From NCBI GenBank assembly GCA_041640655.1, contig JBEPZV010000005.1, positions 32,001 to 96,000 of the forward strand: a stretch of 64,000 bases of DNA. Direction: 5' to 3'. A program made the position numbers and the translations under genes. Source of the stretch: a bacterium. Its GTDB lineage: Bacteria; Acidobacteriota; Blastocatellia; HR10. Positions 1 to 64,000 of the stretch are shown in pieces (within the stretch, counting starts at the first letter, position 1; the number at the start of each line of letters is the position of its first letter). The notes under the pieces are model-generated. The model saw only the letters and a list, made by a program, of their open reading frames with translations. It had not been told where the DNA came from and did not search any database.

Positions 1-1
1 G

Positions 2-1105
2 AAGCGAGAACAGGAATATCGTCAGCAGCGCGAGGAGTTCTTCGAGGCCGTGAAGCGACTCAACCGCCGAGAGTTCATGAAGATCGCCGGTCTGTCGGCG
101 GCGGTCTTCACGGCGAAGCAGGTCGTTCCCCCCCATTCGTTCCAAGTCGTGGACGTCGTGCGGGCCGATCCGCAGGAGAAGCCGCTCTTCCGCTTCGCCT
201 ACATCTCCGACACGCATCTCTATGAGCGGGAGTTGAACGAGCGCTTCGTCAACGCGGCGCTTCGGGCCGTGCGCGACGTCAATGCGCTGGATCCGCCTCC
301 TGATTTCGTCCTCTTCGGAGGGGATCTGGCGCAGCTCGGACAACCGAAGGAGTTGGAGTTGGGGAAGCAAATCCTGAGCGAGCTGAAGGTGCCCGTGAAG
401 ATGATGGTCGGCGAGCATGATTGGTTCCTCGATATGGGCGAGAAGTGGCGTGAGCTGTTCGGGCCCGAGAATTACTCGTTCGACCACAAGGGGGTGCACT
501 TCATCGTCCTGATGAGCGTGAACGAGAAGGACTTCTGGACCGAGCGGAAGATGACGCCGATGGAGCGCATGCTCACGGTCGCGCAGCTCGACAATCCCAT
601 CCAGAGTCGGTTCGAGGTGGGCGAAGAAGGGCGCGAGTGGCTGCGGCGCGATCTGGCGCGGGTCTCCAAGGACACGCCCATCATCATCTTCTCCCACTCG
701 CCGCTCTACAAGTACTATCGCCCGTGGAACTTCTGGACCGAGGACGCCGAGGCGATTCACGAGATGCTCTTCCCCTTCAAGTCGGTGACGGTCATTCACG
801 GCCACACGCATCAGCTGCTGACTCATCGGATTCAGAACATTCACTTCCACGGGATGCTCTCGACGGCGTGGCCGTGGCCTTACGCTCCGGAGGGCTTGCC
901 CAAGTTGACCGTGCCCATGGAGCGGCCCGATCCCTTCGATGAGGCCGATGGGACGGGGTGGGGCACGGTGGACGTGCATCGTGATGGCTATGTGGACAAG
1001 CACTACAACCTCTGGAGCCGAAATCCGATCACGGTCGCCAAGGCATATCTGGAATCGTGGGGCAAGGAGGCCGTCCCTCCGATTCCCGAATTTCCACCGT
1101 ATTAG
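2..1105 (+). CDS. Tat-exported calcineurin-like metallophosphoesterase (5' end probably outside the window)
   Basis: Twin-arginine motif NRREFMK; metallophosphoesterase motifs SDTH, GGDL, GEHD, FSH, HGHTH. The frame is open back to position 2 (KREQEYRQQREEFFEAVK), so the true start is likely upstream of the window. Confidence 0.85.
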   Translation, partial: KREQEYRQQREEFFEAVKRLNRREFMKIAGLSAAVFTAKQVVPPHSFQVVDVVRADPQEKPLFRFAYISDTHLYERELNERFVNAALRAVRDVNALDPPPDFVLFGGDLAQLGQPKELELGKQILSELKVPVKMMVGEHDWFLDMGEKWRELFGPENYSFDHKGVHFIVLMSVNEKDFWTERKMTPMERMLTVAQLDNPIQSRFEVGEEGREWLRRDLARVSKDTPIIIFSHSPLYKYYRPWNFWTEDAEAIHEMLFPFKSVTVIHGHTHQLLTHRIQNIHFHGMLSTAWPWPYAPEGLPKLTVPMERPDPFDEADGTGWGTVDVHRDGYVDKHYNLWSRNPITVAKAYLESWGKEAVPPIPEFPPY

Positions 1106-1118
1106 ATGGGAGGAGGCG

Positions 1119-1724
1119 ATGAGGACAGCGAAATGGTTTCTCCTGGTCGCGGGGATTCTGGGGATCGCGCTTGTCGCGACATCGTGGGATCGGTCGGCCG
1201 CCGGCGCGCAGGAGTCGAAGCCATCCGGCGGCTCCGATCGCCTCGTCGTGCAGCTCTGTGATGGCGAGACGAAATTGGAGATCGCCGATGCGCGCGCGGG
1301 CGAGGTCCTGCCGCCCGAGAAAGCGCGCGAAGTGGCGCGCCGCATGATGGCCGCCTACGCCGAACAGCAGGCCAAGCAAGTCTCCAAATGGACGGCGCGC
1401 GATCGCTTGACGTGGGAGCGCGAGCAGAAGCGCGTGATCGAGGAGGGGTACAAGCTCTTCCATGATTGGAAGGCGCTGGGGGGCACCATCGGCATCTCCT
1501 GCGATATGTGCCATCCAGATGCGGCGGCGACGCATCCGGAGACCTATCCGAAGTTCCAGACCCAGCTCAAGCGCGTGGCCACCTTGCGCGACATGATCAA
1601 CTGGTGCATCGAGAATCCCATGAAGGGGAAGCCCCTGCCGCCGGACGATCCGCGCATGATCGCGCTCGAAGCCTATATCACGAGCACGCGCAAGGGCGTG
1701 CCACTCGAGCCTGGGAAACATTGA
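1119..1724 (+). CDS. Secreted monoheme c-type cytochrome, SoxA/TsdA-like domain
   Basis: AGGAGG RBS at 1111-1116; signal peptide; CDMCH heme motif followed by YPKF...TLRDMINWCIENPMKGKPL...MIALEAY, which resembles SoxA/TsdA heme domains with a candidate Cys axial ligand. Confidence 0.75.
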   Translation: MRTAKWFLLVAGILGIALVATSWDRSAAGAQESKPSGGSDRLVVQLCDGETKLEIADARAGEVLPPEKAREVARRMMAAYAEQQAKQVSKWTARDRLTWEREQKRVIEEGYKLFHDWKALGGTIGISCDMCHPDAAATHPETYPKFQTQLKRVATLRDMINWCIENPMKGKPLPPDDPRMIALEAYITSTRKGVPLEPGKH

Positions 1725-1833
1725 CGCTCGAAGGGCTCGGCGCGCGCTCGCGCCGGGGCCCTTTCAGGCGTGTGAGCGGAATAGGGACCCGACGGGGCGC
1801 GCGCGGCCTCTGGGCTATTTGTCGGGCGGAATC

Positions 1834-1852
1834 GCCGACCGGCCCGGTCGGC
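1834..1852 (-). promoter_or_regulatory. Putative bacterial SECIS hairpin for U74 (in the 3' UTR)
   Basis: Minus strand GCCGACC-GGGCC-GGTCGGC perfect stem begins 11 nt 3' of the second in-frame UGA; the loop starts with G. Confidence 0.6.
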
Positions 1853-1854
1853 CT

Positions 1855-2085
1855 TCACACCCCTCAGGTCCCTCCGAAGCCGATGGTCACCCGCTCGCCT
1901 TCCACGATCACGGGCACGCTGCGCTTGCCCCCCGAATAGTGGAGCATGCGTTGGAAGGCCGACTCGTCCTTCTGCACGTTGAAGTAGTGGACGTCGTATC
2001 CGCGTTGGCCGTAGTCCTCACGGGCGGCCGTCGTATACGGTCAGGTGTCTTTGCCGAAGATGAGCACGATCTTCTTCTGCTCCAT
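1855..2085 (-). CDS. Glutaredoxin-like selenoprotein with two predicted selenocysteines (U15, U74), UXX-stop type
   Basis: GGAGGTGAGGAG RBS then ATG at 2085. Translation: MEQKKIVLIFGKDTUPYTTAAREDYGQRGYDVHYFNVQKDESAFQRMLHYSGGKRSVPVIVEGERVTIGFGGTUGV*. It has glutaredoxin hallmarks (UPYT at the CPYC position, SVPVI cis-Pro motif, IGF). In-frame TGA codons lie at 2041-2043 and 1864-1866. Absent from the supplied ORF track. Confidence 0.85.
2007..2029 (-). promoter_or_regulatory. Putative bacterial SECIS hairpin for U15
   Basis: Minus strand GGCCG-CCC-GTGA-GG-ACTA-CGGCC begins 11 nt 3' of the first in-frame UGA; the apical loop starts with GU. Confidence 0.6.
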
Positions 2086-2117
2086 CACTCCTCACCTCCG
2101 CTTCCCAGGCATCTGGC

Positions 2118-5348
<3,231 letters not shown>

Positions 5349-5541
5349 AGCCCCCGTTCGCGCGAATGGAGAGTATGGCGTATTGTGGCTCGAGAGAGCA
5401 AGAGGAAGGGCGGATCCTGATCTGGGCGGTTTCCATTCCCTTATTGACAAATCAGGCCGCTTTATGCTATCTAGTGGCGCTGCCATGAAGATACGGAAGC
5501 GCCGGTTGTGGTCTTTTTTTCTGCCGCGAGGGGAAGAGCAT

Positions 5542-7404
5542 ATGTTACGACGGGTCGTCAGCGGACTCATCGGGATACAGCTTGGCCTTTTTTCGAGCGT
5601 CGCGGCCTTGTCGCCGGTGAGGGGGGAGTTCGAGGCTCGCGCTGCGGCTGCGCCACAGGGGGAGCTGCGCCCGGAAGCCTCTCCGCCATCGGCTCAGGAG
5701 GCGCAGCTCCATGCCCTCATTCAGCGCGCTGAGGCTCTGTTTCGACAAGGGGAGGCGGCCTACCGCCAGGGGGATTTCGTGCGCGCGCGCGAGGCGTTCG
5801 ATCGCGCGGTGGACGTGATCTTGGAGGCGCGCGTGAACGTGTCCGCCTATCCGCAGCTCCTGGCGTACTATCGTTCGCTGATCGAGCGCATCCACGCTTA
5901 TCAATTGGAAGCCGCCATGCAGGGCGCGGAGTTCCGACAACAGTATGAGCCGTCGCTCTTGGAGGAGCTGGCCAAGATCGAGTTGGGGAGAGAAGACATC
6001 GAGGCAGGGGCGCGCGAGACGGAGGAGATCACGCTGGACTTTCCGGTGACGATCACCCCTGAAGTCCGGCAGTTCATCCACTACTTCACGCGGAACCCCA
6101 AAGGGCGGGCGACGATGGAGGTGGGCTTGCGGCGCGCCGGGCGATATCTGGAGTTGGCGCGGCGCATCTTCCAGGAGGAAGGGGTCCCGCTGGACCTGGT
6201 GTGGCTGGCTCAGGCCGAGAGCAATTGGCGCCCCCATGCCCGCTCTCCGATGAATGCGCAGGGGATTTGGCAGTTCATTCCGGGGACGGGGGCCAAGTAT
6301 GGATTGCGGCAGACCAGTTGGCTGGACGAACGTTCCGGGCTGGAGCAGCCCACGCGCGCCGCCGCCCGCTACTTGAAGTTCCTCTATGAGCGCTACTTGG
6401 ATTGGCCCCTGGCCCTGGCCGCCTATAACTGTGGGGAGGCGACCGTGGATCGAGCGATCGCCGCCTCCGGATATGCCGATTTCTGGTATCTGCACCGCAA
6501 TCGCCTGCTGCCGGCTGAGACCCGCAATTATGTTCCCATCATCTTGGCGATCATCGCGATCGCGAAGAATCCGGAGCGCTACGGCTTCACCGACATTGAG
6601 CCGGAGCCGACTCTGGAGTATGAGACCGTGCCCGTCCAAGGACCGATTGACGTGCGCTTGATCGCCGAGGCAGTAGGCACGACGCCCGAGCACATCCGTG
6701 ACCTCAATCCCGAACTCAAGCGTGGATACGTGCCGCTGGGAGAGACCTACACGGTGCGTGTGCCGGTGGGTACGGGCGAGCAGCTGATCGCCCTGCTGGA
6801 GCGTGTGCCCGTGGGGAATCGAGATTCTTGGCGCATCCACAGCGTCGCGGAAGGGGAGACGCTTCAGAGCATCGCCGAGGAACATCGCGTGAGCGCCGAA
6901 GAGATCGCGCGGGTGAACGATTTGGGGGCTGAAGCGAGGCTCCCGGCGGGCACGCGACTGATCATCCCGACGTCGGTGCGGCGCCAGCCTCTCAGGAGCG
7001 TGCCGGGCGTAGAGCTGGCGCGCCTCTCGGTCGTACGCCTGACCATCCGCGTGCGTCCGGGAGATACGATGACGCGCATCGCGGCGCGCTACGGCCTCTC
7101 GGCTCGTGATATCGCGCGCCTCAACGGCCTGAGCCCGCGAGCGAAATTGCGCGCTGGTCAAACGCTGGTCATCGCCGTGCCCTCGGAGCGAGTGAAACGA
7201 TCGAACGTGTCCAGGACGTCTTCTCGAACCAAGAGTCTCGCTCCCGCGCGCGGACGTCGCTTTACATATCGCGTGCGTCCTGGGGATACGCTCCTGGAGA
7301 TCGCCAATCGGTATGAGGTGACAGTCGCTGATCTTCGTCGGTGGAACCGCCTCTCGGGCGACCTCATCAAACCCGGACAGATCTTGGTGATCTATCGGCA
7401 GTGA
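5542..7404 (+). CDS. Lytic transglycosylase (SLT domain) with three LysM domains, MltD-like
   Basis: Signal-like N-terminus [11 protein letters not shown] motifs [24 protein letters not shown]; LysM repeats (VAEGETL, VRPGDTM, VRPGDTL). TTGACA at 5444-5449 upstream. Confidence 0.9.
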
Positions 7405-9080
7405 GGGCGTTCCTTCTCTCTGTCAAGGCATTGGCGGAGGGCGTGCGCCAGTGACCGCAGATCATAGGGCTTCAGGAGCCATCCGTCGGCCGCCTCCCAA
7501 GGGAAGTCTTTGAGCTGATCCTTCGAGCCGTAGCCCGTCATGGCGAGAATCCGCACCTGCGGATTGATCCGGCGTAATTCCTCAAGGACGCGAGCACCGC
7601 TGATCTCCGGCAGTACGACGTCCAGGAGGACGAGCCGAATCTCCTCACGATGTCGGGCATAAACTTCAATGGTTTCTCGACCATCGCGCGCGATCCAGAC
7701 GCGGTAGCCGAGGCGCTCAAGCAGGCTCTGCCCGAGTTTCAAGATCGTCGGATCATCCTCGACGAGCAAGAGCGCCTCGCCACCTCCGGCGGGTATTTGC
7801 TCTTCTGCTTCAGCACTGGCGCCAGCTGCCGACTCTTCGGCAATGGGCCAAAAGATGTGAAAGCTCGTGCCCTGTCCCGGTTCGCTCTCGACCTCGATCC
7901 ATCCGCCATAAGAGTGGACGATCTCCCGGACGATGGAGAGACCGAGGCCGGTCCCCGTCCTCTTGGTTGTGAAGAAAGGGTCGAAGATGCGGGGGAGGAT
8001 GTCTGGGGCGATCCCGGCGCCTGTATCGCTGACGGAGAGGCGAACGTAGGGGCGGTGTTGCACACGTGTGCGAATCGGGGCGCGAAAAGTCTCTGGCCAC
8101 ACCCGTTCCGTATGCAGGCGAAGGCGTCCACCCTGCGGCATGGCATCGCGCGCGTTGAGGATGAGATTGAGCAGGACTTGCTGAACGTGGGTCGGATTGG
8201 CCTCTATGGTGATCGCTTCAGGAGCCAGGTCGAGTTCAATCTGGATACTCTCGGGGATCGTGCGACGCAGAAACGCCGTGAAGTCCTTCACAAGGGCATG
8301 AAGCGCGCACGTCCGTTCGGCGCTCTCCTCAGGGCGGCCCAGCAGCAACAATTGCCGCACCAGATCGCGCGCGCGTTGACTCAAGGTGAGAACCTGATGC
8401 AGGTGGAGGACGGTCTCTTCACGATCCCCACGCTCCGATCCCAGTTGCGCGAGCGCCAACTCCGTGAACCCCAGAATGCCCGTGAGCAGGTTGTTGAAAT
8501 CATGAGCGATGCCGGTCGTCAAGGCACCGAGCGCTTCCATCTTCTGCGCGTGCCGAAGCTTCCGGTGTAGTTGCTGAATGACCTCTTCGCGACGGCTTCG
8601 CTCCAGCTCCTTCGCCAGACAGCTTCCTATGAGCTCAAGCAGCGCGCGCTCGGTTTGGGTGAATTGCCGGGGCTCGGCGGCATAAACGGCCACGATGCCG
8701 AGGACTTCGCCACCGACGCGCTCTTTGAGCGGCAGGCCCAGATAGCACTCCGCCCTCCCGGTTCGCAGCACCTCATCCTGCGGGAAGAGCCTCCACGCAT
8801 TTCGATCACACGTATAGGGATGCCCCTCATCAAGGATTCGCTCGATCGGCGTCCCTTGAATGGGGAGCGTTCCATTATGCTCGATGAACCCGCCGCGATA
8901 CCAGCTCAAAACCTGAAGCGTTCGCGCATCTCCTTCATAACGGCCCAGGAGGACGCCGGAGACTCCAAGCAGCTCGGCCACGGCGGTCACAGCGCCATCA
9001 AAGAACGCCTGCCCTGGGCCGCAGCTCAGTATCCCGTGGATGCGCTCGAGCACTTTCACGACACCCGCATGTTCACTCAT
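7392..9080 (-). CDS. Hybrid sensor histidine kinase (GAF-HisKA-HATPase-REC)
   Basis: H-box GIAHDFNNLL; N box NLILNARDAMP; G boxes DTGAGI and GTGLGLS; C-terminal receiver (LLVEDD, LLDVVLP, KP). The start is uncertain (ATG at 9080 or 9188). Confidence 0.9.
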   Translation of the reverse strand: MSEHAGVVKVLERIHGILSCGPGQAFFDGAVTAVAELLGVSGVLLGRYEGDARTLQVLSWYRGGFIEHNGTLPIQGTPIERILDEGHPYTCDRNAWRLFPQDEVLRTGRAECYLGLPLKERVGGEVLGIVAVYAAEPRQFTQTERALLELIGSCLAKELERSRREEVIQQLHRKLRHAQKMEALGALTTGIAHDFNNLLTGILGFTELALAQLGSERGDREETVLHLHQVLTLSQRARDLVRQLLLLGRPEESAERTCALHALVKDFTAFLRRTIPESIQIELDLAPEAITIEANPTHVQQVLLNLILNARDAMPQGGRLRLHTERVWPETFRAPIRTRVQHRPYVRLSVSDTGAGIAPDILPRIFDPFFTTKRTGTGLGLSIVREIVHSYGGWIEVESEPGQGTSFHIFWPIAEESAAGASAEAEEQIPAGGGEALLLVEDDPTILKLGQSLLERLGYRVWIARDGRETIEVYARHREEIRLVLLDVVLPEISGARVLEELRRINPQVRILAMTGYGSKDQLKDFPWEAADGWLLKPYDLRSLAHALRQCLDREKERPHCR

Positions 9081-9194
9081 ACATTCGAACGTTTTGTCTA
9101 TATGCTCCGCGAAGGTACTAATCTCACAACAGACTTCCCTCTCACGCGCTTGGCGATTTCTCTCGCTAATGTGGTCATATTGCCCCACTTTCTG

Positions 9195-10157
9195 TCATGT
9201 CTTCGAGGTGAGGATTTCCGCGAGGCGCGTGGGAGCGATATTCCCCCCGCTCAGGAGGGCGACGGTCGGACCCTGTGGAGTCACGCGTCCTGAGCGGAGC
9301 GCGGCAATACCGACGGCTCCCGAGGGCTCGACGACGAGCTTCTCCTCGCGCGCGAGCCAAGCGACAGCTTCTGCGACCGCTTCGTCGGTGACCAGGACGA
9401 TGTCGTCCACGTATCGTTGGATGAGCGAGAACATGAGCGTCCCTGGGCGCGTGGCCGTCAGCGCATCGCAGATGGTGCGGGTCTCGGGGATCGAGACGAT
9501 CGTCCCGGCCTTGAAAGAGAGATAGGTAGCATTGGAGCCCTCCGGTTGAACGCCGATGACCGAAGCGCGAGGATTTCGTTCCTTCACAGCGAGTGCGATG
9601 CCGGCGATCAATCCTCCGGTGCTGATAGGCACGAGGATGGTCAACGTCTCCGGGAGTTGCTCCAGGATCTCGGCTCCGATCGTGCCGTGCCCGATGACGA
9701 CGTTGGGGTCCTCCAGATGGTTGATCGCGATGAGCCCGCGTTCGGTCTCCAATCGCCGCAGCGTCTCAAAGCGCGCTTCGAATCGGTCTTCGCACCAGAC
9801 GATCTCCCCGCCGAAGCGAGCCGTGCGCTCGGCTTTGAAGGGGGACGTCTTGCGCATCATCACCAGAACCGTAGGGACGCCGAGCTGCTGGCCCATGTAG
9901 GCGAAGGCCGTGGCGAAGTTGCCCGAGGACGTGAGGGCGACGCCACGCCGTCGCGCGTCCTCGCCCAGGCGATGGAGCAGGGTGAAAGCCGCGCGCGCCT
10001 TGTAACTCCCTGTGATCTGCAGGTTCTCGCATTTCAACCAGATCGGATGGCCGAATGTGGCCGACAGCTCTTCGCTCCGAAGAAGCGGCGTTCGCCGAAT
10101 ATAGGGCGGAAGCTCCGCGCGCGCCCGCTCGATGTCAGACCCGGTGACCTCGCTCAT
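9195..10157 (-). CDS. PLP-dependent threonine/serine dehydratase family protein
   Basis: LKCENLQITGSYKARAA PLP-lysine motif, SSGN, STGGL, VEPSGA, LSGGN. Confidence 0.9.
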   Translation of the reverse strand: MSEVTGSDIERARAELPPYIRRTPLLRSEELSATFGHPIWLKCENLQITGSYKARAAFTLLHRLGEDARRRGVALTSSGNFATAFAYMGQQLGVPTVLVMMRKTSPFKAERTARFGGEIVWCEDRFEARFETLRRLETERGLIAINHLEDPNVVIGHGTIGAEILEQLPETLTILVPISTGGLIAGIALAVKERNPRASVIGVQPEGSNATYLSFKAGTIVSIPETRTICDALTATRPGTLMFSLIQRYVDDIVLVTDEAVAEAVAWLAREEKLVVEPSGAVGIAALRSGRVTPQGPTVALLSGGNIAPTRLAEILTSKT

Positions 10158-10213
10158 CGCTCTCCCTCCCGACGGGGCCGATTATACCACATCAGGTCGA
10201 AATCTTAGGGAAC

Positions 10214-10242
10214 TTGCCCTCCCCATTCCGCGTTGATATGCT
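10214..10242 (+). promoter_or_regulatory. Putative sigma70 promoter for the M16 peptidase pair
   Basis: TTGCCC-N17-TATGCT. Confidence 0.45.
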
Positions 10243-10347
10243 TGGTTCGCAGGTTATGAACGGAGGGCTTCCAGGAGGCGAGCCGCCTGGCGATCTTCGT
10301 CGAGTGTGGTTTCGCCTTCGGGAGGTGCCCGATCGGGAGGGGGACCG

Positions 10348-11718
10348 ATGAGCGTCCGAAAAAATCTTCGCACCTTTGTGGTGATCATCGCTTTAGCGAC
10401 CACCGCAGTGGCTCAGAGGCCGAAGGCCGTTAAGGTCAACTTCACGGACGTGCGCTTGGACAATGGCCTGCGGGTGATCTTGGTGGAGGATCACAGCGCG
10501 CCGGTCGTCTCGCTCTGCGTCACGTACAATGTGGGATCGCGCAACGAGCGTCCGGGACGTACGGGATTCGCGCACTTGTTCGAGCACATGATGTTTCAAG
10601 GTTCGGAGAACGTGGGCAAGGGCGAGCATTTCTACCTCATCTTCAACAACGGTGGGACGATGAACGGAACGACCAACGAAGAGCGGACGAATTACTTCCA
10701 GACGGTACCGGCCAATCAGCTCGATCTGGTGCTCTTTCTGGAGGCCGATCGCATGCGAAGCCTCGACGTGAGCCAGGAGAATCTCGACAATCAGCGGCAG
10801 GTCGTGCAGGAGGAGCGGCGGCTCGGCGTGGACAATCAGCCCTATGGGCGCAGTCGAGAGAAGTTGCAGGAGCTGCTCTACGACAACTTCGCCTACAAGC
10901 ATTCGGTCATTGGTTCGATGGCGGATCTCAACGCGGCGACGCTCGAGGACGTCCGGGAATTCTTTCGCATCTACTACGCCCCGAATAACGCCGTGTTGAC
11001 GCTCGTGGGGGATTTCCGGACAGCGGAAGCGCTGGCGAAGATCCGGCAGTATTTCGGGAAGATCCCGCGCCAGCCCAATCCTCCGCCGGTAGATGTGACC
11101 GAGCCCAGGTTGACGGCGGAACGGCGGGCGACGGTCGAGGATCCGCTGGCGCGGCTCCCGCGCCTGGACATCGCCTTCAAGACGGTGCCAGGGAATACGC
11201 CGGACTTCTACGCGCTTCAGATTCTGGCGAACGTCCTGCATGGTGGGCAGAGCTCGCGGCTCTATCAGAAGCTCGTGCGGGAGAAGGAGCTGGTGACGCA
11301 GGTCGGGGGATTCATGGACGAGAAACGCGGCCCGGGGGGATTTTACATCACGGCGACGCTCCGGCCGGGCAAGCGCGTGGAGGACGTCGAGGCGGTGATC
11401 GCCGAGGAGATCGAGCGCGTGCGACGCGAGCCCATCGCCGATTGGGAGTTGGCGAAGGCCAAGAATACGGCCCGCCGCGCCTTCATCAGCGCGATCGCCA
11501 GTTCGCTCTCGCGCGCCATCTTGCTCGGCCAATATGCCGTCTACTATGGCGATCCCAACCTGATCAACACCCGGCTTGATCGGCTCATGGCCGTCACCAA
11601 AGAGGATGTGCGGCGCGTGGCGGAGCGCTATTTGCGCCCGGACAATCGCGTCATCGTCATCACTATGCCCAAGGCCGCGCCGCTGCCCACATCCGGTCAG
11701 GAGGAGGGAGGACGATGA
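10348..11718 (+). CDS. M16 family zinc peptidase, catalytic subunit
   Basis: Signal peptide; TGFAHLFEHMMFQGS (HxxEH); YYAPNNA; GGAGG RBS. Confidence 0.92.
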   Translation: MSVRKNLRTFVVIIALATTAVAQRPKAVKVNFTDVRLDNGLRVILVEDHSAPVVSLCVTYNVGSRNERPGRTGFAHLFEHMMFQGSENVGKGEHFYLIFNNGGTMNGTTNEERTNYFQTVPANQLDLVLFLEADRMRSLDVSQENLDNQRQVVQEERRLGVDNQPYGRSREKLQELLYDNFAYKHSVIGSMADLNAATLEDVREFFRIYYAPNNAVLTLVGDFRTAEALAKIRQYFGKIPRQPNPPPVDVTEPRLTAERRATVEDPLARLPRLDIAFKTVPGNTPDFYALQILANVLHGGQSSRLYQKLVREKELVTQVGGFMDEKRGPGGFYITATLRPGKRVEDVEAVIAEEIERVRREPIADWELAKAKNTARRAFISAIASSLSRAILLGQYAVYYGDPNLINTRLDRLMAVTKEDVRRVAERYLRPDNRVIVITMPKAAPLPTSGQEEGGR

Positions 11719-13211
11719 ACACTCGACGGTGGAGCCTTTCGCTGGGCGTAGTGCTTGTGCTCTCCGGCTCGTGGGTGAGAGCGCAGGCGCCGAGTGGACC
11801 ACAACTGCCCGGTCCGGCGACTCAATCTTTGAAGGGCGTGGTTCTGAAGAGGAAGGCGCCGATCAATCGCGAGATCCTGCGCGTGCGCTTGCCGCGGCCG
11901 CAAGAGGCGCGGCTCAAGAACGGCCTGGAGGTCCTGCTTCTTGAGGACCATCGTATCCCGACGTTCTCGATGCAGATGGTGATCCTCAGCGGAGGATTGG
12001 CCGATCCGTCCGATCATCGAGGACTGGCGCAGTTCACGGCGGCGCTCTTGCGCGAGGGGACGAAGCGACGCACGAGCCGAGAGATCGCGGAACAATTGGA
12101 GGCGCTGGGAGCGAGCTTCACGGCAGCCAGCGGTCTCTCGTCATTGACGAGTGTGGTGAGCGTCTCCGGACTGGTCGAGAGCATGGACGAGGTGCTCGAT
12201 CTCTTCGCCGACATCATTCGGAACCCCACGTTCCCGCCCGAAGAGGTCGAGCGGTATAAGACGCGCACGCTCGCGCAGCTTCAGCTTCAGCGGACGATCC
12301 CACAGCTTCTCGCTCAGGAGCGCTTCAATCGCGCGCTCTATGGGGAGCATCCGGCCGGATGGACGATCCCTCCGGTGGATTCGATCCGGCGGCTCACCTC
12401 GGACGCGCTCGCTCGCTTCCATGCCGCGCACTATCGCCCGAACAACGCCTTCCTGGCCGTCGTCGGTGATGTGACGCTTCGCGAACTGCTTCCCAAGCTC
12501 GAGCGGTTCTTCGGGGATTGGGAACCCGCCGAGGTCCCCCCGCTGATGATCCCCTCGGTCACTCCGCCCTCAGCGCGAAAAGTCTATCTCGTTCACCGGC
12601 CGGAGTCGGTGCAGACCGTCCTGCAATTGGGCGTGTTGGGGATCACGCGCACGGATCCGGATTATTTCGCCGTGCTCGTCGCCAATCGCATCTTCGGAGA
12701 CGGGCCGGCGGCGCGCCTCTTTCTGAACCTGCGCGAGGACAAGGGGTACACGTACGGAGCCTACAGCACCTTCACCAGCTCGAAGTTCCCCGGTGTTTGG
12801 GGGGCGGGCGCTGCCGTCCGAACCGAAGTGACCGAGGGCGCGATGCGAGAATTCCTCTATGAGTTGCAGCGCCTGCGCGAAGAGCCCGTCTCGGCCGAGG
12901 AGCTGGAGAATGCCAAGCGGGCGCTCGTCGGCAGCTTCGCCCTCTCGCTCGAGCGTCCAGAGGAGCTGCTGCAGAACATCATCACGCAGAAGATCTACAA
13001 TCTGCCCGCCGATTATTGGGACACATATCCGCAGAAGGTCTTCGCCGTCACGGCTGAGGATGTGCAGCGGGTCGCGCGAAAGTACTTCGATCTGGAGCGC
13101 ATGCAGATTGTCGCCGTCGGCGATGCGCGGCGCATCCGTGAAGTCCTGGCTCAATATGGACCGCTCGAGGTCTTGGATGCGGAAGGGCGTCCCCTCTCTG
13201 CGCTCAACTGA
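11715..13211 (+). CDS. M16 family peptidase, non-catalytic partner subunit
   Basis: ATGA overlap with the upstream gene; M16 fold motifs (LKNGL, HYRPNNA, LREDKGYTYG) but no HxxEH. Confidence 0.9.
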   Translation: MNTRRWSLSLGVVLVLSGSWVRAQAPSGPQLPGPATQSLKGVVLKRKAPINREILRVRLPRPQEARLKNGLEVLLLEDHRIPTFSMQMVILSGGLADPSDHRGLAQFTAALLREGTKRRTSREIAEQLEALGASFTAASGLSSLTSVVSVSGLVESMDEVLDLFADIIRNPTFPPEEVERYKTRTLAQLQLQRTIPQLLAQERFNRALYGEHPAGWTIPPVDSIRRLTSDALARFHAAHYRPNNAFLAVVGDVTLRELLPKLERFFGDWEPAEVPPLMIPSVTPPSARKVYLVHRPESVQTVLQLGVLGITRTDPDYFAVLVANRIFGDGPAARLFLNLREDKGYTYGAYSTFTSSKFPGVWGAGAAVRTEVTEGAMREFLYELQRLREEPVSAEELENAKRALVGSFALSLERPEELLQNIITQKIYNLPADYWDTYPQKVFAVTAEDVQRVARKYFDLERMQIVAVGDARRIREVLAQYGPLEVLDAEGRPLSALN

Positions 13212-13284
13212 AGGGCGGCAAGGGCTATCGGCCGAGGGCGCGTGATCTGCCAGCTGGAACCAGAGAACAGGCGAGACGCGCTCG

Positions 13285-13968
13285 ATGAGAGATGGTCTCA
13301 CGCATCTCCGCGTGGAGGAGCAGCGCGGATACTGGATCGTCGTTCTGGACTGCGCGCGCGGCTCCGCACCTGGAGCGCCGAATGTGATCAGTCTCGCTGT
13401 GCTCGCCGACGTGCAGGCTCTTGTCGAGGAGGTCGAGCGACGGAGGGACATCGCGGCGGTGATCCTCACGGGAACGGAAGCTGGAGGATTTGCCGCGGGC
13501 GCTGATCTCCGCGAACTCCATCGTCTGACGCCCCAAGAGGCATTCGCTTTCTCTCGGCGGGGTCAGCTCCTGTTTCGTCGCCTTGAACGCGCGCGACCGC
13601 TCTTCATCGCTGCCATTGATGGGTACTGCATAGGCGGCGGGTTGGATCTGGCGCTCGCGTGCGATCTGCGGTACGCGACGACACGCTCCGTCTTCGCCCA
13701 TCCGGGCGCGCGCCTGGGGTTATTGACGGGGTGGGGGGGGACAGCCCGCTTGCCGCGCGTCCTCGGACGGGCTGAAGCCTTGCGCCTCTTCCTCACGGCG
13801 GAGCCCATCTCGGCTGCTGAAGCGTTGCGTCTGGGGCTCATCCATCGGATGACGGATGGAGATGTCCTCGCGCTCGCTCGTCGGAGGGCGGAGGCGGCCG
13901 TCCGCCTCGGTCCTCATGCGGTCTCCCACGTGAAGGGAGTCCTCGAGGCGGCCACGGAATATCGGTGA
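13285..13968 (+). CDS. Enoyl-CoA hydratase/isomerase family protein
   Basis: FAAGADL, AAIDGYCIGGGLDLALACDLR, GWGGTARLPR. Confidence 0.9.
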   Translation: MRDGLTHLRVEEQRGYWIVVLDCARGSAPGAPNVISLAVLADVQALVEEVERRRDIAAVILTGTEAGGFAAGADLRELHRLTPQEAFAFSRRGQLLFRRLERARPLFIAAIDGYCIGGGLDLALACDLRYATTRSVFAHPGARLGLLTGWGGTARLPRVLGRAEALRLFLTAEPISAAEALRLGLIHRMTDGDVLALARRRAEAAVRLGPHAVSHVKGVLEAATEYR

Positions 13969-14081
13969 GGGCATGGACTTCGATGTGAAACGAATGCTCA
14001 GGGGGAACACCCTGTCAGCTTGGCCCCGCTTCGTCGCTCGCGATATACTTAAGGCGCGACGCGCTCTGGGAAGAAAACGGG

Positions 14082-14543
14082 ATGCCTACAGTCTTAGAGC
14101 TGTACGGGAAGTTGAAGCCCAAGTTGGGAGAAGAGGAAACGCGCGCTCTCCTTGAGTTCGTGGAGACCTCGATCGAGCGCAGGGCAGCGACCAAGGAAGA
14201 CCTGCGGCAAACGGGGGCTGAGCTTCGGGAAGAAATCCGAAAGACGGAAGCTGCCCTGAAGGGAGACATTCGCCAGGTCGAGGGGGAACTTCGGGAAGAA
14301 ATTCAGCGACTGGAGGGGGAGCTGCGAAAAATAGAGATGGGATTGCGGAGCGAGATCCACCGACTGGAAGGGGAATTGCAGAAGATGGGAACAGGGCTTC
14401 GGGGGGAGATCCATCGGTTGGATCAGAAAATCGACGGGGCGAAGGTGGAGTTGCTCCAATGGACATTTGGCTTTTGGGTCGGGAATATCGCCGTCCTCTC
14501 CGGGATTATGTTCGCCTTGTTTCGCGCCTTCATCGGAACATAG
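14082..14543 (+). CDS. Coiled-coil protein with C-terminal membrane anchor (DUF1640/CCDC90-like)
   Basis: Head region followed by ATKEDL, tandem 11/18-residue helical repeats (ELREEI, EIHRLEGEL) and a C-terminal TM segment (LLQWTFGFWVGNIAVLSGIMFALF). Confidence 0.7.
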   Translation: MPTVLELYGKLKPKLGEEETRALLEFVETSIERRAATKEDLRQTGAELREEIRKTEAALKGDIRQVEGELREEIQRLEGELRKIEMGLRSEIHRLEGELQKMGTGLRGEIHRLDQKIDGAKVELLQWTFGFWVGNIAVLSGIMFALFRAFIGT

Positions 14544-14772
14544 TCGCTTCGTCTCCGAATTGAGGCCGTCCCCCGTATGGGCGAAGCGTGGACCTTGGCG
14601 CTCACGTGAACGTGATCTCGTGCGAGGAGTGCACAGCAACTTGCAGGGCCTCATCTGGCGTGGCCCAGTGGTTGCGCCTGTTGGTATGCTCCCAAGCAGG
14701 GAGCTGAGGCGAGCACCGGCGCAGGAAATCCGCAGTGGCTGGCGCTCTTTGTCGCCGAGAGGGAGGTGAGGG

Positions 14773-15255
14773 ATGGCGCGACGTCATGAGAGCCTGATCC
14801 CGCTCTCGCATGGGCACCATCACGGACTGGTCCTGAGCCTTCGCGTGAAGCGCGCATTCGCTCGCGGCTCGCCCGATGCGGAAGGACTCCGGGAGCTGAC
14901 GCGCGCGGTCGTCGCCTTCTTCGAGAGTGATCTTGTGCCGCACTTCGCTGCCGAGGAGGAGGGGCTCTTCCCCATTATGGAGGCGAACCTTGGACGCCTC
15001 GCGCTCATTGAGGAATTGCGCGAGGAACACAGCCGCTTCCGCGCCTGGGTCGAAGAGTTGCGCCGCTCGATGGAGACTGCTTCTTCAGCGGAGGCGCTTC
15101 AGGCCTTCGGTGCGCTTCTTCACGATCATATTCGGAAGGAGGAGCGGGTCTTGTTCCCGATCTTCGAGCAGCGAATGCCACCGGAGGAGGCCCGACGAGC
15201 AGGCGAAGCGATCGCGGGGCGGTTGGCCATCCTCTCCCCACGCGATGGGGGATGA
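14773..15255 (+). CDS. Hemerythrin/HHE cation-binding domain protein
   Basis: LIPLSHGHHHGL, HFAAEE, EEH, HIRKEERVLFP motifs; GGAGGTG RBS. Confidence 0.88.
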   Translation: MARRHESLIPLSHGHHHGLVLSLRVKRAFARGSPDAEGLRELTRAVVAFFESDLVPHFAAEEEGLFPIMEANLGRLALIEELREEHSRFRAWVEELRRSMETASSAEALQAFGALLHDHIRKEERVLFPIFEQRMPPEEARRAGEAIAGRLAILSPRDGG

Positions 15256-15291
15256 CGTCTGGCCACCGCTCGATGTATAATGGCGGCGTCT

Positions 15292-16074
15292 ATGCCGAGG
15301 CCGACGCCGAGACGCGATGTGCTCGTCGCCATCATGAACAATCGGCGCGACTTGGAGATCGCGCGCCTGCAGCATTGGTATCGCATCCCCGTTCGGAGCG
15401 CGCCCAAGAACATCGAGGAGGCTCAGTGGCTCGCCTTCTATCAAACGGCGGCGTTCGGCGAGGAGCGCTGGGCCATTCGTTATTACGCGCCGATCCTCGG
15501 GCGCTCGATCGTGAAACGGCGGGAGCTGTTCCCCGATCAGCCGGATCATCCTCGGGCGGAGCATGAATATTACAAGCTGGAGCTTGGAGAGCTTCGATGC
15601 CTGGAACGTCCGATCATCAGTCGGCGCGGACGCCGCATCGTCTTCATCCCGACGACGTGGGAGAAGTTCTGCCGTGCTGAGGAGATCAATGATCTTTTTC
15701 ACGAGAGCCCGCTCGAAGACGCGCTCTATGCGGCGCTGAAGCGGCATCGGATCGAGAGTGAGCGTCAGTTCTTCGTCCGCATCGGGGACGCGCGCTACTG
15801 CCTGGACTTCGCCATCTTCTGCCGTCGGGGGAACATCGACGTCGAGTGCGATGGCGACGCGTGGCATTCGGATCCAAAGGTCCTTCATCGAGATCGGCAG
15901 CGCAATAATGTGCTGACGAGCGCCGGATGGGCGGTCCTGCGCTTCGGGAGTCGCGAGCTGAGCGTCCAGATGAGGACTTGCCTTCACCTGATCCGCGCGA
16001 CGATCCGCACACAAGGAGGGCTTCTGCGCGCCGAGGGCGCGCTCGCTGCCCGCACATCGCGGCGTTCCGCTTGA
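15292..16074 (+). CDS. DUF559/Vsr-like PD-(D/E)XK endonuclease with an N-terminal accessory domain
   Basis: C-terminal ESPLE...YCLDFA...VECDGDAWH...DRQRNNVLTSAGWAVLRF is the DUF559 pattern; N-terminal ~135 aa domain with WYRIP and AFYQ. The start could also be 15280. Confidence 0.75.
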   Translation: MPRPTPRRDVLVAIMNNRRDLEIARLQHWYRIPVRSAPKNIEEAQWLAFYQTAAFGEERWAIRYYAPILGRSIVKRRELFPDQPDHPRAEHEYYKLELGELRCLERPIISRRGRRIVFIPTTWEKFCRAEEINDLFHESPLEDALYAALKRHRIESERQFFVRIGDARYCLDFAIFCRRGNIDVECDGDAWHSDPKVLHRDRQRNNVLTSAGWAVLRFGSRELSVQMRTCLHLIRATIRTQGGLLRAEGALAARTSRRSA

Positions 16075-16076
16075 CC

Positions 16077-18287
16077 TCACCGGCGCTCAGGCTCTTCGGG
16101 CTTCGAGGCCTCCTCTCGCAACGTGTCCAGCAGGACCTTCCAATCGAGCCACGGTTCTTTCCCCTTGATCCACTTCTCGAACCACTGGAACTCGGCGACC
16201 ATCTTCACCAACTGATACCGCGGATTCGTCAGCGCGTGCGGCATGCCCGGATAGATGATGAATTCGGTCGGTACGCCCAGCTTCTTCAACGCCATGTGCA
16301 GTTCTTCACTCTGAGGGCGCGGCACGCGCGGGTCCGCTTCCCCCACATGGATCAGCGTCGGCGTCTTTGCGCGCGTGATGTACCGGATGGGCGAGACCGC
16401 GACATAGTGATCCCAGTTCTCGTACGGTCGCCCTTTGAAGTAGAACTCGCGGGGGACTTGCACGTCGGTCTGGGCGTACATGGAGATCCAATTCACGGCT
16501 CCGGCCCCTGTGGAGATCGCCTTGAAGCGATCGGTCTGCACGAGCGTCCAATTGGAGAAATGGCCGCCGGCGCTCCATCCCATCATGCCGAGCTTCTCCG
16601 GATCGGCGATGCCCCGCGCGATCAGTTCATCCACGCCGGTCATGATGTCCTCATATCCCTGCCGGAAATAGTCGCCCGCGATCTGCATCTTGAACCGCTC
16701 ACCGTAGTTCGATGAGCCGCGATAGTTGGGTTGAAAGACGGCGTAGCCATTGGCCGCGAAGACGTGCACGTATGTGCCGTAGCTTCCCGAGAACGAATTC
16801 ATGTAAGCGGCTGCCGGCCCGCCATGCAGCTGGACGATGAGGGGATACCGCCGTCCGGGCTCATATCCGACCGGCTTGATGAGGAGACCCTCGACCATCT
16901 GCCCGTCGGTACTCCTCCAGCGGATGGTCTCGTATTCCCCGAGGGCGATCTCCTCGATCTGCGGATTCGCGCGCGTCAGGCGCGTCCATTGGGATCGCTG
17001 CCCCACCTTGTCGAGCGTGGTGATGTAGAAGTCGGGCGGATTCTCTGGATCGGTGAAGGTCAACAGTACCCATCCGGTATCCTCATCGAACGTGGCCGAG
17101 AGAACGCCCGTCTCACGGGTGAGCTGCGTGACGCGCCCCGTCTCCACGGAGATGGCGAAGAGATGTGCGTTGACCCCAACGCCTTCGGTGAAGTAGAGCA
17201 TTTTGCCGTCCCGACTCCAGAAGCCCAGGGAGACATCGCCGTCGAAATCGGTCTCCACCTCGCGCACCGGTCCTCCGCGCGCCGGCGCGAGATAAATGCG
17301 GAGATTGCGCATGTAGGTGAAATCATCGGGAGCCGTGAAGGCCAGCCATACGCCGTCGGGGGAGAAACTCATGGTCCCCTCGCTCACCCCGTTTCGCGTG
17401 AGCCGCTCGACGACACCGGTCGTCAGATCGAGCCGGTAGACCTCGGCCTCTTCGCCCGTCGCATATCGGGAGGTCGAAGCCCCGCGGAAGGCGATGGTGC
17501 GATGGTCCTTGGAGATCACGAAAGCGGCGACGCTATACTCCGAACCCGAGGTCCAGCGCCTCACGGCCTTGGTCTCGACATCTACGGCCCACAAGTGAGC
17601 CGGGGGCTTCGGCTGATCCACGAGGCGCACGTCGAACTTCTTCTCCCGCCGCTCCCGATCGAGCTTGTCCAAGAAGTCGGGCGAGGTGAAATAGATGAGC
17701 CGGCTGTCCGGGCTCCACTCCCATCGCAGGACACCCGTCTCATGCGTGGTCAGCGGAATGGGCCTCTCCGCATCGAAGCGAGCGGGCAAAAGCCACAATT
17801 GGCGTTCGCCCTCCTTCCCGGCCGTGAAGGCCAGCCAGCGGCCATCGCGGCTGAAGGCGAAGCGCTCCACACCATCCTTGTGGTCTGTCACCCGGCGCGC
17901 TTCGCCGCCATCCGGGCGCATGACGTAAAGCTGCGTGTTCCCCTCGCGATCCGAGAGGAAGGCGAAGAATGTCCCATCGCGAGACCACGCGGGACTGTGC
18001 TCGTCCTTGTTCGTCGTGAAGGTCAGTTGGCGCGAGGGGCCGCCGGCGGTCGAGACGAGAAAGAGGTCGCGGAAGCGTTTGCCCTCCTTCCAATTGAGCG
18101 TCGTCACTGTGTAGAGCAGCCACTTTCCGTCTGGAGAGAGCGCCGGATCACCGACTGTGCGCAACTCCAGAACGTCCATGAACGTCATCCCGCGCTTCGG
18201 GCGCTGGGCCGCGGCGACGTGATTCATCACTACAAGCGGCATGCACCAGGCGAGAACCCAGGTGATTACCCGACGGTACTGCCCCAT
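16077..18287 (-). CDS. S9 family (prolyl oligopeptidase/acylaminoacyl) peptidase with beta-propeller
   Basis: Signal peptide; PD40-type SPDG repeats; LHGGP; NYRGS; GWSAGG nucleophile; DPRVP; GMPH. Confidence 0.93.
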   Translation of the reverse strand: MGQYRRVITWVLAWCMPLVVMNHVAAAQRPKRGMTFMDVLELRTVGDPALSPDGKWLLYTVTTLNWKEGKRFRDLFLVSTAGGPSRQLTFTTNKDEHSPAWSRDGTFFAFLSDREGNTQLYVMRPDGGEARRVTDHKDGVERFAFSRDGRWLAFTAGKEGERQLWLLPARFDAERPIPLTTHETGVLRWEWSPDSRLIYFTSPDFLDKLDRERREKKFDVRLVDQPKPPAHLWAVDVETKAVRRWTSGSEYSVAAFVISKDHRTIAFRGASTSRYATGEEAEVYRLDLTTGVVERLTRNGVSEGTMSFSPDGVWLAFTAPDDFTYMRNLRIYLAPARGGPVREVETDFDGDVSLGFWSRDGKMLYFTEGVGVNAHLFAISVETGRVTQLTRETGVLSATFDEDTGWVLLTFTDPENPPDFYITTLDKVGQRSQWTRLTRANPQIEEIALGEYETIRWRSTDGQMVEGLLIKPVGYEPGRRYPLIVQLHGGPAAAYMNSFSGSYGTYVHVFAANGYAVFQPNYRGSSNYGERFKMQIAGDYFRQGYEDIMTGVDELIARGIADPEKLGMMGWSAGGHFSNWTLVQTDRFKAISTGAGAVNWISMYAQTDVQVPREFYFKGRPYENWDHYVAVSPIRYITRAKTPTLIHVGEADPRVPRPQSEELHMALKKLGVPTEFIIYPGMPHALTNPRYQLVKMVAEFQWFEKWIKGKEPWLDWKVLLDTLREEASKPEEPERR

Positions 18288-18331
18288 AGGTCGTTCCCTC
18301 CCATGAGTCAAACTCCCCTGCGTTCCGCCAA

Positions 18332-18384
18332 ACCATAGAGTATCGCGGCGGGGCTTGTCAAAAGGCGAAACCGCTGCGTATAAT
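18332..18384. promoter_or_regulatory. Overlapping divergent sigma70 promoters
   Basis: Plus strand: TTGTCA (18355-18360)-N18-TATAAT (18379-18384). Minus strand: TTGACA (18361-18356)-N18-TATGGT (18337-18332). Confidence 0.55.
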
Positions 18385-18412
18385 CCCGCCGCATCTCGCG
18401 CGGAGGCGACCG

Positions 18413-18544
18413 ATGTCGAGCCCACATCCGGCACAACAGGAGGGGATTCGCGGAGTTTGCCTGGTGCGGAATTATGGCCAGCGTAATGCGTCGCTCTGCA
18501 GCTGGTATCATCGCGGGTTCTCACGGGACAAAAGTGCGGGGTGA
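18413..18544 (+). pseudogene. Short ORF or remnant of an ArnC-like GT2 glycosyltransferase
   Basis: GGAGG RBS; 43-aa ORF containing GIRGVCLVRNYGQRNASLCS, which resembles the RNYGQHNA(L)LCG motif of polyprenol-phosphate glycosyltransferases. Confidence 0.5.
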
Positions 18545-18553
18545 AGTGAGGAC

Positions 18554-19711
18554 ATGGCCTCTTATCGAATCCCGTTCAACAAACCCTCGCTCCTCGGAAA
18601 CGAGCTGAACTATATGGCAGAAGCCGTCCGATTGCACCATATCTCCGGCGATGGGCACTATACGAGACGGTGTCAGGCTCTTCTCGAACAGGTGCTTCAG
18701 GCGCCGAGGGTTCTCCTCACCCCGTCGGGGACGCACGCCTTGGAGTTGATCGCCCTGTTGTTGGATGTTCGAGAGGGGGATGAGGTGATCGTTCCGTCCT
18801 TCACCTTCGTCTCCACGGCCAATGCGTTCGTCCTGCGGGGGGCGCGGCCCGTCTTCGCCGACATTCGCCCGGACACGCTCAATCTGGATGAGACCCAACT
18901 CGAACGGCTCATCACGCCGCGCACGCGGGCCATCGTCGTCGTGCACTACGCGGGGGTGGGGTGCGAGATGGAGGCCATTCTGGAGATCGCCCGGCGTCAC
19001 GGCGTGGCTGTGGTCGAGGACAACGCGCACGGGTTGTTCGGCGCCTACAAGGGGAAGCCGCTCGGCACGTTCGGATGTCTGGCTGCCCTGAGCTTCCACG
19101 AGACGAAGAACATCACCTGCGGCGAGGGTGGAGCGCTCATCATCAACGATCCGCAGTACATCGAGCGCGCGGAGATCATCCGGGAAAAAGGGACCGACCG
19201 CGCGCGCTTCTTCCGGGGCGAAGTGGACAAGTACACCTGGGTTGATGTGGGATCGAGCTATCTCTTGTCGGACCTCTTGGCGGCATTCCTCTACGCGCAA
19301 CTCGAAGTTCGCGAGCAGATTCAGGCTAAACGCCGTCGCATCTGGGAGTACTATGCCGAGCATTTGACGGAGTGGGCCGAGGCGCACGGCGTTCGGCTCC
19401 CCTATGTTCCGCCGCATTGTCAGCCATCGTATCACCTGTTCTATCTGCTCATGCCCTCGCTGGAGGAGCGGCAGGCGTTGATCGCGCACCTGAAGGCGCG
19501 CAGCATCCTGAGCGTCTTCCATTATCAACCATTGCATCTGTCAGAGATGGGCCGGCGTTTCGGGGGGCATCCCGGTCAATGCCCTGTCACAGAAGACGTC
19601 AGCGATCGCCTGCTTCGCCTGCCGTTCTATAACTCCATGACGGAGGAGGAGCTCGCGGCTGTTGTGTCGGCTCTCAAAGACTTCGACGGGTGGGCGAGGA
19701 GGACGAGTTGA
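18554..19711 (+). CDS. wecE: dTDP-4-amino-4,6-dideoxygalactose transaminase (DegT/WecE family)
   Basis: IPFNKP, SGDGHYT, PSFTFVSTANAF, VHYAGV, SFHETKN (PLP Lys), EKGTDRARFFRGEVDKYTW. Confidence 0.88.
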   Translation: MASYRIPFNKPSLLGNELNYMAEAVRLHHISGDGHYTRRCQALLEQVLQAPRVLLTPSGTHALELIALLLDVREGDEVIVPSFTFVSTANAFVLRGARPVFADIRPDTLNLDETQLERLITPRTRAIVVVHYAGVGCEMEAILEIARRHGVAVVEDNAHGLFGAYKGKPLGTFGCLAALSFHETKNITCGEGGALIINDPQYIERAEIIREKGTDRARFFRGEVDKYTWVDVGSSYLLSDLLAAFLYAQLEVREQIQAKRRRIWEYYAEHLTEWAEAHGVRLPYVPPHCQPSYHLFYLLMPSLEERQALIAHLKARSILSVFHYQPLHLSEMGRRFGGHPGQCPVTEDVSDRLLRLPFYNSMTEEELAAVVSALKDFDGWARRTS

Positions 19712-19863
19712 CCCCCTGGGATTCCTGATCTCGCGCGCCTGTGGAGGTGGCCTCTCCTTCGTTCCGGCGGTGACTCTTCCCGGTGGCTCCTGCCTCGCGG
19801 GGTTATCGGAACGGTCTATTTCCAGTACGAGTCCATGAGGAGCACTTTGCTCCCATCGGCCGT

Positions 19864-21969
19864 TCAGGGCGGAGAGACGAGCACTACCGGGATTTGAATC
19901 ATGTTGTTGTCTTCGTCCGTCTCCGCGACGCTTCGCTTCGAGTCGGCGGTGATGCGGATCGCGGCGGGTCCCGGAGGAACGGGGATGGGCAGCGGGAAAC
20001 CGGGGAGTTGAACGACCGGCGGGACAGAGAGCGTGACGAGGAAGGGGGCGAAGCGACCGCGACCCAGGCGTGGTGTCTCCACGGTTCGAAGAGGAGCGTG
20101 GAGTTGGAGGGGGAAGGGGCCGATGGTGATCGTGAACACCAGGCTGATCTCGTGCGTTGCCGGATCGGCCGTGCCTTCGCCCTGATTGGCGATGAGGAAA
20201 AAGAGCGCCGTCGGTGCGCCGATCACGAGCGTCGGGGGATCACCCGGAGCGAGGAAGCGCGCGGCTTCTACGACCAAATCAGGGAGCGGCGCCTTGAGCT
20301 GGATCGGGAATTCCACGGTGTTGTCCGCCTCGTTCGACTCGCGCACATCGCCGCGCGGGCGTTCATCAGTCGGCGGGTCCGCTTCCAGACGTACGAGCGC
20401 GGGGCCTGCCTCGGCTTGCGCGGGCACGCGCAGCGCGAAATCTGCGGGAGGGAATTCGGAGCGTCCCGCCTCAATCGGACGGCGCGTTCGAAACTCCGCC
20501 TGTGCGAGTTGTCGTCCGTTCTGGATCAACGCGGCGCGCACGCGCACACCGGCCGGAGCGGGAGCGCGATCGTGCGGATGATCCCGCACATTCGCGATGC
20601 GGAACCGGAGGTTCACGCTTTGACCGAGCAGCACCTCCTGAGGGACGGAGACCTCGAGCAGGCGCAGGTTCGGCAGGTCTATGTGGAAACTCGCGCGCGG
20701 GGACTCTTCATCCGTGTCCGTCGTCGCTTCTTCGGAAACCCGCTCGATGTTGAACTGCACGATCGCTTCACCCTCCTCGACGTCCGGGGGAATGAGAAGC
20801 TGCGGCGTCGGAAGAGTCGAGGGTCCCTCAGACGCTTCTTGAGCAGCACCGATACGGAGGCTTCCTCCGCAGGGGGCGAGCGCAACGTTCGGCAATCGGA
20901 TTGTGTCAGGCTCCACGCGCAACGGCGTCTCACCGGCGCGCGCGCTCAGGCGCACTTCGAGCATCGGGCTCGTCCCCTGTTGATTCCCGCGGTTGATGAG
21001 GGTGAAACCGAGGGCGGCCGTCTCTCCGGGGAGGACGGAATCCCCCGGCGCTCGATCCGGTGGGGCGATGCTGACGTCCTCCACCTTCACATCGGCGCCC
21101 GTGCCGATCACGAGGAAGCGGCGCTCGGCGAGCGCTTCCGGCTGCAGGAGGAAATCGAGGACTAAGCGTCGTCCAGGGATGAGCGTGGGCGTCGGGACCT
21201 CCACGGGTTCCATCGAGCGGAGGCGTCGCCGTTCTCCGGCTGCGAGACGACCGAGTCGCAGGCGCCCGCTCGCCAGGAGGGTCTGAGACTCGCGCTCCCG
21301 CAGCTCATAGAGGAGTTGCGCATCGTCTACCGGATTGAAGGTCACGTTCTGAATTTCCAGCTCGAACCCGACGGCGGTCGCTCCCTGGCAATCGGGGAGC
21401 ACCGTGGGGAAGACCGTGAGATTGCGCATACGGAGCCGGGCGACGGTGACCTCTTGTGCCGGTGAGAGGGGAAGAGAGACCCCGTGAGTGGAGCGTACAT
21501 GAGCCAGTACGGCGAGACGCCGACGACCAACGGACAGCGCGCGCGAGCTGGCCACTCGGAAAGAGCGCGTCAGGAGACGTTGCCCGCGAGGGGCGATCGC
21601 TTCGGGGGCGATCTCCGAGGGCGCGGGTGCCTCCGGAGGGAGGATTTCGAGAACGGTCTCCCCATCGGGGCTCAGGACGAGGAGGTGAAGAGCTTCGACC
21701 TGGACGGTTTCGTCTCGATCGTTCTGCAGCAGCACGCGCGCGGTCACCAGATCGCCGGGAGCGAGAATCCGGGGATGCAGGTCGCGAAGGTGCACGCGAA
21801 GTCCGATCGGAGCCGATTCGCCGAAGGTGACGACCGGGTCGTGCGTCGCGCTCACCGGGGGCGCGATGGCGTTCAGCAGGAGCGCCCAGAGAATGGTCAG
21901 GCGACCGAACGATCGTGCCGCTTGATCCCGCACGAGGGGAAACCTAGCGAGTTTCGCGCGCGCGCGCAA
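19864..21969 (-). CDS. Secreted multi-CARDB (Ig-like) domain protein
   Basis: Signal-like segment; repeated PNL/PDL...IANxG...AD...VxExxExNN CARDB signatures. Start uncertain. Confidence 0.7.
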   Translation of the reverse strand: MRARAKLARFPLVRDQAARSFGRLTILWALLLNAIAPPVSATHDPVVTFGESAPIGLRVHLRDLHPRILAPGDLVTARVLLQNDRDETVQVEALHLLVLSPDGETVLEILPPEAPAPSEIAPEAIAPRGQRLLTRSFRVASSRALSVGRRRLAVLAHVRSTHGVSLPLSPAQEVTVARLRMRNLTVFPTVLPDCQGATAVGFELEIQNVTFNPVDDAQLLYELRERESQTLLASGRLRLGRLAAGERRRLRSMEPVEVPTPTLIPGRRLVLDFLLQPEALAERRFLVIGTGADVKVEDVSIAPPDRAPGDSVLPGETAALGFTLINRGNQQGTSPMLEVRLSARAGETPLRVEPDTIRLPNVALAPCGGSLRIGAAQEASEGPSTLPTPQLLIPPDVEEGEAIVQFNIERVSEEATTDTDEESPRASFHIDLPNLRLLEVSVPQEVLLGQSVNLRFRIANVRDHPHDRAPAPAGVRVRAALIQNGRQLAQAEFRTRRPIEAGRSEFPPADFALRVPAQAEAGPALVRLEADPPTDERPRGDVRESNEADNTVEFPIQLKAPLPDLVVEAARFLAPGDPPTLVIGAPTALFFLIANQGEGTADPATHEISLVFTITIGPFPLQLHAPLRTVETPRLGRGRFAPFLVTLSVPPVVQLPGFPLPIPVPPGPAAIRITADSKRSVAETDEDNNMIQIPVVLVSPP

Positions 21970-22090
21970 GGCGCGTCAGGAGAGATGAAATCCGCGGGCG
22001 CGTGATATGGGGAATAACGCAGATCCCTCGGCCATGAGCATCATCGCCGAGGGATCGCCGCTCACGACAGGGCGTTCGTGACATCCCGAA

Positions 22091-22561
22091 CTATCGGGGA
22101 GGCCCGGGGAACCTATTGGCCCGAGCGCCCAGAAGGCCCCATCGGGGTCCACGCAGCGGTGGGCGCGTCTGCCGCCATTCGCTCAGCTTCTGCTTCTGCT
22201 CCGGCGTGAGCACGGCCTCGATGTCCGCGCGCAGCTTCTGATTCTTCTCTCGAAGTTGCCGTTGCAGCGCGCGACGTTCCAAGAGGAGTTGTCCGACGGT
22301 TGTGGCGTCGGGGTTCGGAGCCTCCAGAGCATTGCGCAGCTCATGCGTCTTCGCCCGCAGCTCCTGTTGCAGCGGGAAGACGTCGTTGCGGTGAGTTCTG
22401 ATCAGCTCTTGAATCCGGGTGACTTGCTCGGGCGTGAGTCCGAGGCGCTCCCTCAAGCGCAGCACCTCGGCCGGGCGCTGTGCCCATGCGACCCCTCCTC
22501 CCCAGATCATGCCCAGGAGCACGAGCCCTGAGATCGCCATCAGTTTGCCTCGCATCATCAC
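22091..22561 (-). CDS. Spy/CpxP-like periplasmic chaperone
   Basis: Signal peptide; two LTPEQ (LTxxQ) motifs flanking a helical region. Confidence 0.8.
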   Translation of the reverse strand: MMMRGKLMAISGLVLLGMIWGGGVAWAQRPAEVLRLRERLGLTPEQVTRIQELIRTHRNDVFPLQQELRAKTHELRNALEAPNPDATTVGQLLLERRALQRQLREKNQKLRADIEAVLTPEQKQKLSEWRQTRPPLRGPRWGLLGARANRFPGPPR

Positions 22562-22785
22562 TTCCTCCTTTCCTCCGCGCCTTCCGAATTCATGGCGAGT
22601 CGGTCGCGCTTCCTCTTGCGACCGTTTCCACCTTTATAGGATGGGGCTGTGGCCGAAAAAGTTTGAAAATCCCATGTGTGCGGAGCGCCGATGTGGCGGG
22701 GGCGTCATTGGAGGTCATGGGGGAGCGGGGCTATACTCTCTGCTTTAAGCCCATGGTGTCAGACGGGGCGTGGGGAGGGGGACCG

Positions 22786-23532
22786 ATGGATGCGGTGATC
22801 TTCGGAGGGATGGCAGCGCTCGCCAATATCGTGGGCGGATTCTGGGTGACGTGGCCGCGTCTGAGCGCGCGTCGCTCGCTGCTCTTGTACCCTCTGGCTT
22901 TGGGTGCCGGATTCCTCTTGGCCGCCGTCTTCCTGAAGGTGCTGCCGACCAGCCTGGATTTGGATCTCTGGCGAGGGCATTCCACCCCCCCGCTGATCCT
23001 GGTCTTGGCCGGATACTTGCTCATCCAATTGTTCGAGCACACGGTGGCGCCGCATTTTCATTTCGGAGAGGAGACGCATGTGGAGGCGCTCTCGGGGCGG
23101 CATGTCGTCTGGGCCGCAGTCGGGGGGGTGGCGCTTCACGCATTCTTTGACGGCGTCGCCATCGCCGCCGGATTTCATGTGGAGCATCGGTTGGGCGTGC
23201 TCCTCTTCATCGCCATCCTCTTGCACAAACTGCCGGAGGGGTTCACCGTCGCTTCGATCGTGCTCGCTTCGGGTCGCTCGCGCCGCGCCGCGCGATGGGC
23301 GAGCGCCACTGTGGCGGTGGCCACGCTCGTGGGCGTGCTCCTGGTCGGCGTCGCGCGCGGAGTGATCCCGTATGCCCTGCCCCTCTCGGCCGGCGTGACG
23401 CTCTATGTCGCGGCCTCCGACCTGATCCCGGAGATCAATCGGGAGACGCGCAGCACGTCCTCGCTCGTTGTCTTCCTCGGCGTCGCGCTCTATTATATGA
23501 CCGAGAAGATGCTCGAGGCATTCGGCCTATGA
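22786..23532 (+). CDS. ZIP family divalent metal transporter
   Basis: Multiple TMs; HFHFGEETH loop; LHAFFDG; LHKLPEG; YVAASDLIPE. Confidence 0.9.
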   Translation: MDAVIFGGMAALANIVGGFWVTWPRLSARRSLLLYPLALGAGFLLAAVFLKVLPTSLDLDLWRGHSTPPLILVLAGYLLIQLFEHTVAPHFHFGEETHVEALSGRHVVWAAVGGVALHAFFDGVAIAAGFHVEHRLGVLLFIAILLHKLPEGFTVASIVLASGRSRRAARWASATVAVATLVGVLLVGVARGVIPYALPLSAGVTLYVAASDLIPEINRETRSTSSLVVFLGVALYYMTEKMLEAFGL

Positions 23533-25388
23533 CGCTCGCGGAGAAGATCCGGCGGCTTCCCGAGGCGCCTGGGTGTTATCTCTATCGCGACAGCAGCGGA
23601 GCGATCATCTACATCGGGAAGGCCAAGAATCTGCGCCATCGCGTGCGCCAGTATTTTCATGCCTCGCGCTGGCGGGATGTGAAGACCTCGGAGCTGGTGG
23701 CTCAGATCGCGGACCTCGAATACATCGTCACCGACACGGAGGTGGAAGCGCTCATTCTGGAGAGCCATCTCATCAAGCAGCACCAGCCGCGATTCAACGC
23801 GCTGCTGAAGGACGACAAGCACTATCCGCACCTGAAGCTGACCATCAACGAACCGTTCCCCCGCGTGCTGAAGGTGCGGAAGATCGAGCGCGATGGAGCG
23901 CTCTACTTCGGCCCCTACTTGCCCGCTTCGCTCGCCGATCAGCTGCTTGATCTCATTCAACGGGAGTTTCGGCTGCGCCCCTGTTCGGACGAAGTCTTCC
24001 ACACCTATCGGCGGAAGGGGCGGCCATGCTTGCAATATCAGATCAAGCGCTGTTTGGGTCCGTGCGTGGAAGGGCTCTTCGGTCGCGAGCAGTATTGGGA
24101 AGCCGTGCGCGATGTGCGCATGTTCCTGGAGGGGAAGAATCGGGATCTCGCGCGGAGCTTGCGCGAGCGCATGGAGCGAGCCGCCGAGGACTTGCGGTTC
24201 GAGGCGGCCGCCCGGTATCGCGATCTCCTGCGCGTTGTGGAGCGGCTCAGTGAGGAGCAGAAGATGGCGCTCACGACCGAGGTGGACGCGGACATCTTCG
24301 GTCTGCACACGGATGGACGGCGCCTGGCCCTCTGCCTCTTCACCATGCGCGCGGGGAAGATCATCGGCAAGCGCGATTTCTATTGGGAGGAGTTGCCGCC
24401 CGGGGATCTCGAGGGCTTCCTGGCGCAGGTGCTCGTGCAGTATTACGCCGCGGGTGAGTACGTCCCGGCGGAGATCGTTCTGCCCATCCCCATCGAGGAT
24501 CGCCCCTTGATCGAGAACTGGTTGAGCCAGAAGAAGGGGCGGCGCGTGCGCGTGTATGAGCCGAAGCGAGGAACGAGGCGGGAGCTGGTCGCGCTCGCCG
24601 CGCAGAATGCGAAGCTCGCCTTCGAGGAGCGCTTCCGCGTGCTCCGCCCGGAGACGTCGCGCGTCCTGGAGGAAGTGGCGCGCGCCCTGGATCTGCCGCG
24701 GCTGCCGGAGCGGATCGAAGCGTTCGATGTTTCGCATCTGCAGGGGACGGAGATGGTCGCCTCGCTCGTGGTCTGCGAGAGCGGGACGATGCGCAAGAGC
24801 GAGTATCGCCAGTACATCGTGAGGACGGCGCGCGAGGGGGATGACTATGCAGCGCTACGCGAGGTCGTCCATCGGCGATATGCGCGCCTGCTTCGCGAGG
24901 CGCGCCCGCTTCCTGACCTTGTGCTCATTGATGGAGGGAAAGGACAACTGCGCGCCGCGGTGGAAGCGCTTGAGGCGTTGAACCTGGGGGAGCTGCCGGT
25001 CGCGGCGATCGCCAAGCGGGAAGAGGTCCTCTACGTCAAGGGACGGACGGATCCGCTCGTCCTCGATCGTCATTCGCCCGCGCTACACCTGATCCAGATG
25101 ATTCGCGATGAGGCGCATCGGTTCGCCGTGACCTTCCATCGGCGACGTCGGCGGCAGCGCGATTTCGCTTCGGAATTGCTGGCGATCCCCGGGATCGGGG
25201 AGAAGCGGAAGGAACTTCTGCTGCGGAATTTCGGGAGCGTGTCGCGCATTCGGCGGGCGACGATCCAGGAGCTGCGCCCCTTCGTGGGGGAACAGCTCGC
25301 GCGTCGCATCGTCGAGCATTTTGCCGCGTCCGAGCAGTCTTCTGAGGAGGAGGCGGGAGTTCTGGAGATCGGACCACCGAGTGGATGA
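23529..25388 (+). CDS. uvrC: Excinuclease ABC subunit C
   Basis: PEAPGCY...IYIGKAKNL GIY-YIG domain; Cys cluster; UVR domain; RIEAFDVSH; IDGGKGQ; RDEAHRFA; HhH GIGEK. Confidence 0.97.
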   Translation: MTLAEKIRRLPEAPGCYLYRDSSGAIIYIGKAKNLRHRVRQYFHASRWRDVKTSELVAQIADLEYIVTDTEVEALILESHLIKQHQPRFNALLKDDKHYPHLKLTINEPFPRVLKVRKIERDGALYFGPYLPASLADQLLDLIQREFRLRPCSDEVFHTYRRKGRPCLQYQIKRCLGPCVEGLFGREQYWEAVRDVRMFLEGKNRDLARSLRERMERAAEDLRFEAAARYRDLLRVVERLSEEQKMALTTEVDADIFGLHTDGRRLALCLFTMRAGKIIGKRDFYWEELPPGDLEGFLAQVLVQYYAAGEYVPAEIVLPIPIEDRPLIENWLSQKKGRRVRVYEPKRGTRRELVALAAQNAKLAFEERFRVLRPETSRVLEEVARALDLPRLPERIEAFDVSHLQGTEMVASLVVCESGTMRKSEYRQYIVRTAREGDDYAALREVVHRRYARLLREARPLPDLVLIDGGKGQLRAAVEALEALNLGELPVAAIAKREEVLYVKGRTDPLVLDRHSPALHLIQMIRDEAHRFAVTFHRRRRRQRDFASELLAIPGIGEKRKELLLRNFGSVSRIRRATIQELRPFVGEQLARRIVEHFAASEQSSEEEAGVLEIGPPSG

Positions 25389-25399
25389 GGCTCCTCGCG

Positions 25400-26239
25400 T
25401 CAGCTCGATGTCCGCGTCCCCGATGAGGGCCACAGGGGCTCCGGGGACCATGACTGCACGCCGAAGATGTCCCGATACGCGACGGCCATAGCGCAGATGA
25501 CCCACGGCGCCGTGATGAACACGCCGACGAGGCATCCGAGCAAGCCTGCCGTCAGCAGCAGCATGAGGACGACGCCCAAGACCCAGAACATCACCCATTG
25601 GCGCGAGACGACGACCCTCCAAGCTTCGTTCAACGCCGAGGCGATATCCATTTTGCGGTCCAGGATCAAGGGGTAGACGAAGGCGAAGAGGGCGAAGGCC
25701 AGGGGGGAGAACGCGAGCGAGATGAGCCCCATCAGGGGGGCGCGCTCCGTGAGCCCTCCGAGCGAGGAGTGGATGAAGACCTCGATGAGCCAGGCCAGAA
25801 AGGCGAGCCCGAACTGCTCGAACCCTTTGAAGAGGTCGCCGAGTTGAATCTTCTCACCCCGCATGGCCTGAAAGGCCATGAAATAGAGGCCCAGCAGGAA
25901 GGGGCCTGTCGTGATGGTGAGCGTCACCAGGGAGAGGAAGGCAGCGACGAGCGCAGCCAGGGCGAACGTCGGCCACTGCCGCGCGAAGATCGCCCATCCC
26001 TCCGAGAGCCATCGCCCCACATCCACGCGAACTTCCGATGGCGGAGGCGAGCCGGAGGGGATCGCGGGGGGGACATAGGCCGGTCCAGTCGGTCGCGGCT
26101 CCAGGGGGGAAGTGGGTGGAGCTTCCAGGACTCGCGTGGGGATGTCCTCGGAGGGGGATTCCGACAGGCGCGCTCCGCACCGACGGCAGAAGCGCGCCTC
26201 TGCCGGTGATTCCGCCCCGCACCGTGGACAGATGACCAT
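25400..26239 (-). CDS. Zinc-ribbon domain membrane protein
   Basis: CPRCG...FCRRCG double zinc ribbon, Pro-rich linker, then several TM helices. Confidence 0.75.
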   Translation of the reverse strand: MVICPRCGAESPAEARFCRRCGARLSESPSEDIPTRVLEAPPTSPLEPRPTGPAYVPPAIPSGSPPPSEVRVDVGRWLSEGWAIFARQWPTFALAALVAAFLSLVTLTITTGPFLLGLYFMAFQAMRGEKIQLGDLFKGFEQFGLAFLAWLIEVFIHSSLGGLTERAPLMGLISLAFSPLAFALFAFVYPLILDRKMDIASALNEAWRVVVSRQWVMFWVLGVVLMLLLTAGLLGCLVGVFITAPWVICAMAVAYRDIFGVQSWSPEPLWPSSGTRTSS

Positions 26240-26333
26240 CCTCACTCTCGCTCTCGGCGCGCGAGAGGGCGCGGCATCACCTCGGCGGCCGCTGAGGGAG
26301 AAGCATCCGTTCGTCCCCTCTCGCTCACGGGCG

Positions 26334-26498
26334 TCAGCTCTTCTTCGAAGTCACGGCATAGAAGGCCGCCGGTTGTTGTTCGACCTTTCGGCTTCCGCAC
26401 TTGGGGCACTTCACCTTCTTCTTCTCATACTCGGCGATGCTCATCGTCACCGTGAACTTTCGATTGCATTGCGTGCAGCGGTACTCGTACACCGGCAT
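26334..26498 (-). CDS. FmdB family zinc-ribbon protein (54 aa, not in the ORF track)
   Basis: MPVYEYRCTQCNRKF...VKCPKCGSRKVEQQPAAF; GAGGAGGTG RBS. Confidence 0.88.
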   Translation of the reverse strand: MPVYEYRCTQCNRKFTVTMSIAEYEKKKVKCPKCGSRKVEQQPAAFYAVTSKKS

Positions 26499-26735
26499 AG
26501 CGTCACCTCCTCATGTTCGGTTTGATGTCCCCATCCGGCGTTCTCGCGGCCGCTTCGCCTTCGGCTCCGATCCGGAGTGAAGTCAAGCGGCCATTACCAT
26601 CATAGCACATTCGGGCATTCAGTAAAGGAGGCGACGCCTGCAGAAGCGGAAGCCCCGCAGCGATGGGGACGTTCGCCACGGGGGTTTGGATTCGCAGAGG
26701 GTTTCACTATAATACGCTTGGCGAGACGCTCAGCT

Positions 26736-27602
26736 ATGGAGATCATCAAAAGCGCCGCGCGCATGCAAGCCGTCGCTCGGAAGTGCCGGGCTGAGGGACG
26801 GACGATCGGCCTGATTCCGACGGCTGGGCATTTGCATGAGGGGCATTTGAGCCTCATTCGTCGCGCGCACGAGTTGGCGGAGGTCATTGTCGTCTCGATC
26901 GCTCCTCCATCGCTAGGGGGTGAAGAGAGGCCTGGGGAGGAGCGCAAGGAGGGGGGGGAGAAACGCGTGCGGTATCTCTCGGATGACGTCGAGGTGCTCT
27001 CCCCCTTGGGCGTGCATTATGTCTTCGCTCCGGAGCGTGCGGAGCTGTTCGGCGAGGAGACGCGCACGGAGGTGGTCGTCCGGGGGTTGAGCGAACGCTT
27101 CTACGGGGCGACCCATCCGGAGCATTACGTCCGGCTGGCGACCTATTTGATGATCCTCTTCAACGTCGTTCATCCGCACTTCGTCATCTTCGGGTGGAAG
27201 GATGCGCAGCAAGTCGCGATCGTGCGCCGGATGGTCCGAGACCTCCATGTGGATGTCGAGATCGTCGTCTGCCCGATCGTGCGCGAGGCCGATGGACTGG
27301 CGGTCGCGCCCGAGAACGCTCGGCTCACCGAGCGCGAGCGGCAGATGGCGCGCGTGCTCCCCCAAGCGCTGGAGAAAGCTCAGGTGCTCGTGGCCGCCGG
27401 AGAGCGAAACACGGCGAACATCCTCCGCGCGATGCGCGAGATGATCGAAGCGCATTCCGCGATCCGCATCGAGTATCTCGCCATTGTGGATAGCGAGACG
27501 CTGGAGCCGATCGCCCTTCTGGAGGAACGCCCCGCCCTGGTGATGCTGGCGGCACTGATCGGGAAGGTGCGGCTGAGCGATAACGTCCTCTTGAACATTT
27601 GA
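26736..27602 (+). CDS. Pantoate-beta-alanine ligase homolog with degenerate motifs
   Basis: PanC layout (HLHEGH, FGWKDAQQ, IVREADGLA, VRLSDN) but several conserved residues are altered; TATAAT at 26708-26713. Confidence 0.75.
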   Translation: MEIIKSAARMQAVARKCRAEGRTIGLIPTAGHLHEGHLSLIRRAHELAEVIVVSIAPPSLGGEERPGEERKEGGEKRVRYLSDDVEVLSPLGVHYVFAPERAELFGEETRTEVVVRGLSERFYGATHPEHYVRLATYLMILFNVVHPHFVIFGWKDAQQVAIVRRMVRDLHVDVEIVVCPIVREADGLAVAPENARLTERERQMARVLPQALEKAQVLVAAGERNTANILRAMREMIEAHSAIRIEYLAIVDSETLEPIALLEERPALVMLAALIGKVRLSDNVLLNI

Positions 27603-27751
27603 GAGCCGTCTTGCTATCGTCGGCATCGGGCAATAAAGTTATAGAGGCGTTCGGAAGTGACCTCGAAGCGATCGCGCGTCAGACGTGCACGCGCGTTCGA
27701 TTTCTCCTCGCCGTCCACCGGGAGGCGAGGGAGGCGGAGGAGGGAGGGCGT

Positions 27752-27979
27752 ATGAGGAGAAAGGCGATCATGGACGCCGCTTTGTGGATCGTCACCGCGG
27801 TGTGCTTGATCCTCTCGATGGTGTACTTCTTCAAATGGAAGGCTGCGCCGAACCCCACCGATGAGGGGCATGTGAGCCAGTGGGTGTGGATCACGTTGGT
27901 CATCATCGCCATGGTGTGCATCCTCATCTGGTTCTTCACCCGAGGTAAAGAGGAGGAGATCAGCATCACGCGAGGGTGA
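27752..27979 (+). CDS. Small two-TM membrane protein of unknown function
   Basis: GGAGG RBS; 75 aa with two hydrophobic helices and an EEEISIT tail. Confidence 0.7.
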   Translation: MRRKAIMDAALWIVTAVCLILSMVYFFKWKAAPNPTDEGHVSQWVWITLVIIAMVCILIWFFTRGKEEEISITRG

Positions 27980-28223
27980 GCCGTCGTCTCTGAAGAGCGT
28001 CCTGGGCGATCGCGCAGGAGATCCACAGGGGTCCGCCCTCGGGCCATCGTGGTGGGAGAGGCACAGGGGGGTCACGAAAGCCACGACGTTTCGAGGGGGG
28101 CGCTCTCCAAAGGGTCGGGGTTGCGGCGATCACCGGTCATGGATGGGCAGCGGATCGTTCGCCCAGAGATCAGGGTTCTCCATGCGCGTGAGTTTCGGAG
28201 GTCGTGAGGAAGGAGCATCCGGT

Positions 28224-28508
28224 ATGGGCAATTCATGGGTGAGCGCGGTGCTGTGGGGAGGCTCCATGGGGCTCGCCGTTCAAGCCTCGCGGATCGCGGA
28301 GAAGTTGAACATCTGGGATTTGATCTCGACGGCGACGTATGGGCTCTTGGGGATCGCCCTCTCGGTCGTCGGATATTTGATCTTCGACCTGATCACCCCC
28401 TTCTCCCTGGGGAAGGAATTGGTCGAGGATAAGAACATCGCCGTGGGGATCGTCGTCGCCGGGATCATCATCGGGATCTCGATCATCATCGCGGCCGCCG
28501 TCTCGTGA
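28224..28508 (+). CDS. DUF350 family small membrane protein
   Basis: YGLLGI...YLIFDLITPF.LGKELVEDKNIAVGIV...IIIAAA pattern; AAGGAG RBS. Confidence 0.8.
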   Translation: MGNSWVSAVLWGGSMGLAVQASRIAEKLNIWDLISTATYGLLGIALSVVGYLIFDLITPFSLGKELVEDKNIAVGIVVAGIIIGISIIIAAAVS

Positions 28509-28511
28509 GTC

Positions 28512-29753
28512 ATGGCGCGATTTTGCTCGGAGTGCGGTATCCCGCTTCCCGATCAGGCGTCGTTCTGCCCGAGTTGCGGAGCTTCCGCGCTCGATCAATG
28601 GTTGGCCTCGCGCGAGGTCATTCCGGTGGTAGAACCTCTGCCGGAGACGACGGAACTGGCCCCGGAGCTGCGGAGCGAAGAGGAAGCGCCGCAGGGGCCT
28701 TTGCCAGAAGCAGGGGGGGCGGAACCTGTGCTCGGTGAAGCGGAGGCGGCAGAGGATCAGACCGCTCAAGCCGTGAGGGCGGGACCGACTCCCACGATCG
28801 CGCTCCTCGAGATGATTCGCGCTTTGCGCTTCCTCTTCGACCGTCAGCGGATGCTCTGGTATGGATCGGGCGCGATGTTCGGGTGGATGCTTCTGGCCGT
28901 CTTTCACCTGTTCGCTTATGTGGCGGGCGAAGAGTCGCCGAGATTGGCCCTGGGGTGGCGCCTCAGCGGATGGGGGATCGCTCTTGCGACGCTCGCCGTG
29001 ACGTCGGCGATCCTGGCGGCGTCGTTGATCGCCGATGTCGGGCCACGATGGCAACTCTTCTGGAGACCTCCCTCGCGAATCCTGCAGCGAACGCCCGCGA
29101 TTGTCGGGCCCGTATTTCTCTTTCTCGGGATCGCCGGGGCGAGCATCCTGATCCTCGTGGCCCTCGGAATGCTCGCACGTCATGGCGCGGTCGGGCGCGT
29201 CCTGTGGGCGCTTCTCTTGATCCCACAGTTCCTCGCCGCGCTCGTGGTCGTGCTGGCGGGGATCGGACTTCTTGCGGCGCTCGTCTATGGACCGGCTTTG
29301 GCGGTAACCGATGGGGGGACGTTCTCGCAAACGCTCTATCGGCTCGCTCTCCTCTTCACCCGCGAGGGCGCACGCGCCCTGGGTTATCTCCTCTTCGGAT
29401 TCGGTGGAAGCAGTGTGCTATGGGTCCTGAGTGAGGGAGGAATGGGACTGATGATCTCCGGGATCGAGCGGATCGCCGTGTGGGCGAGTCAGGGGCAGGT
29501 CGCGCCAATTCTGGTCGTCGGGAGAGAACTTGTCTCGGCGTGCGTGCCTGGAAGCTCCTGGTTTCTTATCGGTGCATCCGTTCCGGTCCCCTCGGTGCTC
29601 GATCCCGATGTTCATCTGGCGGGCTTCCTTTGGGCGATTTCAGTCATCGTCCTCACCGGAGTGGGAGCGGCGATCCCGCTCTTTCTCCTGAGCGGCTTTG
29701 GGGCGGTGGTGGCGTGGGCGCTGCTTGGACGCTTGGCCCGAGCACCTGAATAG
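28512..29753 (+). CDS. Zinc-ribbon domain multi-pass membrane protein
   Basis: FCSECG...FCPSCG, acidic linker, multiple TMs. Confidence 0.7.
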   Translation: MARFCSECGIPLPDQASFCPSCGASALDQWLASREVIPVVEPLPETTELAPELRSEEEAPQGPLPEAGGAEPVLGEAEAAEDQTAQAVRAGPTPTIALLEMIRALRFLFDRQRMLWYGSGAMFGWMLLAVFHLFAYVAGEESPRLALGWRLSGWGIALATLAVTSAILAASLIADVGPRWQLFWRPPSRILQRTPAIVGPVFLFLGIAGASILILVALGMLARHGAVGRVLWALLLIPQFLAALVVVLAGIGLLAALVYGPALAVTDGGTFSQTLYRLALLFTREGARALGYLLFGFGGSSVLWVLSEGGMGLMISGIERIAVWASQGQVAPILVVGRELVSACVPGSSWFLIGASVPVPSVLDPDVHLAGFLWAISVIVLTGVGAAIPLFLLSGFGAVVAWALLGRLARAPE

Positions 29754-29839
29754 AAACGGCGCACATCGCCGCCGCTCACCCGAGCGGAGATGGCCAGAAA
29801 GAGGCGCTCCCGACTGAGCGAACGCCGAGCCGGCCAGCA

Positions 29840-30934
29840 TCAGGGATTTCGCCGCCTCAGCGTGGGCTTCTCCGGCGAAGGTGGAGGGTTTTCGGAAGAC
29901 TCCGTCTTCGTCTTCTCCTCCCCCGAAGATTCCGCCGGCGGTTGGTCTTGTCCCTGTGGGCGACGCTTCAACGTGGGTCGGCCGCGTTCCTCCGGAGCGC
30001 TTGCGGGCGCTCGCTTCTCGTCCAATCGCCGATGTAAGCCCTGGAGTCGGATGAGTCGCTCCTTGACCTTGTTGAACTCGGACGTGGTGATGATGTACTC
30101 CTCTCGCTCAGGGAAGCGCGCGATCAGGTCCTTCACGACTTCGATGCGATCGGGCGTGGGCGGATGCGACATGAAGAGTTTCGAGATGCCCCCGGGACGC
30201 GTCTTCTGCATCGCGTTGATCTTCTCGAAGAAGGTCAACAGTCCGTTCGGGTCGTACCCGGCTGCCCAAAGATACTGCGCGCCCAGAATGTCGGCTTCCT
30301 TCTCCGCTCCACGGCTGAACTTGAAGAACGCCGCATAGATGCCCAGATCCGATCCCATCAGGATGAGCTGACCAAGGCCGTAGTACCCCCCGCCGGTGAA
30401 AATGATCAGCGGAATCTGGAGGAAACTCAGCAGCTGTGTCTTCGTGAAGTTCTCCAGGGCGTGCCGCGCCGCGACGTGCGCGATCTCATGCGCCATCACG
30501 CCGGCCAGCTCCGATTCATTCTCGGCGGCCGCGATCAGACCCGTGTTCACGTAGAAGAACCCGCCGGGCAGCGCGAACGCGTTCACCTCGTCCGAGACGA
30601 TGACTTTGATCGTGAAGGGGACCTTCGCATCCGAATGAAGGACGAGATTCTGGCCGACGCGATTGATGTACTCGCTGATGATCGGATCATCCAGAATCTG
30701 CATGTAGCGGTCAACTTCGGCAGCCAGTTGTCGCCCCAACTGCACCTCGCGCTCGAGGCTGTAGAAGTTCCATTGTCGCTTGTTGATATCGCGTTTGCCG
30801 ATGAGGCGCGGATCCTCCTTCGGGCTGAGCGGTTTGGTCGTCTTCTGGGAGGATTGGCTCCACGCCGAGGGGCCGACGAGCAGTCCCAGGGCGAGCGCTG
30901 CGATGATGGCCTTTTTCCACCACCTGATGTTCAT
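29840..30934 (-). CDS. M48 family zinc metalloprotease (BepA/YfgC-like)
   Basis: Signal peptide; NAFALPGG; AHEIAH; FSRGAEKEAD; SHPPTPDR. Confidence 0.92.
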   Translation of the reverse strand: MNIRWWKKAIIAALALGLLVGPSAWSQSSQKTTKPLSPKEDPRLIGKRDINKRQWNFYSLEREVQLGRQLAAEVDRYMQILDDPIISEYINRVGQNLVLHSDAKVPFTIKVIVSDEVNAFALPGGFFYVNTGLIAAAENESELAGVMAHEIAHVAARHALENFTKTQLLSFLQIPLIIFTGGGYYGLGQLILMGSDLGIYAAFFKFSRGAEKEADILGAQYLWAAGYDPNGLLTFFEKINAMQKTRPGGISKLFMSHPPTPDRIEVVKDLIARFPEREEYIITTSEFNKVKERLIRLQGLHRRLDEKRAPASAPEERGRPTLKRRPQGQDQPPAESSGEEKTKTESSENPPPSPEKPTLRRRNP

Positions 30935-31073
30935 ACTCGCGCTCCTTTTTCGGATCCTGCCGAAGGAGAATTATACACCCGGTGGGGAGCGCGCGGTATC
31001 TCCAGAGTGATTAATTTTTCTTCATCTGCGCGAGACGGCTCGGGACCGGTTTCGGTCTCGTGGGCAGGGGGGA

Positions 31074-31079
31074 TATAAT
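31074..31079 (+). promoter_or_regulatory. -10 element of the rnpB promoter
   Basis: Perfect TATAAT about 10 nt upstream of the RNase P RNA 5' stem. Confidence 0.6.
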
Positions 31080-31090
31080 GTTCTCGGGTT

Positions 31091-31527
<437 letters not shown>

Positions 31528-31582
31528 AACCGTGCCGCTGTCCTTCGGGGATTCACCCAAAGCTCCGGCAGCCTTGCGGCCA

Positions 31583-33091
31583 TCACGTGGACGGTGCGGG
31601 AGAGAAGCCTTTTCGGCGAACCTTCTCCCACGCCGGCTCTCGGCCGCGCAGCAGATCCCACAGAACGCCCACTTGCCACAGGGCGAGCAGTTGGCGATAT
31701 CCGAGATGCGAGAGAATGGTGAACAGCAGCAGCTTCAGCGTGTCCTTCGTGCTATAGGTGAAGAGCGAATGGTACCCCGAACGATACGCGGCCTCCGACC
31801 AGATGCCGAAGAGGATCGCCGACGTGGAGACGAAAATTCCGTAGAGAATCGCCGAGAGGAAGAAGAGGATCGCGTATTCGACGCTCAGGAGGCCCAAGGG
31901 GATGCAGATGAGAAGGATCACATAGCCGCCGAGTTCGATCACGGGGCCGAGGATCTCGAAGAGCAATTGATAGGGCATGGCCAGCCATCCCGTCCGTCCG
32001 TATCGCGGATTGAAGAGCATATCGCGGTGAAGGATGAGGAGATTTTCGATGAGCCCTCGATACCAGCGCTTTCGCTGCCTCCGCAGATCGGCGAGCGTCT
32101 CCGGCACCTCGGTCCATGCGATCGGATAGGGGAGGAAATCCACACGTCCCTCGATCCGCTTGTCATAGATGTAGCGGTAGAGCCGGAGGATGATCTCCAG
32201 ATCTTCGGTGATCGTCCGCGAGGCGCGGCGAGCGTACTCGCGCCCGAGCCGCGTGCGCATGTTCTCGGTGAGGAAGCCGCCGATGCGAATGAGCGCATCC
32301 CGGCGATAGAGGGCGAAGACACCCGAGAGGATGAGCAGCGCATTCCACGCGGCCAGCGCCGTTCGCCCCATGGTGAAGGAGCGGAGGTATTCGACGAACT
32401 GAAGGAGCACGAGAGGGTGTCGAGGCAGTTGCCGCGGGCGCACGCGCCCGGACGCCGTCGTGCGTCCATTCGCGACGCTGATTTGTCCGCCGATGGCGAG
32501 GATCTTCTCCGGAGCCTTCTGCACAGCCGCGATGAGCTGGATGAGTGCTTCCTCATCAATGAGCGAATCCGCGTCCACCGTGCAGACGTACGGCGAGAGC
32601 GCCACATTGATTCCCGCGTTGAGCGCATCGGCTTTGCCCCCACTCTCCTTATCCACGAGGATGAGGCGCTGAACATGAACCGGCCGCTCGCCGGTGGCTT
32701 CGTAAAGGCCTCTTATGGGAGCGGTCTCCAGCGGAGTCTCATAGAGGAGATCCCGCCGCGTGAGACGAAAGGCCTCAATGAGGACGTCCCGTGTGCGATC
32801 CGTCGAACCGTCGTTGATCACGATGATCTCCAGACGCGGATACTGCAGGCGCAAGAGAGCGCGTACGGATTCGACGATCGTCCGCTCCTCATTGTGGGCC
32901 GGCACAAGCAGTGAGATCGGGGGCGTGTAGGGAGAGGCGTGGGCGGACTCCGGATCGAGCGCGAACCGCTCCCGCAGCAGGAGGCGGATGCGCCGGAAGG
33001 CGGTGAGCATGAGGAGGAGATTCACCGTGTTGTAGAGCAGCGTGTAGCCGATGATGAAAAGTTGAGTGGCGATGATGACTTCGATGAGCAT
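31583..33091 (-). CDS. Processive GT2 polysaccharide synthase (PgaC/IcaA/cellulose synthase-like)
   Basis: N-terminal TM; PAHNEE, NDGSTD, GGKADALN, VDADS, ITEDLE and QRKRW (D,D,D,QxxRW); C-terminal TMs. Alternative start at 33142. Confidence 0.9.
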   Translation of the reverse strand: MLIEVIIATQLFIIGYTLLYNTVNLLLMLTAFRRIRLLLRERFALDPESAHASPYTPPISLLVPAHNEERTIVESVRALLRLQYPRLEIIVINDGSTDRTRDVLIEAFRLTRRDLLYETPLETAPIRGLYEATGERPVHVQRLILVDKESGGKADALNAGINVALSPYVCTVDADSLIDEEALIQLIAAVQKAPEKILAIGGQISVANGRTTASGRVRPRQLPRHPLVLLQFVEYLRSFTMGRTALAAWNALLILSGVFALYRRDALIRIGGFLTENMRTRLGREYARRASRTITEDLEIILRLYRYIYDKRIEGRVDFLPYPIAWTEVPETLADLRRQRKRWYRGLIENLLILHRDMLFNPRYGRTGWLAMPYQLLFEILGPVIELGGYVILLICIPLGLLSVEYAILFFLSAILYGIFVSTSAILFGIWSEAAYRSGYHSLFTYSTKDTLKLLLFTILSHLGYRQLLALWQVGVLWDLLRGREPAWEKVRRKGFSPAPST

Positions 33092-33145
33092 GAGTCGCTC
33101 CCATCTCCTCCGCCCCACCCTCCCGCGGGCAGGGCGGATCATGCG

Positions 33146-34024
33146 TCATCGGTAGAGAATCCAGAGGACCATAGCGCCATAGAGAAGAATCGTGATCAGT
33201 AGCGGGCGATCCGTCAGCAGCGCCGTCTCCGGATTCCCTCCCTCCTCTTCGCGATACACGAGATACAGATAGCGAAAGATGCCGTACAGGACAAGCGGGA
33301 TCGTATATTTCAACGCATCGGTGTGGAGTCGGGCGATCGTTTCGCTGGAGAGCGTATAGAGCGCGTACGTGACGATGGTCGCAGACGTCACCATGGCGAT
33401 CATCTGATCCAGGAGGGGCGTGTTGTACAGGGCCAGGCTCGCCCGATGCTCGGCGGCCGATTCGTTGAGCGCGAGCAGCTCGTGCCGACGCTTGCTCAAT
33501 CCCAGGAAGAGCGCCAGCAGCAAGGTGCAGATGAAGAACCAGGGCGAGAGGGGGACGGCGACGGCCTCTCCCCCAGCGACGGCACGCAAGACGAATCCGG
33601 CAGCGATGGCGAAGACATCGAGGATCACGATCCGCTTCATCCAGAGGGAATAGGTGATCTGCAGCAACACGTAGCTGAGCGCTGTGATCCCGAAGGCCGC
33701 ACTGAGCCGGAACGCGAGCGCGAGCGCGACCAACAGGACAAGTGCGCACACCCTTGCGGCGAGGCGCGGTGAGAGCGCCCCGGACGCCAGCGGTCGGTGC
33801 GCCTTTCGCGGATGAAGGCGATCCCGCTCGATGTCGCGCAGGTCGTTGAACACGTATATGCCTCCGGAGAGCAGGCAGAAGATCGCGAAGGCGGCCACGG
33901 CTCGGAGCGCGCGCTCCACCTCCAGCAGATGCTGCGAGAAGACGAGAGGGGCGAAGAGGATGAGGTTCTTCGTCCAGTGGTGCGGACGAAACGAGCGCCA
34001 AAGCAGTCGCAGCGTCTCGCGCAT
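33146..34024 (-). CDS. UbiA-family decaprenyl-phosphate phosphoribosyltransferase (DPPR synthase-like)
   Basis: RPHHWTKN, YVFNDLRDIERDRLHPRKAHRPLASG, ILDVFAIAAGFVLR, KRRHEL, GIFRY. The ATG overlaps the upstream stop (TGATG). Confidence 0.88.
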   Translation of the reverse strand: MRETLRLLWRSFRPHHWTKNLILFAPLVFSQHLLEVERALRAVAAFAIFCLLSGGIYVFNDLRDIERDRLHPRKAHRPLASGALSPRLAARVCALVLLVALALAFRLSAAFGITALSYVLLQITYSLWMKRIVILDVFAIAAGFVLRAVAGGEAVAVPLSPWFFICTLLLALFLGLSKRRHELLALNESAAEHRASLALYNTPLLDQMIAMVTSATIVTYALYTLSSETIARLHTDALKYTIPLVLYGIFRYLYLVYREEEGGNPETALLTDRPLLITILLYGAMVLWILYR

Positions 34025-36300
34025 CAGAAGAGCCACTGCCAGAAGATGAAGGCCCGCCACGTCCGTTGCGTGAGCGTATCCCGCCAGTAACGCGCTTCCA
34101 CACCGAGGCGCGAACGGGTCCCTATCCACGAAGCGAGCCGAGCGGCGGCTTCCTGCGCCCAGTAGCGGGCCGTGGCCTCATCCGACAGCCAAGCGTAGCC
34201 ATAGCGGAGCTCGTAGGACCATCGCGGACGGGCCTCTTGCTTGAGGGCGATGTAGGGCATCACGGTCCGAATCGTCAGCGTGTTGTATCGAAGCGCATCG
34301 CGGGCGTACCAGTCTCGAAAGTACGATGTCCCGAGTTCCACCACACGAAGAGCGCGGGGCCGGTAGCTCATCAGGGCGCGCGCGGACCATTGCCAGTTTC
34401 GATCCTGATACCAGGTGCGCGCGAGGTCGGCGCGAAGCGACCATTCCGGGTGTGGTTCCCAGCGCGCCGCGAGGAAGGCCTGATGAACGCGCAGAAAGTC
34501 CAGCGTGTTCTCCGGTTTCAAAAAACGCGCCTGGAGGGGGATCAGGCGATAGCCCACGATCGCGGCCTTCCGGGCGTCCTCATAGCGCAGGAAGGCGTGG
34601 ACGGCATGCGTGCGATTCCCATCCGAGTATCGCGCGAACGCATATTCCGTTCGCGTCGAGAGCGTGGGGGAGAGGCGTCGGTCATAGGCAGCCCCTACAC
34701 GGTTCTCGACGAAGATCCCGAATCGCACGTCGGCGGCGAAGCTCCGTCCCAGAAAAGGACCCCGACGGAAGTCAACAGCGAAGCGGTCATTCGGGGCGCT
34801 CCAAGAGAGATTCGCAGCGAGGGTGAGGAAGTCCTCCTCTGGGACCGATCCCGTCGCGTTATTTTGAAAGAGAGAGGCCCCGATCTCACCGGTGAGCGAC
34901 CAGCGCGGAGAGAGCTGGCCTTCCAGCCCGAGAGCGGGCGTCCAGATGGTGAAGTCGTAGATGTCGAAGCCGCCCGATCGGTTCACGACCTGATCCCGAG
35001 CCCCTCGGAAGCTTCCGTGAAGGGCCCACGTCTCGCCCAAGGGGTAACGCGCGCGCACCGTGGCGTGTTCGAGGCGATATCGAATGCGCGTCACCGGGAT
35101 CTCGAAGATGCGATCGGCGCGTCCCTCCAGGACGTCGGTCTCCTGGCGCTCATAGGACAGCTCGAGCGTCGGGTGAAGGAGGGGCTGCAGCCGCCAATAT
35201 CCCGCCAGGGCAGTCTCCTCTTGGGGAGCGCGTTCGAGTGCGCGTTGGTATTCCTGCAGGGCTTCGCGCCGCTGGCCGCGTCGCTCCAGGAGTTGACCGC
35301 GAAGCGCCGCGACTTCCGGATGCGTGGGATCGAGCGCGCGCGCGCGATCGAGCCACTGTTCCGCCTGCGAGAGGTCTTCTCGCGCGAGGGCGATGCGGGC
35401 CAGGCCGAGCAGAGCTTCCACATGTCGGGGCTGCAGGCGCAGCGCTTGTCGAAAAGCGTCCTCCGCGGCGCGCAAGTCCCCTCGCCATCGGCAGAGCGTT
35501 CCGATCCAGAAGTACGCCTCCGCATCTTGTGGCTGCCGATCCGCCACCTGCCGGTAGAGTTCCAGCGCGCGCTCCACCTTCCCCGAGCGGCGATATGCGT
35601 CGGCCAGAGCGCGAAGGAGCGCCACATCCTGAGGGGCTTGAGCCGTCGCGCGCGTATAGGCCGCGATGGCGTCTCGCACGCGCCCCTGAGCCATGCGCAG
35701 ATCTCCCAACCACCGATCGCGCCCGGGCACTTCCGGGTGCTCCTGGAGCCATGCTTCGGCCTCCTGAAAGCGCCGGGTGCGCAGAAGTACCGATATCCAG
35801 AGTTCGATGGCTTCCTCACTCTGAGGAGCGGCAGCCAGCGCAACGCGCACGTCGGCCTCGGCGTCTGCCCATCGCTCCATGTGAAGGAAAACACGGGCGC
35901 GTCCCAAGCGCGCATCCACATGCTGCGGGGCTTGTGCGAGCACGCGGCCATAGGCGGCCAGCGCATCCTCCACGTCCCCCTTCCATCGGTGCAGCGTAGC
36001 GATCCAGAAGGTGGCCTCCAGGTCATCGGGAACGCGAGCCAACACGGCTTGATAATGCGCGAGCGCTTCATCCCATCGTCCTTGTCGGCGAGCGACCTCC
36101 CCCAAGAGGCGCCAAACATCCGGGTCTTGCGGATACGCGGCCTTCAGCTCGTGCAAGCGTCGCGCTGCTTCCTCCAACTCCCCGCGCTCGATGAGCTGCC
36201 GGATGGGCTCCAGTGGAGCTTGCGATACCCCGTGGGCGAAGGCACCGTCACCGTTCATCGCTCGGCCTATGAGCAGAAGAATCAGCAGGACGCCACTCAT
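34024..36300 (-). CDS. TPR-repeat outer-membrane beta-barrel protein (PgaA/BcsC/YaiO-like exporter)
   Basis: Signal peptide; ~350 aa of TPR repeats; C-terminal amphipathic beta strands rich in Y/W/R ending in WQWLF. Confidence 0.75.
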   Translation of the reverse strand: MSGVLLILLLIGRAMNGDGAFAHGVSQAPLEPIRQLIERGELEEAARRLHELKAAYPQDPDVWRLLGEVARRQGRWDEALAHYQAVLARVPDDLEATFWIATLHRWKGDVEDALAAYGRVLAQAPQHVDARLGRARVFLHMERWADAEADVRVALAAAPQSEEAIELWISVLLRTRRFQEAEAWLQEHPEVPGRDRWLGDLRMAQGRVRDAIAAYTRATAQAPQDVALLRALADAYRRSGKVERALELYRQVADRQPQDAEAYFWIGTLCRWRGDLRAAEDAFRQALRLQPRHVEALLGLARIALAREDLSQAEQWLDRARALDPTHPEVAALRGQLLERRGQRREALQEYQRALERAPQEETALAGYWRLQPLLHPTLELSYERQETDVLEGRADRIFEIPVTRIRYRLEHATVRARYPLGETWALHGSFRGARDQVVNRSGGFDIYDFTIWTPALGLEGQLSPRWSLTGEIGASLFQNNATGSVPEEDFLTLAANLSWSAPNDRFAVDFRRGPFLGRSFAADVRFGIFVENRVGAAYDRRLSPTLSTRTEYAFARYSDGNRTHAVHAFLRYEDARKAAIVGYRLIPLQARFLKPENTLDFLRVHQAFLAARWEPHPEWSLRADLARTWYQDRNWQWSARALMSYRPRALRVVELGTSYFRDWYARDALRYNTLTIRTVMPYIALKQEARPRWSYELRYGYAWLSDEATARYWAQEAAARLASWIGTRSRLGVEARYWRDTLTQRTWRAFIFWQWLF

Positions 36301-38942
36301 GTCCCCTCCCTCACTAAACGAAAATCCCTCACGATGATCTCTCCCGTCCCGATGCGCTCATCCGGGTCGTCATCAATGACCAGATGAACCGTTCGGACAT
36401 CGGCGAGGGTGAAGCCTTTGGTCTTCCACTCCGGCCGGGTGAGATCCACGCGCACCGTCTGCCAGCCCGGGGACAGCGCCCGAAGGGAGAGTCGAAATCG
36501 GGCGTACTGCTTCGGATCGAGATTCTTCAGGTAGACGAAGAGCAGATCCGGTGCCCCTGAGGAGAAGAGGCGAAATTCCAGCCAGCGAGCCGTGGTCCAA
36601 TCGGTGAGCTCAACACCGGCCAGAATCTCGCCATAGTCATTTTCGCGCGTTGTGAATCGCCAGCTCATGCGGACGCCTCCTTCGGCCGGACCGCGCATGA
36701 GCGCGCATCCGCTGACTTCGAGATATACCTGCCACGCCAAGGGATCGTTCAATTCGGGGAAGGCGTGCGTCGGCTCCCCGTCAGGCCATGCGGCGGGCGC
36801 GCCGGAGGCTTCCGCATGAAAGCGTGGACGCAGAAGCGCCACCGTCGGCCCCCACGTCCGCACGACCTCGAAATCTTCGGGATGCGTGCGAATCCACTCG
36901 CGGACCGGGTAGGGTGCGTCGTATGTCGGCGGATCGTAGAAGAAGACATAATCCACCTTCTGCTCGGTGAGCAATCGCCGCCACTGCGCGTAGGTCGTCG
37001 CGCGCGGCAGATGGGCGAGCTTCACGAATTCCCAGGTCGGGATGTGAACGAGCCGGTTCGTATGGTCCCATCCGTAGAGCAGCGCGGCGAAATCCGGCAC
37101 AGTATATGCGATCGTGCGGTGCCGAATGTGGTCGGCGATCCAGACCAGAGCATCTATCACGGGGCCGTAATCCTGAATGAGTGGATAGTTGGCGGTTGCT
37201 TCCAGTCCACTTCGATGCGTGCGCAGAAGGCGAGGGATAGTCTGGCCGCATCCCCACGTCCTATTCTCGACCAGATGTCCACCGGTCGCCAGGACGGCGA
37301 AGAGCGCGGCCACGATCGCGAATGCGGTGACGATCGCGCGGCCGGATCGGCTGAGCTCGTTCAGGAGGGCGAGCCATCCGAGGATGGCGATGCCGCAGAC
37401 GGCCAGGATGTAGCGGGGCTCGCGATATGGGTTCAAGATCCACCAGAGCGCGGTGCTGAGCGGCAGCGTCATGAGCGTCCAGAAGAGGAGCCGGTGGCGC
37501 CGTCGCCACGCGCGCGCGAGCATCAGGAGGGTGGCGATCCCCCCCACGGCGAATTGTGGGCCGAAGCCGTTCGACCAGCCGTAATGCACGGGGACGTCCG
37601 CTTCCGGCGGATAAAATCGCGGATCGTCCACATACGCCTCGCGGAATGGGTAGAGGAACCACTGCCACCGGTGCCGGACGAATCGCCGTTCGTGCAGCTC
37701 CGAATGGTGCATGGAGACGGGGCCGTCCAGCACGACCCGCCCGCCGATCTCCACGCGCACGGGATAGACGGGATTCCCGAAAGCGATCGCGTTGCGGATC
37801 ATCCAGAATCCTCCACCCAGCAGCACGCACAGAAGCAGCGTCCCGGTTCGCGGCCACACCCAGCGCAGGTGCTCCCCGATAGGGAATTCCCAGCGGTCCA
37901 CGCCGAAGAGGAAGACAGAGAGCAGCGGGAGCGAGAGGTAGAGGAACGTGAACTTGGTGCCGAGCAGCAATCCGAAGGCGAGCGCGAACAGATGCAGCTC
38001 CAGCGCGCGCCGGGTTTGGAGATGGCGGACGAGGAAGACGAGCGCCGTCAGGAAGAAGGCGGCTGCGATCACATCCACCATCGTCGTCAGGGATTGGAGC
38101 ATGACCAGCGGCGTGAAGACATAGAGCGGCAGCGCCAGCGCGATCCCCTGCCGGAACCCGAATGCGTGCGCGAGACAGCGAACGGCCCATCCCCCCATGA
38201 AGGCGAAGGGGATTTGGACGGTATTCAGATGGACGAAAATCGCCTTGTTCTCTCCGCCGAGGAGATAGATCCACAGCGTGAGCAGTTCCCCCGCCTTCGG
38301 GAAATACGGTTGAATCCACGCGAATGGGAAGGGATCGAGATTATGGTTCTGCGCGTAGGTGAGGACATCGAGCAGATGATAGTTGAGCGAATCCACATCG
38401 TGGGGCGGCACGGCGCGTTCTATGTAGAGGATGAAGCCATACACGGCGGTCGTCAGCACGCCGAGCCCCCATCCTAGGGGTGAGGGTCGCGCGCCGACCG
38501 AAGCGGAAGCGATATGCGCCCTCGCACGCAGCCAATAGCCGAGCCACAGGACGGCGACGACGGCCAGGTTGGTCACGATGAGCGTCGAAGCCGTCAGGTG
38601 ATTGAGGACCCCCAAGGTGATTTGTGAGACGACCATTTGGAGAGAAGTGAGCAGGGCTGCCGCCAGGATCCGATAGGGACTCTCAAGGGGAAGAGCTCCA
38701 GTCCACGACCAATGCGCGGCGAATACAAGCCCCATCAGGATCCAGGGCGTCAGGAGCGGCCATTCCGATGAGGTGAGCGCCACGCGAACGAGCGCGCCCC
38801 CACTCAGCACGGTGAGGCCGAAAAGGACATCTGTAGCTCGAATGAGTGGCTCGCGCCGCCTCGCCTGCTCCGGGAGCTGTTCAGGCCTGGGAGCGCGCGC
38901 TTCTGAAGCGCTTCCACGCTGCAGCGGTCTCCCCACGCTCAT
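36297..38942 (-). CDS. Multi-pass GT-C-like (ArnT/PMT) glycosyltransferase with a C-terminal carbohydrate-binding-like domain
   Basis: Over 12 TMs; first loop PPHDVDSLNYHL; YFPKAGE; GTKFT; EPRY; C-terminal beta-sandwich (DWTTARWLEF...GWQTVRVDL). Confidence 0.65.
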   Translation of the reverse strand: MSVGRPLQRGSASEARAPRPEQLPEQARRREPLIRATDVLFGLTVLSGGALVRVALTSSEWPLLTPWILMGLVFAAHWSWTGALPLESPYRILAAALLTSLQMVVSQITLGVLNHLTASTLIVTNLAVVAVLWLGYWLRARAHIASASVGARPSPLGWGLGVLTTAVYGFILYIERAVPPHDVDSLNYHLLDVLTYAQNHNLDPFPFAWIQPYFPKAGELLTLWIYLLGGENKAIFVHLNTVQIPFAFMGGWAVRCLAHAFGFRQGIALALPLYVFTPLVMLQSLTTMVDVIAAAFFLTALVFLVRHLQTRRALELHLFALAFGLLLGTKFTFLYLSLPLLSVFLFGVDRWEFPIGEHLRWVWPRTGTLLLCVLLGGGFWMIRNAIAFGNPVYPVRVEIGGRVVLDGPVSMHHSELHERRFVRHRWQWFLYPFREAYVDDPRFYPPEADVPVHYGWSNGFGPQFAVGGIATLLMLARAWRRRHRLLFWTLMTLPLSTALWWILNPYREPRYILAVCGIAILGWLALLNELSRSGRAIVTAFAIVAALFAVLATGGHLVENRTWGCGQTIPRLLRTHRSGLEATANYPLIQDYGPVIDALVWIADHIRHRTIAYTVPDFAALLYGWDHTNRLVHIPTWEFVKLAHLPRATTYAQWRRLLTEQKVDYVFFYDPPTYDAPYPVREWIRTHPEDFEVVRTWGPTVALLRPRFHAEASGAPAAWPDGEPTHAFPELNDPLAWQVYLEVSGCALMRGPAEGGVRMSWRFTTRENDYGEILAGVELTDWTTARWLEFRLFSSGAPDLLFVYLKNLDPKQYARFRLSLRALSPGWQTVRVDLTRPEWKTKGFTLADVRTVHLVIDDDPDERIGTGEIIVRDFRLVREGT

Positions 38943-38946
38943 CCCT

Positions 38947-39081
38947 TCATCCTCCCAGCCATTGGCGCAAAACTCCCACCGTATCCTTTGCCAGTGGCCA
39001 GTGCACGACGATGTACACGACGAGCGCTATACCGAGCACAAGAATGATCAGCTGTTCGCTCCATGAGGATCGCGGCCTCAT
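38947..39081 (-). CDS. Unannotated 44-aa single-TM peptide
   Basis: MRPRSSWSEQLIILVLGIALVVYIVVHWPLAKDTVGVLRQWLGG*. The ATG overlaps the HEAT gene stop (ATGA), and its 3' end provides the GGAGG RBS for the next gene. Confidence 0.7.
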   Translation of the reverse strand: MRPRSSWSEQLIILVLGIALVVYIVVHWPLAKDTVGVLRQWLGG

Positions 39082-42000
39082 CCCCGCGCGCTCTCCTGCA
39101 GCAGGCGGCGCACGGCGTCCTGGACCTCAGGGGCTGGGTCTCGTTCTAATGCGTGAAGCACCGTGCGGGGATCCACTGCCCACAGCGTTCGCGCCGCCTC
39201 AATCCGAAGTTGAGGATCTGGATCTCGCAGGGCTTCGAGAAGGATCTGCTGCGCTCCGCTCTCCTTCCTGTTGGCCAGCGCCATGATCGCCGCGCGTCGC
39301 ACCTCGGCATCGGGATTCTTGATCGCCCGTTGGAAGATAGGGATCGCGTGCGGGGATCCGAGAAGCTCCAGCGCACGGAGCAGGCCGAGCAAGATGGGCT
39401 TCTCTTCGGCGGTGAGCGCTAACGAGATTAACGGTTGCGGGTCCTTCTGATGAATCTGTGCGAGCGCGTGGGCGATGGCGTCTCGATAGGGAGCGTCGGC
39501 GATCTTGAGGTGCTCCAGGAGCACGGGTACAGCTTTCGCCTCACCGAGGTGTCCGAGGATCTGAGCGGCCTCGGCGCGAACGCGCTGGTCGGGATCGCGC
39601 AGCGCCTTCAACGCGGCGACACTCACATCAGCGGGACGGCCGATTCGAGCGAGGACGCGCATGGCTTCCGCGCGCACCTGAGCATCGGGATCGCGGGCGA
39701 GCGTCTCCTGAACAAGCTCGAAATGCCGACCATCACCGACGGCCTCAAGGCATCGCAGAGCATACCGACGCGCCTCGCTGTCCTGGCTGTGACGGAGGGT
39801 GTGGACATAGTGTTCGATCATGCGATCAAAGTTGGGGAGTAGCAGGTCTCCCACAGCTTCCACCCGAAAGAATGTCTGGACGCGCCGGATCACCTCCTCC
39901 GATTCATGCTCCAGCACGGCTCGAACGGCTGCCGAGACGGCCGGTTCCCTGATGCGGGCGAGCGCCTGCGGCAGGCGAGCCGTGCTCGGCAGGAGGGCGA
40001 GACCGATCACAGCCCCCGCTTGTACGACGGGAGATGGGTCTTCCAAAAGCTCGGCCAACCGCTCGCTCGCGTCGGGATTGCCCAGCTTGCCCAAAGCGAG
40101 CGCCGCGCGTTGCTTGACCCGTTCGCTCGGATCCCACGTCGCCCTGAGGACCGCCGGAAGGGCTGTCGAATCGCCAATACTGGCGAGGGCATCCAGAGCT
40201 GCCATGCGCACCGATTCCGCGGGGTCGTTCAGAGCTAGGAGCAATGCCTTCACAGCTCTCGGGTCATCTCGCCGGTCCAAGGCGCGCGCGGCGGCTGCGC
40301 GAACGTGGGCGGAGGGATCATGCAGAAACGTGATGAGCGCCTCCAGGGCCGACGCTTCCGCCCGGAGGGCGAGCACGCGCACGATCCCGCGGCGCGCTGT
40401 TTCACCCTGAAGGTCGCGCAGCTCCTCAAGGAGCGTGCGCACGTCCGTCGCCAGGTGGGCGAGCGCCTCCGCCGCCGCCTCTTGCAGGGCTTCGTCGGTC
40501 GTATCCAGAAGCTTCATCACAGGCGTCAAGGGGCCCTGGTATCCCAGGGCTTTGAGACTGCGCACGGCGGCCTGGCGAACCGAAGAGTGCGGATCCCCCA
40601 GCGCCGCGAGCAGGGCCGGGATGACCGATGGGTCCTGGAAGGCGCCGAGCGACGCCGCAGCTTGAGCCCGCACATCGGCGATCGGATCGGTGAGCGCTTC
40701 CCGCAGCGGCTCGACGGCGCGCGGATCCGGGATGCGACGCAGAATGGTGGCTGCCGCTCGGCGAATGAAAGCGTTCGGATCGCGCAATAGCTCCAGGAGC
40801 TGGGGCAGGAAGGCCATCAGGTCAGCGACCTCCATGTTCTCAATCGCCTCGGTGGCCGCCTCCCGTACTACGGCTTCTTCATCCCCCAAGCCTTCGACGA
40901 GCTGAGGGAGAGCCTCCTTCGCCCGCAGCTTCCCCAGCGCCGCGATCGCATGCGCGCGAACGGACCATTCCCGATCCCTCGCGGCTGCTCGCAACGCTTC
41001 GAGAATCCCAGGGGATCGTTCCCCGAGCTCTCCGAGGACTTGGCAGACTTGAGCGCGCACGCGGAAGTCCGGATCGTTCAAGCTGGAGATGAGGGATTCC
41101 CGAATGCCCGCCTTCCCGATCAGGACGAGTTTTCGTCGCGCGGCCGCGCGCTCGACCGCATCCTCGCTCTTGAGGCGCTCCAATTGCATCTGCACATATC
41201 CCAAGCGTTCCAGCACGGCAGCCGTCCGGCGGCGCACATCGGGATCGTCATCGGTCAATGCTCCTTCGAGGAGCTCGCCGACCGTGGGGCCGATCATCTC
41301 CAGCGCTTCGATGGCGCGCGCGCGGACTATCGGATCGGGATCCGCGATGGCCAGCCGCAGCGATTCTAGAGCCTTCTCATCGCCGATCTTCCCCAACGCC
41401 GCCGCCGCCTCCATGCGCACCAGCGCCGAGGGATCCCGCAACGTTCGCTCCAGAAGGGGATTCACGGCCCGTTTGTCCGCGATCCGCGAGAGGGCGCGCG
41501 CGGCCGCCGCTCGCACAGATTCCGCGCGATCCCACAAGCACTGAATGAGGCCCAACACGGCCGCCCGGGATCGAAGCTGACCGAGGATGTCAGCCGCCCA
41601 GGCGCGCAGGTCATCCGAATCGGGATCTCGAAGCGCGTCAATCAGCGGAGCTTCGGCCAGCGGGCCGAACGCGATGAGCGCTTCGGCCACTCGCGGGGAG
41701 ACCCATTTGTCCGGCGCTCTCAATGCCTCGATCAAGGGGGGAATCGCCCGCGGATCGCGGATCATCCCCAGCGCGCGAGCGCAGGCGAGCTTGACGTCCT
41801 CATCCTCGTACGGATCGCGCATGGCCTCGAGCAGAATCGGAACGGCGCGCGCGCTGCCGATCTCTCCCAAGCGTCGCGCGGCTCCGGCTCGAATGCTCCA
41901 TCGCGATGAATGACGCACGTCGTGCAGGTACTGATCCAAAAGACCGAGGTGCTCGTAGAGTTTTTGGAACTTCGCTTGCAGGGAGACGTCCGCCAGCTCT

Positions 42001-42266
42001 ATGCTCTCGTTCAGCAGCCACTCCAGGTGCTTCATCCCGAAGGTCTTCTTGAGCTGCTCGGCCAGCTCCAGCAGGGCGTCTTCGCTCATGTGATCTAATC
42101 CGTTCAGCATGGCGTGATAGCGCCGTCGGAGCCGGGCCAAATGCCACTGCCGCCCTCGCCGCCAGGATTCGCGCACCAGGACGCTCACGATCGCCAGAAT
42201 GAGCCCTCCGGCGATCACCACGATGCTCCAGATCAACCACGTCCGCAGCGATTCCGAAGGGATCAC
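39078..42266 (-). CDS. Membrane-anchored giant HEAT/PBS-lyase repeat protein
   Basis: One N-terminal TM followed by a basic stretch, then ~900 aa of L.D....VR..AA.ALG repeats; the GTG start overlaps the kinase stop. Confidence 0.88.
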   Translation of the reverse strand: MIPSESLRTWLIWSIVVIAGGLILAIVSVLVRESWRRGRQWHLARLRRRYHAMLNGLDHMSEDALLELAEQLKKTFGMKHLEWLLNESIELADVSLQAKFQKLYEHLGLLDQYLHDVRHSSRWSIRAGAARRLGEIGSARAVPILLEAMRDPYEDEDVKLACARALGMIRDPRAIPPLIEALRAPDKWVSPRVAEALIAFGPLAEAPLIDALRDPDSDDLRAWAADILGQLRSRAAVLGLIQCLWDRAESVRAAAARALSRIADKRAVNPLLERTLRDPSALVRMEAAAALGKIGDEKALESLRLAIADPDPIVRARAIEALEMIGPTVGELLEGALTDDDPDVRRRTAAVLERLGYVQMQLERLKSEDAVERAAARRKLVLIGKAGIRESLISSLNDPDFRVRAQVCQVLGELGERSPGILEALRAAARDREWSVRAHAIAALGKLRAKEALPQLVEGLGDEEAVVREAATEAIENMEVADLMAFLPQLLELLRDPNAFIRRAAATILRRIPDPRAVEPLREALTDPIADVRAQAAASLGAFQDPSVIPALLAALGDPHSSVRQAAVRSLKALGYQGPLTPVMKLLDTTDEALQEAAAEALAHLATDVRTLLEELRDLQGETARRGIVRVLALRAEASALEALITFLHDPSAHVRAAAARALDRRDDPRAVKALLLALNDPAESVRMAALDALASIGDSTALPAVLRATWDPSERVKQRAALALGKLGNPDASERLAELLEDPSPVVQAGAVIGLALLPSTARLPQALARIREPAVSAAVRAVLEHESEEVIRRVQTFFRVEAVGDLLLPNFDRMIEHYVHTLRHSQDSEARRYALRCLEAVGDGRHFELVQETLARDPDAQVRAEAMRVLARIGRPADVSVAALKALRDPDQRVRAEAAQILGHLGEAKAVPVLLEHLKIADAPYRDAIAHALAQIHQKDPQPLISLALTAEEKPILLGLLRALELLGSPHAIPIFQRAIKNPDAEVRRAAIMALANRKESGAQQILLEALRDPDPQLRIEAARTLWAVDPRTVLHALERDPAPEVQDAVRRLLQESARG

Positions 42267-44605
42267 AGGTTGAGCACCTCTCGAATGCGACTGGTGACCT
42301 CTTCGATGTCGAACGGCTTCACGATGTACGCCTCCGCTCCGACTTCAAGTCCCCAGAACCGATCGCTCGCCTGCGAGCGCGCCGTCAGCATGAGGATCGG
42401 AATATGGCGCGTTCGCTCGTCGGCCTTCAGCCGCTGGCACACCTGATAGCCGTTGATGTCCGGGAGCATGATGTCCAGGATGATCGCATCCGGGAGCAGC
42501 TCACTCGCCTTGCGCAACGCGTCCATCCCCGTATACGCCGCTTCGCACGCGAACCCCTCGCTCTGCAGATGGAAGGTCAGCGTCTCGACCATATCGGGTT
42601 CGTCTTCGACGATGAGGATCCTGGGCTTTCGCTCGCGCTGAACCTCAGCCGGGAGCAAGATGGAGAAGCAACTGCCTTTCCCAACCTGGCTCTCCACCCA
42701 GATCCGCCCCTTGTGGGCTTCCACCAGCGCCTTCGTGATCGCCAGTCCCAGGCCCGCTCCCTGTCCTTGAGCCGTCGGCCCGCGATAGTAGCCCTCGAAG
42801 ATGCGTTCGCGCGCCTCCTCCGGAATGCCGATGCCCGTATCCGCGACGTCCACACGAACCCAGGCGGCCTCGGGATCGGCCGGGTCCGTGTACGGCATGG
42901 CGCGAACCCACACGCGTCCGCCCTCGGCCGTGAACTTGATCGCATTCTGCAAGAGATTGTCGAGGATCTGCTCCAATCGCCTCGCATCCGCATAGACCTT
43001 GGGGAGCGGCCCATCGAGCTGCTTCTCCAGCGTGATCCGCTTCTGCTCGGCGAGGGGGTGAAAGGTCTGCAGCACAGCATCCAGGATGGGCTCCAGATCC
43101 AACAGCTCAATTTCCAGCTCGAGCTTCCCCCGCCGAATGCGATCCAGATCCAAGATGGTGTCCAGAAGGGAGGCCAGTTTGTCGGCATTCTTGTTGGCGA
43201 TCGAGAGGAAGCGCGACTGCTCCGGCGTCAGAGCGCCCGCCTTTTGGGCGAGCATGATACTGAGGGCATTCTTGATGAGCGATAAGGGGGTTCGCAGATC
43301 GTGCGAGATTTGCGAGAGCAAGTCTTGCCGCATCCGGTCCAGCTCCCTCTCCCGCGTCACATCGTGGAAGGTGAAGACCGTCCCCCAGGGCTCTCCCGTC
43401 CGGCCGCGGACGCGACTGACGTTGACCTTCACGATCCGCGGAGCGGGCGTCTCCACACGGTATTCGAAGTTGCGTGGCTCCTCGCGCTCCTCCTGCAGCA
43501 GGTCACATAGGCCCAGTTCCGCGCAGCGGGCCAGAAATTGCTCCGCCGTCGCATCGCCCCCCAGGCCTAAGATCTCCTTCGCCGCTCGATTGATCACCCG
43601 CACCTGACGCGCCTCATCAACCATGACGACGCCCTCGCTCATGCTCTCCAGCATCGCGCTGATCTTCTCATGCTCGGCAGTCGCCATCTCGCGCAATCGG
43701 CGGAGCGAGGTCACCAGTTGATTCGTGACGATGCGCGCGAAGGCCTCCTCTTCGGGCGTGAACGCTTCCGCTTGCGCGCGGGTGAGGCAGAGGAGGCCGA
43801 GGATCTCTCCGTCCTCCTTCAGAGGAAGGCTCAGGAAGGCCTGAGGGTCCTCACGAACCAGGACCTGGCTCGGGAGGGTCCCGGGTTCGAGCACGCGGAC
43901 AGTCGCCTCCGCCTCCAGAGGCCGAAACTCCCGCAGGCTCTCCAGCGCGCGGTGCTTCACGCGTTCGAGAAAGACCTGGCTCACCGCATGACGGGGGATC
44001 ATCACCAGCTCCGCCGACGGCTCGGCGAGCAACACGCTCAGCACATCATACGAGATCGCTCGAGCCAACGCTTCCGCGATCACCAGGAACAACTGGTGCG
44101 GCTCGAGCACGCGATTGAGCGACGCCGTCAGTTCGTACAAGAGATGGAGCTCGGCGATACGCTTCTCCAGCATCTGGAGCAATCGCTTCTTCTCTTTCTG
44201 CAGGCGCCACCGATCGAGCGCGCGCGTCGCCACCTTGAGTAGTTGCGCGTGGTCGAAGGGCTTCGCGATGTAATCATAGGCGCCTCGCCGCACGGCCTCA
44301 ATGGCCGTCTCCAAAGAGGCGTATCCAGTGATGAGGATGACCTCGGTCTCCGGGCTCTGCTCCTTGATCTGCGTGAGCAGCCGTAGGCCGTCAAGGCCGG
44401 GGAGATTGATGTCCACGATCGCCAGGGCGATCTCCCCACGCTCCATGAGGCTCAGCGCCTCCGCCCCATCCGACGCCGTGAGCAGACGGGTGATGCCCAA
44501 ATCCGCCCAGTCCTTCACCTCCGGGGCGGCGAGCAACCCTTTCAGAAGCTCCTTCAGCAGGGCCCTGATGCTCTCCTCATCGTCAACGATCAAGATAGCA
44601 CCCAT
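42263..44605 (-). CDS. Hybrid histidine kinase REC-GAF-PAS-HisKA-HATPase-REC
   Basis: N-terminal REC (ILIVDDE, IVDINLP), GAF, PAS (SMSEGV), SHDLRTPL, NLLQNAIKF, DTGIGI, GAGLGL, C-terminal REC (LDIMLP); GGAGG RBS. Confidence 0.92.
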   Translation of the reverse strand: MGAILIVDDEESIRALLKELLKGLLAAPEVKDWADLGITRLLTASDGAEALSLMERGEIALAIVDINLPGLDGLRLLTQIKEQSPETEVILITGYASLETAIEAVRRGAYDYIAKPFDHAQLLKVATRALDRWRLQKEKKRLLQMLEKRIAELHLLYELTASLNRVLEPHQLFLVIAEALARAISYDVLSVLLAEPSAELVMIPRHAVSQVFLERVKHRALESLREFRPLEAEATVRVLEPGTLPSQVLVREDPQAFLSLPLKEDGEILGLLCLTRAQAEAFTPEEEAFARIVTNQLVTSLRRLREMATAEHEKISAMLESMSEGVVMVDEARQVRVINRAAKEILGLGGDATAEQFLARCAELGLCDLLQEEREEPRNFEYRVETPAPRIVKVNVSRVRGRTGEPWGTVFTFHDVTRERELDRMRQDLLSQISHDLRTPLSLIKNALSIMLAQKAGALTPEQSRFLSIANKNADKLASLLDTILDLDRIRRGKLELEIELLDLEPILDAVLQTFHPLAEQKRITLEKQLDGPLPKVYADARRLEQILDNLLQNAIKFTAEGGRVWVRAMPYTDPADPEAAWVRVDVADTGIGIPEEARERIFEGYYRGPTAQGQGAGLGLAITKALVEAHKGRIWVESQVGKGSCFSILLPAEVQRERKPRILIVEDEPDMVETLTFHLQSEGFACEAAYTGMDALRKASELLPDAIILDIMLPDINGYQVCQRLKADERTRHIPILMLTARSQASDRFWGLEVGAEAYIVKPFDIEEVTSRIREVLNL

Positions 44606-44788
44606 CCACGTCCCTCCTGTCGCCTCCATTGTATTTTGGATCTCCAGACGTGTGCAAGCGAGGGGGGAAGGGCTTTTCTCCCTCTTCAGGGGGGAGATCG
44701 GCGACGTCAAGGGGTGACGCATCCGCGGGAACGTTGGCCCCTGGCGTCATGGGGGTCTTGGGGGCAAGGGGGATCCGATCGCATGATA

Positions 44789-44865
44789 TGGCGCCCCGAG
44801 CGGGACTCGAACCCACAACCTACGGCTTAGAAGGCCGTTGCTCTTTCCAGTTGAGCTATCGGGGC
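44789..44865 (-). tRNA. tRNA-Arg (anticodon TCT)
   Basis: GCCCCGA acceptor stem, anticodon arm ACGGC-CTTCTAA-GCCGT, GGTTCGAGTCC, encoded CCA. Confidence 0.96.
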
Positions 44866-44926
44866 ACGTTGCAAAGATAGCACGCCATCGTGGCTTCTGT
44901 CGAGTGAGGGGTGCGCCCGACGCGCA

Positions 44927-45004
44927 TGGTCGGGGCGGGCGGATTTGAACCGCCGACCTCCTGCTCCCAAGGCAGGCGCGCTCGCCAGGCTGCGCCACGC
45001 CCCG
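44927..45004 (-). tRNA. tRNA-Pro (anticodon TGG)
   Basis: CGGGGCG acceptor stem, anticodon arm CCTGC-CTTGGGA-GCAGG, GGTTCAAATCC, encoded CCA. Confidence 0.96.
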
Positions 45005-45021
45005 ATGGATGAGCCTTTAAT

Positions 45022-45897
45022 CTAGCGAATCTCCCGGGGCCTGTCAAACGAGGGACCTGTGGGGTGCCCGGCGTGACCTTCCCAAGCGGACGCGCGCATG
45101 CGCAGCAAGACGTGCGCCAGGCGGGCCAGCTCCTCAAGGGTGAGCGTCTCAGCGCGACGGGTGGGATCGAGATCGGCGAGCTGCAGGGCCGACGTCACCT
45201 CCTCCACCTGAAGTCGAGCCGCCGCGCGTTTGAGATTGTTCGCGATCGTCTTGCGACGTTCGGCGAAGAGCACGCTGACCATCGTGAAGAAGAAGCGTTC
45301 GTCCGGGACATGCACCGCAGGGCGCTCGCGCACGCGGAGGTGGACGACCGTCGAGAAGACCTTGGGCGGCGGCTGAAAGGCGCCCGGCGGGACGGTGAAC
45401 AGACGCCGGCCTTCGCAGGAGTATTGGACGAGGATGGAGAGATAGCCGTAGAGTTTGCTCCCGGGAGGACTCAAGATGCGATCGGCGACTTCCCGCTGCA
45501 GCATCACGGTCATGTCGCGCAGCCGCGCCCGAAAGCCGAGCAGGTGTTGGAGGATGGCCGTCGCGATGTTATACGGGAGATTGCCGAAGACGCGGACCGG
45601 AACCGTGATCCCCTCCCGGTCGAGGAGTTCGGCGAGGTCGAGTTTCAGGATGTCCCCGACAATGAGGGTGACCTTCTCTGCGGGCCATCGGCCAGCGAGG
45701 TCTCGGACGAGCGCTTCATCAATCTCAACGGCGAGGACGCGCGCCGCGCGCTCGCTCAGGAGCCGGGTCAGAGCGCCGCGTCCTGGCCCGATCTCCAGGA
45801 CGACGTCTTCGGGACGAAGCTCAGCGGCTTCCACGATTCGGCGGCCGATACGGGGATCGGTCAGGAAATGCTGTCCGAGTCGCTTTCGGGCGCGCAT
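45022..45897 (-). CDS. rsmA: 16S rRNA m6,2A dimethyltransferase
   Basis: KRLGQHFL, LEIGPGRG, GNLPYNI, MLQREVA, FQPPPKV, RAETL. Confidence 0.96.
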   Translation of the reverse strand: MRARKRLGQHFLTDPRIGRRIVEAAELRPEDVVLEIGPGRGALTRLLSERAARVLAVEIDEALVRDLAGRWPAEKVTLIVGDILKLDLAELLDREGITVPVRVFGNLPYNIATAILQHLLGFRARLRDMTVMLQREVADRILSPPGSKLYGYLSILVQYSCEGRRLFTVPPGAFQPPPKVFSTVVHLRVRERPAVHVPDERFFFTMVSVLFAERRKTIANNLKRAAARLQVEEVTSALQLADLDPTRRAETLTLEELARLAHVLLRMRASAWEGHAGHPTGPSFDRPREIR

Positions 45898-45925
45898 CGT
45901 CCCCGTCCCGTGTGCATGGAAGCGA

Positions 45926-47098
45926 TCACGTCTGCGGATAAGCCGTGATCATCACGTCTTCCCCTGAGCGCGCGAGGCTCGCGATTCGCATCGGGAGCGC
46001 GCGCTCGAGCGTCGTGATGTCATCGCCGCCGATGGCCGGGATGGCGTGCCGTCCGCCGATGATCTTCGGCGCGATGAAGAGCGTCACTTTATCGGCGAGC
46101 CCCTGCTGCAAGAAGGCGGCGTGAACTTCCGCCCCCCCTTCAACCAGAAGGCTTGTGATCTCGCGGCGGCCGAGTTCCTCCAGGACGGCGCGCAGGTCCA
46201 CGCGCCCGGCGCGCGCAGGGACCGCGATGACCGAAGCCCCGAGCTGCGTCAAGGGCTGCGCCGCCTCTGCGGACGGCTCAGTCGTGAAGATCCACAAGGG
46301 CCATTGTCGAGCCGTCTGCACGAGCTTCGATGTGAGGGGGATGCGCAGGCGCGAATCCAGGACGACGCGCACCACGGGCCGATGACGCGGGCGATTCAGG
46401 CGAACGCTCAGCTCCGGATCGTCGGCGAGCACGGTCCCGATGCCGACCAAAATGGCATCCGATTCGTAGCGGAGATGTTGCACGGCCTGACGCGAGGCCT
46501 CGCCCGTGATCCATCGAGAGTGACCGGAGGCAGTGGCGATCCGGCCGTCCAAACTCATCGCGATCTTCAAGTGCACGAAGGGGCGCCCTGAGGTGATGTA
46601 TCGGATGAACGCCTCGTTCAACTGTCGCGCCTCGGCCTCAGCGATCCCGACCTCCACGCGGATGCCCGCGCGCCGCAGCGCTTCGAAGCCGCGTCCGCAA
46701 ACCCGAGGATTCGGATCCTCCATGGAGGCGACGACACGCGCGATGCCGGCGCGAATGATGGCGTCGGTACACGGAGGCGTGCGCCCGTAATGGCAGCACG
46801 GTTCCAGATTCGTGTAGAGCGTCGCCCCCCGCGCGTGTTCTCCCGCTTCTTCCAGGGCGAGCGCTTCGGCGTGCTTGACCCCGGCATACCGATGGACGCC
46901 GCGCCCGACGATGCGCCCATCTTTGACGACGAGGGCGCCGACCATGGGATTGGGGCTGACTTCGCCTCTGGCCGAGGCCGCCAGCTCCAAGGCCAGGCGG
47001 ATGTAGTCTTCATCCGTAGGAGCTGACGCGGTCGAGAGCGGGAGCCCATGGGTGACGCTCGCGCGCCAAAGACTCGGTTGATTGACACTCACCGACAT
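45926..47098 (-). CDS. ribD: Riboflavin biosynthesis deaminase/reductase
   Basis: PNPMVG, HAE, LEPCCHYGRTPPC, SLDGRIA, VEGG. Start uncertain (47098 or 47107). Confidence 0.95.
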   Translation of the reverse strand: MSVSVNQPSLWRASVTHGLPLSTASAPTDEDYIRLALELAASARGEVSPNPMVGALVVKDGRIVGRGVHRYAGVKHAEALALEEAGEHARGATLYTNLEPCCHYGRTPPCTDAIIRAGIARVVASMEDPNPRVCGRGFEALRRAGIRVEVGIAEAEARQLNEAFIRYITSGRPFVHLKIAMSLDGRIATASGHSRWITGEASRQAVQHLRYESDAILVGIGTVLADDPELSVRLNRPRHRPVVRVVLDSRLRIPLTSKLVQTARQWPLWIFTTEPSAEAAQPLTQLGASVIAVPARAGRVDLRAVLEELGRREITSLLVEGGAEVHAAFLQQGLADKVTLFIAPKIIGGRHAIPAIGGDDITTLERALPMRIASLARSGEDVMITAYPQT

Positions 47099-47116
47099 TA
47101 CGGTCACAATTATACT
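47082..47116. promoter_or_regulatory. Overlapping divergent promoters for ribD and radA
   Basis: Plus strand TTGACA (47082-47087)-N17-CACAAT, with TATACT at 47111-47116; minus strand TATAAT at 47114-47109. Confidence 0.5.
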
Positions 47117-47148
47117 GATCCGACTGCCGAAGGAGCAACGAACGGAAC

Positions 47149-48519
47149 GTGGCGAGGAGCCAAAAGAGCGTTTACGTTTGCCAGCACTGCGGATACCAAT
47201 CGCCCAAGTGGTTGGGGAGATGTCCGACCTGCGGGGAGTGGCATTCGCTCGTTGAAGAACGCGAACCGTCGTCAGAGGGGGAGCGGCATCGTCTCGCGCG
47301 CGCGGGTCGTGCGACGCCGAAATCCTACGTGGAGATCGCGCAGCAGGCGGACGTTCGCTGGAGCAGCGGTCTCCCCGAATTCGACCGCGTGCTCGGAGGG
47401 GGGATCGTCCCCGGAAGCGTCGTGCTCGTGGGGGGCGATCCGGGGATCGGCAAGAGCACCCTGCTGCTGCAGGTCGCCGATCAGCTGACGCGGCGGTATG
47501 GAGCGGTGCTCTATGTCTCCGGTGAAGAGTCGGAGCGGCAGATCAAGATGCGGGGGGAGCGATTGGGGCTGGAGGCGCGAGCGCTGTATGTGCTGACCGA
47601 GACCTGCCTGGAATCGGTGTGCGAGGCGATCGAGACGTTGCGCCCTTCGGCGGCCGTCATTGACTCGATCCAGACGATCTTCTCCGAGACGCTCGAATCG
47701 GTGCCGGGCAGCCTCACGCAGGTGCGCGAGGCCGCGACGCGATTCCTCCTGCTGGCCAAGAGCTACGAGATCCCCATCTTCCTGATCGGGCACGTGACCA
47801 AGGAAGGCCTGATCGCCGGGCCGAAGGCACTCGAGCATATCGTGGACGCGGTGCTCTATTTCGAGGGGGAGCGCCATCAGAATCATCGGGTGATCCGCGC
47901 CGTGAAGAATCGCTATGGGGCGACCAATGAGGTGGGGGTCTTCGAGATGACGTCGCAGGGATTGATTCCGGTCGCCAATCCCTCGGCCATGTTCCTGAGC
48001 GAGCGCCCGGTGGGCGTCTCGGGATCGGTCGTCTCGGCCTGCCTGGAGGGGACGCGCCCGATTCTGATCGAGCTGCAAGCCCTGGTGGGACCGAGCGGCT
48101 ATGGGGCGGGACGGCGGATGACGCAGGGCGTAGACCCGTATCGAGTGGCGTTGCTGCTGGCCGTGCTAGAACGGCGCGCGGGATTTCAGTTGGTCGGCTG
48201 CGATGTCTTCGTCAACGTCGCCGGAGGGATCACCGTGGATGAGCCCGCTGTGGATCTGGCCATCGTCGCCGCCGTCGCCTCCAGCTTCCGGAATGTGGCG
48301 CTGGATGCGCACACGGTCATCTTCGGAGAAGTCGGATTGGCCGGAGAGGTGCGGGCCGTCTCCGCAGCCGCCGCGCGCGCCCGCGAGGCTGCTCAGATGG
48401 GCTTCCGCCGCCTCATCCTGCCGGAGAATAATCGCCGGAGCGTGGAGGCTCCGGCCACATTGGAGGTCATCGGCGTGCGCTCGATCTTCGAAGCTCTCGA
48501 GCTGGTGGTATCGGAATGA
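47149..48519 (+). CDS. radA: DNA repair protein RadA/Sms
   Basis: CQHCG...CPTC zinc finger, GDPGIGKST, IDSIQT, KNRYG. Confidence 0.97.
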   Translation: MARSQKSVYVCQHCGYQSPKWLGRCPTCGEWHSLVEEREPSSEGERHRLARAGRATPKSYVEIAQQADVRWSSGLPEFDRVLGGGIVPGSVVLVGGDPGIGKSTLLLQVADQLTRRYGAVLYVSGEESERQIKMRGERLGLEARALYVLTETCLESVCEAIETLRPSAAVIDSIQTIFSETLESVPGSLTQVREAATRFLLLAKSYEIPIFLIGHVTKEGLIAGPKALEHIVDAVLYFEGERHQNHRVIRAVKNRYGATNEVGVFEMTSQGLIPVANPSAMFLSERPVGVSGSVVSACLEGTRPILIELQALVGPSGYGAGRRMTQGVDPYRVALLLAVLERRAGFQLVGCDVFVNVAGGITVDEPAVDLAIVAAVASSFRNVALDAHTVIFGEVGLAGEVRAVSAAAARAREAAQMGFRRLILPENNRRSVEAPATLEVIGVRSIFEALELVVSE

Positions 48520-48594
48520 GCGAGGGGGCGTCGAGCGCTCGCCCTCGCATTCGGATCGCCATGCCCTGACGGTATGGCGATTGGAGGGAGCAGA

Positions 48595-49638
48595 ATGAGG
48601 GTGAATACGGATGTCCTCTTGATTCGAATCATCTTCACGGCGATGCTCATCGCGGCGGGGTACTTCCTTCGCCCCATCTCTCATGACGCGCGTCTCTCGG
48701 GGGGGGTGGCCGGAGCCCTGGCGCTGGCCATCATCTTCTTCGAGACGCGCGTGCGTCGGGCCTCGTTGAAGACGCTGATCGGAGCGGCCATGGGATCCAT
48801 TCTCGGCATCATCGGCGCAACGCTCATCGGTTTCCTCATCACCGTTCAGGGCGCCTTGCCCTCGGACGTGCGCGCCTACGTGACGTTGGCGTTGCTGCTG
48901 CTGATGGCGTATGTGGGCCTGATGGTCGGCGCCGCCAAGGGGGAGTTCCTCGATCTCTCGGCGCTGGGCGGGTTCGTGCGCGAGCGCAGTTCGCGGAATG
49001 TGAAGATCCTCGATACGAGCGTCATCATTGATGGGCGCATTGCGGACATCGTGGAGACGGGATTCCTCGAGGGCGTGCTCGTGATCCCGAATTTCATCCT
49101 CCGGGAGTTGCAACAGATCGCCGATTCCCCGGATGCGCACAAGCGCAATCGCGGTCGGCGGGGATTGGACATCTTGCAGCGGTTGCAGACCAAGCATGGG
49201 GTCACGGTTCAATTCTCCGAGGTTGATTTCCCCGAGCTTCGGGATGTGGATCAGAAGCTCATCGAGTTGGCCAAGCAGTTGGGGGCCAAGATCGTGACCA
49301 ACGATTTCAACCTCAACAAGGTGGCGCAACTGCGAGGCGTCGAGGTCTTGAACATCAACGAGCTGGCCAATGCGTTGAAGCCCGTGGTCTTGCCCGGCGA
49401 GACGATGCGCGTCTTCATCCTCAAGGAGGGGAAGGAGGCCAATCAGGGCGTCGCGTATCTGGACGATGGGACGATGGTCGTCGTGGATAACGCTCGCAAG
49501 ATGATCGGCAAGACCATCGAGGCGACGGTGACCAGCGTCTTGCAGACGACGGCGGGGAAGATGATCTTCGGGCGATACGTCGAGGACGCGCGTTCGACGC
49601 GAGGTTCGCGGTCCTCGCATGTGGCCGAGGAACCCTGA
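48595..49638 (+). CDS. Membrane PIN/TRAM domain protein (YacL-like)
   Basis: Four TMs; ILDTSVIIDGRI, RGRRGLD, TNDFNLNKVA, QGVAYLDDGTMVVV. Confidence 0.92.
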   Translation: MRVNTDVLLIRIIFTAMLIAAGYFLRPISHDARLSGGVAGALALAIIFFETRVRRASLKTLIGAAMGSILGIIGATLIGFLITVQGALPSDVRAYVTLALLLLMAYVGLMVGAAKGEFLDLSALGGFVRERSSRNVKILDTSVIIDGRIADIVETGFLEGVLVIPNFILRELQQIADSPDAHKRNRGRRGLDILQRLQTKHGVTVQFSEVDFPELRDVDQKLIELAKQLGAKIVTNDFNLNKVAQLRGVEVLNINELANALKPVVLPGETMRVFILKEGKEANQGVAYLDDGTMVVVDNARKMIGKTIEATVTSVLQTTAGKMIFGRYVEDARSTRGSRSSHVAEEP

Positions 49639-49666
49639 GCGTCTCCGAAGCGGGGTCGGGGCGGGT

Positions 49667-50365
49667 GTGAGTCAGAGCACCGTCGCCATCATCGTCGCTG
49701 CGGGACGAGGGCGGAGGATGGGCGCGGAGGTCCCGAAGGCGTTCCTCTCGTTGCTGGGGGAGCCGATTCTGCTTCGTGCGCTGCGACCATTTGAGGCGTG
49801 CGCGGACGTGCATCGGGTGCTCGTCGTTGTGCCGGAGGAGCTGTGCTCGCGCGCCGAGGAGATGCTCGGCTCGGCTTCGGTGACGAAACTCGAGGCCGTG
49901 ATCGCGGGCGGGCCAGAACGGACGCATTCGGTCTTTCGCGCCTTGCGGGCGATCCCGCATGACGTCGCTGACATCATCCTCGTTCATGATGGCGTTCGGC
50001 CCTTCGTGACGCCTGAGGAGATCGCGCGCGTCATCGCGCGCGCGCGGACCAGTGGAGCGGCCATCTTGGCCGTTCCTCTCGCTGAGACGGTCAAGGAGGT
50101 TGAGGACGAGCGCATCGTCAGCACCCTGGATCGTCGTCGCCTCTATCTGGCGCAAACGCCGCAAGCGTTCCGCGCGACGCTCCTTCGGGAGGCGTATGAG
50201 CGCGCCATGCGGGAGGGGATCGTGGCGACCGATGACGCTGCACTCGTCGAACGCTGCGGATGGCCGGTCTTCATCGTGGCGGGATCGGCGCGCAATCTGA
50301 AGATCACTTGGCCTGAGGACCTGTTCATGGCCGAAGCGCTGCTGCGCGCGCAGGAGGGGAGATGA
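49667..50365 (+). CDS. ispD: 2-C-methyl-D-erythritol 4-phosphate cytidylyltransferase
   Basis: AAGRGRRMG, VHDGVRP, AQTPQAF, TDDA, NLKIT. Confidence 0.95.
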   Translation: MSQSTVAIIVAAGRGRRMGAEVPKAFLSLLGEPILLRALRPFEACADVHRVLVVVPEELCSRAEEMLGSASVTKLEAVIAGGPERTHSVFRALRAIPHDVADIILVHDGVRPFVTPEEIARVIARARTSGAAILAVPLAETVKEVEDERIVSTLDRRRLYLAQTPQAFRATLLREAYERAMREGIVATDDAALVERCGWPVFIVAGSARNLKITWPEDLFMAEALLRAQEGR

Positions 50366-50847
50366 GCGAGCGCGTGGGCATGGGATACGACCTCCATCGC
50401 CTGGTCGAGGGACGACGGCTTGTCCTCGGGGGGATCGAGGTCCCATTCGCCAAGGGATTGGCGGGACATTCCGATGCCGACGTCGTCCTTCATAGCATCT
50501 GCGATGCGCTCCTGGGGGCCGCGGCGCTCGGCGATCTGGGACGACATTTTCCGGACACGGATCCGCGCTATGCAGGCATCAGCAGCGCGCGACTCCTGGA
50601 GACCGTTCTCGCGGAGATCACCCGTCGCGGATTCGAGATCGAGAACGTAGATGTGACGATCGTGGCCGAAGCGCCCCGACTCGCCCCGCTGCTGGGGGCG
50701 ATGCGTGAGCGCGTGGCCGAACTGCTGCGCATCTCGCCGGATCGGGTCAACATCAAGGCGAAGACCAACGAGGGCGTGGGGGCGATCGGTCGTGGGGAAG
50801 CCATCGCCGCCTATGCCGTGTGCCTGCTGCGCTGCGCCCAGACGTGA
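50362..50847 (+). CDS. ispF: MEcPP synthase
   Basis: GYDLH, GHSDADV, GDLGRHFPD, KAKTNEG. Confidence 0.96.
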   Translation: MSERVGMGYDLHRLVEGRRLVLGGIEVPFAKGLAGHSDADVVLHSICDALLGAAALGDLGRHFPDTDPRYAGISSARLLETVLAEITRRGFEIENVDVTIVAEAPRLAPLLGAMRERVAELLRISPDRVNIKAKTNEGVGAIGRGEAIAAYAVCLLRCAQT

Positions 50848-50856
50848 GGAGAGCCC

Positions 50857-52158
50857 ATGCGCGCCGTTGATCTCATCCGAAAGAAGCGGGAGGGACAGGC
50901 GCTCACGCCTGAGGAGATCGCGTTCCTCATTCGTGGCTACACGCGCGGGGAGATCCCCGACTATCAGATGGCGGCCTTTTTGATGGCGACCGTGTGGCGC
51001 GGCATGACGCCGGAGGAGACGCTGGCGCTGACGGAAGAGATGGTGCGTTCGGGGCGGACACTGGATCTGTCGCATCTGCCGGAAGCGAAAGTGGACAAGC
51101 ACAGCACCGGCGGCGTGGGCGATAAGACCTCGCTCGTGCTGACGCCGATCGTGGCCGCGGCCGGTGTGCGCGTGCCGATGATCTCCGGTCGTGGCCTGGC
51201 GCATACGGGCGGGACCCTCGATAAGCTGGAATCCATCCCGGGATTTCGCGTGCAGCTTCCTCTGGAGACGATTCGTCAGTTGGTCGAGCGCGTGGGCGCC
51301 GTGCTCGTCGGACAGAGCGAAGAGATCGTCCCGGCCGATCGCAAGCTCTATGCCCTGCGCGATGTCACGGCGACGGTGGATTGCGTCCCGTTGATCGTCG
51401 CCAGCATTATGAGCAAGAAGATCGCCGAGGGGATTGATGCGCTCGTGCTCGACGTCAAAGTGGGGAAGGGAGCGTTCATGAAGACCGAGGCGGAAGCGCG
51501 CGATCTGGCCGAGCGCCTGGTGGACGTCGGGCGGCGCCTGGGCAAGCGCGTGCGCGCACTGCTGACGGATATGAACCAGCCGCTTGGGCGCGCCGTCGGC
51601 AATGCCCTGGAGGTGATCGAGAGCCTGGAGACGTTGAAGGGGCGGGGCCCGGAGGACCTGCGCACGCTCTCCCTGGAATTGGCCGCGCACATGCTCGTTG
51701 TGGGCGATCGCGCCGCGGATTTGGATGGCGCGCGGCGGACTGCCGAGCGCCTCCTCCACAGCGGAGCCGCCTTGGAGAAATTCCGGCAGATCATTGAAGC
51801 CCAAGGCGGGGATCCGCGCGTCGTGGACGATTACGCGCGCTTGCCGCAGGCGCGATTCCGGTGGGACTATGTCGCGGAGACCGAGGGCGTGGTGAGCGAG
51901 GCCCATGCTGAGCGGCTCGGCCTGGCGACGATGCTGCTGGGCGCCGGACGCGAAACCCTTCACTCACCCATTGATCATGCCGTCGGTCTCATCGTTCACA
52001 AGAAGGTGGGTGAGCGCGTGGCGCGGGGCGAAGCGCTCTGCACGCTCTTGTACAACGACCCGGAGCGGCTTCGCCGAGCTCTGGAACATGTTCGCGCCGC
52101 ATTTGTTCTGGACGATTCCGCGCCGCCCTCCGATCCGTTGATCAGAGCCGTCTTATGA
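50857..52158 (+). CDS. pdp: Pyrimidine-nucleoside/thymidine phosphorylase
   Basis: DKHSTGGVGDK, SGRGLAHTGGTLDKLESIPG, ASIMSKK, GNALEV. Confidence 0.94.
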   Translation: MRAVDLIRKKREGQALTPEEIAFLIRGYTRGEIPDYQMAAFLMATVWRGMTPEETLALTEEMVRSGRTLDLSHLPEAKVDKHSTGGVGDKTSLVLTPIVAAAGVRVPMISGRGLAHTGGTLDKLESIPGFRVQLPLETIRQLVERVGAVLVGQSEEIVPADRKLYALRDVTATVDCVPLIVASIMSKKIAEGIDALVLDVKVGKGAFMKTEAEARDLAERLVDVGRRLGKRVRALLTDMNQPLGRAVGNALEVIESLETLKGRGPEDLRTLSLELAAHMLVVGDRAADLDGARRTAERLLHSGAALEKFRQIIEAQGGDPRVVDDYARLPQARFRWDYVAETEGVVSEAHAERLGLATMLLGAGRETLHSPIDHAVGLIVHKKVGERVARGEALCTLLYNDPERLRRALEHVRAAFVLDDSAPPSDPLIRAVL

Positions 52159-52237
52159 GGATTCACCTCGCCGGCCTCTCACCCCGCCCAAGTCTGACGC
52201 CATCTGGAGGGAGACCTCCACAATCTGAGGAGGGGGG

Positions 52238-53683
52238 ATGCATACCGATCGGATATTTCGGCTCAAGATAGGGCTCATCCTCATCACGTTGCTCACCGCC
52301 GCAGGAGCGCTCGCCCTCACCGCCGCGAGAGAGCCAGGACGCGAGCTTCCGTCCCCGAGGCCGTCTCTCGTGCGGGCGTGGCCTTCGCGCGAGCCGTCAC
52401 AAGCCGTGAGCGCGAGCGAACCGTCATCGCGTGATCTGCGCGATCGCGCGCGCGCGGCCGCCGTTCCCTGGACCACGCGAGCGCTCGGCGTGATCGGTGT
52501 CCTCGTCATCCTGGGGATCGCCTTCCTCCTCTCGAACAGCCCACGCGAGGTGAGCATGCGGATTCTCCTCTGGGGGATGGGGCTGCAAATCGCGCTGGCG
52601 CTGCTGATCCTCCGAACCTCTCCGGGACGATGGTTCTTCGATCGGCTCGGCGATCTGATCCGGCGGCTTCTGGCCTTCGCCGTCGAAGGCGCGACGTTCG
52701 TCTTCGGACCCTTGGCCGGGGAGAGTCTGGGCGTCATCTTCGCCTTTCGCGTGCTGCCGACGATCATCTTCGTCTCGTCGTTCTTCTCGATCCTCTACTA
52801 TCTCGGCATCATGCAGCGGATCGTGCTCGGTATGGCTAGGTTCATGACCTGGACGATGAAGGTGAGCGGGGCCGAGAGCTTGGCCGCCGCCGCCAACGTC
52901 TTCATGGGGCAGACGGAGGCGCCGTTGATCATCGCGCCGTATGTCCCTTCGATGACGCGTTCGGAGCTGTTATGCCTGATGCTCGGGGGGATGGCGACGA
53001 TCGCCGGCGGCGTCATGGCCGCGTACATCGGAATGGGGATCAATCCCGTCTATCTGCTGACGGGGAGCGTTATGGCGGCGCCGGGGGCGATCATGATGGC
53101 GAAGATCTTGATCCCGGAGAAGGAGGAGCCGCTCACGCGCGGCGTGGTGCGCATCGAAGTGAAGACCGAAGATCGCAACGTCATTGAGGCTGCCGCGCGG
53201 GGAGCCAGTGACGGCGCGCGCTTGGCCATCAATGTCGCCGCCATGCTCATCGCTTTCATCGCCTTGATCGCCCTGGTGAACGCGATCCTTGGATTTCTGC
53301 ACGCTCGGGTGAGCGTCATTCCACCGAATCTGCAATGGATCCTCGGGCGGATCTTCGCCCCATTGGCGCTGGTCATGGGCGTGCCCATGGCAGACATCAC
53401 GGAGGTGGGGAATCTGCTCGGGCAGAAGCTCATCCTCAACGAGTTCGTCGCCTATACGGAGTTGGCGCGCATTCAGTCGGAGCTGCATCCGCGTTCGGTG
53501 ATGATCGCCACCTACGCTCTCTGCGGATTCGCGAATTTCGCCTCTATCGGCATCCAGATCGGCGGGATCGGAGGGATCGCGCCCAATCGGCGGGGCGATC
53601 TCGCCGAGCTGGGCCTCCGGGCGATGATCGGCGGCTTCCTGACGACGTGCCTGACGGGGACGATCGCCGGGTTGATCAGTTGA
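52238..53683 (+). CDS. CNT/NupC family nucleoside transporter
   Basis: FAFRVLPTIIF, FMGQTEAP, GMATIAG, NEFVAY, YALCGFANF. Confidence 0.93.
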   Translation: MHTDRIFRLKIGLILITLLTAAGALALTAAREPGRELPSPRPSLVRAWPSREPSQAVSASEPSSRDLRDRARAAAVPWTTRALGVIGVLVILGIAFLLSNSPREVSMRILLWGMGLQIALALLILRTSPGRWFFDRLGDLIRRLLAFAVEGATFVFGPLAGESLGVIFAFRVLPTIIFVSSFFSILYYLGIMQRIVLGMARFMTWTMKVSGAESLAAAANVFMGQTEAPLIIAPYVPSMTRSELLCLMLGGMATIAGGVMAAYIGMGINPVYLLTGSVMAAPGAIMMAKILIPEKEEPLTRGVVRIEVKTEDRNVIEAAARGASDGARLAINVAAMLIAFIALIALVNAILGFLHARVSVIPPNLQWILGRIFAPLALVMGVPMADITEVGNLLGQKLILNEFVAYTELARIQSELHPRSVMIATYALCGFANFASIGIQIGGIGGIAPNRRGDLAELGLRAMIGGFLTTCLTGTIAGLIS

Positions 53684-53749
53684 CCGAGTGGGCCGCGATC
53701 ATCTAGCATGAGCAGCGAGAGAGAACGCAGAAGCATTCAAGAGGGGAGG

Positions 53750-54616
53750 ATGACGCCATCGCTCTACGAACGCGTTCAGGAGGCGGTGCGCTTCATTCGA
53801 GCTCGAAGCACCGTCTCGCCAGAGGTCGGTCTGGTGCTGGGTTCGGGACTGGGCGCTGTCGCGGAAAAGCTCGCCGACGTCCTCGTGCTTGCGTATGCAG
53901 AGATCCCGCATTTCCCGCCGGTCACGGTCGCGGGACATCCCGGGCGCCTCTGGCTCGGTCGGTTGGGCACAACGGCGGTCGCCGTCTTGCAAGGGCGGTT
54001 TCACTACTACGAGGGATACTCGATGGAGGAGGTGACGTTCCCCGTTCGCGTGCTCGGCGCGCTCGGCGTGCGAGAGCTGATTGTGACGAACGCGGCCGGG
54101 GGGATCAATCTTCGACTGCGCCCCGGCTCGCTCATGCTCATCGCCGATCATCTCAACCTGATGGGGGTGAATCCGCTGCGCGGGCCGAACGAGGAACGCT
54201 TCGGGCCGCGGTTCCCCGATATGACCGCCGTCTATTCCCCACGGCTTCGAGCGCTTGCGCGTGAGGTGGCGCGCGAGATGGGCCTGACGCCGGAGGAGGG
54301 GGTCTATGCGGCCGTGAGCGGGCCGAGCTATGAGACGCCGGCCGAAGTCCGTATGCTGCGACAGCTGGGAGCGGATGCGGTCGGGATGTCCACCGTCCCC
54401 GAGGCGATCGTAGCGCGGCACATGGGGATGGAGGTACTCGGTATCTCCGTGATCGCCAATATGGCTGCCGGCATTGCCGACCGCCCGCTCCGTCACGAGG
54501 AGGTGCTGGAGGCCGCGGCGCGCGCAGCAGAGCTCCTCGCCGAATGGCTCGCTCGGCTCATCCCGCGCGTGCGCGCCCACGGCATTTCAGAGAGTAGCGG
54601 AGAAGGACCCGTATGA
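53750..54616 (+). CDS. punA: Purine-nucleoside phosphorylase (trimeric type)
   Basis: VLGSGLG, GRFHYYEG, TNAAGG, GPSYETPAE, VGMSTVPE. Confidence 0.93.
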   Translation: MTPSLYERVQEAVRFIRARSTVSPEVGLVLGSGLGAVAEKLADVLVLAYAEIPHFPPVTVAGHPGRLWLGRLGTTAVAVLQGRFHYYEGYSMEEVTFPVRVLGALGVRELIVTNAAGGINLRLRPGSLMLIADHLNLMGVNPLRGPNEERFGPRFPDMTAVYSPRLRALAREVAREMGLTPEEGVYAAVSGPSYETPAEVRMLRQLGADAVGMSTVPEAIVARHMGMEVLGISVIANMAAGIADRPLRHEEVLEAAARAAELLAEWLARLIPRVRAHGISESSGEGPV

Positions 54617-55281
54617 CCGACGTCCGCCGTCCACCATCGCGCGTCATGATCATCGGCATTTGTGGGGGGACCGGATCGGGCAAGACGACCGTCGCCCAGA
54701 AGATCCTGGAGGCCGTCGGCGCGGATCGCGTCGTCTATCTCCAGCAGGATGCATACTACAAGGACTTGAGCCATGTGCCTCTGGAGGTGCGTCATACGCG
54801 CAATTTCGATCATCCCGATGCCATCGACACGGACCTGCTCATCCAGCACATCGAGGAGTTGCGGGCGGGGCGGGCCATCGAGCAGCCGGTCTACGATTTC
54901 ACGACGCACACACGCCGACCGGAGACCCGGCACGTGGAGCCTCGACCGATCATCCTCGTCGAGGGCATCCTCGTCTTCGAGAATCCGCGGCTGCGCGCGC
55001 TCATGGATTTGAAGATCTTCGTGGACACGGCCGACGACATTCGCTTCATTCGTCGTCTCATTCGCGACGTCTCCGAGCGCGGCCGGACGGTCGAATCCGT
55101 GATCGCGCAGTATCTGGAGACCGTGCGCCCGATGCATCTGGAATTCGTCGAGCCGAGCAAGCGGTATGCGGACATCATCATCCCCGAGGGGGGGTATAAC
55201 GTGGTGGGCATTGACCTCATCATTGAGAAGATTAAGGCGTATTTAGCCGAGGTCGAGCGAGCGGAGGGAGCCGCACGATGA
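54613..55281 (+). CDS. udk: Uridine kinase
   Basis: GGTGSGKTT, QDAYY, NFDHPDA, RDVSERGR, EPSKRYAD. Confidence 0.95.
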   Translation: MTDVRRPPSRVMIIGICGGTGSGKTTVAQKILEAVGADRVVYLQQDAYYKDLSHVPLEVRHTRNFDHPDAIDTDLLIQHIEELRAGRAIEQPVYDFTTHTRRPETRHVEPRPIILVEGILVFENPRLRALMDLKIFVDTADDIRFIRRLIRDVSERGRTVESVIAQYLETVRPMHLEFVEPSKRYADIIIPEGGYNVVGIDLIIEKIKAYLAEVERAEGAAR

Positions 55282-55667
55282 CGGATGCCGAATTGATCGA
55301 GCGCGCGACGGCCGCGCGCGCCCTCGCCTATGCGCCGTATTCGGAATTCGCCGTGGGCGCAGCCGTGCTCACGGCCGATGGGCGCGTCTTCACCGGATGC
55401 AACATTGAGAACGCGAGCTACGGATTGACCATATGCGCCGAGCGCGTCGCGCTCTTCAAAGCGATCTCCGAAGGCGCGCGCGCGTTTCACCGCCTCGCCG
55501 TCGTCGCCAATGCGGAGGCCCTGGTCTTCCCCTGCGGCGCCTGTCGCCAGGTGCTGTGGGAGTTCGCGCCGGATCTCATCGTCATCTCGGCCAACCTCAA
55601 GGGCCAGATGCGCGCGCGACCGCTTCGGGACTTGCTCCCGGAGCCGTTCGATGCGCGCATGTTCTGA
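55278..55667 (+). CDS. cdd: Cytidine deaminase
   Basis: AYAPYS, GCNIENASY, CAER, PCGACRQ. Confidence 0.95.
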   Translation: MTDAELIERATAARALAYAPYSEFAVGAAVLTADGRVFTGCNIENASYGLTICAERVALFKAISEGARAFHRLAVVANAEALVFPCGACRQVLWEFAPDLIVISANLKGQMRARPLRDLLPEPFDARMF

Positions 55668-55698
55668 GTTCGGTGGCGCCTGTGGTGATCCCGCGCGC

Positions 55699-56346
55699 TC
55701 ACGGCGAGTCGGCCGATTCGGCGCGCTCGCGCGCTGCGGTGTCGGCGACCGTCACGACGACGCGCGCCGGACGCAGGATGTGATCCCCCCACCGATACCC
55801 CTTTCGGACTTCGCGCACGATCGTCTGCTCCTCGTGCTCGCGACTGGGGATGGCTTCCACCGCCTCATGCAGCGCGGGATCGAACTTTCGGCCGAGGCTC
55901 TCATAGGGGCGAACGCCGCAGGCGTCCAGCAGGCGCACGAGCTGACGATGAATGAGGTGCAGCGCTTCGTCGGTCGCCGACTCCATCGGCTCCGTTCGCG
56001 CGCGCTCCCGCTGCAAGCCCAGGACTTGCTCGAAGGCGTCCAACACCTGCAAGACCTCCAGCAGGACCTTGCGCACCCCCTCGCGCACGCGCTCGCTCAA
56101 CTCGCGCTCGATGCGCTTGCGATAGTTGTCGAAGTCGGCCAGTGCCCGCAAATAGCGCCGGTGCTCGGCCGCCAGTTCTCTTCGCAGCTGTTCGACCTCG
56201 GCCGTCAGGTGCGCCAACGCCGAGGAGCCGTGCGCGGATTCCTCGGGATGCCTCGGGGCGAGTTCCCATTGGCGCTCCGCCGAAGGCCTCTCCTCTCGCT
56301 CGATCATGAGCGCTTCTCCCGATGTCGAGATCTCGGACCGAGGCAT
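55699..56346 (-). CDS. grpE: Nucleotide exchange factor GrpE
   Basis: LRALADFDNYRKR, FDPALHEAV, KGY...LRPARVVV. The start may be further downstream. Confidence 0.9.
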   Translation of the reverse strand: MPRSEISTSGEALMIEREERPSAERQWELAPRHPEESAHGSSALAHLTAEVEQLRRELAAEHRRYLRALADFDNYRKRIERELSERVREGVRKVLLEVLQVLDAFEQVLGLQRERARTEPMESATDEALHLIHRQLVRLLDACGVRPYESLGRKFDPALHEAVEAIPSREHEEQTIVREVRKGYRWGDHILRPARVVVTVADTAARERAESADSP

Positions 56347-56355
56347 TCGGCCCGC

Positions 56356-56799
56356 TCACCGCACTTTGATCTCCACCTGTCGCGGCTTGGCTTCCGGCTT
56401 CTTGGGGATCACGATCCGCAGCACACCATCGCGATATTCGGCGCTGATGTTCTCGAGATCCATGTTGGGCGAGAGCGTGAAGCTGCGACTGAAGCGCCCA
56501 TAGGGGCGTTCCACGCGATGGTAGCTCTCGGGCCGATCTTCATGCTCCAAACGACGTTCTCCGCTCACGGTCAGGACATTCTTCTCCACGCTCACCTGAA
56601 CCTCATCCTTGTTGATGCCCGGCAGATCGAACAGCAGCTCCATGCCCTCGGTATTCTCGTAGATGTCCACGGCCGGGGTCCATCCTCCGGCCACCTCTTC
56701 CTCCGGGCGCGTGCGGAAGACTTCGCGGAAGAGCCGATTGATCTCCTCTTGCAGATTCATCAGCTCGCGGAATGGGTCACCGCGTCGAATGCGCATCAT
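56356..56799 (-). CDS. Hsp20/alpha-crystallin small heat shock protein
   Basis: WTPAVDIYE, DLPG, VSGER, ERPYGRFSRSF, AEYRDGVL; AAGGAGG RBS. Confidence 0.95.
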   Translation of the reverse strand: MMRIRRGDPFRELMNLQEEINRLFREVFRTRPEEEVAGGWTPAVDIYENTEGMELLFDLPGINKDEVQVSVEKNVLTVSGERRLEHEDRPESYHRVERPYGRFSRSFTLSPNMDLENISAEYRDGVLRIVIPKKPEAKPRQVEIKVR

Positions 56800-56903
56800 C
56801 GCATCAGCCTCCTTCATGAAATTCTCACCCTCCCCTTGTGAAACCTCGCTCCGCTCGCTCACGAAATGCGTGGCACTTCGTGAGGGCTTCCGCCATGAAG
56901 CTA

Positions 56904-56919
56904 AGCAAACGGCGTGCCG
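56904..56919 (-). promoter_or_regulatory. Sigma-54 (-24/-12) promoter for Hsp20-grpE
   Basis: Minus strand CGGCACG-CCGT-TTGCT (GG-N10-GC). Confidence 0.7.
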
Positions 56920-57129
56920 TCAAGCAAGCCTTCTCCCGGTGTGGACGAAGGGAGGCCCCGGTGAGATTTCACGAGGCCGCTCCTTCCCCGTGAGGTGTCT
57001 CCTGTGGCGATGTGGTCGGGACGTGAAGCACCAACTCGCCACGCCGCTACTGGGAGGCGGAGGTCGCCTTCGCGCGCGTTCTCCTGGAGGCTCGAGGACC
57101 ATTCGCCAGCGGAGGTTGGAGGCGGCCTT

Positions 57130-57145
57130 TGGCACACCGCTTGCA
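57130..57145 (+). promoter_or_regulatory. Sigma-54 promoter for the MreB-like gene
   Basis: TGGCAC-ACCGC-TTGCA, 50 nt upstream of the ATG. Confidence 0.75.
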
Positions 57146-57194
57146 TCTAAGTGTCGGTAGGGTCCTCGCGAGGGGACTCGGGAGGAAAGCGACT

Positions 57195-58268
57195 ATGGGT
57201 GTCTTCCGCCGCCTCTTTGTGGACCGCGTGGCCGTGGATCTGGGGACGGTCACGACCCTCATCTACTCCTCGCGACGGGGTCTGGTGCTGCATGAACCTT
57301 CGGCCGTCGCCGTGAATCGTTTCACCGGGGAGATCATCGCCATCGGGCACAACGCCTTGGAGATGCTCGGACGAGAGCCCTACGACGTGGAGATCCATCG
57401 CCCGCTGCGTCATGGAACGATCGCCGATCTGGATTTGGCCGAACGCATGCTGAAGCACTTCCTGGAGCCCATTTGCCGGAACCGCCTCCGTCGGATTCAC
57501 CTGATGGCGACGATCCCCGGATCGGCCACCGATGCTGAGCGCAATGCCTTGATCGAAGCCGCGCGCGAGGCCGGCGCCCATCGTGTGGATCTGGTCGAGG
57601 AGGGGTTGGCGGCTGCTTTCGGCGCCGATGCGATCGCTCCCGATGGATCAGCGCGCATGATCGTGGACATCGGGGGAGGAACGACGACGATCAGTATCGT
57701 TTCCCGGCATGGCCTGATCGCTTCTGAGACTCTTCAGGTCGCCGGAAATGATATGACCGACGCGATCCGCGAGTACATGCAGAAGCATTACGATCTCGTG
57801 ATCGGCGAGCGGACGGCCGAGTGGGTCAAGATCGAGATCGGTTCGGCTCTGCCCGAAGGAAACGGTCGCGCGGTCACGGTCTATGGGAAGTCGGTCTTGG
57901 GAGGGGGGGCCGAAGGCGTTCCGCTTCAGAGTCATGAGGTCGCTCACGCGCTCGAGCCGGTTCTGCGCGTCATCCGGGATGGCATTCAACGGGTCCTGGA
58001 ACAAGCGCCGCCGGACGCGGCGCACGATGTGTGTCAGAGCGGGATCGTGTTGAGTGGAGGGGGATCGCTCCTGCACGGGCTGGATCAGTGGCTCAGCGAC
58101 CAGTTGCAATTGACCGTCATTCGCGCCGAACGCCCCATCGAGGCGGTAGTCCTCGGAGCTGCCCGCTTGCTCGAAAATCCCGACCTGTACCGACAGTTGC
58201 GCGTAGTCGAACGCATGTCCTACTGGTCGGAGCTCTACGAGGAAGCCCTGCACTCCCTCGAAGCGTGA
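57195..58268 (+). CDS. MreB/Mbl-like actin homolog (divergent, stand-alone paralog)
   Basis: VDLGT, EPSAVA, RPLRHGTIAD, EEGLAAA, VDIGGGTT, IGERTAEWVK, SGGGSLL; GGAGG RBS. Confidence 0.85.
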   Translation: MGVFRRLFVDRVAVDLGTVTTLIYSSRRGLVLHEPSAVAVNRFTGEIIAIGHNALEMLGREPYDVEIHRPLRHGTIADLDLAERMLKHFLEPICRNRLRRIHLMATIPGSATDAERNALIEAAREAGAHRVDLVEEGLAAAFGADAIAPDGSARMIVDIGGGTTTISIVSRHGLIASETLQVAGNDMTDAIREYMQKHYDLVIGERTAEWVKIEIGSALPEGNGRAVTVYGKSVLGGGAEGVPLQSHEVAHALEPVLRVIRDGIQRVLEQAPPDAAHDVCQSGIVLSGGGSLLHGLDQWLSDQLQLTVIRAERPIEAVVLGAARLLENPDLYRQLRVVERMSYWSELYEEALHSLEA

Positions 58269-58397
58269 CATCTTCGCCACAAAGGGACTCGCAGGTTCGC
58301 CACAGCACCGGAGGACGCGGGGGCTTGGCTCCCCATGAGGTGGACGAAACGTCTCGAAGGCAACGTCGTTTTGGAACGGAGGGCGAGAAGCTCCATC

Positions 58398-58413
58398 CGG
58401 TACGGGATTTGCT
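58398..58413 (+). promoter_or_regulatory. Putative sigma-54 promoter for the small secreted protein
   Basis: CGGTACG-GGAT-TTGCT (GG-N10-GC), about 52 nt upstream of the ATG. Confidence 0.6.
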
Positions 58414-58465
58414 TCATGACCCGTTGGCCGAACAACGGCGACTCTTGTGAAGAGGAGGTGGGACG

Positions 58466-58825
58466 ATGATGAGACGAGCGCTGAGCCTTTTGGCGATCAT
58501 CATGATCGCCCTCGGAGCAGTCGCCTGGGCTGCCCAGAAAGAGCAGCGTCGTCAGGTCACGTTCACGGAGGATGTCCTCGTCGGCGGTCAGCTGCTCAAG
58601 AAGGGGACGTACACGGTCGTCTATCAACCGGGTGTGGAGGGACAGGCGACGTTCATGCGAGGGGGAAAGACAGTCGCGCAGGTGCCGTATAAGCTTGTGC
58701 GCTTGACGCAGAAGGCGACGACAGATTCGATCACGTATCGGCGGACGGGGCCACAACCCGTCCTCACGCGGCTGACCTTCGCCGGGCAGCTTGAGGCGCT
58801 CGAGTTCGAGGGCGGTCAAGAATAA
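58466..58825 (+). CDS. Small secreted beta-rich hypothetical protein
   Basis: GGAGGT RBS; signal peptide ending AWA; VLVGGQLLKKGTYTV pattern. Confidence 0.75.
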   Translation: MMRRALSLLAIIMIALGAVAWAAQKEQRRQVTFTEDVLVGGQLLKKGTYTVVYQPGVEGQATFMRGGKTVAQVPYKLVRLTQKATTDSITYRRTGPQPVLTRLTFAGQLEALEFEGGQE

Positions 58826-58838
58826 TCGCATGTCAGAC

Positions 58839-58887
58839 GCCGGGTCCCTGTGCCGGTTCGCCCGAGCTGGCCGGACCCGGCTTTTTT
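58839..58887 (+). terminator. Rho-independent terminator
   Basis: GCCGGGTCC...GGACCCGGC stem followed by TTTTTT. Confidence 0.75.
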
Positions 58888-58959
58888 CTCTATGGGCCTG
58901 ATGCTCTCCGCTTCAAAAGCCCCCTCCTACGTTTGGAGTCCCACGATACAAGCCAGAGC

Positions 58960-58988
58960 TTGACAGAGGTGCAGGCCATCTTTAGAAT
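58960..58988 (+). promoter_or_regulatory. Sigma70 promoter for the large secreted protein
   Basis: TTGACA-N17-TAGAAT. Confidence 0.75.
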
Positions 58989-59036
58989 CAGAGCCGCATT
59001 GCGTGGGGTTTCAAATCGGATGAGGAGGGAGGAAAC

Positions 59037-62000
59037 ATGCGCGCGGTCGGCTCGTGGCGGGTTCGATCCCTCGGCGTCGTGATTCTCGCCCTGTTTGCGA
59101 TCTTCTCCGCTCTCATCGTCCACCACATTGGGGCGTCGTCCCAATCTCGGGAGAGATGGCCGAGTCACATCGGTATCCTCGCTCAAGGGCGCGGGGGACC
59201 GGAGTTGACGGTACAGAACGGGCGGAATCTTCCCGAGGATCCTCCGGGCGGAGGGGGACGCTTCGGGGCATCATGGCCGACCAGACTGGCTCGTGGTGAC
59301 TTCAATGGCGATGGCTTTCAGGACCTGCTCATCAGCTATGCCCGCGTGGGTGGAGGAGAGTTGGTGCTTCGGTTGGGGAACGGGCAAGGGGACTTCACGA
59401 CGCCACTGCGGATCCCGCTGACCGGACAAGAGCCGTCGGCGCTACTGGTCGAGGATTTCAACCAGGATGGTCTCCCGGATGTCGCCGTCGGATATACGGA
59501 TCAGTTGGAGGTCTCGATCTATCTGGGGACGGGCCGCGGGACGTTCCAATGGGCGGAAGACGTGCGTCTTGGTCTGGCGGTGAGTGGGCTCGCTTCAGGG
59601 GATTTCAATGGTGACGGAGTGCCGGACCTTTTGGTCTCTTCTTCAGATGCTCCTTTCTTGGGCCTGCTGCTCAATGATGGGCGAGGGGGATTCCAGCCCT
59701 CGCGGTTCTTCTCGCTGAGTGCAGACGGCTCGGTCTTCGCGCTGGGGGATATTCGGGTTGCGGACATGGATGCTGATGGGCGATTGGACGCGATCGTGCT
59801 CTATCGCGGGGAGACGCCTGGGGTGGCTGTCCTCTACGGGATGGGCGAGGGGAAGTTCGCCTATCCGCAGCTTCTGCCGGTCGGCGTTGCTCCGGAAGGT
59901 TTGACTGTGGGTGACTTCGATCAGGATGCGCGGATGGACATCGCGGTGACGGATGCCGCCGGCGGCAGCGTCTTCGTGCTGCGCGGAGCAGGAGACCGAT
60001 CCTTCTCCTCTCCCGTGAGCTTTCACGCGGGGACGTGGCCCGTGCAACTCGCGATCGCGAATCTGAATAACGATGGGTATCCCGATCTGGCCGTCGTTGA
60101 TCGCGGGAGCAATCGCATCGTGATCTTGTTGGGGAACGCTCGCGGAGCCTTCGATCGTTCCGTGAGCTATGATGTGGATGGTCCCCCGGTCGCGATTGTA
60201 GCCGGGCGATTCCGCCACGTGGCGCTTGATGACCTGGTCGTCGCCAAACAGAGCGGGGCGACCGTCGCCATCGCCCTCAATGCGCCGCCGACGATCGTCG
60301 TCACGACGACCGCCGATGAGGTCCGACAAGATGGGCGCGTGAGCTTGCGCGAGGCGATCCTGGCGGCCAATGGGAATCCGCCGAATTCAGACGTCCCATC
60401 GGGACGAGGGAATGCTCCGGACGTGATCGGCTTCGATCTGCCGGAGGCGGAGAAATCCGGAGGGGTCTTCGTCATCCGCGTGAGCGCGCAGCGTGGTCCT
60501 CTTCCACCGCTCACTGATGGCGGTACGACCATTGATGGGACGATGCAACGAGGATTCGCGGGCACACCACTCATTGTGCTGGACGGCTCAGAAGCGGGGA
60601 GTGTGGATGGGCTGACGATCGCGTCGAGCCTGAACGTCGTGCGCGGATTGGTCATCAGCCGATTCGGTGGTCATGGGGTGCGGATCGTCGGCAGTGATGC
60701 ACCGGTCACGGGGAACATCATCGCCGGCTGTTACATCGGCACGGATGCCTCTGGACAACAGGCGTGGGGCAACGGGCTGGCCGGTGTTCAGCTCTTCGGC
60801 GATGGTGTGAGCAATACGCTCATTGGGGGAACGGCGGCAGCCGATCGGAACGTCATCTCCGGCAATGGCGGCGATGGGATCGAAGTGCGGGGACTCGCTC
60901 GGAATACACAAATCGTGGGGAACTACATCGGCGTCGCTGCTGATGGGCGGACGCCTCTGCCCAATGGCGGCAGTGGCATCTTCATTGCCGGAGCCGATAA
61001 TGTGACCGTGGGCGGAACGGCGAGCGGAGCTGGGAACGTGATCTCGGGGAATCTCCGTCATGGCCTCCAGGCGCGCGGGAGCACGGGGCTGCGCATTCAG
61101 GGGAACTTCATCGGTGTGGAGGCGCGCGGCGCATCGGCCGTGAAGAACGGCGGAGACGGGATCTCTCTGGTGGAGGTCATCAACGCGCAGATCGGCGGCG
61201 TCTCCTCCTCGGCGCGAAATGTGATCGCCGGGAACGATGGGCATGGGGTGATGCTCCTCCGCAGCTCGGCCAATAAGGTTCAGGGGAACTACATCGGTGT
61301 GGACGCCGAGGGGCGTCAAGCGCTCGGCAACGGCGGGGCGGGCATTCAGGTGGATCTCAACTCGCCGAACAATCTCATTGGCGGCATCGTCGAAGGGGCG
61401 GGCAACGTCATCTCCGGAAATCGCGGGAGCGGGATCTTCATCGCGCCGAGTTCGCTGGGGGCGCAGATCTTCGGGAATCGCATCGGCGTGAACGCGACCG
61501 GGCGGGCGGCGCTCGGCAATGGCGGGGATGGGATCACGGTCAATGGTGGAGGGAATCATCAGATCGGAGGCGATGACAGCATCGCGCGCAACGTCATCGG
61601 GGGTAATGCCGGCGAGGGGGTGCGGCTGCTCAACGCCGTGGATACTCGCCTCGTGGGGAACGTCATCGGGGTGGATGCGGGAGGCACGATCCCGTTGCCT
61701 AACGGTGGGAGTGGCGTGTTGATCCTCTCCACGGAAGGCTCGGCATCTCGAAATGCCGTGCTTCGAAACGTGATCGCCTATAATCGCGGGGCTGGCGTGC
61801 GCATCCTCGGTTCGGGAAGCGGCAATCGCCTCTCCCAAAATTCCTTCTTCCAGAATGAGGGCTTGGGCATTGACCGAGGGGGACAAGGGATCGTCCCTCA
61901 GATCACAGCGGTCACGGAGAACGGTGATGGCACGGTGACGGTGAGAGGGACGTTCCCGGCGCCTGCTCCCGCGGGAGCCGTCATCGAGGTCTATTTAGCT

Positions 62001-63407
62001 GATCCCGATCCTTCGGGTCGCGGTGAGGGGAGAGTTTTTCTCGGCAGCACGCGCGCCGACAATCGCGGGGATTTCTCTCTCACGCTCTCGGGCCGATCGC
62101 GCGGTGAGCCGATCACGTGCACGGCCACCGATTTTCGCGATGATACCTCGGAGTTCGCCGAGAACTTCATCATCGGCGAAGGCGTGCTCAGCGTGCGCGT
62201 CCTTCGGCCAAATGGCGGTGAGATCCTGCTCGGCGGGACCACGTTCACCATTCAGTGGGAAGCCGGAGGCGGTGTCGTCGCGCAGGAGATCGCCCTCTCG
62301 CTCGATGGGGGGGCGACATTCCCGATCGTGGTCGCCGCGGGATTGGCGGCCGACGTTCGCGCCTTCGAGTGGACGGTCCCAGCGACGGTCTCGACCATGC
62401 GCGGACGCATTCGCGTGACAGTGCAGAACGTGCAAGGACGCCGAGCGTTCGACCAAAGCGATGGGGACTTCATCATTGATTCGCAGGCGCCAGTGGTGCG
62501 GGTGGTGTCGCCGAATGGGCGCGAAGTCTTCCGAGGAGGTGATGTTTTCGAAATTCAGTGGCGGGCGTCGGACGACACGCGCCTTGTGCAGCAGGTGGTA
62601 CAGTTGTCGACGGATGGGGGGCGGACGTACACGGACATTGTGACGTTGGAGGGGGATGATCCGCAGGTCTTCCGGTGGAAGGTGCCGCTGACGCTCGTCA
62701 CGCAGAATGGGCGCATCCGCGTCATCGTCCAGGACGTCGCCGGAAAGGTGAGTCAGGATGCGAGCGATGCGGACTTCTCTGTCCTGCCCGTGGAGAATGA
62801 GCCGCCATTTGTGCGCGTGCTCAGTCCCAATGGCGGGGAGATCGTGTGCGCCGGGACGCCCTTCCGAATCCTCTGGGAGGTGGCGGACAACACGGCCGTT
62901 CAGTTCCAGGATATCTTGCTCTCGACCAATGGCGGGGCGAGGTTCAATCCGATCGTGGAGCGGCTGCCGGGGACAGCGCAGTCCTTCGACTGGAACATCC
63001 GCGCCGGATTGTCCACGACGCAAGCGCTCATCGCCGTGAGGGTGAGAGATTACGCGGGCAACGTCACGCTGGACATGAGCGATGAGCTCTTCGCCATTGA
63101 CGGCGTGAGCCCGACCATCAGCGGGTTGACCGTGGGGACGGGATCGGCCTTCGTGGGCGGTGAGCGCGTGGTGATCTCCTGGACTTCTTCCGACGATGTG
63201 CAGCTCGCGGCTCATGTCATCGAGCTGTCGCGCGACGATGGCGCGACATGGGAGCTGGTAGCGAGTCTATCCGGGAGCGCGTCGCAATTCGTCTGGACGG
63301 TCCCGCGGGGCATCCGAACGTTGAATGGGCGCATCCGCGTGACTGCGCGTGATACCTGTGGTCGGACGGCGCAGGCCGTGAGCGGGCGCTTCTCGATCGT
63401 CTGGTGA
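59037..63407 (+). CDS. Large secreted surface protein: FG-GAP propeller, CSLREA, parallel beta-helix and four Ig-like repeats
   Basis: GDFNGDG.PD repeats; VSLREAI; repeated GNYIGV/NVISGN beta-helix coils; four ~100-aa repeats (VRVLSPNGGE...LSxDGG...RIRV). Confidence 0.85.
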   Translation: MRAVGSWRVRSLGVVILALFAIFSALIVHHIGASSQSRERWPSHIGILAQGRGGPELTVQNGRNLPEDPPGGGGRFGASWPTRLARGDFNGDGFQDLLISYARVGGGELVLRLGNGQGDFTTPLRIPLTGQEPSALLVEDFNQDGLPDVAVGYTDQLEVSIYLGTGRGTFQWAEDVRLGLAVSGLASGDFNGDGVPDLLVSSSDAPFLGLLLNDGRGGFQPSRFFSLSADGSVFALGDIRVADMDADGRLDAIVLYRGETPGVAVLYGMGEGKFAYPQLLPVGVAPEGLTVGDFDQDARMDIAVTDAAGGSVFVLRGAGDRSFSSPVSFHAGTWPVQLAIANLNNDGYPDLAVVDRGSNRIVILLGNARGAFDRSVSYDVDGPPVAIVAGRFRHVALDDLVVAKQSGATVAIALNAPPTIVVTTTADEVRQDGRVSLREAILAANGNPPNSDVPSGRGNAPDVIGFDLPEAEKSGGVFVIRVSAQRGPLPPLTDGGTTIDGTMQRGFAGTPLIVLDGSEAGSVDGLTIASSLNVVRGLVISRFGGHGVRIVGSDAPVTGNIIAGCYIGTDASGQQAWGNGLAGVQLFGDGVSNTLIGGTAAADRNVISGNGGDGIEVRGLARNTQIVGNYIGVAADGRTPLPNGGSGIFIAGADNVTVGGTASGAGNVISGNLRHGLQARGSTGLRIQGNFIGVEARGASAVKNGGDGISLVEVINAQIGGVSSSARNVIAGNDGHGVMLLRSSANKVQGNYIGVDAEGRQALGNGGAGIQVDLNSPNNLIGGIVEGAGNVISGNRGSGIFIAPSSLGAQIFGNRIGVNATGRAALGNGGDGITVNGGGNHQIGGDDSIARNVIGGNAGEGVRLLNAVDTRLVGNVIGVDAGGTIPLPNGGSGVLILSTEGSASRNAVLRNVIAYNRGAGVRILGSGSGNRLSQNSFFQNEGLGIDRGGQGIVPQITAVTENGDGTVTVRGTFPAPAPAGAVIEVYLADPDPSGRGEGRVFLGSTRADNRGDFSLTLSGRSRGEPITCTATDFRDDTSEFAENFIIGEGVLSVRVLRPNGGEILLGGTTFTIQWEAGGGVVAQEIALSLDGGATFPIVVAAGLAADVRAFEWTVPATVSTMRGRIRVTVQNVQGRRAFDQSDGDFIIDSQAPVVRVVSPNGREVFRGGDVFEIQWRASDDTRLVQQVVQLSTDGGRTYTDIVTLEGDDPQVFRWKVPLTLVTQNGRIRVIVQDVAGKVSQDASDADFSVLPVENEPPFVRVLSPNGGEIVCAGTPFRILWEVADNTAVQFQDILLSTNGGARFNPIVERLPGTAQSFDWNIRAGLSTTQALIAVRVRDYAGNVTLDMSDELFAIDGVSPTISGLTVGTGSAFVGGERVVISWTSSDDVQLAAHVIELSRDDGATWELVASLSGSASQFVWTVPRGIRTLNGRIRVTARDTCGRTAQAVSGRFSIVW

Positions 63408-63418
63408 ATGAGGTTAGT

Positions 63419-63456
63419 GAATAGGGGCGGGGGGGCTTTCGACCCCCGCCCTGTTC
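63419..63456. terminator. Hairpin between convergent genes (possible bidirectional terminator)
   Basis: GGGCGGGGG...CCCCCGCCC stem between the stop at 63407 and the stop at 63470. Confidence 0.55.
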
Positions 63457-63469
63457 GTGAGGATGCTGC

Positions 63470-64000
63470 TCAAGCACTGCGCAGAATCTCGCGCGCGATG
63501 ATGAGGCGTTGAATCTCGCTTGTCCCTTCGCCGATGGTCAGCAGTTTCGCATCCCGCCAGAATTTCTCCACCGGATACTCCCGGATGTAGCCGTATCCCC
63601 CGAAGATCTGAATCGCCTCCTCGCAGACGCGGACGGCCATCTCCGAGGCGAAGAGCTTGGCCATCGAAGCTTCCCGGGTGACGCGATGTCCGCGCGCCTT
63701 CCGTTCGGCCGCGTGGTAGGTGAGCAGGCGCGCGGCCTCGATCGCCGTCGCCATATCGGCGAGCTTGAACTGGATCGCCTGAAATTCGGCGATGGGCTTG
63801 CCAAATGCCCAGCGCTCTCGCGCATATCGAAGGGCGGCCTCGTAGGCCCCTTGCGCGAGGCCAACGGCGAGAGCGGCGATGGTGATCCGCCCTCCATCGA
63901 GTACGCGCAAGGCATCCACGAATCCCATGTGCAGTTCCCCGAGGAGGTTCTCCTCGGGAACGGGGCATTCTTCCAAGAGCACCTGCGCCGTGTCGCTGGC
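63470..64000 (-). CDS. Acyl-CoA dehydrogenase, C-terminal part (truncated by the window edge)
   Basis: [50 protein letters not shown]. Confidence 0.94.

Follow-up and report, generated by a model that had tools for sequence, protein, structure and literature searches.

The locus downstream of carB

The window (the whole 64 000-nt stretch of DNA that was analysed) carries on its minus strand carB, encoding the large subunit of carbamoyl-phosphate synthase (2118..5570), and, directly downstream, a short gene that is read here as a selenoprotein gene. The carB open frame comprises 1150 codons and its stop codon is at 2120-2118; its domains occupy the same position in four close relatives. A gap of 32 nt separates this frame from the ATG of the short gene (2085-2083, minus strand). 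The gap contains a Shine-Dalgarno-like stretch (2088..2099, minus strand), read from the sequence as GGAGG (2099-2095) followed by GAGGAG (2093-2088). The two genes probably share a transcript.

With TGA read as selenocysteine (Sec, U), the coding sequence (1858..2085, minus strand) has 76 codons. The layout of the full product is MEQKKIVLIFGKDT-U-PYTTAAREDYGQRGYDVHYFNVQKDESAFQRMLHYSGGKRSVPVIVEGERVTIGFGGT-U-GV, followed by a third TGA on the same strand; in terms of its motifs, the 76 residues read MEQKKIVLIFGKDT-U-PYTTAARE...SVPVIVEGERVTIGFGGT-U-GV-stop, with U15-P-Y-T as the active-site motif and G-G-T-U74-G-V at the C-terminus. The first Sec codon (codon 15, 2041..2043) stands where glutaredoxins have their N-terminal active-site Cys, as judged from the relatives and from an alignment to Synechocystis glutaredoxin A. 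The second (codon 74, 1864..1866), assigned from codon usage in the relatives, lies three codons ahead of the stop. The third UGA (codon 77, 1855..1857) is taken as the true stop from the end of the family profile and from the variation of the stop codon in relatives. Two putative SECIS elements accompany the Sec codons, also on the minus strand. Element 1 (2007..2029), assigned by folding and comparative evidence, lies within the coding sequence and consists of a 5-bp lower stem, an internal loop, a CC/GG mini-stem and a GUGA loop. Element 2 (1834..1852), assigned by folding, relatives and covariation, lies in the 3' UTR and has a GC stem of 7-8 bp with a GGGCC (or GGC) loop. An earlier reading made without database searches (the sequence-only reading) had described a strong ribosome-binding site with an ATG at 2085, a 76-residue frame with UGA read through at codons 15 and 74 and a UGA stop at codon 77, and hairpins beginning at 2029 and 1852, exactly 11 nt past each Sec UGA. 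Every one of these coordinates was accurate.

The read-through protein matched all 70 positions (1-70) of the NCBIfam equivalog model NF041114 ('UXX-star selenoprotein family 1') with 118.6 bits (cut-off 72), which agrees with the UXX-star glutaredoxin-like family named beforehand, and the parent model NF041212 with 96.6 bits (cut-off 66). A six-frame search of the genome with NF041114 gave 104.3 bits with two TGA codons inside the match, and this UXX-star gene is the only one in the genome. Against Pfam, the protein matched only the general Glutaredoxin domain (PF00462, 38.3 bits). It scored below the cut-offs of the classical glutaredoxin models (GRX_bact, 36.8 against 90; GRX_euk, 26.4 against 87.25) and of the NrdH-redoxin model TIGR02194 (16.5 bits against 85.75). 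Its C-terminus, GGT-U-G-V-TGA, consists of Sec, exactly two residues and a stop. The gene shares with the family the full-length profile match, the UPYT site, the C-terminal U-X-X-stop, the two Sec codons and the glutaredoxin-like fold. It departs from the family in no defining feature; it is set apart by its place directly after carB and by the loop of its 3' hairpin, which is GGGCC here and GGU(C) in most relatives.

A full-text literature search for 'UXX-star' returned one paper, a 2026 review (PMC13188914), where family 1 appears as 'Distant Grx-like protein 1' with the motif UxxT and two Sec. The references of the review include Zhang & Gladyshev (2008) and Haft & Tolstoy (2025). In the passages searched, Zhang & Gladyshev (2008) has only 'Grx-like' rows, and neither BSepDB nor the GOS paper gave anything specific to UXX-star family 1 beyond such rows. 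As the family is already curated and published, the gene is a correct call and not a discovery. The earlier claim that standard ORF callers miss it holds for naive callers, since standard ORF calling shows only a 14-codon frame at this place; the family itself is catalogued and published. For this genome, the result amounts to an annotation fix, namely a 76-residue selenoprotein after carB that ordinary gene finders do not see.

The genome (3.13 Mb in 128 contigs, about 90% complete, 63.7% GC) was searched for the selenocysteine machinery, and all of its parts were present. Genome profile searches gave selA with 586 bits (cut-off 268), selB with 372 bits (cut-off 242) and selD with 365 bits (TIGR00476, cut-off 125), so that the three proteins exceed curated cut-offs; ARAGORN found one tRNA-Sec with the anticodon tca. 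The Pfam model PF00586 (AIRS) was discarded as a selD probe because it is too general, and TIGR00476 was used instead. The selD gene itself contains one in-frame TGA in the context ...GAG-U-ACK..., followed by a 7-bp hairpin with the loop GGUCG.

Relatives of the gene were collected at two scales. Among 61 genomes (60 relatives and this genome), NF041114 matched above cut-off in nine: all seven from the genus (this genome included), the only other one from its family, and one from a different family of the same class. Both TGA codons were present in 9/9. Scanning 185 579 species, each represented by a single genome, gave 182 relatives, from which 80 loci were kept. These are labelled Acidobacteriota, Thermodesulfobacteriota/'Deltaproteobacteria' and Methylomirabilota, with single bins of Armatimonadota, Latescibacterota, Planctomycetales and others. 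Of the 80 loci, 59 have TGA at codon 15 and 21 a Cys codon (TGC 18, TGT 3). The frame stays conserved past the first UGA: when 78 sequences are aligned, 15 columns are invariant, among them K12, U/C15, P16, Y17, T18, R22, V57, P58, G72 and U/C74. The active site U15-P-Y-T18 fits U/C-x-x-T at the start of helix 1.

Predicted protein fold, gene neighbourhood and possible chemistry

The product is confidently predicted to be a 76-residue protein with a glutaredoxin/NrdH-like fold without the usual last helix. AlphaFold2, run on the 78-sequence alignment, returned a model with a mean pLDDT of 96.1 and a pTM of 0.85, and the last block of residues, tail included, had a pLDDT of 96. The order of elements in the model is strand 6-11, helix 16-27, strand 31-36, helix 41-51, strand 59-62 and strand 65-68, and the terminal helix is absent. 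The top Foldseek matches (TM about 0.73) were the Archaeoglobus fulgidus glutaredoxin (3ic4), Clostridium cGrx1 (7c12), Bacillus cereus BC3987 (3zit/3zij) and NrdH-redoxins (1h75, 4fiw, 4hs1). A profile search of solved structures aligned U15 to the first Cys of the CPFC motif of Synechocystis GrxA, which places the first UGA at the nucleophilic Cys position, as the sequence-only reading had proposed.

Dithiol glutaredoxins (PF00462; Synechocystis GrxA 3qmx, E. coli Grx3 3grx) share with this protein the thioredoxin-type fold, a Lys three residues ahead of the active site, the active site at the start of helix 1, a Val before the cis-Pro and a GG after strand 4. Unlike them, the protein has Sec for the first Cys, Thr for the resolving Cys and no CxxC, a six-residue tail with the second Sec replaces the C-terminal helix, and all NCBIfam glutaredoxin cut-offs lie above its scores. 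NrdH-redoxins and B. cereus BC3987 (1h75, 4hs1, 4fiw, 3zij) resemble it in size (73-81 residues) and fold (TM about 0.73-0.74), and nucleotide-metabolism neighbours in three lineages are a further likeness to NrdH-redoxins; these have the CxxC pair that is absent here, and their profile stays far from its cut-off, as given above.

Because Thr sits at the position of the second Cys, the partner of Sec15 must lie elsewhere, and Sec74 is the only candidate. In the model, DSSP assigned bridge residues at 56-57, just ahead of the invariant cis-Pro58, and at 74-75, both outside the four main strands. Since these bridge residues have no other free partner, residues 74-75 presumably pair with 56-57. 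Docking of the tail at 56-57 would place Sec74 beside Sec15: the T-U-G-V tail would fold back on the strand preceding the cis-proline. Sec15 and Sec74 would then form a diselenide on oxidation and return to two selenols on reduction, and the protein would be a small self-contained redox carrier. We put such an intramolecular Sec15-Sec74 cycle at about even odds. In the 21 relatives with Cys15, the oxidized pair would be a selenenylsulfide. Animal thioredoxin reductase has a flexible C-terminal Gly-Cys-Sec-Gly tail that shuttles electrons to and from a buried redox centre, with the Cys-Sec pair within the tail. The likeness lies in a Sec that is only a few residues short of the C-terminus and belongs to a flexible, Gly-rich tail; the two families are unrelated, the animal enzyme depends on a eukaryotic SECIS, and the partner of the tail would here be Sec15.

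For 78 of the 80 loci (L053-L130), the neighbourhood of the gene was examined by taking, on either side, the longest open frame found within 500 nt. This gave 150 frames that were compared with domain families at E <= 1e-5; five further frames were left out. A carB gene (CPSase_L_D2, MGS and related domains) lies upstream in four of the five closest relatives, as in the window. A ThyX gene is adjacent in nine loci of Acidobacteriota, in seven of them directly downstream on the same strand. Nucleoside diphosphate kinase was found downstream in nine loci of Thermodesulfobacteriota/'Deltaproteobacteria', and an HhH-GPD glycosylase upstream in 12 loci. Other neighbours were LolA-like (six loci), MFS (four), MMPL (three), Metallo-beta-lactamase (three) and VKOR (two). 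Three lineages have each a different pyrimidine or deoxynucleotide neighbour: carB in this genus, thyX in Vicinamibacteria-type Acidobacteriota, and ndk with a base-excision glycosylase in Thermodesulfobacteriota. As synteny is inherited within a lineage, these neighbours count as about three independent observations, and the possible link with nucleotide metabolism is a lead, not a result.

A different role for the two Sec residues, as ligands of a metal or metalloid (binding or handover of, for example, As, Hg or Cu) and not as a redox pair, would leave the decoding unchanged. Metal binding, not redox cycling, is suggested for UXX-star family 1 in the review (PMC13188914), and Foldseek lists ArsD weakly (rank 38, TM 0.54). 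Among the 150 flanking frames of the 78/80 loci, however, there was no arsenic, mercury or copper family at E <= 1e-5 (small genes may escape a scan of the longest frame per side), and different lineages have different neighbours (carB, thyX, ndk, HhH-GPD glycosylase). In its fold, its K-x-x-U-P-Y-T motif and its cis-Pro, the protein moreover matches redox-active glutaredoxins. We consider the metal-ligand role unlikely.

The diselenide carrier allows a more specific conjecture. Glutaredoxins hold the cysteine of glutathione at the strand ahead of the cis-Pro. The T-U-G-V tail could be a stand-in in cis for glutathione, lying in the groove for its Cys-Gly part, and the protein a cofactor-independent diselenide redoxin, maybe with a part in DNA or nucleotide metabolism such as that of an NrdH-like electron donor. 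This remains speculative, and we hold it to be distinctly improbable as a whole. The searchable literature returned no statement of the idea; Haft & Tolstoy (2025), which lies outside that search, may discuss it.

Putative SECIS elements and the probable reading of three UGA codons

The published rules for bacterial SECIS elements (PMC13188914, legend of Fig. 2) ask for a loop of 3-9 nt on a stem of 4-16 bp, a G within the first two loop nucleotides (mostly with G or U next), a UGA-to-loop distance of 16-37 nt and a minimum free energy <= -7.5 kcal/mol. Hairpin 2 agrees with all of them (stem 7-8 bp, loop 3-5 nt, spacing 18 nt, -14.0 kcal/mol). Hairpin 1 agrees with those for loop (GUGA), spacing (19 nt) and energy (-8.6 kcal/mol); its helices are of 2 bp and 5 bp, and its stem would fit the rule only when the two parts of the broken helix are taken together. 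A search of Rfam gave no match within 1500-2400 at E <= 1. The SECIS of E. coli fdhF has a GGUC loop and a spacing of 11 nt. Both elements resemble the bacterial consensus and fdhF in the G-initiated loop continued by G or U, in the distance of 18-19 nt from UGA to loop, in the base of the stem at 11 nt and in an energy below -7.5 kcal/mol. They differ in the interrupted stem (5 bp + 2 bp) and GUGA loop of element 1, and in the position of element 2, which is entirely in the 3' UTR, past the stop codon.

Hairpin 2 (GCCGACC-GGGCC-GGUCGGC, 1852-1834) has its base 11 nt past the second UGA and 2 nt past the stop. Its energy of folding corresponds to a z-score of -3.3, and 0/200 shuffled sequences were as stable. 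An equivalent was sought in the family as a perfect stem of at least 6 bp with a loop of 3-7 nt that has a G within its first two nucleotides and begins 15-25 nt past the UGA. It was found in 69 of 78 sequences (77 loci and the window); 200 mononucleotide shuffles averaged 10.4 and never exceeded 18, and the same test moved 60 nt downstream gave 11/76. When the stem was relaxed to at least 5 bp, 77/78 sequences had the hairpin (shuffled mean 22.9). The stems vary almost throughout: a set of 77 hairpins has 67 distinct 5' arms. The commonest spacer is 11 nt (20 sequences), followed by 10 nt (15), and the commonest loops in relatives are GGU, GGC, GGUC and GUC. Covariation was measured on an ungapped alignment of the window and 47 loci with a 3-nt central loop. 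Seven of the seven stem pairs change on both sides, with 132 cells counted against 39.4 in shuffled alignments and 20-41 when the partner was slid by 1-3 columns. The 100% pairing in this alignment is circular, because the loci were selected for having the hairpin; the information lies solely in how diverse the pair types are. RNAalifold predicted no pairs on a MAFFT alignment of the 3' UTRs, because MAFFT does not hold the variable stems in register. A covariance model of 21 positions was rejected as too weak: its best E-value was 0.025, the hits were mostly its own seeds, and five held-out loci were found on-site with few hits off-site.

Hairpin 1 (GGCCG.C.CC-GUGA-GG.ACUA.CGGCC, 2029-2007) has its base 11 nt and its loop 19 nt past the first UGA. 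Its folding energy (z -1.2) is no better than chance, as 21/200 shuffles were equally good, and the case for this element is therefore built on comparative evidence. Of the 59 Sec forms, 55 contain the core CCGUGAGG (eight bases, forming the CC/GG mini-stem and the GUGA loop); of the 21 Cys forms, one does. In 58 distinct Sec-form sequences, the codons of Ala21, Arg22 and Glu23 are almost fixed (GCC 57, CGT 55 and GAG 58, respectively) and the adjacent Ala20 codon is free (GCC 26, GCG 24, GCA 6, GCT 2). The 21 Cys forms use GCG (13), GCC (5) and GCA (3) for Ala21, and CGC (15), CGT (2), CGA (2), CGG (1) and AGA (1) for Arg22. With two registers allowed, 43/58 Sec forms have a lower stem of 4 bp or more, against 31% when the 5' and 3' halves were re-paired between sequences and 5/21 among the Cys forms. 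In 1000 re-pairings the observed mean was never attained; relatedness inflates tests of this kind. A single fixed register for the lower stem was discarded, as 53.8% of cells pair, no better than shuffles (46.7% in Cys forms). The constraint on the RNA is confined to the forms that bear the UGA, as a SECIS predicts, and this supports such a role for hairpin 1. The SECIS-like hairpins of the sequence-only reading are thus both backed by the relatives, hairpin 2 through position and covariation and hairpin 1 through a constraint found in Sec forms.

Recoding could in principle stop at the first UGA. Codon 74 would then be a real stop, the product a 73-residue protein with a single Sec, and the 3' hairpin a terminator or an mRNA-stability element. 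A hairpin right after a gene does resemble a terminator, and the extension is just three codons. Against this, no terminator was called on the minus strand and no T-run follows hairpin 2 (a plus-strand terminator hit inside the selenoprotein gene was judged to be due to chance), the family profile extends to residue 76, and hairpin 2 holds its distance to codon 74 and its G-G/U loop. The codons themselves point the same way. In 79 loci, codon 74 is TGA in 77, TGC in one (L058, an all-Cys form) and TCA in one (L059), the remaining locus (L121) ending too early; this position is more strictly conserved than that of Sec15. Homologues have Sec or Cys at both UGAs, and with the Sec machinery and the frame past the first UGA, all refuting conditions set by the sequence-only reading turned out on its side. 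The G-V codons that follow are conserved. At codon 77, the 79 readable loci have TGA (38), TAA (20), TAG (20) or ATG (1, L096), the variation that a real stop would have. Since codon 74 stays TGA and codon 77 varies between TGA, TAA and TAG, the former acts as a sense codon and the latter as the stop. The UXX-stop ending is found in 76 of the 77 relatives with TGA at codon 74, L096 being the exception. The single-Sec product is accordingly very improbable. Read-through of the third UGA was also discarded, as the sequence beyond shows no protein-level conservation and 40 relatives carry TAA or TAG at this codon.

A decayed glutaredoxin pseudogene with TGAs as ordinary stops would agree with the 14-codon frame found by a standard ORF caller, but its probability is negligible given the conservation of both TGAs and of the whole frame across several phyla (with the 15 invariant columns in 78 sequences), the Cys in place of Sec in some relatives, the complete Sec machinery of the genome and RNA-level constraints found only where a UGA is present. 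From the sequence and its comparison with relatives, we conclude that the minus-strand segment 2085-1855 is very probably a functional gene of UXX-star selenoprotein family 1, decoded via two SECIS elements.

In this two-Sec gene, UGA-15 and UGA-74 would be read as selenocysteine, each via its own SelB-binding SECIS hairpin with a G-initiated apical loop, and the third UGA (codon 77), 2 nt from the base of hairpin 2, would terminate translation. The function of a bacterial SECIS depends on its spacing from the UGA. When UGA-74 is in the A site, the base of hairpin 2, 11 nt downstream, would stand at the mRNA entrance and be able to present SelB. Three translocations on, the base would be 2 nt from the A site, with the 5' arm within the ribosome and the hairpin melted. 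Because hairpin 2 would be melted inside the ribosome, no SelB-SECIS complex should rival release factor 2 at codon 77. The sequence-only reading had seen a puzzle in one hairpin that must discriminate between two nearby UGAs. The puzzle is real; it is a general trait of the family, a TGA stop following the Sec TGA by 9 nt in 38/78 members, and the spacing rule explains it without a special mechanism. In this genome, 75% of the open frames with 400 codons or more also end in TGA. With 38/78 members and 75% of long frames using it, TGA as a true stop is neither avoided nor special, and both its avoidance and its enrichment were dropped as unsupported.

Nothing here changes in kind what is known. 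The present analysis adds family-wide support for both SECIS elements, the loss of the internal SECIS in Cys forms, the finding that the UGA-UGA arrangement is routine, and a testable proposal for what the tail may do. The family offers a natural experiment on bacterial Sec decoding: one short mRNA would carry two unlike SECIS elements (GUGA in the coding sequence, GGU(C) in the 3' UTR), about half of the members have a Sec UGA 9 nt from a terminating UGA, and relatives that switched from Sec15 to Cys have lost the RNA constraint. Two Cys forms (L061 and L078) retain most of the SECIS 1 motif and look like recent Sec-to-Cys switches.

Variation at the selenocysteine positions and at the C terminus

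Among the related loci of UXX-star selenoprotein family 1, both Sec positions are occupied by Cys in L058, which also carries an insertion of 8 residues. In L059, position 15 is encoded by TGC and position 74 by TCA (Ser). Cys was also found at position 15 in L061 and L078. Because the core of the internal SECIS, the hairpin that lies within the coding sequence after codon 15, is mostly retained in these two loci despite Cys-15, their sequences look like the product of a recent Sec-to-Cys change. The stop codon that follows the C-terminal Sec and two further residues is replaced by ATG in L096 (1714-1761), and the frame continues past this point (...GGS-U-SAMTAPGREPP...). This family member is an exception to the U-X-X-stop rule.

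Genes adjoining the selenoprotein gene

Directly downstream and on the same strand, thyX was found in Acidobacteriota lineages (L067, L081, L092, L103, L109, L111 and L127) and ndk in Thermodesulfobacteriota lineages (L073, L076, L097, L098, L116-L119 and L124). In the genus of the window, carB lies directly upstream of the selenoprotein gene. All three are genes of pyrimidine/nucleotide metabolism.

An open frame at 939-1724 (+) of the window is convergent with the selenoprotein gene. Its start resembles a signal peptide and it contains a haem motif of the CxxCH type (CDMCH). In L053, a 97% identical relative, the corresponding frame matched PF21342, the cytochrome c domain of SoxA/TsdA. Between the two convergent genes of the window lies a GC-rich inverted repeat (~1735-1770).

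Hairpins at other sites

The small hairpin model, built from the 3'-UTR hairpins of the family, gave off-site matches that scored 18-21 bits and fell in flanking sequence of related loci: L087 (493-513), L082 (3035-3055), L120 (173-193, minus strand) and L100 (2730-2750, minus strand). These could be SECIS elements of adjoining selenoprotein genes or chance GC hairpins.

Outside the window, selD of the same genome (G000, contig C2, ~48263-49189) is itself a selenoprotein gene, with an in-frame TGA within ...GAG-U-ACK.... A 7-bp hairpin is located 19 nt past this TGA, and its loop, GGUCG, is of the same type as that of the family 1 3'-UTR hairpins.

Follow-up and report, generated by a model that had tools for sequence, protein, structure and literature searches.

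A 64,000-nucleotide stretch of DNA from a hot-spring acidobacterium (the window) carries seven co-oriented minus-strand genes between the RNase P RNA gene (rnpB) and a tRNA-Arg gene, raising the question of what these genes build together and how their activity is controlled. An initial annotation proposed an exopolysaccharide system whose polymer is decorated in the periplasm. With odds judged slightly better than even, the locus encodes a synthase-dependent exopolysaccharide operon composed of two units, a receiver–HEAT–GT2 unit and a GT-C/barrel unit in which the GT-C enzyme would branch the polymer in the periplasm.

Organization and conservation of the locus

All seven genes are present where the initial annotation placed them, and its domain assignments agree with the Pfam and NCBIfam results (Table 1). 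Coordinates and sequence likewise bear out the co-orientation, the two RNA borders, and the tight stop/start junctions. The kinase and HEAT genes overlap by GTGA (42263–42266), the HEAT and peptide genes by ATGA (39078–39081), and the GT-C and TPR genes by ATGA (36297–36300). The TPR stop and UbiA start share TGATG (34022–34026), while 4 nt separate the peptide stop from the GT-C ATG (38942) and 3 nt separate the UbiA stop from the GT2 ATG (33142). Three starts are adjustable: the kinase reading frame is open to 44722 with a likely start at M40 (44605, as initially annotated), from which residue homologues align; the UbiA frame is open to 34129 with a likely start at M36 (34024); and GT2 has a possible start at M18 (33091). 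The extent of the peptide gene is corrected to 38947–39081.

Table 1. Features of the locus, with positions in the window and the basis of each assignment.
Feature	Position	Strand	Basis or remark
RNase P RNA (rnpB)	31092..31530	+	Rfam RF00010, 270.2 bits; left indel border
PgaC/chitin-synthase-like membrane GT2, presumed processive synthase	31583..33142	-	Pfam GT2 families, Chitin_synth_2
UbiA-family polyprenyl-phosphate phosphoribosyltransferase (DPPR-synthase type)	33146..34024	-	NF008977
Predicted outer-membrane export protein, TPR + beta-barrel, 758 aa	34024..36300	-	AF2 model
GT-C glycosyltransferase, 881 aa	36297..38942	-	Structural matches (VIA-align, Foldseek); weak PMT_2
Single-TM peptide, 44 aa, conserved motif YIxxHWPL	38947..39081	-	Sequence; just upstream of GT-C
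HEAT-repeat protein, 1062 aa, one N-terminal TM	39078..42266	-	HEAT_2 E 5e-141, 13 stretches
Soluble hybrid histidine kinase, REC-GAF-PAS-HisKA-HATPase-REC	42263..44605	-	Pfam
tRNA-Arg(tct)	44789..44865	-	ARAGORN + Rfam; right indel border
tRNA-Pro	44927-45004	-	Beyond tRNA-Arg(tct)

The six large genes occur in the same order, at 68–98% amino-acid identity, in all three genus genome stretches (L016–L018) and all five long metagenome contigs (L104–L108); no other genus-level stretch is long enough to contain all six. This conservation is far beyond chance. Shorter pieces (L019, L109–L111) are consistent with the same order as far as they extend. The membrane peptide sits between HEAT and GT-C in L016–L018 and L104–L108, and is found in 11/11 genus-level loci that cover its place. 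Five of the six other genus genomes carry the GT-C gene. In the sixth, G006, neither GT-C nor GT2 was found, and the RNase P RNA lies next to tRNA-Arg at an empty site. As a clean indel, the 13.2-kb block is either there in full or missing altogether, and this polymorphism inside one genus offers a natural comparison.

The presumed GT2 synthase and its predicted outer-membrane partner

The GT2 protein has transmembrane segments at both ends and retains the catalytic signature of its family: D111, D190/D192, E313-D314 (TED), and Q356-R357-x-R359-W360 are invariant in 28 sequences. It scores 118.5 bits against PgaC_IcaA (TIGR03937; cut-off 422.3) and falls under every equivalog cut-off, with weak matches to NodC and Chitin_synth_2.

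The 758-aa protein is predicted to end in an outer-membrane beta-barrel. Its AF2 model (pLDDT 85.1) shows a signal-like helix, 22 TPR helices (residues 31–375), and a barrel of 20 strand segments (378–757) with a C-terminal Phe. The barrel matches OccAB1 (Z 17.4), PgaA (16.2), PelB (15.7), and BcsC (15.2), and Foldseek also recovers BcsC. The operon shares with Pga, Bcs, and Pel a membrane GT2 bearing D, D, D, QxxRW motifs and an outer-membrane protein in which a TPR arm is followed by a C-terminal barrel, so the secretion architecture first proposed from sequence holds for both components. Unlike in Pga and Bcs themselves, the GT2 and porin of this operon lie under the PgaC, PgaA, and BcsC equivalog cut-offs; the TIGR03939 (PgaA) score is 70.3 against a cut-off of 366.65.

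The low equivalog scores and NodC resemblance could also fit a GT2 that makes short NodC-like oligosaccharides within a cluster building a glycolipid or signalling molecule. The large PgaA/PelB/BcsC-type TPR/barrel porin and a carbohydrate-binding-module (CBM)-like domain on the GT-C suit a polymer instead, making this reading very improbable.

The operon also differs from Pga, Pel, and Bcs in lacking the deacetylase or hydrolase typical of those systems: no CE4 deacetylase, glycoside hydrolase, or PgaD-like gene was found in it. Its periplasmic partner is a GT-C glycosyltransferase, and the place of PilZ, GGDEF, and PgaD is taken by a receiver and a HEAT protein.

A GT-C-type glycosyltransferase with a CBM11-like domain

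The initial annotation had staked its reading on a GT-C fold for the 881-aa protein, and the structural matches bear this out. In the model, an N-terminal extension of four helices precedes the GT-C core, which runs from about residue 150, and residues 721–881 form a CBM11-like beta-sandwich at the C-terminus. All membrane-domain matches at Z of at least 9.7 in VIA-align are GT-C enzymes: ArnT (Z 15.6, 393 residues aligned), Pmt4 (15.2), Pmt1/2 (15.0), ALG12 (14.5), AglB (14.1), EmbA/B (12.7), and AftD (12.4), with further fold matches to ALG9, AftB, STT3, DPY19, PglB, and AftA. The C-terminal domain matches CBM11 (1v0a) at Z 15.9. Sequence similarity is slight: no PDB sequence match was obtained at E of 1 or below, and PMT_2 scores 19.6 bits against a Pfam cut-off of 26.1, although three profile relatives (P0161, P0173, and P0185) pass PMT_2/PMT cut-offs. 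The model is of poor confidence (pLDDT 59.9). D184, in a PPHDVDS motif of the putative first periplasmic loop, is nearly invariant in 12 sequences; as the loop is modelled at pLDDT below 50, this residue is no more than a candidate counterpart of the catalytic Asp of ArnT and PMT.

The UbiA protein and the predicted side-chain sugar

The assignment of UbiA as a DPPR synthase is upheld by the curated NF008977 cut-off (273.7 bits against 234). The protein also reaches 207.7 bits against a cut-off of 207 for NF008978 and 86.9 bits for PF01040. Pfam and NCBIfam show one domain only, with no phosphatase fused to it. The combination of a DPPR-synthase-type UbiA and a CBM-bearing GT-C recalls mycobacterial Rv3806c with Emb/Aft and Pseudomonas aeruginosa TfpW. 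The present UbiA differs from the mycobacterial system in belonging to the NF008977 subfamily, with Corynebacterium UbiA falling under that cut-off, and in coming from a genus with no detected DprE1-type gene.

The initial annotation had left the decoration as ribose or arabinose and envisaged looking for DprE1 elsewhere in the genome. The DprE1-type ALO domain (PF04030) was found in none of four genus genomes (89.8, 98, 94, and 98% complete), and the control search recovered it in Corynebacterium. Since DprE1 was not found, ribofuranose is the likelier side-chain sugar and arabinose is unlikely. A polyprenyl-phospho-arabinofuranose donor made through an epimerase unlike DprE1/DprE2 would accord with the arabinosyltransferases (EmbA/B/C, AftD, AftB, and AftA) among the structural matches, and a DprE1-like gene adjoins UbiA in one genome of the same class (L134). 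Set against the negative ALO search with its positive control, and a cluster in which Pfam detects no oxidoreductase, such a donor has little probability.

There is a precedent for ribofuranose. Addition of ribofuranose to a finished glycan by a UbiA-type synthase and a GT-C, without DprE1/E2, is described in a commentary on Kelly et al. 2024 (PMC11194591). By analogy, and as far as that commentary describes it, this PPPRS/flippase/GT-C pentofuranose system is the nearest precedent for the present operon, sharing a PRPP-using UbiA-type phosphoribosyltransferase and a periplasmic GT-C that pentofuranosylates a finished glycan. In the system as presented there, the acceptor is an O-antigen, whereas here it is presumably a synthase-made polymer; the operon's UbiA also lacks the fused phosphatase, and the operon lacks the MATE flippase. 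No flippase or 5-phosphatase gene was found in the operon, MATE and GtrA genes included. Each genome has two to three PF03706 genes, unlinked to the operon, that could encode flippases; GtrA was not found.

The hybrid kinase, HEAT protein, and membrane peptide

Most synthase-dependent systems are gated by c-di-GMP. Pfam and NCBIfam searches of the seven proteins found no PilZ, GGDEF, or PgaD-type c-di-GMP receptor, as the initial annotation had observed, with a cryptic site possible. The operon instead begins with a hybrid kinase that has no transmembrane segments and whose C-terminal REC domain abuts the HEAT gene. This domain is 48.7% identical to a stand-alone REC at another locus (L024) and, on sequence comparison, is the counterpart of the stand-alone receiver in REC–HEAT–GT2 modules elsewhere. 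In the HEAT protein, the N-terminal transmembrane helix (residues 11–29) is followed by a stretch of Arg, which makes a cytoplasmic location of the repeats probable. Its N-terminal ~420 residues align with the short HEAT partners at other loci, and it is proposed to be an adaptor linking receiver and GT2. Two short contigs outside the genus (L112 and L113) show a weak match to the membrane peptide, with the HWPL motif, upstream of GT-C (E 0.47), where support is positional.

Recurrence of the two units outside the genus

The GT2 family was recovered at 80 loci with 34–50% identity. HEAT adjoins GT2 in 29 of these 80 genome loci, spread over many phyla, and in 4/9 loci whose reading frames were scanned, the gene immediately upstream of HEAT encodes a stand-alone REC. 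No c-di-GMP receptor domain was found in this core, and the conserved adjacency fits a control route through a receiver next to HEAT, as judged from gene order. No paper on the receiver–HEAT–GT2 module was found. The operon resembles these modules in its GT2 family, in a membrane HEAT protein that lies directly upstream in them, and in a receiver upstream of HEAT. It departs from them in having a receiver fused to its kinase, a long HEAT protein (1062 aa), and the peptide, GT-C, barrel, and UbiA genes inserted between HEAT and GT2. Its GT2 groups with long-HEAT modules of Myxococcota and uncultured bacteria (SH-aLRT 95).

Five GT-C family loci outside the genus were covered by 17–22 kb of sequence each. 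In three (L114, L152, and L153), GT-C is followed by the barrel beside HEAT and GT2, and L152 and L153 additionally carry a stand-alone REC; L151 and L154 have neither GT2 nor barrel nearby. GT2 also lies directly upstream of GT-C on both L112 and L113. The GT-C-linked GT2s do not form one clade: branches with SH-aLRT of at least 95 force four label changes in a tree of 88 rows, and an AU test on a 36-row subset rejects monophyly (p 1e-18). The pairing therefore arose or was kept repeatedly, and losses could explain the polyphyly. The initial expectation of co-occurrence elsewhere thus held for GT-C, barrel, HEAT, GT2, and receiver, which recur in divergent lineages, and failed for the UbiA gene and the hybrid kinase fusion, which were found linked only at the genus level. 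None of the three outcomes that the initial annotation had named as refuting it was borne out, and its interpretation is partly supported. UbiA was found at none of the 80 GT2 loci outside the genus, nor in L114, L152, or L153, so the GT-C family does not depend on a UbiA-made donor.

This distribution bears on two other readings. In one, GT-C is a periplasmic polymerase or ligase that either uses lipid-linked units to assemble another glycan, as Emb/Aft enzymes do, or attaches the GT2 product to an anchoring lipid or protein, with the barrel as exporter. Its best full-length Foldseek matches are EmbA/B/C (12% identity), arabinosyltransferases that act as polymerases and have carbohydrate-binding domains; GT-C and barrel travel as a pair, except at L151 and L154; and outside the genus an MprF-type, flippase-like PF03706 membrane protein gene lies directly upstream of GT-C. 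The fold matches, however, cannot separate decorators such as ArnT from polymerases such as Emb, and a processive-type GT2 beside the pair in 3/5 loci already provides a polymer. A polymerase or ligase role is rated as unlikely.

In the other, UbiA and GT-C perform an independent envelope or protein glycosylation, resembling TfpW pilin arabinosylation or O-antigen ribosylation, and merely share an operon with the synthase. NF008977-type UbiA passes the cut-off in 61/151 genomes of the phylum, in contexts that vary and include DprE1-like, PAP2, and Wzx-like neighbours, and shows no linkage with the GT-C family beyond the genus. The stop/start overlaps throughout the operon, the repeated linkage of GT-C with HEAT–GT2 and a dedicated barrel, and the C-terminal carbohydrate-binding-module fold all argue against independence, which we consider improbable.

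Proposed pathway and implications

In the favoured two-unit reading, the membrane GT2 would polymerise and translocate a beta-linked hexose or N-acetylhexosamine chain, partnered by the membrane-anchored cytoplasmic HEAT protein. The phospho-receiver, fused to the GAF-PAS hybrid kinase, would activate GT2 and so replace a c-di-GMP receptor. GT-C may grip the emerging chain through its CBM11-like domain and add periplasmic side-branch sugars from a polyprenyl-phosphate-linked donor, and export across the outer membrane would proceed through the TPR arm and barrel. For this genus, the in-operon UbiA would make the donor from PRPP, and the branch sugar would most likely be ribofuranose (or ribose-5-phosphate), given that no DprE1 was found. 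The analysis establishes the genes present, their folds, their conservation, and their repeated linkage, and from these the nature of the polymer, its decoration, the donor, its flipping, and phosphorelay control are inferred. More tentatively, GT-C with its CBM and the porin may form a portable finishing and export cassette that has been plugged repeatedly into a phosphorelay-gated synthase, here with a ribofuranose branch derived from PRPP.

The new part is the GT-C and barrel pair joined to a receiver–HEAT–GT2 core of known type; no description of this joining of two known kinds of machinery was found in the literature. In cellulose, PNAG, alginate, and Pel, periplasmic changes to the polymer are deacetylation, acetylation, epimerisation, and phosphoethanolamine addition. 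Branching of a synthase-made polymer from a lipid-linked sugar would, if true, be a new kind of modification and the first known case of a GT-C working on such a polymer. A receiver–HEAT switch would be a new kind of control, and would make this the first synthase pathway to be controlled through phosphorylation instead of c-di-GMP. Together these would define a fifth variety of synthase-dependent polysaccharide secretion. Because the core module spans many phyla and is present in Bacillus and Paenibacillus species that can be cultivated, the control question is testable at the bench. For hot-spring Acidobacteriota, the operon points to a specific matrix polymer.

Gene content and genomic setting

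The window (G000:C5:32001-96000) belongs to a 3.13-Mb genome, G000, in 128 contigs that is 89.8% complete. It carries seven co-oriented genes lying between RNase P RNA and tRNA-Arg. The initial annotation was right about this seven-gene operon, in genes, coordinates and Pfam/NCBIfam domains, and the junctions it claimed are present: GTGA, ATGA, a 4-nt gap, ATGA and TGATG, with a last gap of 3 nt. Pfam and NCBIfam detect no PilZ, GGDEF, CE4 or glycoside-hydrolase domain in the seven operon proteins. The D, D, D, TED and QRxRW motifs of the GT2 are invariant among 28 aligned family members. Elsewhere, the window encodes a large protein with FG-GAP repeats, Ig-like domains and a NosD-like right-handed beta-helix, probably located at the cell surface.

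Features of the window and of compared loci (aa, amino acids; TM, transmembrane)
Feature	Position	Strand	Description	Source
RNase P RNA	window 31092-31530	plus	operon border; 270 bits	
tRNA-Arg(tct)	window 44789-44865	minus	operon border	
Hybrid kinase		minus	REC-GAF-PAS-HisKA-HATPase-REC; soluble, no TM segment	Pfam/NCBIfam, TM prediction
HEAT protein		minus	1062 aa; single N-terminal TM helix	Pfam/NCBIfam
Membrane peptide		minus	44 aa; single TM	
GT-C		minus	881 aa; polytopic; PMT_2 match sub-threshold	Pfam
TPR protein		minus	758 aa	Pfam
UbiA		minus	NF008977 (decaprenyl-phosphate phosphoribosyltransferase model), 273.7 bits vs cut-off 234	NCBIfam
GT2		minus	nearest model PgaC/IcaA, 118.5 bits, far under cut-off 422.3	NCBIfam
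Putative surface protein	window 59037-63407	plus	1456 aa	
PF03706 gene	L114:9012-9998		directly upstream of GT-C	
PF03706 gene	L152:4552-5418		directly upstream of GT-C	
PF03706 gene	L153:7784-8779		directly upstream of GT-C	
MazF/PemK-like toxin gene	L152:87-704		just upstream of the synthase cluster, G290	
REC-HEAT-GT2 trio with flanks	L085:5822-15121		Solirubrobacterales MAG	

Within the genus, the six large genes are collinear, at 68-98% amino-acid identity, in all three genome stretches of sufficient length (L016-L018), and the same order recurs in 5/5 long metagenome contigs (L104-L108). A truncated stretch (L019) and three short contigs are consistent over the part they cover, and the 44-aa peptide is found in 11/11 genus-level loci that span its place. 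Five of six further genus genomes contain GT-C. The remaining one, G006 (97% complete), has no GT-C match and no GT2 match at E<=1e-30. There the rnpB end (C4:129006) and the tRNA-Arg region (from 129018) lie 11 bases apart, which makes the 13.2-kb block a clean insertion or deletion in the rnpB-tRNA spacer. The block is flanked by housekeeping genes (a KsgA-like methylase, RibD, a RadA-like protein and an M48 peptidase). Aligning both borders with the empty site reveals no long flanking repeats, no integrase domain is found by Pfam in any of the operon's seven proteins, and composition gives no signal of foreign origin, with no GC shift across the window (GC 0.61-0.67). Close homologues come from sources named as Acidobacteriota/Blastocatellia, and near-identical DNA occurs mainly in runs labelled as hot-spring metagenomes.

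Metatranscriptome X20 contributes eight low-depth contigs (2-13x) within the barrel, GT-C, HEAT and kinase genes, the remaining parts being uncovered; one contig crosses the kinase/HEAT junction (42120-42786). As these are contigs with possible DNA carry-over, they give no more than a weak hint of expression. Scans for promoter-like sites (4 vs 1.7+-1.2 expected, one at 44656-44628, upstream of kinase M40) and terminator-like sites (11 vs 7.2+-3.0 expected) are given no weight. A low-depth contig of run X19 (6.3x; 21 letters on its short side) connects window 32448 with 42377 and leaves out the 9.9 kb of the cluster between them; given its likeness and the length of that side, the connection probably arose by chance or across organisms.

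Folds of the GT-C and TPR-barrel proteins

Despite a poor GT-C model (pLDDT 59.9, pTM 0.54, from a 12-row alignment), all structural matches of the protein's membrane domain are GT-C enzymes. The top match is ArnT (Z 15.6, 393 aligned, residues 152-709), followed by Pmt4 (Z 15.2), Pmt1/2 (15.0), ALG12 (14.5) and AglB (14.1). Arabinosyltransferase-type matches include EmbA/B (Z 12.7), AftD (12.4) and AftB (12.3), and EmbA/B/C take the top Foldseek ranks (E 2e-6 to 1e-4). The model further predicts four additional helices over the first ~150 residues, before the GT-C core, and a CBM11-like beta-sandwich at residues 721-881 (1v0a, Z 15.9, rmsd 2.5, 147 aligned).

A HMMER profile search likewise assigns the 881-aa protein to the GT-C superfamily, with 8425 matches at E<=1e-3 and 146 at E<=1e-30; about 16 representatives cover its full length, and some relatives of ~620 aa pass the PMT_2/PMT cut-offs. 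A word-based search returns 12 relatives only. By profile scan, family members (E<=1e-40) occur in 4/401 Acidobacteriota genomes, G000 included. A 658-aa ORF of locus L049, considered as a further relative, was rejected (hhalign probability 0.05) and is probably spurious.

The TPR protein is modelled with confidence (pLDDT 85.1) as a signal-like helix, 22 TPR helices (31-375) and 20 beta-strand segments (378-757) with a Phe end. Among ~48,000 PDB representatives, structures similar to the barrel part include OccAB1 (Z 17.4) and PgaA, the PNAG porin (Z 16.2; 253 residues aligned at rmsd 4.6). The similarity to PelB (Z 15.7) extends over TPR and barrel, and that to BcsC (Z 15.2, 450 aligned) over residues 191-758; BcsC is also the Foldseek match covering both parts. 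In Pfam, the barrel domain by itself gives only sub-threshold matches to other barrel families (Phenol_MetA_deg, E 0.036; DUF3575, E 0.075).

A receiver-HEAT-GT2 core in many phyla

The GT2 family is large: of 7999 candidates scored, 5290 match, with identities of about 45-50% in many phyla. The family alignment retrieved 80 genome loci. When these were surveyed by tblastn with the window's proteins, a HEAT protein adjoined the GT2 in 29, TPR-only matches occurred in 10, and UbiA, GT-C and the peptide in none. Pfam was run on 33 ORFs from nine of these loci. A stand-alone receiver (REC) lies directly upstream of HEAT, and HEAT directly upstream of GT2, in L024, L026, L058 and L085, and kinases, CheA/CheW or GGDEF-EAL proteins are often nearby. 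The C-terminal REC of the operon kinase is the module's receiver in the window; it shares 48.7% identity with the stand-alone REC in L024. Downstream of the GT2, L055 and L100 encode a TPR or YaiO-type barrel protein, and in L049 a TPR protein lying between two receivers weakly matches the operon's barrel (E 8e-4). Around the L085 trio are genes for a PAS-GGDEF-EAL protein and for CheW and CheA-like proteins, a setting suggestive of chemosensory-type control of this synthase module.

Literature searches found nothing joining a HEAT repeat with a synthase-dependent polysaccharide. Of the papers listed for HEAT repeats and response regulators together with glycosyltransferases and exopolysaccharide, one uses "HEAT" only for beta-catenin, and another is, by its title and abstract, a Xanthomonas genome paper.

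Recurrent pairing of GT-C and barrel with the synthase

Outside the genus, the GT-C family was compared at five loci with 17-22 kb of sequence (L114, L151-L154). The metagenomic locus L114, with a GT-C 32% identical, encodes a PF03706 protein, GT-C, TPR-barrel, a 363-aa HEAT protein and GT2, co-oriented and nearly abutting; its TPR-barrel is 28% identical over 709 aa, extending into the barrel. The order is REC, HEAT, GT2, PF03706, GT-C, TPR-barrel in L152 (genome G290) and PF03706, GT-C, TPR-barrel, REC, HEAT, GT2 in L153 (G083). Neither L151, a second copy in G290, nor L154, a shorter relative in G312, has a GT2 or barrel nearby. The short contigs L112 and L113, whose GT-Cs are about 50% identical, have their GT2 immediately upstream of GT-C; between the two genes lies a short, weak peptide match bearing the HWPL motif (E 0.47; the support is positional).

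The PF03706 gene of L114, L152 and L153 (MprF-type, LPG_synthase_TM, flippase-like) is absent from the genus operon, where the 44-aa peptide takes its place upstream of GT-C. The peptide as a remnant of that gene was rejected, local alignments scoring z 1.6, -0.4 and -0.8 against shuffles.

In an 88-row GT2 tree (IQ-TREE quick, SH-aLRT support only), the GT-C-linked rows require four label changes, each forced by branches with support of at least 95. Long-HEAT modules of Myxococcota and uncultured bacteria, which lack GT-C, form the sister group of the genus clade, and FastTree concurs. An AU test under LG+G4 on 36 rows (the 52 omitted being mostly Bacillota, Pseudomonadota and near-duplicates of the genus) rejects a single clade of GT-C-linked GT2s (delta lnL 202.5, p 1e-18). 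Together with the linkage outside the genus, the tree and AU test indicate that pairing of GT-C and barrel with a HEAT-GT2 synthase is recurrent, through repeated gain or repeated loss. This recurrence is the main argument that GT-C and barrel work together with the synthase. Literature on GT-C and synthase-dependent exopolysaccharide, mostly at the level of title or abstract, yielded nothing relevant.

Proposed lipid-linked donor and sugar

Linkage of UbiA to the operon system is confined to the genus. Across the phylum, 61/151 genomes have an NF008977 UbiA above cut-off; a looser tally of 73/151 takes in G063 and G087, both below it. UbiA contexts vary, with a DprE1-like gene (L134), PAP2 (L117), a Wzx-like transporter (L118) or unnamed polytopic membrane proteins, and in G083 the GT-C cluster is on contig 8 and UbiA on contig 28. 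Several polytopic membrane proteins (5-9 predicted TM segments) that flank the NF008977 UbiA of other Acidobacteriota, at L117, L137, L143 and L124, have no Pfam match and no BLAST similarity to the operon GT-C, and may represent additional GT-C-like partners as yet unnamed.

The initial annotation allowed for either ribose or arabinose. Arabinose is unlikely, because the ALO domain of DprE1 is not found in any of the four genus genomes searched, with a Corynebacterium control positive; ribose is the more likely sugar. According to a commentary (PMC11194591), the system of Kelly et al. 2024 has three components, namely polyprenyl-phosphoribose synthase, MATE flippase and GT-C, which put ribofuranose or xylofuranose on O-antigen in the periplasm; it is the closest precedent for UbiA and GT-C without an epimerase. 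The operon differs from it in having no phosphatase domain and no in-operon flippase. Genus genomes carry two to three PF03706 genes unlinked to the operon, and no GtrA was found in the genus. A literature search found nothing on decaprenyl-phosphate phosphoribosyltransferase in Acidobacteria.

Proposed model

The architecture put forward in the initial annotation stands, on fold and linkage evidence. As its family suggests, the GT2 would polymerise and translocate the chain. Conserved adjacency and topology point to a TM-tethered cytoplasmic HEAT domain that would link the GT2 to receiver phosphorylation, presumably governed in the window by the GAF-PAS kinase fused to the receiver. From the fold, the CBM domain and the recurrent linkage, GT-C, perhaps with the 44-aa peptide, would glycosylate the chain in the periplasm, taking the sugar from a polyprenyl-phosphate donor. 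In the genus, the UbiA family score and the absence of DprE1 suggest polyprenyl-phospho-ribose(-5-P) as donor. The product may then leave via the TPR arm and barrel, as their predicted fold implies. The novelty of this system lies in how its parts are combined and in none of them singly; new relative to the widespread core is the GT-C plus barrel pair.
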